Source: Blasia pusilla
Lineage: Eukaryota
Length of the DNA stretch: 64,000 nt
Direction of reading: 5' to 3'
NCBI GenBank assembly: GCA_050084515.1
Contig: CM114271.1
Location: 41,168,001 to 41,232,000 of the forward strand
The notes below the pieces were generated by a model. That model was not told where the DNA came from. It saw nothing but the letters and a program-made list of their open reading frames with translations, and made no database searches. The translations under genes and the position numbers were made by a program. Below are positions 1 through 64,000 of the stretch, in pieces (positions within the stretch are counted from its first letter, which is position 1; every line of letters starts with the position of its first letter).

Positions 1-3000
1 GGAGATCAGGACCATGGTTGCATGGAAACGAACATGTCCGTCCATAAGATGGACATGCCTAACGGATTTCCTGCCCAAGTTTTTTTGGTACCTTGGTGGC
101 CTGCGTAGGCTCAAGACCTGTGAACGGATGCAGGCTTAGCTAGATTAAGAGAGGCAAGCAAGAATGGGCTCACACGTAGCCCGCACCGGCCCGCCCCAAG
201 CCCGCATTGGGCCACATTAGGCCTGCACATGGCACGATGGACCATTATAGGATGGGCTCAAGGCCCGCAGCCATGCCCATGGCAGGCCTTGAATAATTCA
301 ATGCAAGATATTTGAGGCACGTCAGCTCTAAATGCACAATTTACACTGTAACATTTCTTGTCTTAGAATCTTTCACTTTCATCTGCATCTCAACCAGCAT
401 TTCTATCTCAATCATTCAACCATGATGCAATCCCATAGTGTAGATGTGGAGTTGTGTGCAGAGTTGTGGTGTAAGCACCACACAACCTACATCTATTTTT
501 CCTCAAGTCTAAATCAAACTTTTGACACTTGGAGTGAAGCCCCATCTATGTCCCTCATGTGCCAATTTCCGTCCTCTGAGATTAGCTTGATGCAAGAGAC
601 CATCGAGGTCCCATTGCCCAACTTGAATTTCACCGTCTATTAGACATCGTGCTAGATGCACAAAAAGAGAATTGATGCTCCAATGATCCTCAAAGTAAGT
701 TAATCCAAAAAGAGATGGCTGGCGGAGGCCATCTGGCATTATATTATTATATTATTACAAACACGTGGAATGGCCACATGAGCTAGCACCCACCCAAATG
801 CAATTACAAAGCTAAATTTGCCCAAATAAGGAACTCTTGAATAGGAGAAAGATGGAGTCCCGAGCACTCCAAAACATAATATCCTGTAGTGTCATGACTA
901 TTATCTCACCTTCTATTGGATAACGTGCAAGCTGCACACAAAGGGAGGTGATGTTCAAACCACACTCATTATGTGTTGAAATTATTCCCAAGTGTGATAA
1001 GAAATTCATAGTAGCAATCCCCATCAACAAATGATGTCTCTTTATCATACATGCCAAACAGTTGACCCGTGAAGAATTCATGATGGCAAACCTACAGTTA
1101 AAATTGTGCTCCAAGTTTAGCTGAATTCCAGCAGGTTTATTATAATGCTCGTCAAAATCGCCTTGAGAAGACTCGTTCCGGAATCTGTGAGAGGCTGCGT
1201 TTATAGCTCAACCCATAGATCTTCTGCCTACTGAGTGTTTTCACTAAAATACCTAAGGTACAATTGGAACCTAGAATCCAAGAATCGTGGAGGAACCCTT
1301 AGTCCTGCAAGAAATCCATGCAAAGATTCTTCAGCTCAGATGATTCTGCATATGAATGACCTCTTTGCAGAGAGAATAGTCGAAGCCTCTGGAAGGATCT
1401 CAAGCTCAAATTTTCTATGGGGAGACTTGGTTTTAGCAGAGCCGTTCCTTCTAGCTTTGTAGCTGTGAAATTCCTTTCATATTGTGGAAAATCTCATATG
1501 GCTACAGCTGACTCCACCAATTGCTGCACAAATTCAACAGGGCCATGATTAGAACCTGTCTGTAAAGTGACAAATGAATATCTGAAGAAAGGCAGAAGAA
1601 AACTGACTTTCAAATTTGTAAAAGTCTACTCTGCAATGGAGTGTTAAGACCTGCATGATGATCCCACTTTGTGGGTGTCATTGATTCCATGCACTTCAAA
1701 GCCTTCTGTTGTATAGAATTGTATTTGGATATGATCGTTCATAAGACTATATTGACGTATGATCCTGCAGCAGGCTGTACGCGATGGAGAAGCAAACACA
1801 ACTGTATCAGTTGGAGTAAGGAATTTATATCATTTTTTGTCACAGCAACCTTTGAAACTCAGAAGGTTTCATATAGCTCACCAATTGGAGGTGATAATCT
1901 TTCAACCAAAAGGAGATGCTATGTTACCTCAGAAGGAGCAACTAGTCCTTGGCTCTGCAGTAGTGTTGTCAAACCTTATCTGATTCAAAGTGCTTCCCTG
2001 GGTAGACATTGAAACTGAGCCTTCAGTCTCTAGGCGTTAACTAAGTTACTAAGCAAGCAAATACCAGGCAGGAGTATTTCTAACCACATAAGTGGAACTG
2101 AACTACTCATTGTGAACTTGACTTGGAAGATGAAACTGGAATAGAGAACTAGAAGTATGTTTAAAGGACCAGGAGGTGACAAGTGTCACGTGATATAAAT
2201 GTTGCTATCTGGAAAGTGGAAATCCGAAGAGGAAGGGGGGATGATCCCAGCTAGTTCATAAGTTGATAACCCAGATAACTTTTCAAGGTACCAGCAGAAT
2301 GAGTAGAACACACATATAGTTAAAACACATGGACACTTGATGAAATCACGTATTGAGGAGACCAGGTAGCAAGAGACGCTCACATAACACAGGCTATTTA
2401 GACACCACCTAGAGCATTGCATGACATTAACAATCATACCTTGCAGAACGAGGAGAACCCTGCCTGGTAAATCCAGCCACTGTGAATTGAACCTCAGTGG
2501 AGCATACATTCTCCTGTGCAATTATTTTACTTTCAGGCTCCGATTGGAGATAGTGTTGGTAGGTGTAACTTACTTAGATCACAGCCCGCAACAGATAACT
2601 AATTCTGTGTCAGGTCCTGAACCACACTTGTGGTTGTAAGTCACTTGAAATTCTGGATGCCCTGTGAATTGATGGTCACCAATAGAACCATGAAAGGTGC
2701 TAGTAGCAGCCAAGGGATTCTCTCACAATGTAGCAATATACCCCGTAAAGTTGCTTTAGAGAACCTACTTCTTGTGCCGTTCCAGTGATTTGTGTTCCTT
2801 TCAAGTAGCAAACTTAGCAACCAGCACATTGAATGGCAACAGCCACTCTGAGAGTGTAGAAGATTGAATACTCCAACAAGTGTGCACTTATCATCTTTCC
2901 ACAAATTCAACACTGGGTAGCACAATGAAAATTTAAAAGCTGCAGTTTACTTGTTCCCATTGCATCAGCAGGCAAGGCAACAAGCAAAAACCTATTTAAT

Positions 3001-6000
3001 GAGATAGAAGCTCTCATGTATTGAAGTAGTGATTCGAGGGTTCATAAATATAAATAGTGAAACTTTGAAGGAACGTTTATAAAGAGTATGCTGGAAGAGA
3101 CTCTAGAAACTGATAAAATGTGTGAATAGCCCTCTCCATTATGTGGAAGGCAGGACATGGCCTTTCCTCAATTTAAGCCTATCATATTCAAATATAAACT
3201 CACTTTTCTGAATCACCTGAATTAAGCTGGAAAGAATCTTTAAAAATGATGGATTCTCTCAAAATTGGAATCTAGTTGACAGTGGTGTCAGTAACTGGGC
3301 ATCAGTGATGTCAATCGAGTCATGGCACCTCCACTCCAATTACAAATAACTCCCATCATGATCTGTAGAACCCGTCCACCAATCTGATCTGCTACATACT
3401 TGATGGTTTGGAATAATTAGCAATAGATATGTGATCCTACTGCTGTATCAAAAAAATTCTACATGAGGTCCTCTTCCTTTCATACCCATAGAGTACTTTT
3501 CATGTTGCCTAGAGGAGAAATGTGGGCAACTTGCGTCTGGATTTGTCCTGCTAGATGAACACGAATTGCACATCCTGAACTAAATTGGAGAATTAAGTGG
3601 TTTTCTTCCGCATGGAGGGTTTTGTTCATGTTGTACTGTCTCTAGCAATAAGTCATGTAAATATTTCAGATCTTTTAGAAACCTTCCAGAAAGAATAAGG
3701 AACAAGTGTACATTCCCTTCCTCCCATCAATAGGATTGACCATGAGAGCTCTCAAATCTCCCTTAGAGTGCATTGCTCAGATACTGTACAATCCCCGGGC
3801 CAGTAACCAGACAGGAATATGAAACTCTGGTGTCCACTAAATACAAGCGGAGTACTCAACCTAGGCTCGTTGGAGATCAAGAGTCAAAAGATGAGAACAC
3901 AGTTGGAAAGAATGAATCACAGTTCTTTGATGCGCAGAGACTGATAATACAGTAACAACAAACTACTCCACTGAAAACTGGTCAGAGGAAGGAAATCTCC
4001 CTCACGAGTTGGACAAGATTTCTAAACAATGAGTTCCATGCCCTTGCAAGAATCCCATTACAACTGATCTTGCCTTGTGCATCTCAACTCTACCACCAGT
4101 GTTCTACTCATTTGCAACTACCGAGTCCCTCAATAAGATCCTTGCATATTGGCAGATCAGTTGAAGTCTTTGAGCTGCCCTCCTTGACTGCCTGCACCTC
4201 ACCCTCCCCATTTGGATGCATTTTGTCCTGAAAAGGCCCCGGCGTATGTGTGAGGGTTAAGAAACCTACTTCAGAGGCAAAGACAACTTGATCATGTGGA
4301 AGTTGTTTCCCTTCGGAAACGTCAGAGTTGAGAGTATCTTCTCTCCTATCAGTTATATCCACTGGCATTTGAACAGGTAGATTCCATACTCGAAAGGGTA
4401 TGGAATTGATTACACTGATCTACACTCACCAGTGATTAGAAGGGCATCCATCAGAGCATTATTGGCTCTGGCTGCTAATTGTAACCTGAATGTGTAGACA
4501 GAATCCCTAATTGTGAATTTAATCAGGAAGTATCTCTAAATGTGTCTGAAGGGATGAACATTCCTACCCACTCAAACAAAGTTTGCACCTTGAAGTTGTA
4601 CAGGCTCAAGCAACTTTCAAGAATCTGGCTCCAGAGAATTGATTTCTAAATGAAAAATCTGGATTGAAGGTAACTGCGTACGATCAGAGCTTATACTTCA
4701 TTAGAACAGAGAGCTGTCATACTTGCTCACTGTATTGATAGCCTAGGCACCATATGTTAGCAAAGAAAATAAGAGTTTGCGATATCTGTTAAGGAAAACT
4801 TAATACATGCAAAATATACTAGAATCCTGTGACACTCCTTGGGTATGAGATCGCATTCAAAAAGTCAACCTCACAGCATCAATGGAAAATAACTCTGCAC
4901 ATAACTAAGCAGATCTTCTGGTGAGCGCTTTTGGGATACTCCAATCTTGTCTCAGGATTGGACTTTACACATATTGAATGAAAAGCTGGAACGGGATAGA
5001 AATTCAGAGAGTTCTTGTTGCCAGCATTTGATCGTTTTGATTATTGCCAGCATCTTTTAGGAGTCCACTATTACCTCATGCTGGTCTTGACAAGGCTAAG
5101 AAAAACGCTTTTGAGGGAATTTTGCCTAATTTTTGGGGTAGAATCTATATTCTTCTTGTGGATGGCTCATCAATTTCCAACAAAAACTAACTTGATAACC
5201 CTAATAGCTATTTAGACCTTACTTAATGGATTACAGCTAGCAACAATTGACAATTATATTTCTACCACATAACACTTCTGATTGCAATTCACATGTAATC
5301 AGATCTAGATATGCAAGAACTACTCCAGCTGCAATAAGGGCACTACTTGCCCACAGCCTTCTTTGGCAAGCTACATATTAACACTTGGAACAGATACATG
5401 ATAAGTGCAAGTAGTGTTTTTGAACCGACCTTTCATTTTCTGATTATAAACCTGCTCCCTACTCACAGTTATTCAAAAGAAGTGCCTGCGCATTTCCACC
5501 CACTATTGCAAAAAAGGTCAGTAAGCACTTCACAACTATAATCGAGCACCCTCATAAAAAGGCATACAATTATTTAGCTGCCTAATTTTCTTCACTGTGG
5601 ATGTGAGCATGTGTGCTGCATGTCTTGTGCTGATAGGGCCACGTATTCATGTTCATGCTAAATGCTTAGCAAATATTCTGGGGTCACGATCCTTCATGAT
5701 CCAGAGAAACCCTACTCCCTTACTTCCCATTTCTCTCCAATACCTGCTGCCTGACATCTGTAGGCTTTGCATTAACAGTTGTCCATGCTAGTGTCTCCTT
5801 CCTTTCATGTTTACTTCCTGGAAATTCTCCTTCCACCGTACTCCCAAAGAATTGGGCCTTTCCTGATATTATCTGATCTGTTCCATGCTTCTTTACACCC
5901 TCTATCTTTAGAGGTCTTGCCTTGTCCACTCCAGATCCAGGACTCTTTGGCCACAGGGCTAAGGAAGACTCTTTTTGATAGATAACTCTCTTCCCTGTAA

Positions 6001-7231
6001 ATGTTAAAGCAAAAGAGTCTGACGACATCTATTTGTCATTCAATGATATTCTTTCTTTGATTCATCTCAGAAACTAACCTCAATTTCGTGTGAAAAGTAT
6101 TAACGAATCATAACAACAGGGAACATATCAGTCTATTACTATAGATAATCAATCGGCACTCAAAGGTCCCTTTGTCCAGCAAGCATACGTAAAACTTTTC
6201 TGTCATATTTGGGCTTCATTTGTTTCCTTTCCACAAGCACTTAGGAAACAAACGTGATTGACTAATATGGCAAAAACGACCAAAAGCAAAGAAATCACCA
6301 GGACTGTGATGTCCATGATTCTGACGAGAAATGGTTGCAAGATCATCAGCCCAGAAATAGAGATCTAAGGAAAATGAATAGAATGTTCAAGGGGACCAGG
6401 AGATTTTGTGGGATAATGACTACCTTGAAATGGTTCATATTTGGGTGTAATCAGAAGCTGTTCTGAAGCGTTGTTTTAAGAGCGTACAATGCCCCGACAG
6501 CAATCTGATGACTTCCTTAAGGACTCACTGGAGTCTCTCCACCTCTGACTTCAGAATCTGTGAGATCTTTGTCTCACGGAGTCACTATAAAGGAGATTGG
6601 AGAGCAAAGATGCCTTCACCATCTGACCTTTGTCTCTGATCCGGGGTACCAAGGAGTGGTATGAAACTTCTTGACTGTTGGTGAATGATGCTCAAGAGCA
6701 GCCTGAAATCGCCAGCAAACTTGTCATGCACCCGTGCCATTGTGACGAGGAAACCAGTTAGTGAGGGTGCTGAGAAACTAGGAGGCCGGTGAATGCAATG
6801 ACCTTAACTATATTGGTTAAGACTGTGCACTCTGGATCTTGAACTATCTCTGTCATGACTTTCCAGGAGACAAAGAAGTTTCCCTCAGGAAGGAAGTCTA
6901 AAAGATAAAGTAGTGGTTTATGCATCTGTTAAGGAAATTGAGATAAGTCATCGCATGAAGCTTGGAACTGCTGTACCTAAGACGCACCACTGCAGCAAAC
7001 ATGGTACCTAAAACCCTTGATAAACAAGGACAGGAAGGGACAGGAAGGGAATAGTCACTCATAGTTACTTTCAGCAAAAAATTCACTCACACTACAGCTG
7101 ATGGAAGGACATACAACTGCTCATGTTCTATGTGTGGTGAAAGCTGGGATGACCTTCATGGTATCAACAGGGGCCGGTGTTCCAGAGTCAGTCAGTTAAA
7201 TAAGCTTCTAAAAAATTGTCAAAAAGACTAC

Positions 7232-10200
7232 CTCAGAAAACTCTTCACTTAGATGAAGACATTCCCCTCCCGCTTGAGGTCTGGACTGAGAATTCACCAC
7301 CCAGCGCTGAGGACTCACATCAACTCCTTCACAAGATATGGCTGTTCCATCCTTGGCTGCATTCCACATCATTCTCTTAGGAGGAAGCTTGTTTGTAATG
7401 TTGACATCCATGTGACTTCCACTTGACTTGCCTAGAATTGCTGGTACAGATCCATTCCTCCCGAAATACCATCCAACCATCTCAGTATCCTCGTGTTGAA
7501 TGGTTTGCCCACTTACACCTTCCAATCCAAGAGCAGAGCAAATTTTTTCTCGTACCACCAACAACTCCCAAAGTTCTTTACATGCTTCATCTTCTACTTC
7601 CAGGACTGCTTTTGGAAATAGACTTGATGGCTGCAGTGAATTTATAGAGTCATTACTCACGGTAGGTCCTGCCACACCTACACTGGAGCTTGAAGCGCCA
7701 AAAAAATTTGAAACACTGCCTCCCCCTACACTTGGCTTTGTAATTGTAATCGGAGATGGTTTTCCCCACAGCCACTGCGTTAAAGGGTCTGCTCTTGACT
7801 CACTTGACAAATGTCCCACGTGAGCAGCAAGCTGCTTCCGAAGACCAGCCACAATGGATGTGAGAGAGCTCAATAATGCTGCATCAAATTCGTCTGTTTC
7901 TGTTGTGGATGCAACCTCAGTGTTTGAAGTCAGATGAGGAACACTATAAGCACCCTCAAATGATCCATTACTGGTGCTGGCAACAGTTATAGATTGATAT
8001 GAAACTTGCTGATCTCGGACTTTATTTTTGAAGTCGAACCATGTTGATGACAGGGCAGATGACTGGAGACTGAAGCCCAAAAATGTCGGTCCCTTAATAT
8101 TTGGGGCCCAGGATGTGATGGGTTCAAGAGAGGAAACCTGGAGGGAGGACTTCATACGAGATTGGGAATGAGTGGAGGAAACCCGACCAAAACTGCTATA
8201 AGAAACTTCAGTTGCTGTTCCTGTCAGCTGTTTCTTGATGTAAATCAGGAGATGGGTCCATAGCATCATTCCCAAGACACGCCATGCATCATTAGTTGAT
8301 ATTGTCACAATTCCTGCCAAGTTGAACTCGAAAGCATCTAAGGGCCTTTTCCCAGAAGCATGTGTACATAAAGATGAGCTTTTGGAGCGTCCTAGTTTTC
8401 GAAACCACGTCACTGCATCGAACTCCCTAGAGGGAACCTCAGGAGGAGTAGACGGATCACGCACAGTTGGCCCAATGAGAGCAAGAAGAGCTTGCGTCTG
8501 CCGCCCCAGCCAGGCAGCTGCTACGAAGAACGTGAAGGACAAGAGAGTCATGAACTGTGAACCCCTTTCCTTTCCATGAAGGGTGTTCTCCTGATTGGCT
8601 GCTGTTGTGAAAAGCAATATTTCCCCGCCAAACCTTACTAGTTCTTCTAGTTGGAACTCTGATAAAACCCCATCCTGTGCATAATCATCACTGTCCATAG
8701 ACAAACTGTTGCTGAATCTTTGAAGAACTTCTAATTTGCTTAGCATGGGAGAAGCAGCACCGCCACAAGCCAACACTGCCCTTGCCAGAACCCATGGTGC
8801 CTCGGTTCCAGCAGTCTCAAGATATTGAGCTGCCAAAGCTGACACTGCAGACTTAGTTGCAAGATGAAAACTCCCATCTTGAATATCGGCAAGGTTGCCT
8901 ATTCCTTGCATGAGACGATGAAGCAGGTATGGACGGTGATGGATACGAGCAAAAGTACTTAGCTGCACATATCCACAAGGCAAAGAGTTCTCAGGGAGAA
9001 GTTTATATACCAGAAAATATTACCAACGGGACTAAGACTTTAGGACCTGGATGGGGCACTTGTGTACTATTTTAGTAATTAGAAAACATGCTCCGGTAGA
9101 TTGAATGGCCCATTACGATACTAAAATGTTTCACATACTGTTGGGTCCTATCTGCCTACCACATCAAGAAAAGATACATACCGCGGCAACAATCCAATCA
9201 ACATCAACCAGGTACTTCCGCTGTAACACCTGTATATCAGCATCAAAATTCTTATCTGCTTCTTCCAAGAAGGATGACAAATCCCCGTTCTCTTGCACCT
9301 TGTCAGCAGCAGCACCCTCATCATCTTTGCATCCGATTGAGCATCCAGCCTGGTTTACATTTTGCTTAGATTTTGACAGTATCTTCAACATGATTGGATG
9401 CTGCCAAGCAGCACATGCCTGCCCCCCCCAAAACGGATGGTCTTCAAGAAGTTGTGATGCACATTGAAGCGCCAAGCTTGTTCTTGTTGCCCTTCGCATT
9501 CCAGCTACAACATCAGCAGAGACCCACCCGAGACCCACCTCTCTTCCCGCTACATCTGTGAGAGATAACTCAAAGGCTGGTGAAGGCAAAACACACGGAG
9601 TTGAACAGTTATCATCCCAGTTGAATGCATCTGAGTTGGGCCCACTTTGAGTTGTATTTGTAGGTTGAATGGTTTTGAGATACTCAAGTGCCTGCAGCTG
9701 AACAAAAAAATTCATCATAATTAGATTCTACAAACACAAATAAGATTCCATGATGACCAACCACCCAAAAGCAAGATACATGAGCAATATTCTTGGAGTC
9801 AGAAGACCTGTCAAGGGACATTCCAAACTCGGCTCAAAGCTAGATAGATAAAACGCATTCTTGGAGTCAGAAGACCTGCAAAGGGACACTCCAAACTCAG
9901 TTGGGTCACGTACCTTACGTTCATGACCTGGTTACTGGTCGCCAATACTTGTAGGTTTAGCAATTACGCAAATCCTTGACTGTCACTGATGCAAGTATAC
10001 TCCTGAAACTACAATGGCCAAGACAAAATACTAGCCATCTTCAGAAAAGAGCAGGTTGATGTCTGAAATACTCACTGAGAGGCCAGTTCTCTTCAGAGCA
10101 GCAGCAGATCTTGTTGTAGCAATCTTAGCGAGGGCTGCAGCTTCGACCGCATTGATGCCTGCTCGTATTCGAGGTTTAGAAGCCAGCAAAAAGCAGAAAG

Positions 10201-13200
10201 TCCCCACATCCGGGTCTAAGGGAAACACTAAGCATTCGTCCCTTGCATCAGGGATCACCTTAACATCTGTCATAATTGGTGACGCTGAATTCTGTCCTCC
10301 AATTCTTAGCTCTTTGAGACTTTCAATGCCCTTGCCAAGCAACCACTGCAACCACACAAAACAGTCACTCACCAAATAATACCCAGAAAGTAAATCACTC
10401 CAGAACATGCTTTTAATGTTATGAATTTCAAGAAAGGTGACACAAGCACTACCTGAAGCAAACTTGCAAGCCAACCATCTCCAGCTTGCCTTGCTGTTGG
10501 GAGGGCATACTTAAGGATAATATCTTGTCCAATGGGTCCACTAGATCCCTCCAATAGATGGCAAATGGTGAGGGCGAGTTGAGCATCGCCCAGATTTTTT
10601 GCACAGACCACAGCTGCAGACTTGATGTCCTGTCCTAAAATGAAGAACGCCGCAGCTAACTCATGTCGGTGCTTTCCCATCAAAACATAAGCATTTTTTA
10701 AAGCAGCAACTTTGTTCTTCTCATCCTGCAGATGTGTCATCCGAGTGGTAATAACTTAAAGCACTCTGCCAACACGATATTACTTGAAGAAGAAAGATTC
10801 CATCAAGCACCCACTAGAAGCTTGTGATAACTATTCAACCCCAAAGTTTTGAAGAGCCAGGCTGTTGAATAATATCAACCAAAAGAAGCAAGAAAATCAT
10901 GTATACTAACCATAAAGTCACGAGAAACGAAGTCAGTCAAGGGTTTGTCTTTTTGATTTCTACTAAGCTTGAATAGCCCAGCGAGTACAGTGCGACGATC
11001 TAAAGCCAAATAGAGAAGTGCACAATCCTTTGGATCTTTTTTTTCTAGATATTGTGCCCTTGCTACTTTCTCCATCTGCAAAAATGTTCAAAGAAATGTG
11101 TCAGCTACTGGCCATATCACGGATTGAATCTGTCACTTCTGTAAAGTTATGCCCTTATTCAATTACTGAATGCAAGGCATGTGGACCAATTACCCAAAAA
11201 GACCCACACTACCAGCTATTGTCCACGATCAACTTTTCCATGAGCCTGATTTACACTAGGGAAGTAAAATATTAACATGTCCATTGGCTACTCCCTTAGT
11301 ATGAAAAAGACAGATGATAAGTTGTGAATCACAGTGGCAAAGAAACCAAGGTAAAAACATTCACAGCCGACCAGATCCAAATCAACCAGAATGTATAGAA
11401 TCTACATTCAGAAGCTGACAAAATCCAGACTAATCAAATGATAGAAGTTTGTTGAGGAGGATAAATTCCATACCATCTTCCGTAATTGTGAGTTGTTTGT
11501 AAACCAATACCCCACTCCTAAGCTTCGGATGAAAGACCATGTGGTAGGCTGACCAGAAAGGCAGATATCCAACAAGGCCTCCTTGGATTCTGATTGGAGG
11601 GCCCACGCCATAGCTCTGGATTCGATTGCTACCTTCTCTCCAGCTATATGACTTTGTTTTCTCCACTGGTCATGGAGAAGAGCATACCGACAAGCCAGCC
11701 AAAACCTTTGGTACAAAACAGAATCCAAGAAACATTGAAATGTAACACTTAGATTATAGTTTCGCGATGCTAACTAGCTTATACTACAAGTAAGCATCGA
11801 CTCTAGCAGGAGTCCACATCTGACCAGACACTATCACACAAAATTAAGCCATGCCACATCTAGTACCAAGTGAAGTTGAACTGCCCACTTGAAAGTGCCT
11901 TAACATACTTCAATTTAAAGATTTACTCAAAGCTCTATGAGGATTCATGATATTGGTGATTGAGTCACAGCAAATCTTCCTGAAGTCAGACCAATCAAGA
12001 ACTCTTGAACACACTCACCGCTGACCAGGATAATCCAGACTTTCAAAAGGTGAGGGCTGATTGACACCATCCATCTCTGCCAACATATCAGTGATGGCCA
12101 GCAGTTGCAGTTTCTCATCATCAGTTGACAGGCCAGGAATCTCTGAGCTGTCTTTCAACACTTTCGAAATCATTTCAATTTCCTTCTTTGTCAATGGTTC
12201 AAGTCCTCCACATTTTACTGCCAAAAGTCTTTCCTTCACTGATTCATGCTCCTGGGTCCAAGACTCACTGTTTCGTGGCATTGTAAAGTGATCAAGAGAT
12301 TCCTTGGAATAACTAGATAAAAAGTTGTCTGCAAAATTGCCATCTCGAATTTGTAATCCAAAAGTAGCCATACCATTCTTTCCTCTATTCCACTCAAAGA
12401 TTGGTGATTTCTCTTGAAAAATTTGGCTAAGAGGTGTTCGTGGAATCCTTGCCTTCAGAGGTTCATATCCAGGGGTGATACTTATGGCTGCTAAAGGAAT
12501 TAAAAATTTTCCCAACTGCCGAATGCAAGCTCGAGCATAATACTTGTTACCTGAATGTCCCAAATCAAAACAAAGAAAGAAACCACAACAAGGCTATGTA
12601 AGCACCATTGAAAGCACCAACAATAGCTCAAGTTACATGCCATTCATCCCATATTTGGGCTGATCAACTTGAAAGCTGATAGTCACATCTTCACAACAGA
12701 AAGGCCAAGAAGTGCTCCCCTTGAATAAGTTCATTGTTGGTACCTTCACATACATTTCTAGATCAAGTAACACCCTCACTACTGTAACATACAAGCAAGA
12801 AGTGAGATCAACGACCACTTCGCCCACAAATCAGGACAAGAATGTTTACACACACCTCTTGATAGCCAAGACATGATAACTGCAGGGTGATAATCTAATG
12901 AGGGATGTCCAATTTTCTCTGCCGCTTCCAGTATACTGCAGAATCCATTACCCTGATCATGCTCAAATGGATATACCTTTGGTGCACTTTTTGCAGACTT
13001 TCTGTTCCCATCTTGAAGGGCAAAAGAAGATGGACGAACAAAGTTCAAAAAGTAACCATCGTCAACTAACCAGGAGGAGATTGGGTAGCTTATATCTTCA
13101 GATGAGGAACATAATTTGGCAGAAGCCTGAGTCAGAACACAGTTGCTATAAATCATTATATGGCCTTCACAAGTTACGACCAGAGAACCCTGTGCCTCCC

Positions 13201-16200
13201 ATGATATACTAGTGGAGGTTATTCCACTAAGTGATGATGATGCCAGGCACGCCCATACATCTCCCTCCGATAGGCCTGAGCTTGAATGTAATCCAACTGC
13301 TCTGCGTTGTGCAAATAGCTGCACATTTCTCGGAGTTGCAACACCAAGGACTGACAGGCCATTGCCACCATCCAGCCAACCAAGGGAGACTGTTGCTTCT
13401 GGTAAAACAAAGCTTCCCTCCAAACTGAAACCCTTATCCTCCATAAAGGTATCTGCTCCCCAGACATGAACACTTGTATCCCTGCCCTCAGATGTCAAAC
13501 CTGTGGAAGCAATTTTTGCTGCACCATCCCCAATTGCAACCCTAGTGACTGGCCCACTATACATCCTTAATAGACCCACACATCTCCACCAGGAGTCATC
13601 ATTCACAGAATCTGAATCAGCATTGAAATTTCCAAGTCTCAGTTTCCACAGCCTCAAAGCCCCATCTGAGCATCCTGTAACAACATCAAACACCTGCTTG
13701 AAATCACCTAGAGATCTTCTTCTACCCTCAGAGGATCCCGAAAACATGTGCAGGGGAGTTGTAACAGCCATGGAGACTACATGCTCCCCACTTTCTAGAA
13801 TCTTGTAACCCAGAATCTGGCCTTCCACTATTGTCTTCTCTCCTTGAATGAACTGTGTTTCTATAGATGGAAGAGAGTGCCCATGAACAGAGTTGTGAAG
13901 ATCCTCACTAATCTCTGAGGGAGACTCTGAAAAACCATTGTTCTCATTCTTCTCCGCTGAATGATCAGAAGTTTCCATGTCCCGGTGTGTGTCTTGCCTG
14001 CTAGGACACACCTTGATATCAAGCTTCCAGGAAACCAACTGCATTCCATTCCCTCCAACTCCCACAACCACACAAGTTCCCACGAGCAATTTCTCATCAA
14101 AAGTCACAAGAGATGGAGAAGTATAGATGCCTTCCAAAGCCTGTCCTCTCTCCAACAGGGGCCAGTCAAGGGTGCACAAGAAACTGTGTGAAATGGAGAA
14201 GGATTTTGGTTTGCCTCGGAATGAGGAAACCTTCTTAGAGATCAGGTAGCAGTCTATTCCCTGAGGATGAGAAACAAGAAGAACAGCATCAGCCCCATCT
14301 GGCACCACTGGTACCCATGCCATTGGATTGAAGGACCCCATGCAATTGATTCGATGCCCTGTAAGTTTTCCACAAAGTTTCCACAGGGCGTTCGAATATC
14401 CAGCAATCTCTAACCTTGGGCTAGAAGGGGAGCTACTTGAAAGCCAGAAAAGCACTGCTCCCAAGTTGTCCAGAGAAGCTACCAACCTCATGGAGGTAAC
14501 AGGATGTATTGCAGTCTGTATAATATTTCCTCTGTGACCATCCAGATACATAATGTCACTAGAAATTCCCCAAGCGCTCATTTTGCCACCACCAACCACA
14601 GCATTGGCTGCTCCTGTTGTTGAACTCATGACTTTTGTGGCATGACCACCAATAGCCGACACCGGAGGCCATATACAAGACCATCGGAGGAGATTATCAG
14701 ACCATATCTCAAACACATCAAAAGAGGAAGGAGCTCCCCATACTGTTCCATGTGGTCTGTGCATCACTGCCTTCACTGACAAAAGACTTCCACAACTTCG
14801 ACGGCTGAGACAATCTTCCACAAATGGCATTGATGGCCATGGAAGCAGATTTGACTTTTCCTGCCATAACTCCACAATATGACCTCGTGATGGTGAAAGA
14901 TCATCCAAACTCTGTATGGACCATAATGTCACAGATCCAGAGGGTCCAATTCCCATCAACCATTCACTAGTTGGTGCCTCTGTATTCTTACTGGGTTGAA
15001 GCTTAGGTCCAACACTAGGCATACTCGAAGTCCTCACAATTCCTCCTCTTGCTTCAGGCCATGTCACAAATATATCCTGTCCTAAAACACCTTTGAGAGT
15101 ACTGTTAACATCAATAACTGCACTTACAAAAAAAGCCAGCTTACATGCAGACTGCGACCCATTTAAACTGTGGTCTACAGTAGCAGGGGTGGGCCCAGTC
15201 TTGTTGATAAGACAAGAGCTCGAATCTGGAAAACCAAAACTACCGATTTCTGCCCACAACCTAATCACACCATCCCGACAGCATGTTAATAGAACTGGCC
15301 TGAAGGACAGGGAGCTTGAATTGAAACCCTTCAAGGGCCTCCACTGTATCATCAGCAATTGATCTGGATGTGAAAGTTCAACAACCTGTAACTCCAGTCC
15401 ATCTTCCCACCACCAGATCTTGACAAGATGGTCTTCGTCTTCATCCTCTCCATTTTCCAGTTCTGTAGAGGCGCCTTCTGCCGTAGCAACTATTCCTCTT
15501 GCAGACCAGGACGCTGAACTGAGCTGATGTACATGCTCAAGATTTGATCGCCATAAGCATTGCCAGCCATCTTCAACTTGTTCCCACATTACTATCTCCG
15601 ATCCAACAGAAAGTAGACCATCTCCTGACTCAGTCCAACTACAGGATACAATTTCGAAGTGGTGTTCAAGTACTTGCACATTCACCCACCTGAAAGGTAC
15701 CTCTACAAATGACACCAAACATCAATCCCGTTAGATTCAACCAAGCATCATTCTGTAAGTGGGTCCTGATGGTAATTAGCCGACACAAAGGGTTCTGCTA
15801 ATACTTGAACAGACATTTGGAAATTCTTCCAAAAAGATGTACAGCTAACATTGAACTAAAACGTAACTGGGTTTATGAAAAGACGGAGGCTACCTGGCCA
15901 GCTGTGGTTGCACTTCTCAATCTGAGTAATTCCTCTGGGTCCATATAAGTACAGATGCCTGCCCGCTACAGCTGCTAATGCTCCAACGGAGATACCAGTC
16001 GGAGCCCAGCTAACACTCGATACCCAGGATCTACCTTCTCCACTCTCTTGTGGACAGTCTGTAAGAAGAACTTGCTGGAAAAAGCCGCCTGAGGCAGCTT
16101 CCCTCGTACTTGAAGGTGAGGGTGCCATGGAAATAACAACACTAAACTGTGCTCCGCAGGCTACCCAGCTGAACCCAGCGAACAGCGGCAGCCAATCGAC

Positions 16201-16278
16201 GCTTTTAGGACCCTCATTTGGAGCGGGGTAAACATCCTGTTGGACGGACAACTCGAACAGCCCTCGGTGCTCGTCCAT
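7232..16278 (-). CDS. DMXL: DmX-like / RAVE complex subunit Rav1 (Rabconnectin-3 alpha) WD40 protein, multi-exon, 3' part missing from window
   Basis: Phase-compatible GT-AG exons read by eye: 16278-15894, 15702-12856, 12550-12019, 11705-11474, 11075-10911, 10725-10453, 10345-10076, 9697-9182, 8962-7232. N-terminal WD40 repeats (VLLTCCRDGVIRLW, VVTGCSDGALRLW). Rav1p_C signature: W..IRSLGVGYW...MEKVARAQY...KDPKDCALLYLAL...LAGLFKLS...DFM/DEKNKVAALKNAYVLMGKHRHELAAAFFILG. C-terminal WD40 exons were not found in 1-7231. Confidence 0.92.
9789..9899. repeat. ~43-bp direct repeat (2 copies) in a DMXL intron
   Basis: attcttggagtcagaagacctg(t/c)(c/a)aagggaca(t/c)tccaaactc at ~9789 and ~9857. Confidence 0.85.
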
Positions 16279-17298
16279 GATGCAATGTAGGTCAAAGCTA
16301 GGATTGTCGAGTCCTATAAAATAAGCATTCCATTCTAAGACAAATGCATCTGCAACATGAAGGGATTGATCTTCCCACCCAAACGTTTCCAGTTATCCTA
16401 ATTCAGCTGCCCACCATCGGATTGAGCTTATTGAAACGCGGATCTGTGACGCCGAAATTTCCATCGTTGCACTGCAGAGCGTATCTCACCAACGTGACAC
16501 CTCATAACCCTGCCTTTTCGAATCGTTACGGCAAACATACCACAGAAATTCGAATACTAGTCCGGATACCGATCTTCTCGGCAGACGACCATCGCGTAGT
16601 CTTGCACCTAAAATATCGAATCCAAGTGAGCCTCACACATGAGACGCACAAAGCAACTAAGGCTCCGTATCGACATATAACGAACAAATCACAACCTTTT
16701 GCGCAGCATAGGACAGAGACAGATATTAACATAGACATCAATTTTAGGTCTCGCATAGAAAGTCCTCAACAAAAGACATTCCTACTCTAGAATTGAAAAC
16801 CTGGCAAACTTGAAGTAAAATCTTCACAAAGAATCAGCACTGCAATACTGAACCCATAACACACATACAACTGTGAAACGAGGGATCTCCGAAAAAATCC
16901 ACAATCGAGCCCGATCCCCGTATTAAAGGATCACGTCATCTAGGAGACAAGCACAGTGCACCCCCCTCATTCCACCCCACGACTGAAGTTCTTGGATACG
17001 CACAGAATCAACCACATCCAGCAGATGCTCCTACATCAACCCCAAATATGCACTTAACGGCGAAAACGGGAGCACGGGCATCAGTATTTCTCACCATTCC
17101 AAACTGAGAAATTTCTCCAACACTTCCAACAACAGGAAACTCAACACAGATATACATAATCACCGCGAATTCCCCTTCCACGACAAAAAAAAAAAACCCG
17201 CGATCCATCAGAAATCCAGAAAATGCCCGATATTTGGCGATCATTCAGACCGCCCCACCCAACCGAGCACGAGTATCGATCGCACGATTCGCACTCAC

Positions 17299-17560
17299 CT
17301 CCTACAGAAGGTTTTGTCGGTGAAGCCCTGCTGTACCGCGACCGCGGATCCCCACCGGCGCCGCGAGAGCGATCCACTAACACTCCGATCGGCGCATAGC
17401 TGCGATTCCGAGCACACGGCGATCTAGAGAAGGAGAGCTTCTTCTTCTATCTTCCCATACCGACCAGCTGCAGTGGGATGAGAAGAAAACAGACTGGCTT
17501 TGACACCGGAAGGCAAACAACGTCGCGGAGACTCTCTTCCGCTCGTTTCCTTTTCCTTTT
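17299..17560 (-). other. Putative non-coding first exon (5' UTR) of the DMXL gene
   Basis: Strong donor GTGAGT at 17298 and acceptor ttttatag at 16314, 35 nt upstream of the ATG. CpG-rich region with pyrimidine-rich leader on the minus strand. TSS position is approximate. Confidence 0.55.
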
Positions 17561-18626
17561 CGGTGCAAATTACGCGCAGAACAAACACGTCCCTTTTCTC
17601 CTTCCTCCGGATGAGAAAAGGTTTTATCAAGAGGGCACTCAATGAAAAAAGAAGAAGAGAGGGAGCCTTGAAAAACAAAACAAAAAAAAGCGGGTAATGG
17701 GAAATCAAAGGAGGGGGACCCATGAACGCCACAACGGGTTCTCCAAAAGAAAAGAGGGCACTTCCTCACGGGTTATACTCATTAACACCATAGACAATAT
17801 CAACAACACCTAGTGAAGCATGACTACTTCTAAGTGAGTCTCTAGTGTCGGCGTCTCCCACAGCTTGAGCATGCCGCAAAAGCCTATTAGCTTGGGCATG
17901 CTACAAATTTATGGAGACTCGTTGTCTACGATAAAGAATTGCAACATCTAAGGACAACCCATTTCTCGCCGGAGATGATGAGCATGATTCATAAGGAACA
18001 AGTCAAACCTCTGAACCGTAGCCCCACATCTCTATGACTAAGGGAACAAATTGATGTCCATGATGAAGTCGACTATAGAGAGTGGTGACGGCAGTGAAGA
18101 AGACCCATCTCCCTTGTGCCACCACTTGGGCTCGTACAATGTCCTATGCAAGATCCGTCACTACATCTGTCACCATCACCTCAGCCTCTCGCGTCAAGAA
18201 AAGATCAGCACGAATAAGAGAATCCTGTATGAAGCAGTGTCTATCTCTCTACACATGGAAGCCACTCCTGGCAAGCAATATTGAACATGATCTCCCGTAG
18301 AGCATCGTGAATGGCAATCCTCTCGACCCCAAGTGGACAACCTGCCAAATGCATACAAATTAAATCCAGACTTTTACGACACTCACAGTGTATCAAACCA
18401 AACATCGATGGTTGGGGGGCTATCAAAATCGCATTGTTGTAGTGTAGGTAAGTGGTGCAATATGGAAAAAGGAGATGAGGGAGAGACCCCCCCCCACCCA
18501 TAAGCATGTCGCCTTTAATGGGGATATTCCCATTTGATAGAGTGCCTCTAAAAACGATCTCAAATTGGCCTTCCATTGATGAAGATTAGAGCCCTGGTTG
18601 ATTGGAGGCAACTACGGAAGAGAAAG

Positions 18627-18938
18627 TGTGGAAAACTCCTAAACAAACATAATTGGTGGAAAACGGCTCTCTCACACACACACCACCATGGAGAACGAAA
18701 TTTGCAATGACAGAATGAGTGGAGGTTGGTCCTCTTCTCAATTATATAGGATATGTACAAGCAACCCTAACCCTATCCTTAACCATAGTCTCGAGTTAGA
18801 CTAACTATGATTAACTAACCCTAGTTAAGATAATCGTGCTTAACTGACTAACCAAGATTAAGCTTCCCTACTTCGTGTGAGTACAAAATATAGCAGTTCA
18901 AGTGTCTCATGATCTTGACTGTAACCCAATCTTCAATA
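18627..18938 (-). mobile_element. Ty1/copia 3' LTR
   Basis: Preceded on the minus strand by PPT (cttgagggggag, 18950-18939). Termini TATTGAAG...TTCCACA. Reverse complement of LTR 29751-30060. Flanked by GAAAG. Confidence 0.9.
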
Positions 18939-18952
18939 CTCCCCCTCAAGCT

Positions 18953-21900
18953 GAGATCGATATCTCTAACGCCTAAATCATGCTAAACATCTCAAACTTA
19001 TCTCTAGACAATGCCTTTGTAAAGATGTAAGCAATTTGCTGATTTGTACTTATATACACAAGATCAATTTCTCCTGCAAGCACTTTCTCTCTGATAAAAT
19101 GATAGTGCACCTCAACATGTTTTGTACGAACACAGGGTTATAAACAAGTTTGATGCTACTAATATTGTTTGCATATATTACACTAGGTCCCAAATTACTA
19201 GGATCAATCTCAACAAGTAATCGATGAAGCCACACCGTCTCACATGTTGCATTGGTTGCTCCTATGTACTCAGCCTCTGTTGAAGATAAAGCAAGTGTAG
19301 GTTGCTTCTTTAAAGCCCAACTTATAGATGCGCTTCCCAAAGTAAATGAATAACCAGATGTGGAGTGTCGATCAGACACGCTTCCTGCCAAATCAGCATC
19401 TGTGAATCCCTGAAATTGAAAACTCGGAGAAGGTTCAAATTGAAGCCCGAATTGAATAGAGAATTTCACATACCGCATAATCCTCCTCACAGCATGAAGG
19501 TGAGGTTTTTGAGATGCTTGCATAAACTAGCTCACTAGGCCAACAACATAACTCAAATCTAGTCTGGTTATAGTTAGATAGATCAAATTTCCAACCATGC
19601 GGCCGTACATATTAGAATCTGCAAGGAGCTCTCCTTCATCCATTCTTAGCTTCACGCTCTGCTCCAACCGTGTAGAGATTGGCTTACAAGCCATCATACC
19701 ATGTTTTGAAAGCATATGAAGAGCATATTGTCATTGCAGTAACCACATATTCTCTCCAACCTTGATAAACTCAATACCAAGGAAGTACTTGAGTTCTCTC
19801 AAGTCCTTCATATCCAATTCTGCTTGTAACTTAAGCTTGACTTGTTGTACCATTTTTTCAGTACTCCGAGTAATAAAGAGATCGTCAACATATAACACAA
19901 TTAGAACTGTATGATCTTGTCCTCTCAAGACATATAACGATGAGTCAAAATCACATACCCTAAAACCCAACTCTTGTAGGACGTATGTAATCTTGCCATA
20001 CCAAGCTCTTGAAGCTTGATTGAGCCCGTATAGAGCTTTCTTCAACCTGCATACGCGAAATGGAAACTTGGGATGCTCGTATCCATGTGGTTGAGTCATA
20101 TATATCTCCTCATATAGATCTCCATTCAAGAAGGTATTCTTAACATCCATGTGATGTAATCTCCACTTCTTACTTACTACAACTACAACCACTGTTGTGG
20201 TAGTCGCCATCTTTGCAACAAGGCTAAATGTTTCCTCATAATCGATACCATATTATTGTGCGTAGCCCTAAGCCACCAATCTCGTTTTGTATCTGTTAAT
20301 TGTATTATCTTCATTGCGCTTGATTTTGGAAACCTATTTGCAACCAATAGCTTCCTTACCGAAAGGTATATCAACCAGCTCCCATGTTTGTTGATGTCTT
20401 AATGCAGCAAGCTCTTCCTCCATAGCTTCAATCCATTCAACTTTTACTCGTAGATTCTTCAAAATAACTCGGCTCCTGCTCTTGAAGGGTAGTCATCATA
20501 TATGCATGATGTGTTGCAAGGAAACCTTCATTTATGAATCTATGAAGTGGATGTGTAACTCTTCTTGATCTACGAAGTTGTTGTTTAGAGGTAGATGCCT
20601 CGAACACCCAACTCGAGCTCTGACTAGTGTCAACAGACTAAATATGTACTCTTTCCGTCTATGGACTCACAGATTTAACTGATGAATCTAGGACCTCTCC
20701 TAATTCTGCACTAGTACTTGGGGAAGTTGAAGACAAAGTATGTTGGTTTATAGTCATATTCTCCCCCTCAACAGACAGAGGTGGAATATGCTCAAATGGA
20801 GCATACCATGACTTTAGTTCATCAAAGACAACATCCCGACTAATAATAAGCTGCCTAGAGGATGGAATGTAGCACTTATATCTCTTAGTTGGCTATGTTG
20901 ATGGAATGTAAGTGCTACATTCCATCAACATAGCCAATGAAGATACATCTTTCAGACTTGGGATTTAATTTCTGAAGCCTCTCAGAAGGAACATAAGCAT
21001 AACAAATACAGCCATATACTTTCAAGAAGGAAAAATCAGGTTTACTTCTTGTGAAGACTTCGAATGGAGTTTTATCATGAACTCTTGCTGTTGAAGTTTG
21101 GTTGATTAAGAAGACTGCACATGCTACAGCCTTTGCCCAATACACCTTAGGCATGTTCTTCTCATTCAACATAGCTCGTGCAGCTTCAGCAATATTTATT
21201 CCTCTCAGCTATTCCATTTTGTTGTGGAGTGTAACGGCAAGTCACTTGACGTTGGATGCCATTCTGACGTAAATAGCCATCAAAATTTGTTGAAAGATAC
21301 TCTCCCCCTCCATCACAGCATAATTTCAGAATATGTTATCCAGTCTGCTTCTCTACTAGAACTCTAAATGTTTGGAACAATGAGAATATCTCTGACTTGG
21401 CTTTCAGAAAGTATACCCATATATATACCTAGAGAAGTCATCAATAAATGAAACAAAGTACTGACAACCACTAAGGCTATGTTGTGATGTTGTCCACACA
21501 TCACTGTGGATCAACTCCAATATCTTGGATGCTCTTCTACCTTGCTGTGGAAAAGGAAAGCTAGCTTGTTTTCCAAGTTGGCAAGCAGGACATACCTCTA
21601 ATGTAGTAGGAATCGCTAATTTAGGGAGTCCTATTACTATATTAGATAATGAAAGACTCTATAATCTTTGAAGATTCATATGTCCAATTCTTTTATGCCA
21701 TATATTTAGATGTGTGACTTGTTGGCCGGTTTGACCATACATTGCTGTTTGAATCTCTAGCATAGAAACATCTAATTTTAACATTCTCCCAGATCTAGTT
21801 TCTTTGGCTATCGTAGTCTGGTCATCCATAATTTCAATGAAACAACTATCTGCGTCAAACTTCACTTGATAACCCTATTTTACTATGTGTCCTACAGAGA

Positions 21901-22740
21901 TCAGGTTTCTTGCAATGGTAGAAACATAGAGAACATTTCCAAGAGCACAAAGACCATCTGATGCAATTGGAACTTCACCGGTATGCGTGATATGATGTTG
22001 AGTATTATCTCCTTTGAGCACAATTGCAGGATCTTTCACCGGCTCCAAACTACTGAACTATTTAGCTTGTGAGGTCATGTGATTTGATGTACCAGAGTCA
22101 ATGTGCCAATTTGTTGTCGATTCTTTCTTGACCATTGCTCTTATATGATGAGTCATGACCAAGAGATGCTCTGTTTGTGAATGTTGTTGTTCTTGGTACT
22201 GCTCTTAGTGTTGTTGCTCCACATAGTTTTGTTGCTGTAAGGCTCTTGTTCTCATATCTGCCTTCTTCTTGAAGCAAAATTTTGCATAGTGACCCTTTAT
22301 TCCACAATAATTGCAAGATCCAGGGACCCTCTGATGTTGACCTCGACCCCAACGGTTTCCACCATCACCACCTTGTGATTGTGCGGTTGGTATTGGTTTG
22401 TAGTTGATTGAGTGAAGTTATATTGAGTGTCTCTTCCTCCATATGCTTGATATCCACCACGACCATGAAAGTTTCTACCACAGCCCCTGCCTCTGTTTGA
22501 TCCATAACCTGCAAGTAGTACACTCTCTAGCAGACTAGACGAGCTACCGCTGTCTACTAGGCGCATCTCTTCACTGATAAACAGAGAAACTAACTCTTGA
22601 AAGGTTGGATACTTCTCTTTCACAGAGATAGAGATCTCAAAGGACTTGTAATCTTTTGGAAGGCCTTGAAGAGAGTGAAGAAAATCAGATCATCATCTTC
22701 TACTATCACTCCAATACTATTCAACTGATCAACAATATCC
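18953..22740 (-). pseudogene. Ty1/copia gag-pol (gag C-term/zinc knuckle, protease, GAG-pre-integrase, integrase, RT, RNase H), disrupted
   Basis: WHKRIGHMN; MLNEKNMPKVYWAKAV...LINQ; LHHMDVKNTFLNGDLYEEIYMTQP...LKKALYGL...LYVDDL; GFTDADLAG...STSGY...SSTEAEY. Many stops and frameshifts. Confidence 0.95.
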
Positions 22741-22745
22741 AACGT

Positions 22746-23361
22746 ACCCAAAATCGCTCAATTCTGACACTCTGAGCTCTTGCAGCATCAATTTCAGTGT
22801 AGGAAAGTGTAATTAATGAAGAAAAGTTGTGTAGTTTGCTCTCTACATGCCAATTTCGACTAGTTCTTTCATACAGTTGATCAATTTTGGCAAGTTTCAG
22901 GTCAATTTCTGCGTAGGAGTGGTCTATGCTTCAATTAGAGCAGTAGAAAGCTTGAAATTACGTTTTTGTGAGTGAAATCGTTTATCATGGAGTATTCCTC
23001 AACAATAATCACAAGCGAGAAGCTAGACAAGTAGAATTACAATGTCTGGAAGTTTCGCATGAAACAATTTCTCATGGGTCAAGAACTATGGGAGCTTGTC
23101 ACAACTGATGAGGCCAAGCCAAACGATGACTCAACAGAATGGAATGTTCGCGCTTCGAACAAACGCGCAAGGTAAGTAATCCACTACATTTCAATAACGA
23201 TCAGTTCGCCAATGATAGGTCACATCCAAGATGTTGATATTCCAAAAGAGGCCTGGGATGCATTGGGAAAGCTATTCTAGATATCTACAAAGGCCATAAA
23301 GCTTCAATTGAATCAGAAATTAAACAAAGTAAGGAAAGGATCGCAGAGCATCAATGATTAT
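22746..23361 (+). pseudogene. Displaced, inverted copia leader + gag N-terminus
   Basis: From 22987: MEYSSTIITSEKLDK*NYNVWKFRMKQFLMGQELWELV...KEAWDALGKLF...KGSQSINDY. Its continuation (DIVDQLNSIG) is on the minus strand at 22740. Flanked on both sides by AACGT. Confidence 0.85.
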
Positions 23362-26300
23362 AACGTGGTCACAGACTCGTCTCGTGATCGACCACCTCGT
23401 CCCACAAACGGCACGGGTATTTGACTCATTCGGCCATCATCTGACCGCCACCCTCGTTGATAAGCAACGATCTCTCCCAAAAGTCAAGGATGAATCCTAG
23501 GGGATATAACACTGTACTCCCCACCAACACATCGTACGACTCAGCTGGTGTCGTAATTGCACGTGTGCGCACCATAACACTATCCGTCGCATGCTCTGGC
23601 TGGACTGTGACAACTATCTCCTATCGAGTCATATACTGTGTGGGTGAAACACCCCCAATCAAGGTCTGTATCTAGAAGGGATAAGGCTCAATGTCGGCCT
23701 TCCGTAACCCCAAGGCTAAACACGCCACCTTCCCTAACATCAAGGGTTGCGCTCCCAAATCAAGTAGGACGCGCTGCGGATGGTATTTTCTCCCCATGGA
23801 ACTAACCAAGCAAAATACTCCAGCTCAGTTTTCTAGTAACACTACTCCAGGTGTCACCATTGCTTGCTCTATGGCCGATCGAGCTGGCATATCTACCAAC
23901 TTTGCCAGCCGCCGCATGCCATGACTCTATGGGGAACGTCACAAGCACCGGCTCTAAGGGCAAGTCCACCACCTCCTCAACTACCTCTGAACAAGAAGCA
24001 GTCACCACTCCACGCTCATACAACGTGGCGGCCAACCAAAACACCTCAGTTGGTCCAACTCCCAACATCGCCAACTCTATGGCAGAAAATAATGGAGTCT
24101 GACTCACTCTAGTGGCCACCTCCAACACTATGGTCGACACTGACTCCACTCGAACCTGCATAGGAGTTGTCACTCCCACTCCTCGTGACGTCGACGTAGG
24201 TGCTTGAGCTATAGGCACCGCTGGTCGTCGAGGTACCATCGATGGTGTGTGTAGTGCCTCCCACAATGTGAATGACTGTTGAACCGTGGCCTAGCGTCCA
24301 TCGGTCCGCTCTGGTGGGTCAACCTCAACTCCACCTCTCGATGGCTCGGTGCCTCTCGCATCACCTCAAGTCACCATTGCAGCCACCTCAACCTGAGCTG
24401 CACTACACATAAACCCCATACTGGCGAGATCCTCACTCAGGTCAAGGTAAGAGGTAGAAGCTAGAGTCACACTAGTTGCTCGCGGCTCCGTGCCTTAATT
24501 GAGCTGCATCATCGTCATGGCAACAATCCTCTGCTCCAATTGATCGATGCGTGAGAGAAGTGACGACTCTGGTGCTCTTGCTCCATCTCCTCTAGCTGGT
24601 GGTGGTCCTCTACCACCACGTCCAAGAAGAACTCCCCGACCTCCTCTAGGACGACCGTCCCCAAGCCCTCGGCCTACCTCTGGGAGTGCCTCGCGGCGAA
24701 GGTCAAAACATCTATCCCTAGTGTGACCATATCTGTGGCAATAGTCACACTGGTGTTGTGACTATTGGGCCATCCTCTGTGGCTCTTGAACAATCGGAGG
24801 TGCTCATGGTCCTCTCCCATGCTATGGGCAGTCTCTCTGCCTATGGGCCCCTCCACAGGTCCAACAAGACCACATCGGTCCCTCCTGGGCAACATATGTA
24901 GGTACAGGTTGTTGCCTCATAGGCTCACGATACCCGACCTACTCTCTGGGCACACCTGCCCGCTCCCATGGTACTGGTGCTTGCTGAGCCACCTGTGGGG
25001 TCACCGTCTCTCGTAGACTTGTCGACTCTCGAGAAAATCCAACAGTCACTATCTGCTCTTCACTCATGTTGAGTTCAATACGCTCAGAGAACTCAAAGAC
25101 CACCTTCAATGTGGGCTTTGTTGTGTGAATCAGCACCGCATCTTGGCCTCTCGGCCTCTCCTCCGTAGTTCTCGGTTCAGAACCCCGTACCAATATTGGA
25201 CTGACTGCGCCTCAATCACTCCATACAAAGCAATGATCAGCCTCCTCATGCATGTGAATGCCTCTCTTAGACTCTGACCCAATCGTTGCTGAAAATCATG
25301 TAGACTCTTCAGCTTGTCAGTGCGTATGCCCTAGTAGCTCTTCCCCAAATGTCACAAGAAATCCATTATGGGTCTGTAACTGGGTGGCCCTCTACCACCA
25401 GAGGTCTTTGCCACATCGCCCGTCTCACTGCCCTCCTCTCCATCTAGTCTCCGGGCTGATGGTCTGGGTCTCTCTCCTCTCCATATGCCACCATATGCCT
25501 TGCGACCACTAGTGGACACATACCCTGGAGCCCAATACATTCTCCAGACATCGATCTCTACTGAATATAGTGATCAAAACGCCATGTAGTCATCCATCAG
25601 AGGACCCTCCAAGTGTTGAAACAACCCCTTCCATCCCATGAAAGGGTTGAACCGTGTCGGGGTCCATATCTCTTGGAAGTCGCACCACGTGTCGAACTCG
25701 TGGATAAAATCATCTAAGTCGATGGTGCCCACTGCACTCAAGAAACAACGCATGCCCCGATGGCCCATGTCCTCCATCGCGTGCCAAGTGATACTACCTC
25801 CGTTTGCAATCTCGTCACCAGACCCGGTGTCTAGTGATGACGATCCAGCCACGGATGGATGTCGAGGTAGCTCCTCATTGGTAACCCCTCGACATCTCAC
25901 TCCACTCCGTGTCACACCACTACTACTGCTTGCACTACCCCATTCTTTCGAACCCTCGAAGAACGCCGTGATGACAAACTGTCTCACCCGCTCAAGCACT
26001 CAGACTCACCGAGAGTCTCCCACACTCCTCACTAGCTCACCTATGCTAACATCAATCCCGTGATGACATACCTGGCCTCACGCACACTCAACACTCACGC
26101 TCACCATGAGCCTCCCAACTGACTCACCTAACCTAGCGACACTCTCGGGTCATACATGTGACCCCTATGCGGCAACCGCCGTATATCCACCAACATGCTA
26201 CACATGAAAAGAATCTACACTCGTCACCATCACTGCACCCACCTAGCACCAACTACTACCCAATACCCAGCACTCTCAATCACAGACGACAAGTGTGGGA

Positions 26301-27672
26301 AAAGGGACTCGAATGGGTAACCTGATCACGCCCTCCAACCTACGGCACTGTCAACACGCACTTCTCCATGTGACAGGACAACGTCCGCAACACAACACTC
26401 TCCTCGACCAACACGTCAATCCTCCTGCCAACAAATGCGGACAACGCGTCGACATCATGCACACTAATTCTCCGTTGTCAACTCATCGGTGTAGAGGGTC
26501 CATCTTGACCCTAACCATGTAACTCTCGTAACTACGTAAGCAACTCCAACCTGGTAACATGCTCATCACATCCTGAACCCTACCACGTTGCCATCCAACC
26601 ACGTTCGCAAAAAAGGTAGTAAATGCGGGGGGCCTTCTGGTCCGTATTCCTATGGGGTACAAAATGCGCGGGGGAGGGGAGTGAGAGTAAATACGGGAGG
26701 GAGGGGGCCCCGACGCGCATTCCTATGAGGGTGGAAATACGCGGGAGGGTGGGGGCGGGGGGAGGGGGATGTCCGCCCGTTCGCATCCGTCCGTCCGCAC
26801 CCCTCACCCGACGTCGCGCCCGTCCACGCGTCCGCGCCCCTTGTTTGTGGCCCCGCCCGTCCTCCGCGCCCTAACCCTAGCCTTCGTGACCTAACCTAGC
26901 CGCCTTTACTTGACAGCCCCCCAACGGCTGCAAGACCCAAACTTGCCCTTTTCTTCTCTCTCCCGACACCCTCACTTGCGTACACCCAACGCCCCACCAC
27001 ACACTACACTCCGCTACTGTCCCCTGTCAATCCGCACCAGCAAAATCTGAGAAAAACGGACATCGCTTCCGCCCACGGCCTTCCGAACTAAAAAATGACC
27101 AACACACACGTCTCTAGGGGCTCCAGACCAAGGCAACTCGCTTACCTACCTGCAAACAATGAATTCCCACCAGCCCCTTGACATCTTTCTCATGTAAAAA
27201 TAAAGAGTAATAAAAACGGCACACCCGGCCTAAAACTCCACTCCTCAATCTACATCAGCATATCGAGCCTCGTCCATCCTGTGCTATCAAGGAATCCGGA
27301 CCCTAGCACCCTAGTCCTATCTCACACATATAGGAGAGATGCTCCAACGGCCCAACATGAAAAGATGGCTTAGGAAAGCCATCTCCCTCTTATATATAGG
27401 GTTAGGAAGAGCCAAAAGGCTCTTCCCCTAAAAATAGCCATCCTCTTGGTAACCTGCGCGCACAGGTTACCTAGGGCAGGTGACTTGGTCAACAAGTCAC
27501 CCGGCTGTGAAAGACCTCAACATGAAAGTTGTCAGAAACAACATTCTTGACACAATGGACCTATTCTCAATCTCATCCGACACCGTGGGACAAAGTTACA
27601 CTCAAGATTGTCCGCTGGCTCCTACGCCCTATCCACGATAGATCTCGACCTATCGGCTACTTAGATGTGATA
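23362..27672 (-). mobile_element. Ty3/gypsy family B (DNMT-carrying), 5' half: LTR/leader, gag, protease
   Basis: LTR start TATCACATC at 27672 (homologous to TGTCACATC at 53877), TATA box ~27391, GC-rich leader. Gag (DLDDFIHEFDTWCD...LFQHLEG) at 25574-25999. Protease RVLLDLGAQPLMLGK...ESYDVLVG at ~23500-23780. Confidence 0.8.
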
Positions 27673-28148
27673 AATGTGTGCACTCTAAAATATCTTTCTC
27701 AATGTCAAACCAAACCCACTCTCTTAATGAGAGGTTTGGTTACACACACAAGGCAAGCAAGACCATAGTTTTGCCGCCTCATGCGAAAAGGTTCAACAAA
27801 GAGAGAATGAGCTCTCAAACTCTCTCTCCTTGAGGGATAGCCCTCCTCTCCCCCAAGCTCTCGCCATGGTTACCTATGCTCCCAAGTCACCTCCTTGGCT
27901 CTTGACCTAATGTAGGAGCTCAAGGGCCACTTAACAAAAATAGAAAGTCGACCATGTACTCAAAATGGTACTTACCTAAAATAGTAAGTTCCTCAATATG
28001 GCTCCAAATGAGCCGAAACGAAGGGGAAACTTGCTCTCTTAGGTTTCTCGAGTCCTCAACATGCCATCCTTGACCTCATGAGCCTGTCCTCCATTACTTG
28101 AGAAGGCACTCTACTAGATCTCACGGATCTATCCTAAAAGACGTGGCA
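27673..28148 (-). mobile_element. Family D LTR 5' fragment (interrupted by family B)
   Basis: Starts TGCCACGTCTTTTAGG. Homologous to 29727-29200 and 40308-40060/38800-38600 (shared tgtcaaaccaaacccactctc). Confidence 0.7.
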
Positions 28149-28149
28149 A

Positions 28150-29727
28150 GGCTCTACTCCTCAATGTTGGTACGGCTTCACAATTGAGACGGTGCAGTGC
28201 GACCACGAGCGGCACAACGCTCCAATCCACGACGCGTTGCAACTAAGTATATCATGGCACAGTAATCGATTTTCATCGAGTGGCTACCAATCACTATGCA
28301 TGGCCTCAAAACTCTAACCATCAACACCAACCTAGTGGGAACAAGTGGTGGTTTGATAGTTATCAAATAGACGACGGTGGTTGAATGATGATCAATGAAG
28401 ATCAATGGTAATTATGTGATGTCCCACATGGATAACATAGCTCTATTTTAACATTATTCAAAAGTCATTATCTTTCTTTTTAACCACTCCGCTAACCCCT
28501 AAAAGAAAAAGGTCAACTCACTAAAATTATCTCAAATTTGGCTTACACTCCACTAAGTCCCATAAATCTTAGGTCAACACCCACTAAATAATTTTTTCAT
28601 TTAACTATTCTCAAATCACTTTTTTCCTTTTCCTATACACCAAAATAAAATGATTTTTTTCTTTTCTAACCCAACCAAAGGGAGCTAGAAGATTTTAAAA
28701 TTTTCTACCTTCATGTGTTGGCAATGGCAACCCCACGAGAATGACCACAACTTTGAGCTCCAATGTCAAAATTGCACATCATTTCTTTGATAGCGTGCAT
28801 GACTTCTCAATTGACAACAATGTCAAATTAGCTCCTTCATCCAAGATTCCATCTCAAACTGGAAAAAATTGTCATGCAGCCCGCGGCCTTAACTCCTAAG
28901 AAAAATTTGGCAACACTTGAGCGCTAATTTCTTCCACAAAAAATTCAAACTTATGCAACAGCAACATAAATCCAGCAAGCTGCAAGGTGCTCTTGAAAGC
29001 ACCAGTATGGTGAACCCAATCTCCATACTCAATTTCTAAAAAAAAATTGGGTAGCACTTCCATGCGCCACTCTCCCGTATGAAAAATTGAACAACACAAC
29101 ACTCAAATGATTAGCTCTTGCTCCCGTAAACCGTTGAATAGGGAACATGGTCTCCAATTTGCAACAAAAACAAGATACCAGCAAGCTCTTGCATTGTAGA
29201 GTTCTCAATCTCTCATTCTCTCTTTGTAAATTACATACACTCCAAATGTCCCACGATGTGCATACGAGATCCATCTCTCTCTCATGTCAAACCAAACCCA
29301 CTCTCCTAATGAGAGGCTTGGGTTACTCATTAGGCAAAGAGGACCATAGCTCCGTCGCCTCATGCCAAGAGGTTCAACAAAGAGAGAGTGAGCTCTAAAG
29401 CTCTCTCTTCTGAGGTATATCCCCTTCCCTCTCCCAAGCTCTATCCATGATAACCTATGCTCGCACATGACCTCCTTGACTCTTGATCTGCTGAAGGGAA
29501 TCAATGGGCATTTCCCAAAGTGGAAAGTCAACTATATTCCTTACAATAACTTACCCCAAATAATAAGCTTTTCTATATAACTCCAAATGAGCCGAAACGA
29601 AGAGGAAACCTGCTCTCTCAGGTTATTCAAGGCCTCAACAGGTCATCCTCAACCTCTTAAGCTTGTCCTCCAATATCCTCAATAGTGCTTTACAAAAACT
29701 TGTCGATCTATCAAAAGATATGCTACA
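28150..29727 (-). mobile_element. Family D LTR/leader (sister of family B)
   Basis: Starts TGTAGCATATCTTTTGA. Segments are the reverse complement of 33270-33620 and 34250-34380, which lead into B-like gag/protease. Confidence 0.65.
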
Positions 29728-29750
29728 CTAGAGTTGTTCTATCCACTTTC

Positions 29751-30060
29751 TATTGAAGATTAAGTTGCAGTCAAGCTTATGAGACACCTGAACTGCTACA
29801 TTTGGTACTCACACAAAGTAGGGAAGCTTAATCTTGGTTAGTTAATTAAGCACGATTATCTTACTAGGGTTAGTTAATCACAATTAGTCCAACTTGAGAC
29901 TATGGTTAAGGGTAGGATTAGGGTTGATTGTATATATTCTATATAATTGAGAAGAGGACCAGCCTCCACTCATTCTCTCATTGCAGATTTTGTTCTCCAT
30001 GGGGTGTGTGTGTAAGAGAACCGTTTCCGAGCAGTTATGCTTGTTTAGCAGTTTTCCACA
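29751..30060 (+). mobile_element. Ty1/copia 5' LTR (partner of 18627-18938, now inverted)
   Basis: TATTGAAG...TTTTCCACA, followed directly by the PBS. Preceded by CTTTC, the reverse complement of the GAAAG TSD. Confidence 0.9.
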
Positions 30061-30072
30061 TGGTATCATAGC
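30061..30072 (+). promoter_or_regulatory. Primer-binding site, tRNA-iMet type
   Basis: TGGTATCATAGC, one mismatch to the canonical TGGTATCAGAGC, immediately after the LTR. Confidence 0.85.
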
Positions 30073-30642
30073 GGGGGGAGAACATCACTTGAAATTCTTG
30101 GTGTTTGAAGAGAGAAGATAGGCAAGAGAAGGAAAAATTTCAGTTTGGAAGAAGGAAATTTTATTTAGAGCTCAGTGGGTGCAGATTTCAGGTAGAGCTT
30201 TGACGGTGATAAAACTTTGGAGGTATTTTTTAGGGCTTTCCCATTCGAATCAACCGTCTGGGTCCGCTTCAGCTAGAATGATGCTAATGGCGCGTTCTTG
30301 CCCTATTGTGGAACTCCTTGAGGGCTTTGGCAGCTTTCACAGGTAGTGTTAGCTAGCCATGAGAGTTGTTGGAGGGGAACGCACATGCAAAGGATGTCCC
30401 GATAGCGGATAGTCCCATGGAGAGACAGGCCATTGTGGGAGTCTCTTCCCATGTTGGCGAGACCTCTTCACCATTGTGGTGTACGACTCGAGAGCTACAC
30501 AAGAGTGCCGACGACCTCGTGAGGCAGGCGTGGAGTCATGCCTTTATCTTGGAGCAGCGAGAGTCAAGTGGCGATCGGGCTCCTGGAGTGGAGACGTTGA
30601 CTTAATTGGATACCACACCCATTGTGTGGCAGTGTCCAGAGG

Positions 30643-31560
30643 AGGGTGTTAGATCTCTTCAGAGGGATTAGCACCGGATTGGCTGTAGTATTGCAGGCGG
30701 CCATACGGGTGCATTAATACCTTTATGTGGAGAGAGATGAGACCGCGCGACGAGTATCATTACGTCACGTAGCGAGATTGGTCTAGAGGTATCCTGAGTT
30801 TTTGCCGGTATCTGCAGTACGGGGATATCAACATACACTACCCGCCGACATCTCGCTGATGGGGGCGCAGGATCTCGATAGAGTTGGCACCATTCATTTG
30901 GTGATTGTTGGATGGCCATTCTAGGGTCATTCATCAGCTGGCGGAGGATTTGGATTGCAGGATCCGAGGTTAGGGATATTTTGGGAGATGCTGCGAGTAG
31001 TACAACACTTGCAAGAGAGTCAGACATGTTCTCCAGCGTACATTTTGGAGAACGTGTCGTTGTTGGGAGACACTTGTGCACGTGTTATGACGAGTGTGCA
31101 TCATATGAGATCTTGGTTGGGACCTGTTGTGTTGCTAGATGCAGCGAGAGTTACGTGCCCATCGTCCACGATTGTGGTGGACGAACGTGATACCATCAGA
31201 GGTACTGAGTCGAGCATACTATGGAGTCTAGAGAGCACCACATCTCACAGTGGATGCTATTTTGGGCTCAAGGCGTCGATCTCAGGTGGTGACGCGTTAT
31301 GATAGACCACTGTTGGCGATGGCCAATAGGGTGGGGGAGTTGAGGGCAGCCTTACCTACATTGGTGAGCTTCCAAGCATCCCATGCCTTTCATGATTTGG
31401 GATGAGGTGACCGGAGCATTGGAGGAGCCTAGAGCAGATGAGCGCGAGCACGCCATGGGGTTCGCTACCGGTACTACGACGGTGCCAGGGATGACTCAGG
31501 CATCCTGGAGACAGGTGTTGAGGGAGGCGATGGACCTCAACTGTCTTACATGGATAGTCA
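30643..31560 (+). pseudogene. Retrotransposon-encoded cytosine-5 DNA methyltransferase domain (DNMT3-like motif order)
   Basis: Motifs in linear order: I RVLDLFRGIS; II YLYVERD; III LPADI; IV HLVIVGWPF*GHSSAG; V GLQDPRLGIFWE; VI YILENV; VII LLDAARV; VIII AHRPRLWWTN; IX EREHAMGF; X WRQVLREAMD. Interrupted by stops and two frameshifts. Confidence 0.9.
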
Positions 31561-31869
31561 GCCTAAGTATGGCTGAGTAGAGACAGATGCGAGTGTCATC
31601 CATGCTGTCACGTCCATGAGTTGGACCATTTCCTACAGGGTTTGTACAGGCATTGGCTGGGGGCGAGACGAGGAGAGATAGGCACCCATGGACTTCCTGG
31701 AGCATCGTTCGAGCGGAGAGTGCAAAGGCGGCCAGAGTAGCACATGTTCATTTTTTGGATGTGGAGCATGGTGTAGGAGGTCAGAGTGGAGTGGCTGTTG
31801 CAGAGGTGGCTAGGGTTGCTACATAGCAACCAAAGCCGGAGATTGCGTCTTCTCCGAATGAGGTCACGA

Positions 31870-32820
31870 TGGAGACTTGGGAGCCTGTGATAGATCTCAA
31901 GTTGATAGGAGGAGACTGACGTCGAGTTCATAGGTTTTTGAGAGGGCATGTCAGTTGTTTTGCCTTTAGTATGAGAGACTTGGGTATGTTGAAGAGTCCC
32001 GGGATACGGATTGAGTTGACTAGTGATACGCCGATCTTTTGTCGACCCTACAGGTATTCGGATATGGAGCGAGCCTTGATTCAGAGCAGGAGTCAAGACT
32101 TGTTGGAGGCTAGGCTTGTGGAGTTATCACATGGGGAGTATGCATCTGCCACAGTCATGCCGGCGAAGAAGGATATGTACGGCAATTGGACGGATATGCG
32201 GATGTGTGGAGATTACCGTCCTATCAATTGATAGACGAGGTCAGATCGGTAGGCCATGCCTACTCCTGAGGAGATCTTTGATGCGGTAGGACATGCAAAG
32301 ATCTTCAGTACTTTAGATCTCCATGATGGCTATCATCAACTTCCTATCAGTTTGGAGGATATGGAGAAGACAACATTCTGGGGGATAGATCGGTTTGGGA
32401 GAGATTGCTTGTATCAGTGGCACTTCTTACCATTTGGGTTGAAGAATGCATGCAGAGTTTCAGAGAGTGATGGATAGGATTCTCGTTGGCTTGGATTTTG
32501 TACGATGTTACATAGATGATATTCCTAGCTTTAGTTCCACGGTTGAGGAGCATGAGCGACACTTGGAGGAGGTGTTTCGGCGATTGCAGTTACATGGACT
32601 GAAGTTACATCCAGGCAAGTGCAGATTGAGTACTTGGGACACATCATATACCCGAGTGGATTAGGCGTTCAGCAGACGAAGGTAGAGGCTATTGCGCAGA
32701 TTACATGCCCTATAGATGTGAGTCGAGTCCAAGCATTTCTTGGACTGACAAACTTCTATTGACGGTATGTCAAGGGTTTTAGTGCGATCGCAAAGTCTTT
32801 GAACTTGATCGCAAAGTCTT
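31870..32820 (+). pseudogene. Ty3/gypsy reverse transcriptase of the DNMT-carrying element
   Basis: PIFCRPYRYS...VMPAKKD..GNW..RMCGDYRPIN...FSTLDLHDGYHQ...LPFGLKNA...FQRVMD...CYIDDI...HGLKLHPGKC...EYLGH...AFLGLTNFY. Confidence 0.93.
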
Positions 32821-32841
32821 TGATGAGGCGAGTCTGTGACC

Positions 32842-33060
32842 AACGTGGTCAGAGACTCGCCTCGTGATCGACCACCTCTTCCTACAAACTGCACGGGTAA
32901 TTGACTCATCCGCCCGTCACCTGACCGCCACCATGGCTGATAAGCAACGATCTCCTCGTAGAAGTCAAGGATAAATCCTAGGGGATATAACACTGTACTT
33001 CCCACCAACACATCATACGACTCAACTGGTATCGTAATCGCACGTGTGCGCACCACAGTT
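32842..33060 (-). pseudogene. Inverted family B/D protease C-terminal fragment
   Basis: ESYDVLVGSTVLYPLGFILDFYEE...WRSGDGRMSQLPVQFV. Diverged paralog of 23362-23580. Confidence 0.85.
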
Positions 33061-36000
33061 GTGTGATGGTGGAGTTTTAGGAGTTTTGTGCGCAACAGGG
33101 AGTTATGTGATCTCCATATACATGTGTGAGTTGATTTTTGTACATGTGTGGATCAATCCATCTGGGGGGAAGATTGGTGTTGTGTGGTGTAGATGTGACC
33201 AGCGATGTATTTTGTGTAGCGATATGCATGCGCACGACACATTTGAGAGCTATGGTGTTGAGAGAGATTGGATCTTGATTTACAAAGAGAGAATGAGATG
33301 AGTGAGACAGCTTCATGGGGGAGCTCGTTGGTCACTCGCTGGTTTTGCAGGTTAGGGATCGTTTTCCCCGTTTAGCGGTTCATGGGACTACTCACATGAG
33401 CTAGAGCCGCTCATTTTTTCTGTTTTTTTGCCAATTTTTCGTGTGGAAGAGTGGCGCGCGGAAGCGTTGCCCAATTTTTGATAGGGACAGAGTATGGGGG
33501 AAATTTCCCCATGCCAGTGCTCTTGGGAGCATCATGTAGCTTGCTGATTTTTATTTTCATAGGTTTTACATTTTCATTGGGAGAAATCAGCGCAGAAGCG
33601 CTGCCAAATTTATGTAAGAGAAAGATACGTTGGGCTTTACAACAATCCCCGTAAGTTTTTAGTGGAATGTTAGATTCAAAATATTTTTTGATGTCATCCT
33701 AAATCGTGAAGCAGTGCACGCTGTGTAATAGATGGTGCATAATTTGAAGCTGCAAGCAAAAGTTTAGGGTCAATCTTGCAAAATTGCCATTGGAAGGCGA
33801 TTTTTAAGGTTAAATTTTCAAACCCCAAACCAGCCGCTGCGCCTGCGGCGGTCGTCGCCATCATAGTCACCATCAACAATCCATCATTGATGGTCAACTA
33901 TCACCATTGACGGTCAATAGTCATTGTCAATGGTCAACCACCATCGTCAACGGTCAACCATCACCGTCAATAGTCCACTGTCCCCTTCAACGGTGCACCG
34001 TGGGCCGCCGCCGCCGCCTAACGCTTGCTCAGAGCTTCGTTCCGCCGTTGCCCATCCTTGGTTGCCATTGCCTCCATTACGAAGTGGAGGGTCTTCCACG
34101 ACGACCGTTGATTCTCTGACTTACGCTGCTACCACCTACTTTGTTTTGGCCGCCATCGTCATCGCAGTTTCGTCATCAACCAGTGATGGCAGGTAACCTC
34201 GGGTTATGGTGTTTGAGTTTTCATTTCATGATGCTATGTTGTGATTGGTAGCTGCTCAACGACGATCGAGTACCATGTCATGACGTCCGTAGCCGCAACG
34301 CATTGCCGATTTCCGAGCCGTGCCGCTCGTGGCTGTACCGCACCGTCTCGATTGCGGAGGCGCTCCTTCACTAAGGGGCAGAGCGTGTGAATTGTTGATT
34401 GAGGAGGGTATGCCGCAGAGTGCTACACCCCATTCCCAAGTGTCGTGCTATTCCGTGCCACCAGTGCCGCATCAGACCGCTAGACTTGCACCGTACATCG
34501 AGGAGGTTTGAGTAGCGTCAATACGAGAGGAGTATGACTTTCTGATTGGAGGAGTTGTCTTCACGACCGAGTTGGGGTCGAGATTTGCAGTTTCCAAGGA
34601 GCGACATCAACATTATTATCAGGTTACCCATTCTGGTCTCTTACCCTACATATGTGAGGGATTTCCAAGTATTGGGAAGTTATTTGGGATATTGGGTTTC
34701 GTGTTGATGCTGAGAGCATTGATGATGTATGGGTTTAGGGGACATAGACCTGTGTGGGATGTCCAGAGTTGAGGATGGTTTATTGATGAGGCGATAGATC
34801 AGTTGATTTGCCGCACCACGTTGCTTGTTGCCGTACAACACACGTCTCAATGAGAGAGTGTAGATTGAGTGCCGCATGTTTAGTTTGAGTGATTGAGGGA
34901 TTACTCGTGAGATTGAGAGTGATCGTGTGAGAGGGGCACAAGGGCCATCACGATGTCCTTTCGGGATTTTGAGAGGCGAGATAGTGGACCTGAGAGTAGC
35001 TTTGGAGGATTTACCCGGAGTGGTGCGAGGTTTCGAGGGTCTCCACATGAGAGACCACCTCGATCTCCTTCTATGTCGTCTTCAAATGAGGGGAAGCGTG
35101 TAGAGGAGTGTGTTAGTGATCCACGACTTCTAGAGGCGCCCGGGTGAGAGTTTGCGTGAGGCTTACACTCGCTTGCACCAGTTTATCAATGTCACTCAAG
35201 GGGTGACAGAGGCTCAGGCTATCCAGGCATGGTACACGATGCTGGACCGGATCGTGCGGACATGGGTGCGAGAGGGGTGCTTCTTATGAACAGATCTCTA
35301 CGTTAAGAGATGTTTTTAGGACCGCCGAGAACATTGAGCGCAACATGGCGGAGGAGGGTGTAGCCATCATGGATTCTGGGCGAGAGCACTCACGATTGTC
35401 TACACCACCAGTGCAACAACGTGGACTCCGAGATAGGTCGACTGTGGTACCACGAGCTCAAGGAGGATACCGGGAGGCCGTACCACAGAGACGTACACCT
35501 TCATATGCGGCTTAGCAACAGCCACCTACGATTACTTGTTGGTCATGTGGTGGAGCACATTAATAGCGTGATTGCACGCGTGAAGATCATGGACGTGTGC
35601 CTCAACATGGAGGAGGAGATGGTGTTGCACCAGGAGGTTATCAATGTGATTATTGTCAGAGATATGGTCACACACATGCCACGAGTTTTAGTTTACACCC
35701 TGAGTTACGTGCAGACCAAGGGCCAGAGAGAGCACTAAAGCAGGTAGCCAGTCCGGGTGGGCTAGAGATCGTGCACCTGGTGGTCCCGTCCCGTTGGGGA
35801 ACGAGGAGCTAGAGTTGTCCAACAAGGTGATGGAGCTGCCCATGGAGGAGGTAGAGTCCCACCACCTAGATGCGTCGAGGGAGATGCCAGGCATGAGGCT
35901 GGGATGGCTACTCAATACAACAGCTACATCAGCATATTGCTGCTATGGCATTGAGGTTACCCAATGCCGGATCTGTGGCATGGTCATCATATGGAGCAGC

Positions 36001-36960
36001 CAGAGATATGGAGGATCCTGGTTGGATGTGCAGGGTTGCCCAGATGAAGGCCGCCGCAGTTGTGACGCATGGAGCAGCTGCAGAGTTGGATCCAAAGCGA
36101 GGGGAAGCCAAGAAATAGACCAAGTTGCCTCAGTCTTTCACGTTGTCTGAGGCAATGAGGATCCCATTGATGGCTCTTGATCAGAGTTCCCGGAGAGTTG
36201 GTGATGTTATTGGTGTGTAGGCATGGAGGAAAATGGGAGAAACAAGTATGACGATTCCTATTGTTGATGCTCAAGAGGAGCATGTGTCAAGTACAATGTT
36301 GGGGGCGGCCACAATGATGTATTGCACTCCGATATTTTCTGCTTCCGATGTTGTGACATTGTGAGGTACGCCGAGTGAGGTGTACCAGCTGACCACTATG
36401 TTATGTGAGCGTGAAGTTGGAGTTTGTGCATCACGTTCAGAGGTGATTGTAGAGGAGGTGATGGACCTGCCCTTGGAGTTGATTCTCGGGTCGTCCAGCT
36501 CAGAGTCATGGCAGGTTGCGGCTGCTAGGATGGTGGAGATGCTCGCAAGATCCGCGATAGAGCGTGCCATGGCTTCTCCTAGTGTTGTGTTGCTCGATAA
36601 GGGAGGAGAGGTCTTCCAATTGGTGAGTGTCAGAGGTAGAGCTTTTAGTCCGCAACGCGTCTTGTTGGATTTAGGAGCGCAACACCTGATGTTGGGGAAA
36701 GCGTCATTTAGAGGATTGGGCTTAACGAGAGCCGATGTGGAGTGTTATCCATTCCGGATACATACATCCTTTGGTGGAGCGAGTACCACACAGTATATCA
36801 TCCGACAAGAGGTTGTGGTGAGGATTCATCCGAGACATCCTACAGATGAGTCCGTGGTGCGAGCCAAGGCGATAGTGATTGATGCAGAGTCCTACGACAT
36901 CTTGGTTGGTGGAGTAGTGTTATACCCGATGGGATTTTCCCTAGATTACTGGGAGTCAGC
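33060..36960 (+). mobile_element. Family D element: LTR/leader, gag with zinc knuckles, protease
   Basis: YQCDYCQRYGH zinc-knuckle-like motif. ORF 36380-37027 contains RVLLDLGAQHLMLGK...AESYDILVGGVVLYPMGFSLDYWE. Confidence 0.8.
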
Positions 36961-38222
36961 GTTTCTTCGAGTAAGGGCTAACCTTCTAGCTATAGCAGAC
37001 GTGGTTGATTCAAGTCGAACTTTATAAGAATTTCTCCTTTTTTAGTACAAAATTGTTATGTAAACCCTCTATTCTCTCACAATAAGAATCACGAAAGGTA
37101 GTGTCAAGGCGATCACTTCTTCAAAACATGGAACCCCAAAATTCCTAACTATGAAATCCTTGTAAACTACTTTACGTTTGCACACAAGGAAAATACCACA
37201 ACTAGTGTTAAACCCTACTTGAGCAGGCCTATTGACGTCCATGGATAGTTATATAAGGACATACAAAGTGCAATCCCATGTCCTTCCGTACGTGACTATA
37301 GGAAGAATCACCGGAGTTGGAGATTGCATGACTTGGTTCATGAACGCGTCCCGAAAGTGATAAACTAGATAGCGAGTGATCCAGTGCCTATCTATAAAGA
37401 GAATCTTGACGTCGTACGGGTTAAGGAAAGGAAAATCCGGCATAACTCGTGCTTCATCCCTATCCATACTTGACAAACATCCTTTACTCTCCTCTAGAAT
37501 GGGATTTGGCGGAGTTGCTCTCCCAAGATGGGTAATCCACTCTCATTGAGAAAATAATAAGCCAAACCATCATCTATTTCTAGTATGACTAAATTGATTT
37601 AAGGTGACAAGTCTCTCATCTCCACACATACCACACTCTAGAAATCTCTCGAAAAATAGACGAAGGTCAAGCTACTCTCCCAAGAAGGGATAATCCACTC
37701 TTATTAGAAGAGCAAGCAATCCCAAAGCCATACACTCAAGAGTGACATGAGAGACTCAAGATGTGAAGTAGAAGGCGATGAACCCTTGAAGGTCCCTCCT
37801 CTTTATATACTCACAAGGGATCCACAAGAGTACGAAATAAAGCTAATCTTATCTTGTGCCACATGGCTTCCTCTCAAGGCTTAGCCAATCATATTTTGAC
37901 ACAAGTAGATTTCCTCTTATCTCTTCCAAAATATCCTTTTTTATCCACTTGATATTTTCCAAATTACCTCAACTACCCTAACTACCAACCAAGACTTCTT
38001 TTGCTTTTCATTGAACCACCAACCTCACTACTTTACTTTTATAAAGTAATCTTTTTTTATTACCTCTTTTCGGAAAGTTGGGCCCGCATAAAAGAGGCAC
38101 CACAAAGAGGTTTAAACATGGGAATTTCCTTTTCATAAGCTAATTTACTTAATACTTATAAAACTCTGTCTAATACTTAATGAGGAAGGAGTTTACACAC
38201 TGGATGATTTTATTATACGACA
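36961..38222 (-). mobile_element. Family C LTR (~1.26 kb)
   Basis: Colinear homology with 55029-56140, 62164-63440 and 51695-53088. Plus-strand end ...TTATACGACA; the other terminus is truncated. Confidence 0.88.
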
Positions 38223-38378
38223 ATGTTGCAGAGGCAAAATATAGCTCGTATGAGAGTGAGTGCTTGGCTGCAGTGTGGGTTGTCGTATATTTTAGGTGTT
38301 ATCTATTCGGCAATCGCTTATCCATCATTATTGGTCATCAGCCACTTAAGTGGTTGATGGAGTCCGACAAGCTTGTAT
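38223..38378 (+). pseudogene. Ty3/gypsy RNase H fragment
   Basis: NVAEAKYSSYESECLAAVWVV.YFRCYLFG......HQPLKWLMESDKL. Confidence 0.88.
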
Positions 38379-38797
38379 GACTTCATTCTAGAGTTTAGGA
38401 GCTGGTAAGACTTAAGCTTGCAGAGGGCTACGAACTCAAGAGATTCAACCCTTTAACAACATGGAACGGGATGTTCCAACACGTAGAGGGGGACAAGTAC
38501 CATGATTTCTCCCATAGGTACGCGGCCGAGATCGAGTCTTAGAGACTCTTTTCATGCGCATGCACATTGTTATCATCAAACATGCACACAAACACACATG
38601 AGACCATAAGTACCAAAATATCTCCAATTAAATCAAGTGATACTCTCAACTACAATATTCCATGGTGCACAAAAATCCCTCTCTCTCTCATGTCAAACCA
38701 AACTTACTCTCCTAAAGAGAGGCTCGAGCCACACACACAAGGCAAAGAGGACCATAACTCCGTCGCCTCTACCAAGAGGTTCAACAAACAGAAAATG

Positions 38798-38799
<2 letters not shown>

Positions 38800-38879
<80 letters not shown>
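38800..38879. repeat. (CT)n microsatellite
   Basis: Perfect dinucleotide run. Confidence 0.99.
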
Positions 38880-38880
<1 letters not shown>

Positions 38881-38882
<2 letters not shown>

Positions 38883-39887
38883 CTTTAATCTTTGTTGTTG
38901 CGGAAGCGTGCGTTCAGTAGGTGACGCTCTCATTGCTAATCTGCATCCAAATACGCACTCTGGTAAGTCGAGTCTTGGATCAATCAGCGGGCTAAGTTTC
39001 TGAGTTCTTGTCTTGGTTGCTCATCAAGCTCAACCTTCCTAGATTCGCGGTTCATAACACATGCAAGTCTCGAAAGACTTGGGACAAACTTTCTGGTCGA
39101 TTCAGGAACCTCAAACATCATTTCATGTCTGGAAGTTCCAACTATCCAATAGACATCCAATGAGTCCCTAACCAAGACTCGTACAAAGTGAATCTCGGGT
39201 CGGAATCCAAGTGTGGCGTACAAAGTCCACTCCCTTGGATCACGTTTGGGTTTCGAGTTCCAACGCCAAACTCCCATTCCATCCCGTGCCTCTGAGACGC
39301 CGTTTTGTGCTCAAAGTGGAGATTCGTGTTCCAAGACATCTTGGAGAGACTCCTCCCTTACTAGTACTTCTGGGGATCTCCGGGGTTCCCTACATTTAGG
39401 GAAAGACACCCGGGCCTCTCCAATTGGCCCTCAACCTGATTGCTCTTATAGTCAGTTTTGGCCAATATCTCAGTCTGTACTTATGCGTTTGCTGAGATCT
39501 TTAGTGCGTTGGAAGCGTCTCAACATAAGCTTTCCAACGCGACCTTATTTTTCCCAAATTCATCTTGGAGCTAAATATTATGGTCCAAAACACAGTCAAA
39601 TTCTGCAAACGCTAGTCGTGAGTCAAAACTAGTTCTCATCTCCTTGGCAACCAATCTTCCAAGACTCAACTCATCTCAAGTCTTGGCTTGCATTTGGTCT
39701 AGATTTCTTGGTCACGACCACTAATGCATGAAACGCACAACTCTGTTCCGCGTTTCGTCTCTTGGACTTTTCCAAGAGACCTTTCCAAAAGCCTCTCCAA
39801 ATCGCGATCATCGCAGCGTGAGTCCACTTGAGTTTGATGTTTCGCTTGGCGCCTATTTGGTGTTGTTTGGTTACGAGGGTCGCAACA
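38881..39887 (-). mobile_element. Family E (chromovirus) solo LTR
   Basis: Reverse complement homolog of 43440-44433. Starts TGTTGCGACCCTC at 39887; the other end merges into (CT)n. Confidence 0.8.
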
Positions 39888-40043
<156 letters not shown>

Positions 40044-40059
40044 CCTCCACGGAAACCTA

Positions 40060-40308
40060 TGTTTTCAGGTCATCTCCTTGACTCTTGAGCTGTTGTAGGA
40101 AGTGGAAAGTCTACTATGCTCAAAATGGTAACTTGCCAAAAATAGTAAGTTCTCAATATGGATCCAAATGAGCCAAAATGAAGGGGAAACCTACTCTCTC
40201 ATGTTACATGTGGCCTCAGAAGGTCATCCTCAACCTCTTGAGGCTGTCCTCTTGTATACTCGAAGATACCCTACTAGATCTCATCGATCTACCCTAAAAG
40301 ACGTGACA
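40060..40308 (-). mobile_element. Family D LTR 5' part (continues left of 38800)
   Basis: Starts TGTCACGTCTTTTAGGGTAGATCG. Homologous to 28148-27880. Confidence 0.75.
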
Positions 40309-40579
40309 TTCTATTATGACCAACATTACTTGTCATAGACTGAAGCATTTCTAGATAAGAAGGAGAAACTAGGGAAGGCTACTTCCTCTTCCACTAGTGA
40401 AAGTTAAGGAGGGGTGAGTCGGATTGGGGCAATTGTTTCCTTGAGTCGGTTTTGTCCTAGGTTCAACCTCATGGTTGAGTTCTTTGCGGAGTTGCGTAGG
40501 AACTCCACAAAGAACTCCAAGGAGGTATGGACTCAGAAGTTGTGAAGCATCCACGACTTCCATAAGCACACAAGGAAGA

Positions 40580-41105
40580 GTTTGCGGAGTTATTTACTTT
40601 TTTTCGTCATTTGATTAGTATTACTCAAGGGGTGATAGAGGCCTAGACTGTTCAAACATGGTATAGTATTCTTAAACAAGTCGTGCAGAAACGGTTGAGG
40701 GATGTTGTACTCCTCATATGTATCTCATCTACCTCGTGAGATATTTTGGGATGGCAGAGTGCATTGAGCGCAACATGGCTAAGGAGAGTGTAGCAACCAT
40801 GAGTCATACGTGAGAGCGATTACGATTTCCTGCACCACTAGTGCAACAACATGGATTTTGAGAGAGAAGTGTGCCACCGCGAGTTCAAGGAGGTTATCGT
40901 GAGCATGTGCCATAGCAAACCGTGCCATCACATGCAGATAAGCAGCAGGTGCCATGAGTTATTTGTTGGGCATGTGGTGGAGTCCATTGTCAGCAAGATT
41001 ACATTCGTTAGGATAGTGGACTTGTTCCCCATTCTGAGGAAGTAGATGGACCGGCACCAAGAGTATACTAGTGTGACCATAACCAATGGTGTGGTCCTAC
41101 ACGCG
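40580..41105 (+). pseudogene. Family B/D gag remnant
   Basis: Homologous to 35160-35680 (actcaaggggtga..gaggc; attgagcgcaacatggc). Confidence 0.7.
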
Positions 41106-41495
41106 CTAATCCATAATAATCGCTAGAATAGTGCCAATGAAAATCTCCTTCTTTTTCACAATCTAGAATATGTATGCCTTCTATCGCGCCCCTACTCTCC
41201 TTGAACGTCAATCTTTATTGTTGCGGAAGCGTACGTTCAGTAGGACACCATCTCATCACCGATCTGCACCCAAACACGCACTCTCGTTAGTCGGGTCTGG
41301 GTCAACCATTGTTCCAACCCACCGAGTTCTCAACTCGGTGTCTCATCAAGCTCAACCTTCCTTACTTCCTAGTTTCCAAAACATGGCAAGTCCTTCAAGA
41401 CTTGGAACAAACTTCATGATTAGTCCAAGAACCTAAAATGGCACTTGAGCGCCTAGCGATCCCAACTGTTCAATGGACCTCGTGTGAGTTCTAAA

Positions 41496-42748
41496 CCAAT
41501 GTCCGGGGAGAACAGGGGGTTACAAGCGTCGAAGCGGTTCTTCTGGCCCAACATGAAAGAGGATGTTGCTCAATATGTGAAGACCCGTGTGACCTGCCAA
41601 GCCAATAGAGTCTCTTATGATAAGAAACAGGGCTTGTTGCATCCCTTGCCGATCCCAGAAGGACCTCTTGCAAAGTGTGAGTATGGATTTCATCACGAGT
41701 CTTCCGGAATCTGAGGGATACAACGCTATACTTGTGATTGTTGATCGGTTTAGCAAGTTGGCGAGATTCGTGCCGACGGTGGATTCCGCAACGGCTTATA
41801 CGACGGCGCAACTATTCCTCGATAGCTGGTGGCGTGCTCATGGTTTGCCGAGGAGCATTGTTTCAGATCGGGATCCAAAGTTTATCAATGCTTTCTGGAA
41901 GCACTTGTTCAGAAGGTTTAAGACCAAGCTGAGTTTCAGTACGGCTTTCCACCCACAGACGGATGGACAGACTGAAAAGGTAAACTCTATCGTGAATCAG
42001 TACTTAAGGAATTATGTGGTCTTTGATCAACGCGATTGGGTCAAGTGGTTGAGCATGGCGAGTATGCTACAACTCGACCAAGCATTGCATTTCGGGAGAA
42101 TCTCCGTTTCTCTGGCAAATGGACGAGCCGAAGGGCCTCTTGATCTAGCCCTTTGGAAGGGTTCTACATTGGCACGAACACGACAAGCGGCGAAGGTTTG
42201 TTGGTAGAGATGCGAGAACAACAAGCGAGGCGAAGTCTTGCAAAGGCTCAAATGAGGTACGTTAAGCATGCTAACAAGAGTCGGCGCCAAGTATGATTCC
42301 AAGTTGGAGAACAAGTGTGGTTGAGTGTAAAGAACCTCATTCTTCCGAAAGAGTTGTCTGCGAAGGCATTTATCGCCCCGCCAAGTATCTTTGGACTGTC
42401 GTGATTGTGGCAAACCCGTTTGAGGATGTGTATACGTTGAGGCTGCCAAACGAGTTCAAGATTCACCCGACCTTTCATGTGTCATTGTTGAAGAAATATC
42501 TTCAAGATAATGGACGTTTCGCGCGGAGACAGGTGGTGAGACCGCACCCGGTCATCATAAATGAAGAGCCGGAGTTTGAGGTGGAGACCATCTTACGTTC
42601 GAGGCGTCGGGCCAACAAGTATGAATACTTGGTAAAATGGAAGGGCTACCATGTGAAGGAGGTGACTTGGATTGTGGAGGCGGATTTGGAACACGCGCAA
42701 GACTTGTTGCGCGACTTCAAGCGAACACAAGCGAAGCACATACGTTAG
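41496..42748 (+). pseudogene. Ty3/gypsy integrase with C-terminal chromodomain (chromovirus)
   Basis: FFWPNMKEDVAQYVK..VTCQ; SVSMDFITSLP...VIVDRFSK...PRSIVSDRDPKF...STAFHPQTDGQTE; IHPTFHVSLLK; EFEVETILRSRRR...EYLVKWKGY....TW. Confidence 0.93.
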
Positions 42749-43439
42749 TACGAGGAGAAGCTAGAGACATGACTTGTAACCATTGGAATCTTGGGCCGAA
42801 GGCCGTTGTAACTAGAATATGCTAGTGTTGCAATAAAGGAGTGTATGGATGTGGAGATTCGATGCCAGAGTTGATTGCAATTTGTATGTGGTAGTGCATG
42901 GCTATGAGTCGTTCATCATAGGCTTAGGATGTACGACAAGAGGACAGACAAGGAGTATTTGAGGTGAGAGCTCATATGTGGATAAGCACCTAGAATTGGA
43001 CCTTGTGTTGGATTACACTCGGGCTCACCCTAGCGTCGGCGAGGCAGATGAAGTCTGTCTTGGGGCTTGGGGTGATCTTACTTGTGGCCACATAAGTGAA
43101 CTTAGTGACGCGCCTAAGTCGAATACGAGACCGACCCAATAGTAGTACGATTTGTGGACCACGTAAATAGGTGTGATGTTTACAGGAATGAGTCAGAAGA
43201 GTCTAAGGTTGCACACTTAGTTAGCTTATTTGATAGGTTAGTTCCTTGGAACTAGTCCAGGCTTATCAAAGAGGAGAGGCTAATAATTCTAAGTGGGGCA
43301 AAGCTACAACTAGTGACTAAGAGGAATTGCGGGTTAGTCACCAGAACGCAATTCAATGTCAAGGGGTAGGCTGCCCAAGAGACTTGACATAACAAAGGTT
43401 TGCGTTGATGAGGGCATCAACCTCTAAAAGAGGGGTGAG

Positions 43440-44433
43440 TGCCGCGACCCTCATGACCAAACAAGTGCCAAGCGGAACATCGGAACATTAGCGGGCTCAC
43501 GCTAAGATGGTTTGCGCGTTGGAGTTGTCTCAAAGACGAGACAAGAGACGAGACGCGAGCGAGGAGTTGCGTTTCAGATGTTATGGTCGCGACGGAGAAA
43601 CCTGGACCAAACGCGGAATGAGACTTGAAAGAAGTCGAGTCTAGGAAGTGGGTTGTCAAAGGAAAGATCCGGATTTGGAACGCCACTAGCGTTTGAGAGT
43701 TTTCGATTGTATTTATGGCCATAACTTTTAGCGCCCAGATGCGTTTGGAACAAATAAGGGTGCGTTGGAAAGCTTATGGAGAGTCGGTCCAAAAGCACCA
43801 AAGATCACTGCAAACGCATAAGCAACAGCCGAGATACAACCCGAAAACGACTGTAAGTGGAGTCGGATCGAGGGCCACAATGAAGGGCCCGACCCTCTTT
43901 TCCCAAAGGGGAGGGGTTGTTGGAGAGCCCCAGAAGTACTAGTAAGGGGGAAGGTCTCCGAGAGTGCTTGGAACCCAAACCCCACTTTGGGCGCCACGAG
44001 GCGGCTCAAGGGCATGGAACGGAACGCGAGTTTGGGGGTTGGGTTGGAAAACCTACACCAAGTCCATTGAGGCGATTTTAGACATCCCTCTTGGATTCCA
44101 CCCCGCGACTCAATTACTTGGGTCTTGGTTCGGAACTCACCCAAGGACCGTTGAACAGTTGGGATCGCTAGGGGATCGTTTAGATCCCTGGACTAACCAG
44201 GAAGTCTGTTCCAAGTCTTGAAGGACTTGCCATGTTTTGGAAACTAGGAACTAAGGAAGGTGAGCTTGATGAGACGCCGAGTTGAGGACTCGGTGGGTTG
44301 GACCACTGGTTGGCCTAGACCCGACTAACGAGAGTGCGTGTTTGGGTGCAGATCAGCGATGAGTTCATGACCTACTGAACGTACGCTTTCGCACCACTAA
44401 AGATTGACGTTCAAGGAGAGTAGGGGCGCGACA
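43440..44433 (+). mobile_element. Family E 3' LTR (~1 kb), preceded by PPT
   Basis: PPT aaaagaggggtgag at 43426-43439; TGCCGCGACC...GGGGCGCGACA. Confidence 0.88.
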
Positions 44434-46601
44434 CCCGTGGTGCCCAAAGTGGGGTTCGAGTTCCAAGCACTCTTGGAGACCTTCCCCCTTACTAGTACTT
44501 CTGGGGTTCTACAAACCCCCCCCCCTCCCCTTTTTGGAAAAGGAGGGTCGAGCCCTTTATTGTGGCCCTCAACCCAACTCTACTTACAGTCGTTTCCGGG
44601 TTGTTTCTCAGCCGCTACTTATGCATTTGCAGAAATCTTTAGTGTGTTTGAACCGTCTTTCCATAAGTCTTCCATCGCACCCTTGTTCGATCCAAACGCA
44701 TCTTGGCACTAAAAGTTATGGCCATAAATACAGTCGGAAACTCTCAAACGCTAGTGGCGTCCCAAATTCGGATTCTTCTTTTGGCAACCCACTTTCTAGA
44801 CTCAACTCCTTTCAAGTCTTGTTCCGCGTTTGGTCTAGGTTTCTTAGTCGTGACAACAACATCTGAAACATGAAGCCTCGCTTGGGTCCCGTCTCTTATC
44901 TCTTCTTCGAGACCACTCCAACGCGCAATCCATCTTAGCGTGAGCCCGCTAATGTTCCGATGTTCCGCTTTGGCACTCATTTGCTCATGAGGGTCGCGAC
45001 ACCTTCCTTGTTGTTCCAAATAAGATCACTAAATAATGTGCTATGTGTAAAATGCTCTCTATGAAATGCTCTCCCTAATTTGTTCCGTACGAAATGCTCT
45101 CTGGTTTGCTTTAGACCTAAACCCGTGAGTTGCAAGCCTGCAAAAAAAGCATCAAAATAAGATCAAACGAAGCCGCTCTGCTACCAAGCGGAGCCGCACA
45201 CGTTTGTGCAGCTTCGTCGCCGTCGAGGAACCGTCCCAGCTAAGGCTGGAGCCGGAGAAGAGCGATTCCATGTGAACAGCCCTTCTAAGAAAAAAATAAT
45301 CAGAACCTAATTAAAATCTTAAGAAGTTCCTATTAGATCTTTGTGCACAAACGAACTTAAAATAATTAAGTTAAGTCACATGTCACACCCAGAATTATTA
45401 GGTTAGATTCATCAAATTAAGTATTTACATTCAAAATTGTTATAATAATGACATCAAAACGAATTTCACATTCATCGTAAGGTGGAGTAGTTCCCAAATC
45501 CGAGGTTTTGAGAAGTCGACTACTAATATGCGCCGTAACATAGAAACTCTAGTATCTTTTCACCTTTATGACGTGAAGGATAGCCCACGGATTTTCCACA
45601 CTGCCCTAAACTCCGATAGAGTGTTTTCGTAATTCCATTCTGCTCCGGAGCGTAAGTTTCCTGCAAGTCGTTCGACGTCCGTCTGGAAACCTTAATGCTT
45701 CACAGATGGTGTCACCTGTGAACCGAATATTGGCAGTTTTACTTCTCAACTACCGAACGTTACGGGAACGGGGTAAGTGGGAAGATCACGGACACCGCGT
45801 AGGACGGAGAACGAGGGGTTCAGCTACTACGTGACAGATGATGACGATTGACGTTAATTCGGCGCTTGAAGTATTGGAGCTTTGGAGTTGGAGATGATCT
45901 GAATCGTGCGCACCGTCTATTCGAAATCGACCCATGACGTTATCATCGTCACTTTTGCGGTTCGGATTGCTTAGCGTACGCTGCAATTATTAGGCAGCTT
46001 TACATGACCCCATTGGAGGTGGTAAGGGCTATAACGACAGCCACACATGACGTGAGCTTGTACGCTCGTTCAGACATTTCGGAGAGCAATGTTCAAAATC
46101 TCGAGTGCACCGACAACCAGAAGCGTCAGTACGGACCGGAATTACATAAGACGACCAGACATAAAAAGGGAAATCTACACATGTACTTCAGAAATCTTAT
46201 TAATTCAGTTTAAGATTAGTGGCGATATATGATACAAATTCAATCACCAAAATCATCATGGAAGCGGTTCTTTACGCTGCCAGATCTTTCTCTCGGTGTT
46301 TGAGCAACGGGTCTATCTGGAAATTATATATCTCGACACTCTAAGCAGTCGCAAACATGATTTTCCTTAGTCATCCTCGTCACTAAATTTACCACCGTTC
46401 CAAGCACGTTCACAGTGACCTCGAAGGATTTAAGGTTAAAGTAACTGGACGTACAACCTCGCCCTACCGATTTCGAACGCTGGAGAACTTAGTTTTCTTC
46501 GGGAGAGTACGAAACGATCAATTCACAAACTGGAGAACTTGTGCGCAAGAGATAATGTTGTCGATAAAACATCCCCCAGTCTGCACTGGAATAATTATAT
46601 A

Positions 46602-48396
46602 TCACAACCTGGATGTGGTGTTGGGGACTTGAGCCATCCTCTCTTGCTCGGTCTGCACATGTGCACGTGTGATCTCGCTCACTTTGGTAGTGCCGGCCAA
46701 GGCCATGGCCAACTCAAACTCATCCTTCAACATCTGCAATACTTTCTTCACTCCCGCCTCTCCATCGCTTGCGAGGCCCCAGAGGACGGGTCTTCCAACC
46801 TGCACGCCGAAAGAGCAACATGTGACATGTTTCGAGAGACAATATTTGAAAGAGGTGACTAACGATTTCAAATTTCACTATTCTAATAATCGTGACAAAT
46901 TCTAATCAGATACTTACGAAAACCCCTGAGGCGCCGAGAGCGATTGCCTTCAAGACATCGGTTCCACGGCGCACACCACCATCAAGGAATACAGGAACTT
47001 TCCCTTGCGCTGCCTTGACAACTTCCTCCAGCGCAGAGATGGTGGCTGGCACATAGTCAAGCTGCCGTGCGCCGTGGTTGGAAACAATGATACCAGCAGC
47101 ACCGCATTGCAGTGCTAACTTTGTGTCTTCTGCGGTAATCACTCCCTTGACCAAGATAGGAAGCCTGGTGATTGTCTGCAGCCACTTAACATCCTTCCAG
47201 CTCAGGGACTTGTCAATTTGCCCAGCAACATACGATGCCAGTCCAGAGTCCTGAGTCTTCTCCATCTTCCCGAGGTCGAGTCCCTCAAAGTTCTTCAAGG
47301 TCAAGTGTGGGGGAAGGGCAAATCTATTCTTGATATCTGCCTCACGACGACCGAGTAACGGAGTGTCGACCGTGAGAGCAATTGCCTTGAATCCTGCCCT
47401 CTCTGCGCGGCGTACAAGCTGTGCCACTACATTGCGGTCCTTGTAGACGTACAGTTGGAAGAATCGAATGCCTGGACCAGTGCTAGCAACCTCCTCCACA
47501 CTGCTGGTGGCCCAAGATGAGAGAGTCTGTAGAGTACAAACACTAGTGCATAAGCAACAAGACTCAAGGCATGAAAAAAAACCACATATTCTCTGCAATC
47601 AGTCCTGACAGTTTCCATCCTGTGCCCTGGACAGTGCAATTACACGCACTCAGTAGAGCTTGAGACAGTGACTCACCATGATTGTGTCGTGGGATGACAC
47701 AGCTCGGGCTGTGGCGAGTTCCCCTGCAATCAGAATAATCTCATGGTATTAAAAACCTTGTCCTAGCATGCCATGCAGAGAAAATTGCTATACAGAGAAG
47801 CATGGCCGGAGAGTTTCACCATGACACTAGAATCGAAAGTCCAGGGCGGAGGAGGATGGATCTGATGACTGAAAAAACACCTAAGACCTCCTTTTTAGTT
47901 CGAACATGACTCAACGACGAAGAAGCACATTTGAACTCACCCTCAGGATGTGCCATTCTCTGCATGGCTGTTGGAGCAACCATGATAGGGGTGGAGATTT
48001 TGAAGCCTAGTACAGTTGTCGAAGTATCGACATTCGTGACATCAATGAGAATGCGTGGACGGAACCTGTGAACCAGAAATATCACTTCAGCTCACCGCGT
48101 CGAAGTAAATCTAGAACGAGGAAAAATATAAGTGCTCATCCCTCAACAATTCAAGTGCACTTTGGAAGGCAAGAAACAAGCCTCTACTTCTCTATATTGC
48201 TAACGAAAGGAAACCAACAAACAGCTGCAACACAGTCTTCCAAGAGGTTGGACCTGATTCGTTCAAAAGCGTGTCGGTTCTCCTTCAGCGTCCACTGATC
48301 TTCCGCACCAGAGGCGTAGTAGTCGTACACCATCTTTGGGAGTTTCTGCTTTGCCACCTCTTCATATTCAGAAACATTAGTCACGAGGAGACTCAT
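46602..48396 (-). CDS. GOX: Peroxisomal glycolate oxidase ((S)-2-hydroxy-acid oxidase)
   Basis: Exons 48396-48254, 48065-47941, 47723-47677, 47526-46918, 46799-46602, all GT-AG and in phase. Motifs [45 protein letters not shown]-terminal PTS1 -SRL. Confidence 0.97.
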
Positions 48397-49260
48397 GGTG
48401 AATGCTGGTGCTTCTGTCAAAGAGGTCAATCGCCCAGAAGGAATTTCGGTCACGAAAAATGTCGGAAAATCAGTTCATTAAAGATTCCGATTTGATCTTT
48501 CCAATCTGCCTAAGTTCACGAATAGAGTGAAACGTGACGCAGCGTTGTAAGACTTCTCCGTACTCTGCGACATCAGCCAACCAACGATTGTCAACAGCGC
48601 TTTCTTTGCAATTCAGGATCAAGTTCAAAATCAGCAAAAGACTTGGAAACATCGACCGAAGCGAATTCTGTTACAGGTTGCGGCGTTCTCTTCACAGCGC
48701 CAGGTGGACGTAATTCTCTACACAATAACATCCACAGCAGGACTCCGTCGTCACAATCAAAAGCAGACTTGCACCGGGGGGCGCGAATTGCACAAGGATC
48801 TTACATTCCGCAGAAGATCTCACGCCTCCAGACGCGCTGCCATCGGAATCCCTCCACACGCCGAGTCAGGAAATACGAGAAGAGGCATGGATCATTTCAG
48901 AAGAAGAAGGAGAGCGACCGCACATTTCGCGAGTGTGCGAGACTCCGAGATGGACGGATCCAGTAGATAATTATCCTCTTCGACATCCGGTAAAAACACC
49001 ACCTGCGGAAAGATAAATGCCTTGAGGTCCTCTTTCACGTTAATGCTCATGAGATCCGAGCCCTTGAGATAGTAGATCTAACGGACTCTCAATGCCCTCC
49101 GCACTTCTCCGGTGATAGGATCGTAGCGGTCACGCTCTTACACCCGGGTCGTTCAAAACATTACCGACGGATCACCTTTTTGTCCAAAGGATCCTTCCTA
49201 AAAGAGGGCAGATGGAATGTTGAATGGAGGCGATGGTTGTGAGCCGCGCTGAGATCAGAA

Positions 49261-49311
49261 GATAAGGTGCGAGCGCGTACGGTGAACTCGTGAGATACAT
49301 GCACACGTGGC
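49261..49311. promoter_or_regulatory. I-box (GATAAGG) + G-box (ACACGTGGC) upstream of GOX
   Basis: GATAAGG at 49261 and ACACGTGGC at 49303, a pairing typical of light-regulated rbcS-type promoters. Probable 5' UTR intron 48414-48804. Confidence 0.45.
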
Positions 49312-51471
49312 GATGAAAAGGATCGGCGAGAAGATCCCAGTCGTCCGTCGCCCGGACGATGGGCTCTGACACACTGCCACAAATATAAGTGGAATCGAGA
49401 TACAGAGGGGCCGTCCAGGCGGGCCGTAGAATGCAGGTTCAATGGCTTTCAGGATGCCATACAAAGTTTGTGTGGAGCCAAGCGATTGGGCGACTCTCTG
49501 CCCCTGCCCACCACTAACCCTCTTTCTCTCCTCTCCGAGTGAGTGCTCGTTGTATGGCCCAGCTCTCCATAGCTCCGGCCGCTCCTTTTAGGATACGATC
49601 AATGGATGGCTCCGCTTATGGTCGTCGAGTTATCCTCTTTCTTCTTCGTTCAAATGGCGGATTTGGGATGGGTGATTGCGAATCTAGTAGTGACCACCAC
49701 CACATTCTCGCATTCGTTTGATATATTTAGAGGATGAATATTCACCAAATGCACCCGATAAATTTCATGCACAACTTTTCTATATATTTTTAATACTTAC
49801 GACCTCTACAAGTGATGTGTGTTATAAATGTTGGCCGGTAGTGGCTCCACATCGTTGCTTTAGGCTCTCGATGCAAAATGCATCGAGAGTCAAAAGCATG
49901 CATAAGCTCACAAACGTATCTACGTGTCATTTGGTGGGCGGGCATTTTCACTACTAACTATCTTCCACAAGTGCGCGTCCTAAGAGAAAGACGTGGCTAG
50001 GCTCTTTGATGCCGCGAGTCGCCATCCCGACCCTCACAATTGCTCATACCTAGTGCTCCTCGTAACATCGCGCATGGAGACTAACCTCGATTGGCTACCT
50101 TCGTTCTTGCTATGGCAGATTGTGGAGTACTTATTTACGCCCAGCCTGCAAAGTTGTTTTGTTTGGTGTTCATCGGGGCATCTCCGTTCTTTCCCATGCG
50201 CCCTCCTTCATTTTTGGGTTTGATCCTTCTTGCCCTCTCTCTTTATTTCTTCTACCATTTCAATGGATCAGCTCCGTTGGTGCGACCTAGCTATTCCGCC
50301 TTTTGCATTGGGTTGTCTTCGTGTCCACTGAACGACCTGACTGGATTGATGTGCATGTGGATCAACTCTAGCTCTACTTTGGTGTATATGTTGGCTTTTG
50401 TTTGAAATCTACACTAGCGGGCTAGCTATTGTGGAACGCTCACTTGACGAGGGCTCGAGTCTTCTTTCACTTGGACTAATGTGTGTTGATTATTTATCAT
50501 TACTTCTTGTTGCTCATTTGCAAGAGCTCGACGGTTGGTTATACGCGTTGCTCTTTGAATCACTTTTGATAAATTAAGAGAAATCCGTTGCCCTTCCATT
50601 AGCACATGTTCTTGCAGCTTATGGATTCACTCCGCCTTGTGCACAGTTCGTGCGGTGTTAACGTCATCGATTCCTACTGCAAATGGTCGGTGCTAAACAA
50701 ATTTGACCCCTTTATCATTCCCTCATCTTTGGCCTCAAAGGCTCGTTGCGGGCCTTTGAGTCCGCCTGCTGGCTAGAGCGCAAGCTCGTTGCGGGCCTTG
50801 GAGCCCGCGTGCAAGCTAGGGAGCGGGCCACTAAACCCATGCCCGGGCTAGTTGCGGGCTAGTTGTGGGTCCTAAAGCCCACACGCGGGCTTGTTGCGGG
50901 CTTTGGAGCCCGCAACAAGCCCGCGCACTTCATGCAGGTCTTGGCGCCTACCCGCGGGCTAGTTGCAGGCTAGGACGTGGGCCTCAAAGCCCGCGCGCGG
51001 GCTGTGCGCGGGCCTTGGAGCCTACGTGCGGGTCGCGGGTTGTGGACGGGACCTTTGATTTTAGTGGGGTATTAAATGAATTTATCTAGGGGTTGGAAGA
51101 TGGACGGCTTGAGAGGTTAGAGTAGGGTGGTTGTAGGAGAGGATAGGTTAGTTAGAAATGAAAGTAATTGAAGAATTTTTGATAGTAGTGGTGGAGAAAG
51201 GAAGGAATATATTAAAGTAGATTTGAATAGGGTGGTTATATTGCAAAATAGGTCTATTCCAAATTTAGAGTAAGTCAAGAAGTTACGATAGGTCAAGAAG
51301 GAATCTAATAGGAGAATAAAAATAGGTTTCTTCAATGAAAATTAGTGGAGATGGTTTAGTAATCAATTGTAAGTGGGGGTAGATGATTTGGGGAGTTAGA
51401 AGGGTTCGTTCTCTTCCTTCCATCCTTCCCTATATAAACTTGCTCATTTTTTGTATACCCTCACAATGTCA

Positions 51472-51585
<114 letters not shown>

Positions 51586-51694
51586 TGCCCTCTTCATGTT
51601 TTCTTTTATGGTCATTCCTCCTCCCGCTACAACCATATATCGACCGGTCCTCTGCATGCTAGATCTATGTTGCCACAATACCTCTTCAGATCTT

Positions 51695-53088
51695 TGTCGT
51701 GTCAAGAGCTTTTCTTCGAGTAAGGGCGTACCTTCTAGTTGTGATCGTCATTGATGCAAGATGAATTACCTCATAAGTGTCCCTATTTAGTATAGAATCA
51801 CTATATATATTCTCCATTCTCTTAGGATAGGAATCATAAATAGTAGTGTTGAGGCGATCACCTCTTCATAGTACCTAACCATAAAATTCCTAAGTATGAA
51901 GATTCTATAAACTACTTTGTGTTTGTACACAAGGAAAATAACGCAAAAGTTATTGAATCCTACTTAAGGAGGTCTATTTACATCCATAGATTGCTAAAAA
52001 GGACAATCCAAAATTCTTCCGCAGGTGATAATAGGAAGTATCACCAGAGTCGGAGATTGCATATCTTAGTTCATGAATGCCTCTCCAAAGTGGTAGACTG
52101 GATAATGAGTAAACCAATACGTTACCCCAAGAGGAATTTTACGTGGTATAGGTTAAGAAAAGGGAGTTAGGTGCTAGTCGCGCTGTACCCCTATCTATGA
52201 TTCATGAACATCTTCTATCCTCCTCTCTGTCCCTATAGAAATATAGAACACCGGCGATTGCTACACATACTCCCTTAGAATCACATAACACTAATTTCCC
52301 AAAAATCAATCTACACTCGTTAATTTCTCACTCCTCAAGAAAGATTAGAATCGAGTTGTTCTTCTAAGAGGGAGAATCCACTCTCATGGAAGAGTAACCA
52401 AGTCCTAATCCATTCATTATCTGAAGAAAAACAAAGGAACTCTTCTAAGATAACAAGTTTCTCCAAATAGTCATCTCCACTCATATGAGACTCACAAACT
52501 CCTAAAGAATAGATTATGACGAAGTCACGCTCCCATGGTAATCCACTCTCATTGGAAAAGCAAGCAAGCTTTATGTCATCCATTCAAGAGTGACAAGAGA
52601 AACTCAAGAAATTAAGTTACTGTTCAATGTAGTGAACCCTTGAAGTTCCTTTCTCTTTATATCCTCATAAGGAATCCAGAAGAGTACAAAATAAGACCAA
52701 TCTTATCTTGTGCCACATGACTTCTTCTCAAGGCTTAGCCAATTGCACTTTGACACACATAGAAAAAAAATTTCCTCCTAAAATCTCCTCATAAATCAAC
52801 TTTATATCCTTCAAACTACCCCAACTTTCCTAACCTTCACTTCTTCACCAACCAAGACTACTTTAGTTTTAGTTTCACTAATACACCAACCCACTACTTT
52901 ATTTTTATATTTCCCATGATTCATTTATTACCTCTTTTTGTAGAGTTGGGCCCGCACAAATGAGACATCATTAAGAGATTTAAACATTAAATTTTATTTT
53001 CTTGAGTTAATTACTTAACAATTATAAAAACTCTCTCTAATATTAATAAGAGTGAAATGTACATGTTGGATCATTTTACTGCACGACA
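51695..53088 (-). mobile_element. Family C solo LTR, older/diverged
   Basis: TGTCGTGTCAAGAGC...TGCACGACA termini, colinear with other C LTRs. No clear TSD. Confidence 0.8.
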
Positions 53089-53099
53089 TCGCATATACT

Positions 53100-53870
53100 T
53101 CAACTTTCATATTTTTTTTAGCTATCCTTGGAGAGAGGCTAGTGACTCCATATTCGTGGGAGCTATTCAAGCATCATCACCAGCTTGCTCAAGCGCCTCC
53201 CTCGAACGATTCATCTATCCTTCCATCGACAACTCTCTTCACAATTCCTCTAAACATGTTGTACAGATTCTTGGATTCTTTCACAAGAATGGTTATGCCT
53301 ACCATCAGCAGCGGAGGGATCATTGTCTTCGCCTTTAGCCTTGATCATCCAATCTCCGCGCGTAGTCTCTCTAACTCATGGGATTCCTTTATCACAATTG
53401 GAGGTGAGCTCTTTTCCAAGGATTGTCTCAATCCTTTTGCTCCGCTTGGAAATCCCCCCACCAGACAGGACATCTCCTTCCTCAAAGCATCACATCCCTT
53501 AATATAGTCCTTTGCTTTACGACTTGCATCTCTCCATTATTTTCCATTCTATGCTTCTTCCATCCTGCGTTGTTATACTTATGCAACAACTTCTTCTTTC
53601 GTTCATCTGTTTTCAAGCCTACCTCTCCACCTTGTAGATCTCTTTCTCCCAACCCCCAATAGAAATGGAATCCATCCTCCACCTTCATGCAAACTTGGAT
53701 GCCTCCTATCCTCTTCTTTTACGTGATTACACTTTGCTTGTTCGCACGCAATGTGCAAGCCTTCTAAGAAGCCCTATTAGACTTTGCATACTCCACCTTC
53801 AATCCCTTAGGAGAAGGATGTGTCACCATTTTCCTCCACTCTTCACTTGAAATCCTCACCGCATTGTTCT
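53100..53870 (-). pseudogene. Highly decayed retroelement coding remnant (possibly integrase Zn-binding region)
   Basis: Minus-strand KDYIKGCDA-like motif near 53500; otherwise heavily disrupted. Confidence 0.3.
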
Positions 53871-53876
53871 CGTTTG

Positions 53877-55028
53877 TGTCACATCTGAATAGCCGATAGG
53901 CCGAGATCTATCATGGATAGGGCATAGGAGCCAACGGACTGTCTTGAGTATAACTTTGTCTCGAGGTGTCCGATAAGGTTCAGGATACGTTGTTTCTGAC
54001 CACTTTCTTGTTGAGGTCTTTCACAGTCGGATGACTTGTTGCGCAGGTCACCCGCCCCTGGTAACTTGTACGCGAAGGTTAATTACCAAGAGGATATATA
54101 TTTTTAGAGGAAGAGCCTTTTGGCTCTTCCCAACCCTATATAAGGGAGGAAGATGGCTTTCCCAAGCCATCTTCCTTCTTCGTTTTTGCTCGTGTGTGTG
54201 AGTTACGACTGAGTGCTAGCGTTTGGATTCCTTCATAGCATAGGGTGGACGAGGCTCAATATTCCGATGTAGATTGAGGAATGGAGTTTTAGGCCGGGTG
54301 TGCCATTTTTACAACTCTTTATTTTTACATGAGAAAGATGTCGAGGAGTAGGTGGGAATTCGTTGTTTGTAGGTAGGCAAGCGAGTTGCCTCAGTGGGGA
54401 GCCACTGGATACGCTGGTCGGCGTATTGTTGTCATCTTTTTCATTTGAAAGGTTGTGCGCGGAAATGTTGTCCTTTTTTCTTCTTAGATCTTGTTGGTAT
54501 GGGTAACAAGGGACAGCAACAGAGTGGGGGTCGAGCATGAACGCTTAGGTACATCGTAGAGTACTGTTGGAGCATCGAGAGAACAACACATAGCATGAAT
54601 GTTGAGAGAGAAGCAGGTTGAGGGCTTGAAGCCGTCGGGGAGCTATCAAGTAAAGGCAGCTAGGGCTAGGGCGCGAACAGCTAGCTAGGGTTAGGTCGCG
54701 AGACTCTGGGGCAGGGAGTGGTGGCCAAAGCGCGCATAGGGCGGCGAGCCGCGACCCTTGGCCATGACCCTCCCCTTCCCACGTTTATTCCCTCCCCCTC
54801 CCTGCAAGAGTTCCGTAGGGGCGCAGGCCAAGGACCTGTGTCAAGCCCCTCCCTCCACACGTTTAATCCCCCCTCTCCCCGCAAGAGTTCCATAGGGGCG
54901 CAGCCAAGGGTCCCTGTCAGACCCCCCCCTCCCGCCTCTACTACTTTTTGGCAGGGTTTCATAGGGCCGCGGGTGGCCCATGCCGCAATTAGGGCCTAAC
55001 TAGCCCCCTTGGACGTGGTTGGGAGCGT
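53877..55028 (+). mobile_element. Family B LTR/leader
   Basis: Starts TGTCACATC. Reverse complement homolog of 27672-26580. TATA box at ~54137. GC-rich ~75-bp tandem duplication at ~54770-54920. Confidence 0.8.
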
Positions 55029-56140
55029 TGTCGTATCAAGAACCTTTCTTCGAGTAAGGACGGACTTTCTAGCTACAGCAGACGTGGATGATGCAAGTCA
55101 AACTCTATAAGAATTTCTCCTTTTTCAGTACAAAATTATTATGTAAACCCTCCATTCTCTCACGACAGGAATCACAAAAGGTATTGCCGAGGCGATAACT
55201 TCTTCATAACATGGAACCCCAAAATTCATAATTATGAAATCCCTGTAAACTACTTTATATTTGTATATTATGAAAATAGCACAAGTAGTATTAAACCCTA
55301 CTCGAGCAGGCCTATTGACGTCCATGAATAGCTATATAAGGACATACAAAATGTAATCCCATGTCCTTCCGTACGTGACTATAGGAAGAATCACCGAAGT
55401 TTGAGATTGCATGACTTGGTCCATGAACACGTCCATAAAATGATAAACTAGATAGAGAGTGAACTAGTGCCTATCTACAAAGAGAATCTTGACGTGGTAC
55501 AAGTTAAGGAAAGGAAAATCCGGCACAACTCGTGCTCCATCCCTATCCATATTTGACAAACATCCTCTACTCTCCTTTAGAATGGGATTTGGCGGAATTG
55601 CTCTCCCAAAAGGGGTAATCCACTCTCACATGGAAAATAACAAGCCAAACCATCCTCTATTTCTAATATGACTAAACTCATCTAAGGTGACAAGTCTCTC
55701 ATCTCCACATATACCACATTCTAGAAACCTCTCGAAGAATAGACCAAGGTCAAGTTACCTCTCCCAAAAGGGTTAATCCACTCTCATTAGAAGAGCAAGC
55801 AATCCCAAAGCCATACACTCAATAGTAACACGAGAAACTCAAGATGTGAAATAGAAGGTGATGAACCCTTGAAGGTCCCTACTCTTTATATACTCACAAG
55901 GATCCATAAGAGTACAAAATGGGGCTAATCTTATCTTGTGCCACATGGCTACCTCTCAATGCTTAGCCAATCATATTTTGACACAAGTAGATTTTCTCTT
56001 ATTTCTTCCAAAATATTCTCGTTTACTCCCTCCATATCTTCCAAATTACCCCACCAACCTTAGCCACCAACCAAGACTACTTTTGTTTTTCATTAAAGCA
56101 CCAACCCCAATACTTTACTTTTCTAATCTCATCTTTTATT
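55029..56140 (-). mobile_element. Family C LTR (truncated)
   Basis: TGTCGTATCAAG terminus at 55029; colinear with 36961-38050. Confidence 0.85.
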
Positions 56141-56144
56141 TTTG

Positions 56145-59100
56145 TAATATACAAATGTAAAGTAGTTTACAGGGATTTTATAATTATGAATTTTGGGGTT
56201 CCATGTAATGAAGAAGTGATCGCCTCGACGCTACCTTTTGTGATTCCTGTCGTAGAGAATGGAGGGTTTACATAATAATTCTCTAGTGAAAAAGGATAAA
56301 TTCTTATAGAGTTTGACTTGCATCAACCACGTCTGCTGTATCTAGAAGGTATGTCCTTAATCAAAGAAAGGCTCTCGACACGAGAAATGGTGCTTCAATT
56401 GAGAGATCTTTGAGGAGGTAGATTGTGTTTGCAAGTTGAAGTCTTATCAAGATGACTACTTCTGGGAGTACTTCATCAATGGGAACTGAGGGAGCTGAGG
56501 ATCTTCTATAAACTTTGACAACATTATTGAGCCAACAAGGAGAAGTTTACAGAGGAGAGCAAAGATCAACAAGGGCTCTCCCAGCGATTGTAAAGAAGTT
56601 GGAAGATTTGATGGCAGAAATATCACCAAGTATATTTGAGAGTACGTCTGAGAGATAGAGGTTAACCGAGTACCCGAAGGTGATATGGTGTGAAGTTTTG
56701 AGTTAGCTGTAATATTGGAGATGCGGAGTCAAGTAAAGAAGTTGAGAGCAGAAAATCCAACCTCGTGGGAGGAGTATGAGCAGTTGGTGAAAGGAGAATT
56801 CTTCGATGATGATGTGGATCGAATGACTAAGAGGAGTTTTCTAGAATGGATAGAGCAACGTCCAGGGAAGGGAATGACTCAAAATGAATTGTTGCGTGAG
56901 TTTGAGAAGTGGTTTTTTCAGCTTTCTTCTTCTAAAAGGGCAACTCTAGACTTGAGGAAAACTAAGTTATTCCTTGAGGCGACTGATGAGAATTTGGAGG
57001 ACAAGCTTTTCATAATTTTGGCGGACAAGACCGAAGAAGGAAGTGTCAACACTAATTGCAAGAAAGTGGAATAAGTTGTTGCTATCCTCACAAAGCAAAT
57101 TCAAAGTAGAGGTAGAACTGCACTATTCAAGTCGGAGGTATTAATTTCAAATCCACTGCCTAAGTCCATGTCAGCAAAGCTTGAAGATTATGCCATTGAT
57201 GAGTTGGTGAAAGGTTTGAGAGAGTTACGAATATAAATATTTGAGCTTAAACTTGATAGGAATCCTAGTGTTGGTGTTCCTTCAATAAGTAGGAACTTTG
57301 TGAGAAGATGTATATGGTGTGATAGTGTTGAGCATCAACGTCAAGAATGTGAGGAGTTTTCAGAAGCTCTTAGGAATGGAATAGTAAAATTCAAAGACGG
57401 GAAGATTCATTCAATGCATAGTGATATGCCATTGAATACTAACTTTAGTAGAGGAGGAATGAAAGGCTTAGTGAGAATTCAAGTAGGAGTTGCCACTACG
57501 ACATTAGATTCTGATACCTTTGCAGTAAAAATAGAAGTGCTTATTGTATCTGTAGCTAAAAGTGAATCATTACAATTTCCTCCAGAAGTGATGATACGAA
57601 GGGTAGAGACTATCCGTCGTTTAACTGGATGGGATGATCCAATGGAAGATCGATGTGTTAAAGCATATCTAGCACAAGATAAATATGTGAGTTGGCAAGA
57701 TGCTAGTGTGGAGGAGAAGAGGAGACGCAATAATGATGGTGTTGATCCTGAGGACACTGCAAAAAGAGCGAGGACCGCAAGAAGGAAAGGGCAACCAGAG
57801 GCGCAACCATCAAGAGAATAAGGGCCTTCTACATCTGAATCTATGATGGATTCTCATATGAAAGAAGGTGGAATGAAGGAGAAAGAATTGAGGTCTTCTC
57901 AGAAGACTAAGGGTAAGACTCCTACATACAAGTTACAATCTGATATAGAGACAAGCACGAATTTGAAGGAGATTCTTGAGGAGAGGATGTTGGATGCAAA
58001 AATAGAGTTTTCTCAGAGGGAAGTCTTGGGCATAGCCAAACGTGACTTTCATAAGTTGATTATGGATGTGATCAAAAGGAAAAGGCATATGGCTGCAGAT
58101 ATGGTGATGGTGAGGACATTGGATACTAATATCACAAAAGAAGAAGATGAAGAGCTTTGCCAAGTTTTTGGAAAAAGCTTGACTTACAAGGAGAAGAGGC
58201 GAAAGTAGGAGAAGCCTTGACACAACAAGGTGAGGAAAGGCAGAATGGTGGACACTTTTCTTGGTCAAATTGGGTTCGTGCAACGATGGAGGCTAGAGTT
58301 CGACCCAACTCTCTCCAAGAGTCAGTTCTGGCTCTCGTTGATCATGGTTTGGAGATCAACATCATGTCGCGAAAGTGTATACGACAAAGGGATATGGCCA
58401 ATTGATACACGGCATTGATGAGTACTACGTGCGGCTAACAACCAAAAAGGTGAACTCTACGGTGCTTGTCCAACCGTCAAAACTTATATCCGAGATGTGT
58501 TGATTGAGCAAAATTTCTTTGTTGAAAATGGAGCTACTTATCCTATGATTCTTGGGCAACCTTACATCACAGTATCTAGAATGGAGACCAAAGTCATGGA
58601 TGATGGATCTCATTATGCCCGTATCAGAAGTCAGGATGGAACGAGATCGGTTTAATTCCTTATTATACGAGTTGGTCGTGAAAGGAATAGAGAGAAGTTG
58701 AGAGATGGCCCAATTAAGATAGAGAAAGAGTTTTCAGATTTTAAGTTAGCACTCTTGTAGAGCGGGAATATGGGAGTGCAAAGAAAAGAAAGAGTCTTCC
58801 GCTAGTAGAGGGGAAAGAATCATATATGTTTTGGTATGGGTTTTCTCAATGTTTTTCTTCATGGTCTAGTAGAATCCAAATGATGAAAGAAATGAATGAA
58901 AAGAAAAGACATTTTCTGAAGAAAAAAAAAGGGTTTGTTAAAATGTGAGGGTGTTCTATTAGATGAAGAGTTCATTAGTGGGATGTATGAAGAAGAGGAT
59001 TTTGGAGATAGTCTTGAAGAGGTGTTTATCCATATGAGCAACGATTCGTTGGATACAAGTGTGATTAAAATTCACTCGCGTGGGTTCCATGAAGAAATAT

Positions 59101-60025
59101 CAAGGTTCATGGAAGGAGAAAATGGATATGAATCTACGGAGAAGGAAGCGGATGGGCACGAGTTTGAGGCTGACGAACATCTCATGGAGGCTCAAATGCA
59201 CAAAAAATACAAGACGATGGCCCGGAAGATGAAACCAATGGCTACTCAACTACCGGAGGGTTGTGGAAAACAAGTAGAACATGCATCAATGAAGCCAAGT
59301 CTGCGGGATATCAAGAAGATAGGACACAAATTCACAGAAGAGACGATAGATCGTCTGCAATTGGAGGGGGTGAGTTTCTCACAGAAATTGAAAGGAAAAG
59401 CTTTGAGGAAATGTTAAGGAGACATGGTAAGGTCTTCTCTTTTACTACACAAGAAATTGGTTGTGTAGACACGAGTGTGATGGCACCGATGGTAATTCTC
59501 ATAGTTCCACATGTACCTTGGGATTTGAAACCCATACAAATATCACGAGCTATGATTCCCAAGCTAATTGAGTTATTGAAGGAGAAGATGCAAATAGGTA
59601 TCTTAGAGCTATCTATGGGGCCTTACTTGAGTCGATGGTTCACTATGCCGAATAAATCATAAGCTCTCCTGGAAGAGATGAAGTCGCATAAGCTTTTGTA
59701 GCCCGTGCTATCTATTCAATAGGAGATTTGCACTCGAGATATGATCAATTCCAATGAGCTATGGAGAGTAGAGATATTACTACTATGCGCACTCCACTTG
59801 GGCTTGTAAGAATGTGTACATTACCTCAAGAAGCAACAAATTCTGTCGCTCACATGTAGAGTGCAATGAATAAGATCTTGAGAGAATTCATTCCTTTTGT
59901 AGATGATATTCCTATAAAGGGATGTGCAATAGAAGATAGGATTGAGAGGGTTGTAAAAGATTGATGTAGAAAGTTTATGTCTAATCATATTCGTGATATG
60001 GATAGGGTCCTAATAAGACTAGAAG
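56145..60025 (+). mobile_element. Family C Ty3/gypsy copy 1: LTR 3' end (56145-56385), PBS (56388-56405), gag, zinc knuckle, protease, partial RT
   Basis: RRCIWCDSVEHQRQEC (CCHC knuckle); VLALVDHGLEINIMS protease; VPHVPWDLKPI...LKEKMQIGILE...PY.SRWF and FVDDIPIKG RT motifs. Many stops. Confidence 0.88.
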
Positions 60026-63000
60026 CTCCATTTTGAACAAAGAAATTTTGCTCAATCAACACATCTCGGATACAAGTTTTGACGGTTGGACAAGCACCGT
60101 AGAGTTTACCTTTTTGGTTGTTAGCCGCATGTAGTACCCATGCATGCCTTGTATCAATTGGCCACATCCCTTTATCGTATACACTTTGCGACATGATGTT
60201 GATCTCCAAACCATGATCAACAAGAGCCCTAATTGACTCTTGAAGAGAACCAAGTCGAACTCTAGCCTCCATCATTGCACGCGCCCAATATGACTTAGAA
60301 TAGTGTCCACCATTGTGCCTTGTTCCATCAAGGCTTCTCCTACTCTCACCTCTTCTCCCCGTAACTCAAGCTTTTATCCAAAAACTTGGCAAAGCTCTTC
60401 ATCTTCTTCTTCTGTGATGTCAGTATTCAAAGCCCTCACCATCACCATATCTGCAGTCATTTGCCTCTTCCTTTTCATCACATCTATGATCAACTCATGA
60501 AAGTCACGTTTGGCTATGCCCAAGACTTCCCTTAGAGAAAATTATATTTTTGCATCCAAAATCCTCTCCTCAAGAATCTCCTTCAAATTCGTGTTTGTCT
60601 CGATATCAGACTGCAGCTTGTATGTAGGAGTCTTACCCTTGGTCTTCTGAGGAGACCTCAATTCATTCTCTTTCATCCCGACTACTTTGATATGAGAATC
60701 CCTCATAGATTCAAATGTGGAAGGTCCTTCTTCTCTTGATGGCTGCTCCTCCGCTTACCCTTTCCTTCTTGTGGCCCTCGCTTTTCTTGCAGCTTCATCA
60801 GGATCAACACCATCATTATCGCGTCTCCTCTTCTCCTCCACACTAGCATCTTGCCAACTCACATATTTCTCTTGTGCTAGGTATGCTTTAACACACCCAA
60901 CTTCCAGTGGATCATCCCATCCAGTCACATGACGGATAGTCTCTGCCCCTTGTATCATCACTTATCGAGGAAATTCTAATGATTCACTTTTAGCTAAAGA
61001 TACAATAGGCGCTTGTATTTTTAATGCAAAGGTATCATAATCTAATGTCGTAGTGACAACTCCTACTTGAATTCTCACTAAGCCTTTCATTCCTCCTCTA
61101 CCAAAGTTGATATTCAACGGCATACTAGTATGCGTTGAAAGAATCTTCCCATCTTTAAAGTTTACTATTCTATTCCTTAAAGCTTCTGAAAACTCCTCGT
61201 ATTCTCGACATTCATGCTCAACACTATCACACCATATACATCTTGTGACAAAGTTTATATTTTGCGAAGCAGCACCAACATTAGGATTCCTATCTAGTTT
61301 AAGCTCTATAATTTATAATCTTAATTCACTCAAACCTTTCACCTAGTCATCTATAGCAAAATCTTCAAGTTTTGTTGAAACGGACTTAGTCAATGGATTT
61401 GAAATTGATACCTCCGACTTGAATAGTGCGGTTCTACCTCTACTTCGATTTTTCTTTGTGAGGATAGCAACAATTCTTCCACTTTATTCCAATTAGTATT
61501 GACACCTCCTTCTTCGGTCTTGTCCGCCAATATTATGAAAAGCTTGTCCTCCAAATTCTCGTTTGCCGCCTCAAGGAATAACTTAGATTTCCTCAAGTCT
61601 AGAGTTGCTCTTCCGGAAGAAGAAAGCTGGAAAACCCGCTTCTTAAACTCACGCAACAATTCATTTGGACTCATTCCCTTCCTTGGACGTTGCTCTATCC
61701 ATTCTAAAAAACTCCTCTTAGTGAGCTGATCCACATCATCATCAAAGAATTCTCCTTTCAGCAACTGCTCATACTTCTCATACGAGGTTGGATTTTCTGC
61801 TCTCAACTTCTTTACTTGACTACAAATCTCTGGTATTACAACTAACTCAAAACTTGACACCATATCACGTTTGGGGACAAGGTTTACCTCCATCTCACAG
61901 ACGTACCCTCGAAGATACCTTATGATGTTCCTCCCATCAAATCTCCCCAACTTCTTTACAATCACTTGAAGAGCCCCTCTTGATCTTTGCTCTCCTCTGT
62001 GAACTCCTCCTTGTCGGCTTAACAATGTTGTCAAAGTTCAGAGAAGATCCTCAGCTCCCTTAGTTCCCATTGATGAATTACTACCAAAAGTAGTCAACTT
62101 GATAAGATTCCAACTTGCAAACACAATCTACCGCCTCAAAGATCTCTTAGTGGAAGCATCATTTATCGTGTTGAGAGCCTTTCTTCGAGTAAGGGGGGGC
62201 CTTCTAGCTACGGCAGACGTGGTCGATGCAATGTGAACTCTCTAGGAAGTTATTTATTTTCAATACAAAATGATTATGTATACTCTCTATTTTCTCACGA
62301 TACGTATCACAAATGGAAGTGCCGAGGCGACCACTTCTTCGTAACATCGGACCCCGAAGTTCCTAACTATAAAATCCCTAAAAAATATTTTACGTTTGTA
62401 TACGAGGAAGATAGCACAACTAGTGTTAAAACTTACTTGAGCAGGCTTATTGACATCCATGGATCGCTATATAAGGACATACAAAGTACAATCCCATGTC
62501 CTTCCATATGTGACAATAGAAAAAATCACCGGAGTTGGAGATCGCATGTTTTGTTTCATGAACGCCTCCCCAAAATGATAAACTAAATAGCAAGTGAACC
62601 AATCCCTATCTACAAAGAGTACATTGACATGGTACGGATTGAGGAAAGGAAAATCAAGCACAACTCCTGCTCCAACCCTATCCATACTTGACATACATTC
62701 TCTACTCTCCTCAAGAATAGGTTTTGCGGAATTATTCTCCCCCAAGAGGGATAATCCACTCTCATTGGGAAAATGACAAGCCAAGACATTCACTATTTTA
62801 GTATGACTAAACTCCTCTAAGGTGACAAGCCTCTCATCTCCACACACCCCACACTCTAGGAACCTCTCAAAGAATAGACCATGGTCAAGTTACTCTCCCA
62901 AGAGGGGTGACCCATTCTTTTTAGAAAAGTAAGCAATCCCAAAGCAATACACTCAAGAGTGACACGAGAGACTCAAGATATGAAATAGAAGGTGATGAAC

Positions 63001-63440
63001 CCTTGAAGGTCCCTCCTCTTGATATATTCACCAGGGATCCACAAGAGTACAAAATAGAACTAATCTTATCTTGTCTCACATGGTTTCCTATCAAGGCTTA
63101 GCCAATCATATTTTGACACAAGTAGATTACCTCTTATATCTTCCAAAATATCCTCTTTTACCCATTTGATATTTTCCAAATTACCTCAACTAGCCTAGCC
63201 ACCAACCAATACTACTTTTGTTTTTCATTAAAGCACCAACTTCACTACTTTACTTTTATAAAGTCATATTTTATTTATTATCTCTTTTCCTAAAGTTGGG
63301 CCCGCATAAAAGAGACATCATAAAGAGGTTTAAACATGGGAATTTCCTTTTTTGTAAACTAATTTACTTAATAATATAAAATTCTATCTAACACTTAATG
63401 AGGAAGGAGTTTACACACTGATTGATTTTACTATACGACA
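60012..63440 (-). mobile_element. Family C Ty3/gypsy copy 2: full 5' LTR (63440-62164), degenerate PBS, gag, protease
   Basis: ORFs 61390-62034, 60755-60961 and 59985-60275 are paralogous to copy 1. LTR termini intact. Confidence 0.88.
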
Positions 63441-64000
63441 ACGTGGCGAGATTGGTCTAGAGGTATCCTAAGTTCTTGTCGGTATCTGCAGTACGCAGAT
63501 ATCAGCATACACTACTGGCCGATATCTCTTTAGTAGGGCCGCATGATATGGATAGAGTTTGCACCATTCATTTGGTGATTACTCGATGGCCATATAAAGG
63601 TGGTTCATCAGCTGGCCGAGGGTTTGGATTGCAAGATCCGAGGTCAGGGATGTTTTGGGAGATGTTGTGAGTAGTACAACACTTGCAGAAGAGTCAGACA
63701 TGTTCTACGACGTACATTTTGGAGAACTTGCCATTGTTGGGAGACACTCGTGCATGTGTGATGACGAGTATGCATCAGCTCAAGTCTTGGTTAGGACCTG
63801 CTGTGTTGTTGGATGCAGCGAGAGTTGGATCACGCGCCCATCGTCCATCGCTGTGGTGGACAAACTTGATACCATAAGAGGTACTGAGTCGAGCATACAA
63901 TGGAGTTCAGAGAGCACTACATCTCATAGTGGATGCTATTCTTGGCTTAGGCCGTCGATCTCACGTAGTGATGCGGAATGATAGACTACCGTTGGCGATA
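63441..64000 (+). pseudogene. Second copy of the retrotransposon DNMT domain (motifs III-VIII; runs off window)
   Basis: LLADISL...HLVITRWPYKGGSSAGRGFGLQDPRSGMFWEML...YILENL...LLDAARVGSRAHRPSLWWTNLIP. Colinear with 30768-31320. Confidence 0.9.

Follow-up and report, generated by a model that had tools for sequence, protein, structure and literature searches.

A DNMT3-like methyltransferase domain in a Ty3/gypsy retrotransposon family of bryophytes

Retroelements with a methyltransferase domain

Cytosine methylation is the main way in which plants silence transposons, and a transposon with a de novo methyltransferase of its own inverts this logic. The only case described from the plant lineage is KnitGypsy-Dnmt3 of the charophyte alga Klebsormidium nitens, which is present in few copies and carries a Dnmt3-related domain within its Gypsy Pol ORF. 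The one test of such a domain to have been published, in yeast, detected no methylation, and its authors called the result inconclusive (de Mendoza et al. 2018, PMC5890265). A C5-MTase in Pol is also found in other retrotransposons, SymbioDIRS-Dnmt3 of dinoflagellates and the EpiLTRs of Cymbomonas and Euglena, but their backbones (DIRS, or chromovirus-like with DAM) and hosts are different, and their DNMT is described as of different origin, that of the EpiLTRs as sister to DNMT4 (PMC5890265; preprint 10.64898/2026.05.21.726589). A further arrangement, RT-RNaseH-DNMT-INT-PHD, is found in green-algal polyproteins, which exist as database entries of Scenedesmus, Haematococcus, Monoraphidium and Chromochloris and in many metagenome contigs; no paper describing them was found. 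Likewise, the literature search yielded no DNMT-encoding retrotransposon from a bryophyte or other embryophyte, with the reservation that bryophyte sequences may be among those in the supplements of PMC5890265 and PMC12344493 and that subscription journals were outside its coverage.

Here we analyse a window of 64 kb, the whole stretch of DNA under study. We take the segment 30318-32825 of this window, with a probability of roughly 0.85, to be an internal fragment, dead and rearranged, from a Ty3/gypsy family with a DNMT3-like C5-MTase (DNMT) between protease (PR) and RT; that the element is a DNMT-bearing Ty3/gypsy is near certain. The kind is already known from KnitGypsy-Dnmt3, and what is newly seen here is its abundance and transcription in a liverwort. 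Like KnitGypsy-Dnmt3, the family has an intronless, non-permuted Dnmt3-related domain within the Pol ORF of a Gypsy LTR retrotransposon, occurs in multiple copies in a streptophyte and has conserved catalytic residues. This likeness is one of description; none of the 30 proteins looked up and none of the named matches came from K. nitens. The hosts differ: KnitGypsy-Dnmt3 resides in a charophyte in few copies (PMC5890265), whereas the bryophyte family has embryophyte hosts and hundreds of copies in the liverwort from which the window stems.

The decayed copy in the window and its surroundings

The features of the family in the window and of its immediate flanks are given in Table 1. A tblastn search with the Marchantia polymorpha protein P0007 placed its residues 771-1261 on 30318-31772 in four pieces (E 1e-114), with 51-66% identity over the DNMT, and the RT of the M. 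polymorpha protein P0009 matched the segment that follows. The methyltransferase motifs I-X reported by the preliminary description were recovered at 30598-31580, upstream of the RT and in the order claimed. VLDLFRGISTG (motif I), YVE, GWPF*G (motif IV), DPR..FWE, ENV and LDAARV share one frame at 30598-31302 which contains four stops, AHRPRLWWTN lies downstream of LDAARV after a frame change, and EREHAMGF and RQVLREAMD are located at 31368-31580. Motifs I, IV, VI, VIII, IX and X follow each other in the canonical non-permuted order, and motifs IX-X are in a common frame with the first RT blocks (31368-32477, interrupted by seven stops). This combination of motifs and homology is far beyond chance.

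Table 1 Features of the DNMT-bearing family and its flanks, in positions of the 64-kb window
Feature	Position	Strand	Remarks
Gag (CCHC) + protease, copy A	23397..25759	-	Member of the family; its break lies at the codon where the fragment at 32842 is broken too
Left flank, outside the element	29751..30072	+	LTR end (...CA at 30060), then PBS-like 12-mer at 30061-30072
PR-DNMT linker	30318..30650	+	Matches P0007 residues 771-881 (tblastn); 3 stops
DNMT motifs I-VIII (first part)	30604..31152	+	One frame, 3 internal stops; 66% identity to P0007 875-1051
DNMT motif VIII AHRPRLWWTN and region after	31154..31408	+	Other frame, after 5-base gap relative to copy 2
DNMT motifs IX-X and spacer to RT	31386..31772	+	Third frame, running on into RT
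Decayed Ty3/gypsy RT	31857..32825	+	Matches P0009 residues 689-978; frame changes near 32450 and 32600-32660
Near-perfect palindrome	32825..32863	.	Last ~19 bases of PR-linker coding sequence in both orientations; 87% over 39 bases
C-terminal protease fragment	32835..33152	-	Ends ...GESLTT; head to head with RT; P0009 220-286 (tblastn 33044-32835)
Gag + protease, copy B	35119..36970	+	Subfamily more distantly related (~65% nucleotide identity to A); repeat R cuts it at 36958
RNase H fragment of the family	38186..38377	+	Immediately follows repeat R; matches P0009 1022-1085
Gag fragments	38370..40999	+	P0007 22-81 at 38370-38545 and 133-313 at 40456-40999; other repeats between
Second DNMT copy	63440..64000	+	Extends from the motif IV region beyond motif VIII; 3 stops; 84% nucleotide identity to copy 1

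The DNMT part of this copy (copy 1) has at least three frameshifts and about ten stops, and its catalytic Cys is gone, the PCQ of motif IV reading PF* here and PYK in copy 2. The Pfam profile PF00145, which was to be used as a check of the domain, gave only 18.4 bits (E 0.0015; cut-off 22) for copy 1 alone, while seven of eight homologs tested were above the gathering score (27.7-40.8 bits). Taken by itself, the score of copy 1 would have satisfied the refutation named in the preliminary description, a missing PF00145 hit. The low score is a consequence of decay, as the intact relatives show. Across relatives the scores were 27.7-48.9 bits, with matches that span only part of the profile. When the RT of copy 1 was compared in four pieces with RVT_1, one passed (40.5 bits, E 3.2e-10), one remained under the cut-off and two had no match.

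As claimed earlier, the 64 kb contain at least two DNMT copies and several copies of gag and PR, the latter in part with CCHC zinc-knuckle gag ORFs upstream of PR (24495-24761, minus strand; 35567-35812, plus strand). Copy 2 of the DNMT is cut by another repeat on its 5′ side and by the end of the window on its 3′ side. One TAG stop is common to both DNMT copies. Both are inactive, dead relics, and nothing in the window is functional; since they are dead and have a stop in common, the pair does not represent two offspring of an active master that carries the enzyme. The mutation spectrum between them is ordinary (54 transitions, 28 transversions), and so are the CpG ratios.

An inversion had been postulated to account for the position of the protease, and the breakpoints bear it out. 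The PR end (32835-32844, minus strand) and the linker start (30318-30327, plus strand) converge on a single codon of P0009 (residues 284-286), and the 39-base palindrome at the right breakpoint is a junction of the fold-back rearrangement type. On the left side, 29751-30060 is 89% identical to a stretch just past a copia pol (18938-18627), and the LTR end and PBS-like site found there belong to a different element. Insertion of a copia element was considered as a possible cause of the break shared by 23362 and 32842. The 312-base match between 18627-18938 and 30060-29751 represents an LTR end, the PBS-like site follows it only at 30061, and a matching 5′ LTR is missing at 22690-23361.

Within the 64-kb window neither an LTR pair nor a PBS or integrase of the DNMT-bearing family was found, and none of the copies there is bounded by a repeat pair, because all of them lack their 3′ halves. 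The evidence for an LTR element is therefore the gag-PR-RT-RH homology together with the relative P0209, which carries PR-DNMT-RT-RH-INT-PHD in one ORF. An integrase with a chromodomain at 41593-42748 was examined as a candidate for the 3′ half of the family and rejected, since full-length P0209 had no tblastn match there and the relatives end in PHD, not in chromo.

Relatives, class and possible role of the methyltransferase domain

A protein search retrieved 15 matches among 2722 candidates, 11 of them from M. polymorpha, one from Sphagnum troendelagicum, one from JGI and two from Logan. The intact relatives from Marchantia and Sphagnum have 65-72% identity and are annotated as hypothetical proteins. 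In P0007 gag, CCHC, PR and DNMT form one ORF, with the protease motif LLDSGA upstream of the DNMT, and the protein ends without RT. P0014, also from M. polymorpha, comprises gag-PR-DNMT-RT in one ORF. P0009 comprises PR-DNMT-RT-RNaseH, with PF00145 (DNMT, 460-529) N-terminal of PF00078 (RVT_1, 833-919) and PF17917 (RNase H, 997-1098, PF17917/PF17919). A zf-CCHC is present in the relatives P0075 and P0105. The order gag-PR-DNMT-RT-RH given by the preliminary description is supported by the single ORFs of P0007, P0014 and P0009, but is incomplete in the window fragment (30318-32825), where no RH follows the RT.

With respect to class, the domain had been compared to DNMT3 or bacterial-type enzymes and set apart from the permuted DRM. 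The DNMT3 assignment and the distinction from DRM agree with both sequence and fold; the bacterial type is not favoured. Of 27 PDB sequence matches of the P0007 DNMT, 25 are DNMT3A, 3B or 3C (best DNMT3A, E 1.7e-8), while M.HaeIII (E 1e-3) and chain 4onj_A (E 2.6e-3) are weaker, and P0007 aligns to DNMT3A with the motifs in the same order. The predicted model of P0004 has a pLDDT of mostly 85-98 over residues 340-670, and all 32 Foldseek matches listed for it are DNMT3A/B/C (E down to 3.4e-18; TM by target 0.41-0.83 across these listed matches, 0.76-0.83 for isolated DNMT3 catalytic domains). The domain of the family is accordingly termed DNMT3-like, by sequence and predicted fold. It shares with host DNMT3 the catalytic fold, the motif order and the motif VIII signature AHR.R..W.N. 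Nevertheless, it is only 21-24% identical to the DNMT3 structures and has no PWWP or ADD, and unlike host DNMT3 it is intronless, multi-copy and situated in a polyprotein. Bryophyte DNMT3 was reportedly treated by Yaari and colleagues in 2019. A protein atlas search returned generic C5-MTase clusters only.

In an unrooted DNMT tree the window copies fall within a bryophyte clade of 14 rows (support 100). The family lives in bryophytes, namely in liverworts, including M. polymorpha and the species of the window, and in the moss Sphagnum. The DNMTs of the green-algal polyproteins form one clade (support 97) apart from it. They are homologous over their full length to the Marchantia domain (phmmer E 1e-50 to 1e-75) with the same catalytic motifs and sit in a Ty3/gypsy backbone, where INT is followed by a PHD finger, just as it is in P0209, a relative with the PR-DNMT-RT order; their DNMT, however, is located between RNase H and integrase instead of between PR and RT. 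Database entries from the streptophyte algae Closterium spp. and Mesostigma viride represent PR-DNMT(-RT) polyproteins and have the domain order of the bryophyte family, but their DNMTs are only ~30-40% identical and belong to other clades of the unrooted tree. It is conceivable, although we regard it as rather doubtful, that DNMT3-carrying Ty3/gypsy elements are an old green-plant lineage which reached land plants vertically and is not specific to Klebsormidium, with PR-DNMT-RT running through Mesostigma, Closterium, mosses and liverworts and RT-RH-DNMT-INT-PHD as a sister form in chlorophytes. On this reading, with hundreds of copies and continuing transcription in the liverwort of the window, a de novo methyltransferase encoded by a transposon could be at work in a land plant and shape part of its methylome.

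The Glu of motif VI is invariant among 38 aligned relatives, and the Cys-Gln of motif IV and the His-Arg..Arg of motif VIII are conserved to at least 90%. GWPCQ is kept in 13 of the 15 proteins of the bryophyte clade, P0014 and P0016 being without motif IV. As to function, the DNMT would be translated within Pol and then either released by the protease of the element or left tethered. It may subsequently carry out de novo methylation of the freshly reverse-transcribed cDNA, or of the DNA where the copy integrates, so that a new copy would enter the heavily methylated plant genome already marked. De Mendoza and colleagues (2018, PMC5890265) proposed such self-marking for DNMT-bearing elements. 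We put forward this mechanism tentatively, at somewhat less than even odds.

Within the same family the DNMT might act otherwise than on its own cDNA, be it on host chromatin (e.g. by marking insertion sites, or by restraining transposition, to the advantage of element and host alike), on RNA, or as a DNA-binding or tethering module together with the PHD finger. Alternatives of this type are listed in the discussion of PMC5890265, and the inconclusive yeast result with the KnitGypsy-Dnmt3 domain is in line with them. Furthermore, the C-terminal PHD finger in P0209 and in the chlorophyte type suggests chromatin targeting. On the other hand, the Cys-Gln of motif IV, the ENV of motif VI and motif VIII are conserved over very deep divergence, which argues for catalysis over mere binding, and an RNA target is disfavoured by a fold and closest relatives that are those of DNA, not RNA, methyltransferases. 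We consider a role of this kind rather less likely than not.

Copy number, junction reads and transcription

From about 1% of the genomic run X18, which has the same species label as the window, 36297 reads were placed on the window. Only 42 reads were at least 99% alike to it, and the depth of such near-identical reads is about 2. The summed depth over 12 DNMT bins amounts to 917-1519, with reads mostly 80-95% alike; at 80% likeness some reads of the RT region may stem from other Ty3 families. According to a rough estimate, which rests on the class of reads at least 99% alike, the copy number of the family in this species is in the order of hundreds. These depths and likenesses bear out the earlier proposal that the lineage persisted and was amplified in an embryophyte genome.

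The copy number also bears on whether the DNMT-bearing ORFs, instead of being parts of mobile elements, are host genes that bryophytes acquired from TEs by domestication. Indeed, annotation treats the Marchantia copies as genes and gives them Mp locus names, and P0007 lacks an RT after its DNMT. Domestication is nevertheless very improbable in view of the hundreds of diverged copies in the species of the window, the many paralogs at 89-95% identity along with decayed ones (the two proteins without motif IV), the contiguity of gag, PR, RT and RH in P0009 and P0014, and the window copies, which are pseudogenes among other TEs.

Once the inversion is undone, the protease had been expected to run into the DNMT linker as ...GESVTT-LAAFTGSV. 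This junction exists as predicted: 499 reads of X18 (232+259+8) join the PR end at 32839-32844 to 30327-30333 on opposite strands. In other genomic copies the canonical PR-DNMT junction lies at 30327-30333. A one-off chimera, in which a fragment of a host DNMT3 was captured by or juxtaposed to an unrelated Ty3 RT at this locus only, is hardly credible. The heavy rearrangement of the locus (palindromic junction, foreign LTR flanks, other inserted repeats) would speak for it, but DNMT and RT share a common frame, the order PR-DNMT-RT recurs in the 11 Marchantia proteins, the Sphagnum protein and metagenomic polyproteins, and both the junction reads and the DNMT depth come from the same species.

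Transcription of the DNMT-bearing retrotransposon family was followed in the RNA runs X19 and X20, for which 932 and 884 reads were placed on the window and two and three, respectively, cross the PR-DNMT junction. The strand bias is sense and flips over the minus-strand PR fragment. Members of the family are transcribed in sense in the species of the window; this orientation assumes the usual convention for stranded libraries, and the short reads represent sense fragments only. M. polymorpha is a transformable genetic model with apparently intact ORFs. With a large, transcribed bryophyte family and these ORFs, what the enzyme does for its element can be put to the test in a land plant. The family also has a bearing on how counts of DNMT genes and methylomes in bryophytes are interpreted.

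The window also contains a host ORF similar to RAVE/Rav1, which is closest to Riccia (60% identity), followed by Calypogeia (49%) and moss (33%). The assumed land-plant host is hereby corroborated, and the closest match to Riccia identifies it as a liverwort.

Decayed copies of the DNMT element in a transposon nest

The window is a transposon nest adjoining host genes, and its features are listed in the table. In copy 1 of the C5-DNA methyltransferase (DNMT) stretch, motifs I, IV and VI and the first half of motif VIII lie in a single frame (30598-31302) with four stops, written as X. The motif AHRPRLWWTN follows downstream in a different frame, and motifs IX and X occupy a third, which continues into the reverse transcriptase (RT) as far as 32477 with seven stops. 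When linker and DNMT were aligned to the Marchantia polymorpha protein P0007, four pieces in three frames with about ten stops were obtained, and motif IV read PF* instead of PCQ. The RT aligns with residues 689-978 of a further Marchantia protein, P0009, and contains more frame changes. In a Pfam search with the window pieces alone the copy 1 piece reached 18.4 bits for PF00145 (E 0.0015; cut-off 22), one of four RT pieces passed RVT_1, and five of eight pieces had no match.

Features of the window
Feature	Position	Strand	Remarks
Linker, DNMT domain, spacer, Ty3/gypsy RT (copy 1)	30318-32825	+	many breaks in reading
Second DNMT copy	63440-64000		84% nucleotide identity to copy 1
gag-protease (PR) copy A, same family	25759-23397	-
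gag-PR copy B, same family	35119-36970	+
PR tail, same family	33044-32835	-
RNase H (RH) fragment, same family	38186-38377	+
gag fragments, same family	38370-38545, 40456-40999
Left flank of copy 1	29751-30072		LTR end of a different element, then PBS-like 12-mer
312-base LTR end	18627-18938, 29751-30060		89%
Repeat R, about 1.27 kb	36958-38229, 55028-56386, 60013-63447		cuts gag-PR copy B and second DNMT copy
Arm of R, about 250 bases	55028-55278, 56137-56386		repeated inverted
gag-like ORF beside R	57237-57821	+	no Pfam match
gag-like ORF beside R	61390-62037	-	no Pfam match
Chromovirus-type Ty3/gypsy	41593-42748	+	integrase core (rve), SH3_Tf2-1 match, chromodomain
Ty1/copia element	19050-22689	-	gag 22297-22689; RVT_2 19731-20252 (E 8e-48); RNase H 19050-19526
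(GA)n/(CT)n microsatellites	38790-38900, 39870-40060		long, within the nest
RAVE/Rav1-DMX-like host gene	7208-16392	-	very long exons (980 and 603 codons); 980-codon ORF at 12782-15721
FMN-dependent dehydrogenase exon, host gene	46906-47598	-	FMN_dh E 1e-77

Copy 2 does not have the 5-base gap of copy 1, and its motif IV is PYK. Both copies are dead. A TAG stop (ARLV*RYP; 30784-30786 and 63458-63460) is common to both, in identical surroundings. The pair therefore did not arise through two transpositions of a working element: either their template was already dead, or the duplication happened at the DNA level.

The end of the PR tail and the start of the linker correspond to the same P0009 codon (residue 286 at 32835, minus strand, and residue 284 at 30318, plus strand). 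At the right breakpoint a 39-base palindrome contains the PR-end sequence in both orientations; the breakpoint is therefore a fold-back type junction. The PBS motif used for the left flank had two matches in the window and as many in 8 of 100 shuffles. An LTR pair, integrase or PHD finger of the DNMT family was not found within the 64-kb window. The PR fragment beside the RT is 89% identical to gag-PR copy A, and the two end at the same PR-linker nucleotide (32842 and 23362), with the 312-base LTR end near both breaks. These observations point to a single ancestral locus, rearranged first and duplicated later, but no simple model fits.

Domain order in bryophyte relatives and in the wider family

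A word-seeded search among longer proteins with the X-masked DNMT piece yielded 15 matches from 2722 candidates (Marchantia polymorpha 11, Sphagnum troendelagicum 1, JGI 1, Logan 2), with 50-77% identity and lengths of 476-1333 aa. P0007 consists of gag with a CCHC knuckle, protease with LLDSGA, linker and a DNMT showing GWPCQG, ENV, RAHRARLWWTN, ERERAMGF and RRQVLGQAMD. The Marchantia protein P0014 has the same order and runs on into RT, and P0009 reads PR-DNMT-RT-RNase H with Pfam matches in that order. Thus, the order gag-PR-DNMT-RT-RH, which the preliminary description had proposed after undoing an inversion at this locus, is seen within individual land-plant ORFs. GWPCQ is kept in 13 of the 15 relatives and all six motifs in four (strict patterns).

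An exhaustive phmmer search revealed 623 representatives at E ≤1e-3 and 238 at E ≤1e-10; of the 8000 longer proteins scored in a profile search, 178 reached E ≤1e-10. The architectures of 182 proteins with a near-complete DNMT domain were recorded. DNMT follows RT/RH in RT-DNMT-INT (93; INT, integrase), DNMT-INT (16) and RT-DNMT (8), and the named members of this type are the chlorophytes Scenedesmus, Haematococcus, Monoraphidium and Chromochloris. DNMT follows PR in PR-DNMT (31), PR-DNMT-RT (5), PR-DNMT-RT-INT (5) and DNMT-RT (3), with Marchantia, Sphagnum, Closterium spp. and Mesostigma viride as named members, while 21 proteins with DNMT alone belong to neither group. One metagenomic ORF, P0209, reads PR-DNMT-RT-RH-INT-PHD.

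For phylogenetic analysis FastTree was applied to 104 rows, comprising all 65 rows outside the DNMT-after-RT/RH type, the two window pieces and, from the 117 DNMT-after-RT/RH rows, the named ones plus 35 picked randomly. The window copies pair (support 99) within a 14-row clade (support 100) together with nine Marchantia rows, Sphagnum and the relatives P0013 and P0004, and all DNMT-after-RT/RH rows form a single clade (support 97). The tree is unrooted, without outgroup, and consequently does not show in which direction the order changed.

In relatives of both domain orders (P0051, P0069, P0071, P0196, P0209; metagenome contigs) the integrase is followed by a C-terminal PHD finger, which gives these polyproteins a second chromatin-related module. 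Some relatives (P0071) carry a G-patch.

Enzyme class, expression and possible role

In a comparison of P0007 with all PDB sequences, 25 of 27 matches were DNMT3A/3B/3C (best E 1.7e-8); M.HaeIII matched at 1e-3 and chain 4onj_A, a plant DRM, at 2.6e-3 at a permuted position. An AlphaFold model of P0004, the nearest relative of the window, was built from a 38-row alignment of bryophyte, streptophyte-algal and chlorophyte relatives (mean pLDDT 78, mostly 85-98 across residues 340-670). All 32 Foldseek matches listed were DNMT3A/B/C catalytic domains, with a lowest E of 3.4e-18, a highest TM by target of 0.83 and identities of 21-24%. Within the alignment the motif VI Glu is invariant, and conservation is at least 90% for Cys-Gln of motif IV, for ENV and for His-Arg..Arg..Trp..Asn of motif VIII.

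Twelve runs contain part of the stretch (highest share 0.25). One genomic raw-read run (X18, about 1% of the run sampled), two RNA raw-read runs (X19, X20) and one contig set, all labelled as the same species as the window, were mapped on 30000-33200 at ≥80% likeness. From X18 36297 reads were placed, 42 at ≥99%, 959 at 95-99%, 12133 at 90-95% and 23163 below 90%. Summed depth over 12 DNMT bins was 917-1519, with about 2 in the ≥99% class, which implies family copies roughly in the order of hundreds. Opposite-strand joins were found at 32844-30327 (232 reads), 32840-30331 (259) and 32839-30333 (8); these reads show an uninterrupted junction from PR to linker, located at the start coordinate (30327) of the preliminary description. 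Letters absent from the window occur in many reads at four frame changes (409 of 927 at 30642, 259 of 730 at 31152, 581 of 1619 at 32446-32450, 294 of 1903 at 32620), and these breaks are therefore private to copy 1.

Nearly all placed RNA reads (X19 932, X20 884) were less than 95% alike. First mates over the DNMT bins were almost only on the minus strand, with the bias reversed over the minus-strand PR fragment, and two (X19) and three (X20) reads cross the canonical PR-linker junction. If the libraries follow the usual stranded convention, the transcripts are sense and come from other members of the family rather than from copy 1.

The family is thus abundant and transcribed, and carries in Pol, between PR and RT, a DNMT3-like domain with conserved catalytic residues. 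This domain may methylate element cDNA or the insertion site de novo, as proposed by de Mendoza et al. (2018; PMC5890265). We tentatively assign self-methylation of element cDNA a probability of about 35-40%; alternatively, the domain might mark host chromatin, restrain the element itself, methylate RNA or act with the PHD finger in tethering. In that study, yeast assays revealed CG methylation for dinoflagellate DIRS enzymes only; the Klebsormidium Gypsy enzyme gave no methylation in yeast, a result its authors called inconclusive. The same paper describes KnitGypsy-Dnmt3 as low in copy number and acquired 'in the K. nitens lineage'. The kind of element is hence already known, and sequences of the relatives are public as hypothetical proteins. 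KnitGypsy-Dnmt3 has few copies in K. nitens, whereas the family described here has, roughly, hundreds. A full-text literature search, which did not cover supplements and subscription journals, returned no report of a DNMT retrotransposon from a bryophyte or any embryophyte.

Other elements and host genes

Next to repeat R are two inverted copies of a further retroelement with gag-like ORFs. One arm of R is repeated inverted, so that in the two copies the middle part of R is turned around with respect to the internal region. The chromovirus-type element and the DNMT element belong to different families, and gag-PR copy A borders at its broken end on the Ty1/copia element.

We read the FMN_dh exon as glycolate-oxidase-like. 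CpG observed/expected is low (0.25-0.38) in the RAVE/Rav1-DMX-like gene. Its 980-codon ORF had 27 matches, with identities of 60% in Riccia fluitans and R. sorocarpa, 49% in Calypogeia fissa, 33% in the moss Ceratodon and 32% in a fern; no M. polymorpha protein was among them. Riccia being nearest, the window originates from a liverwort.
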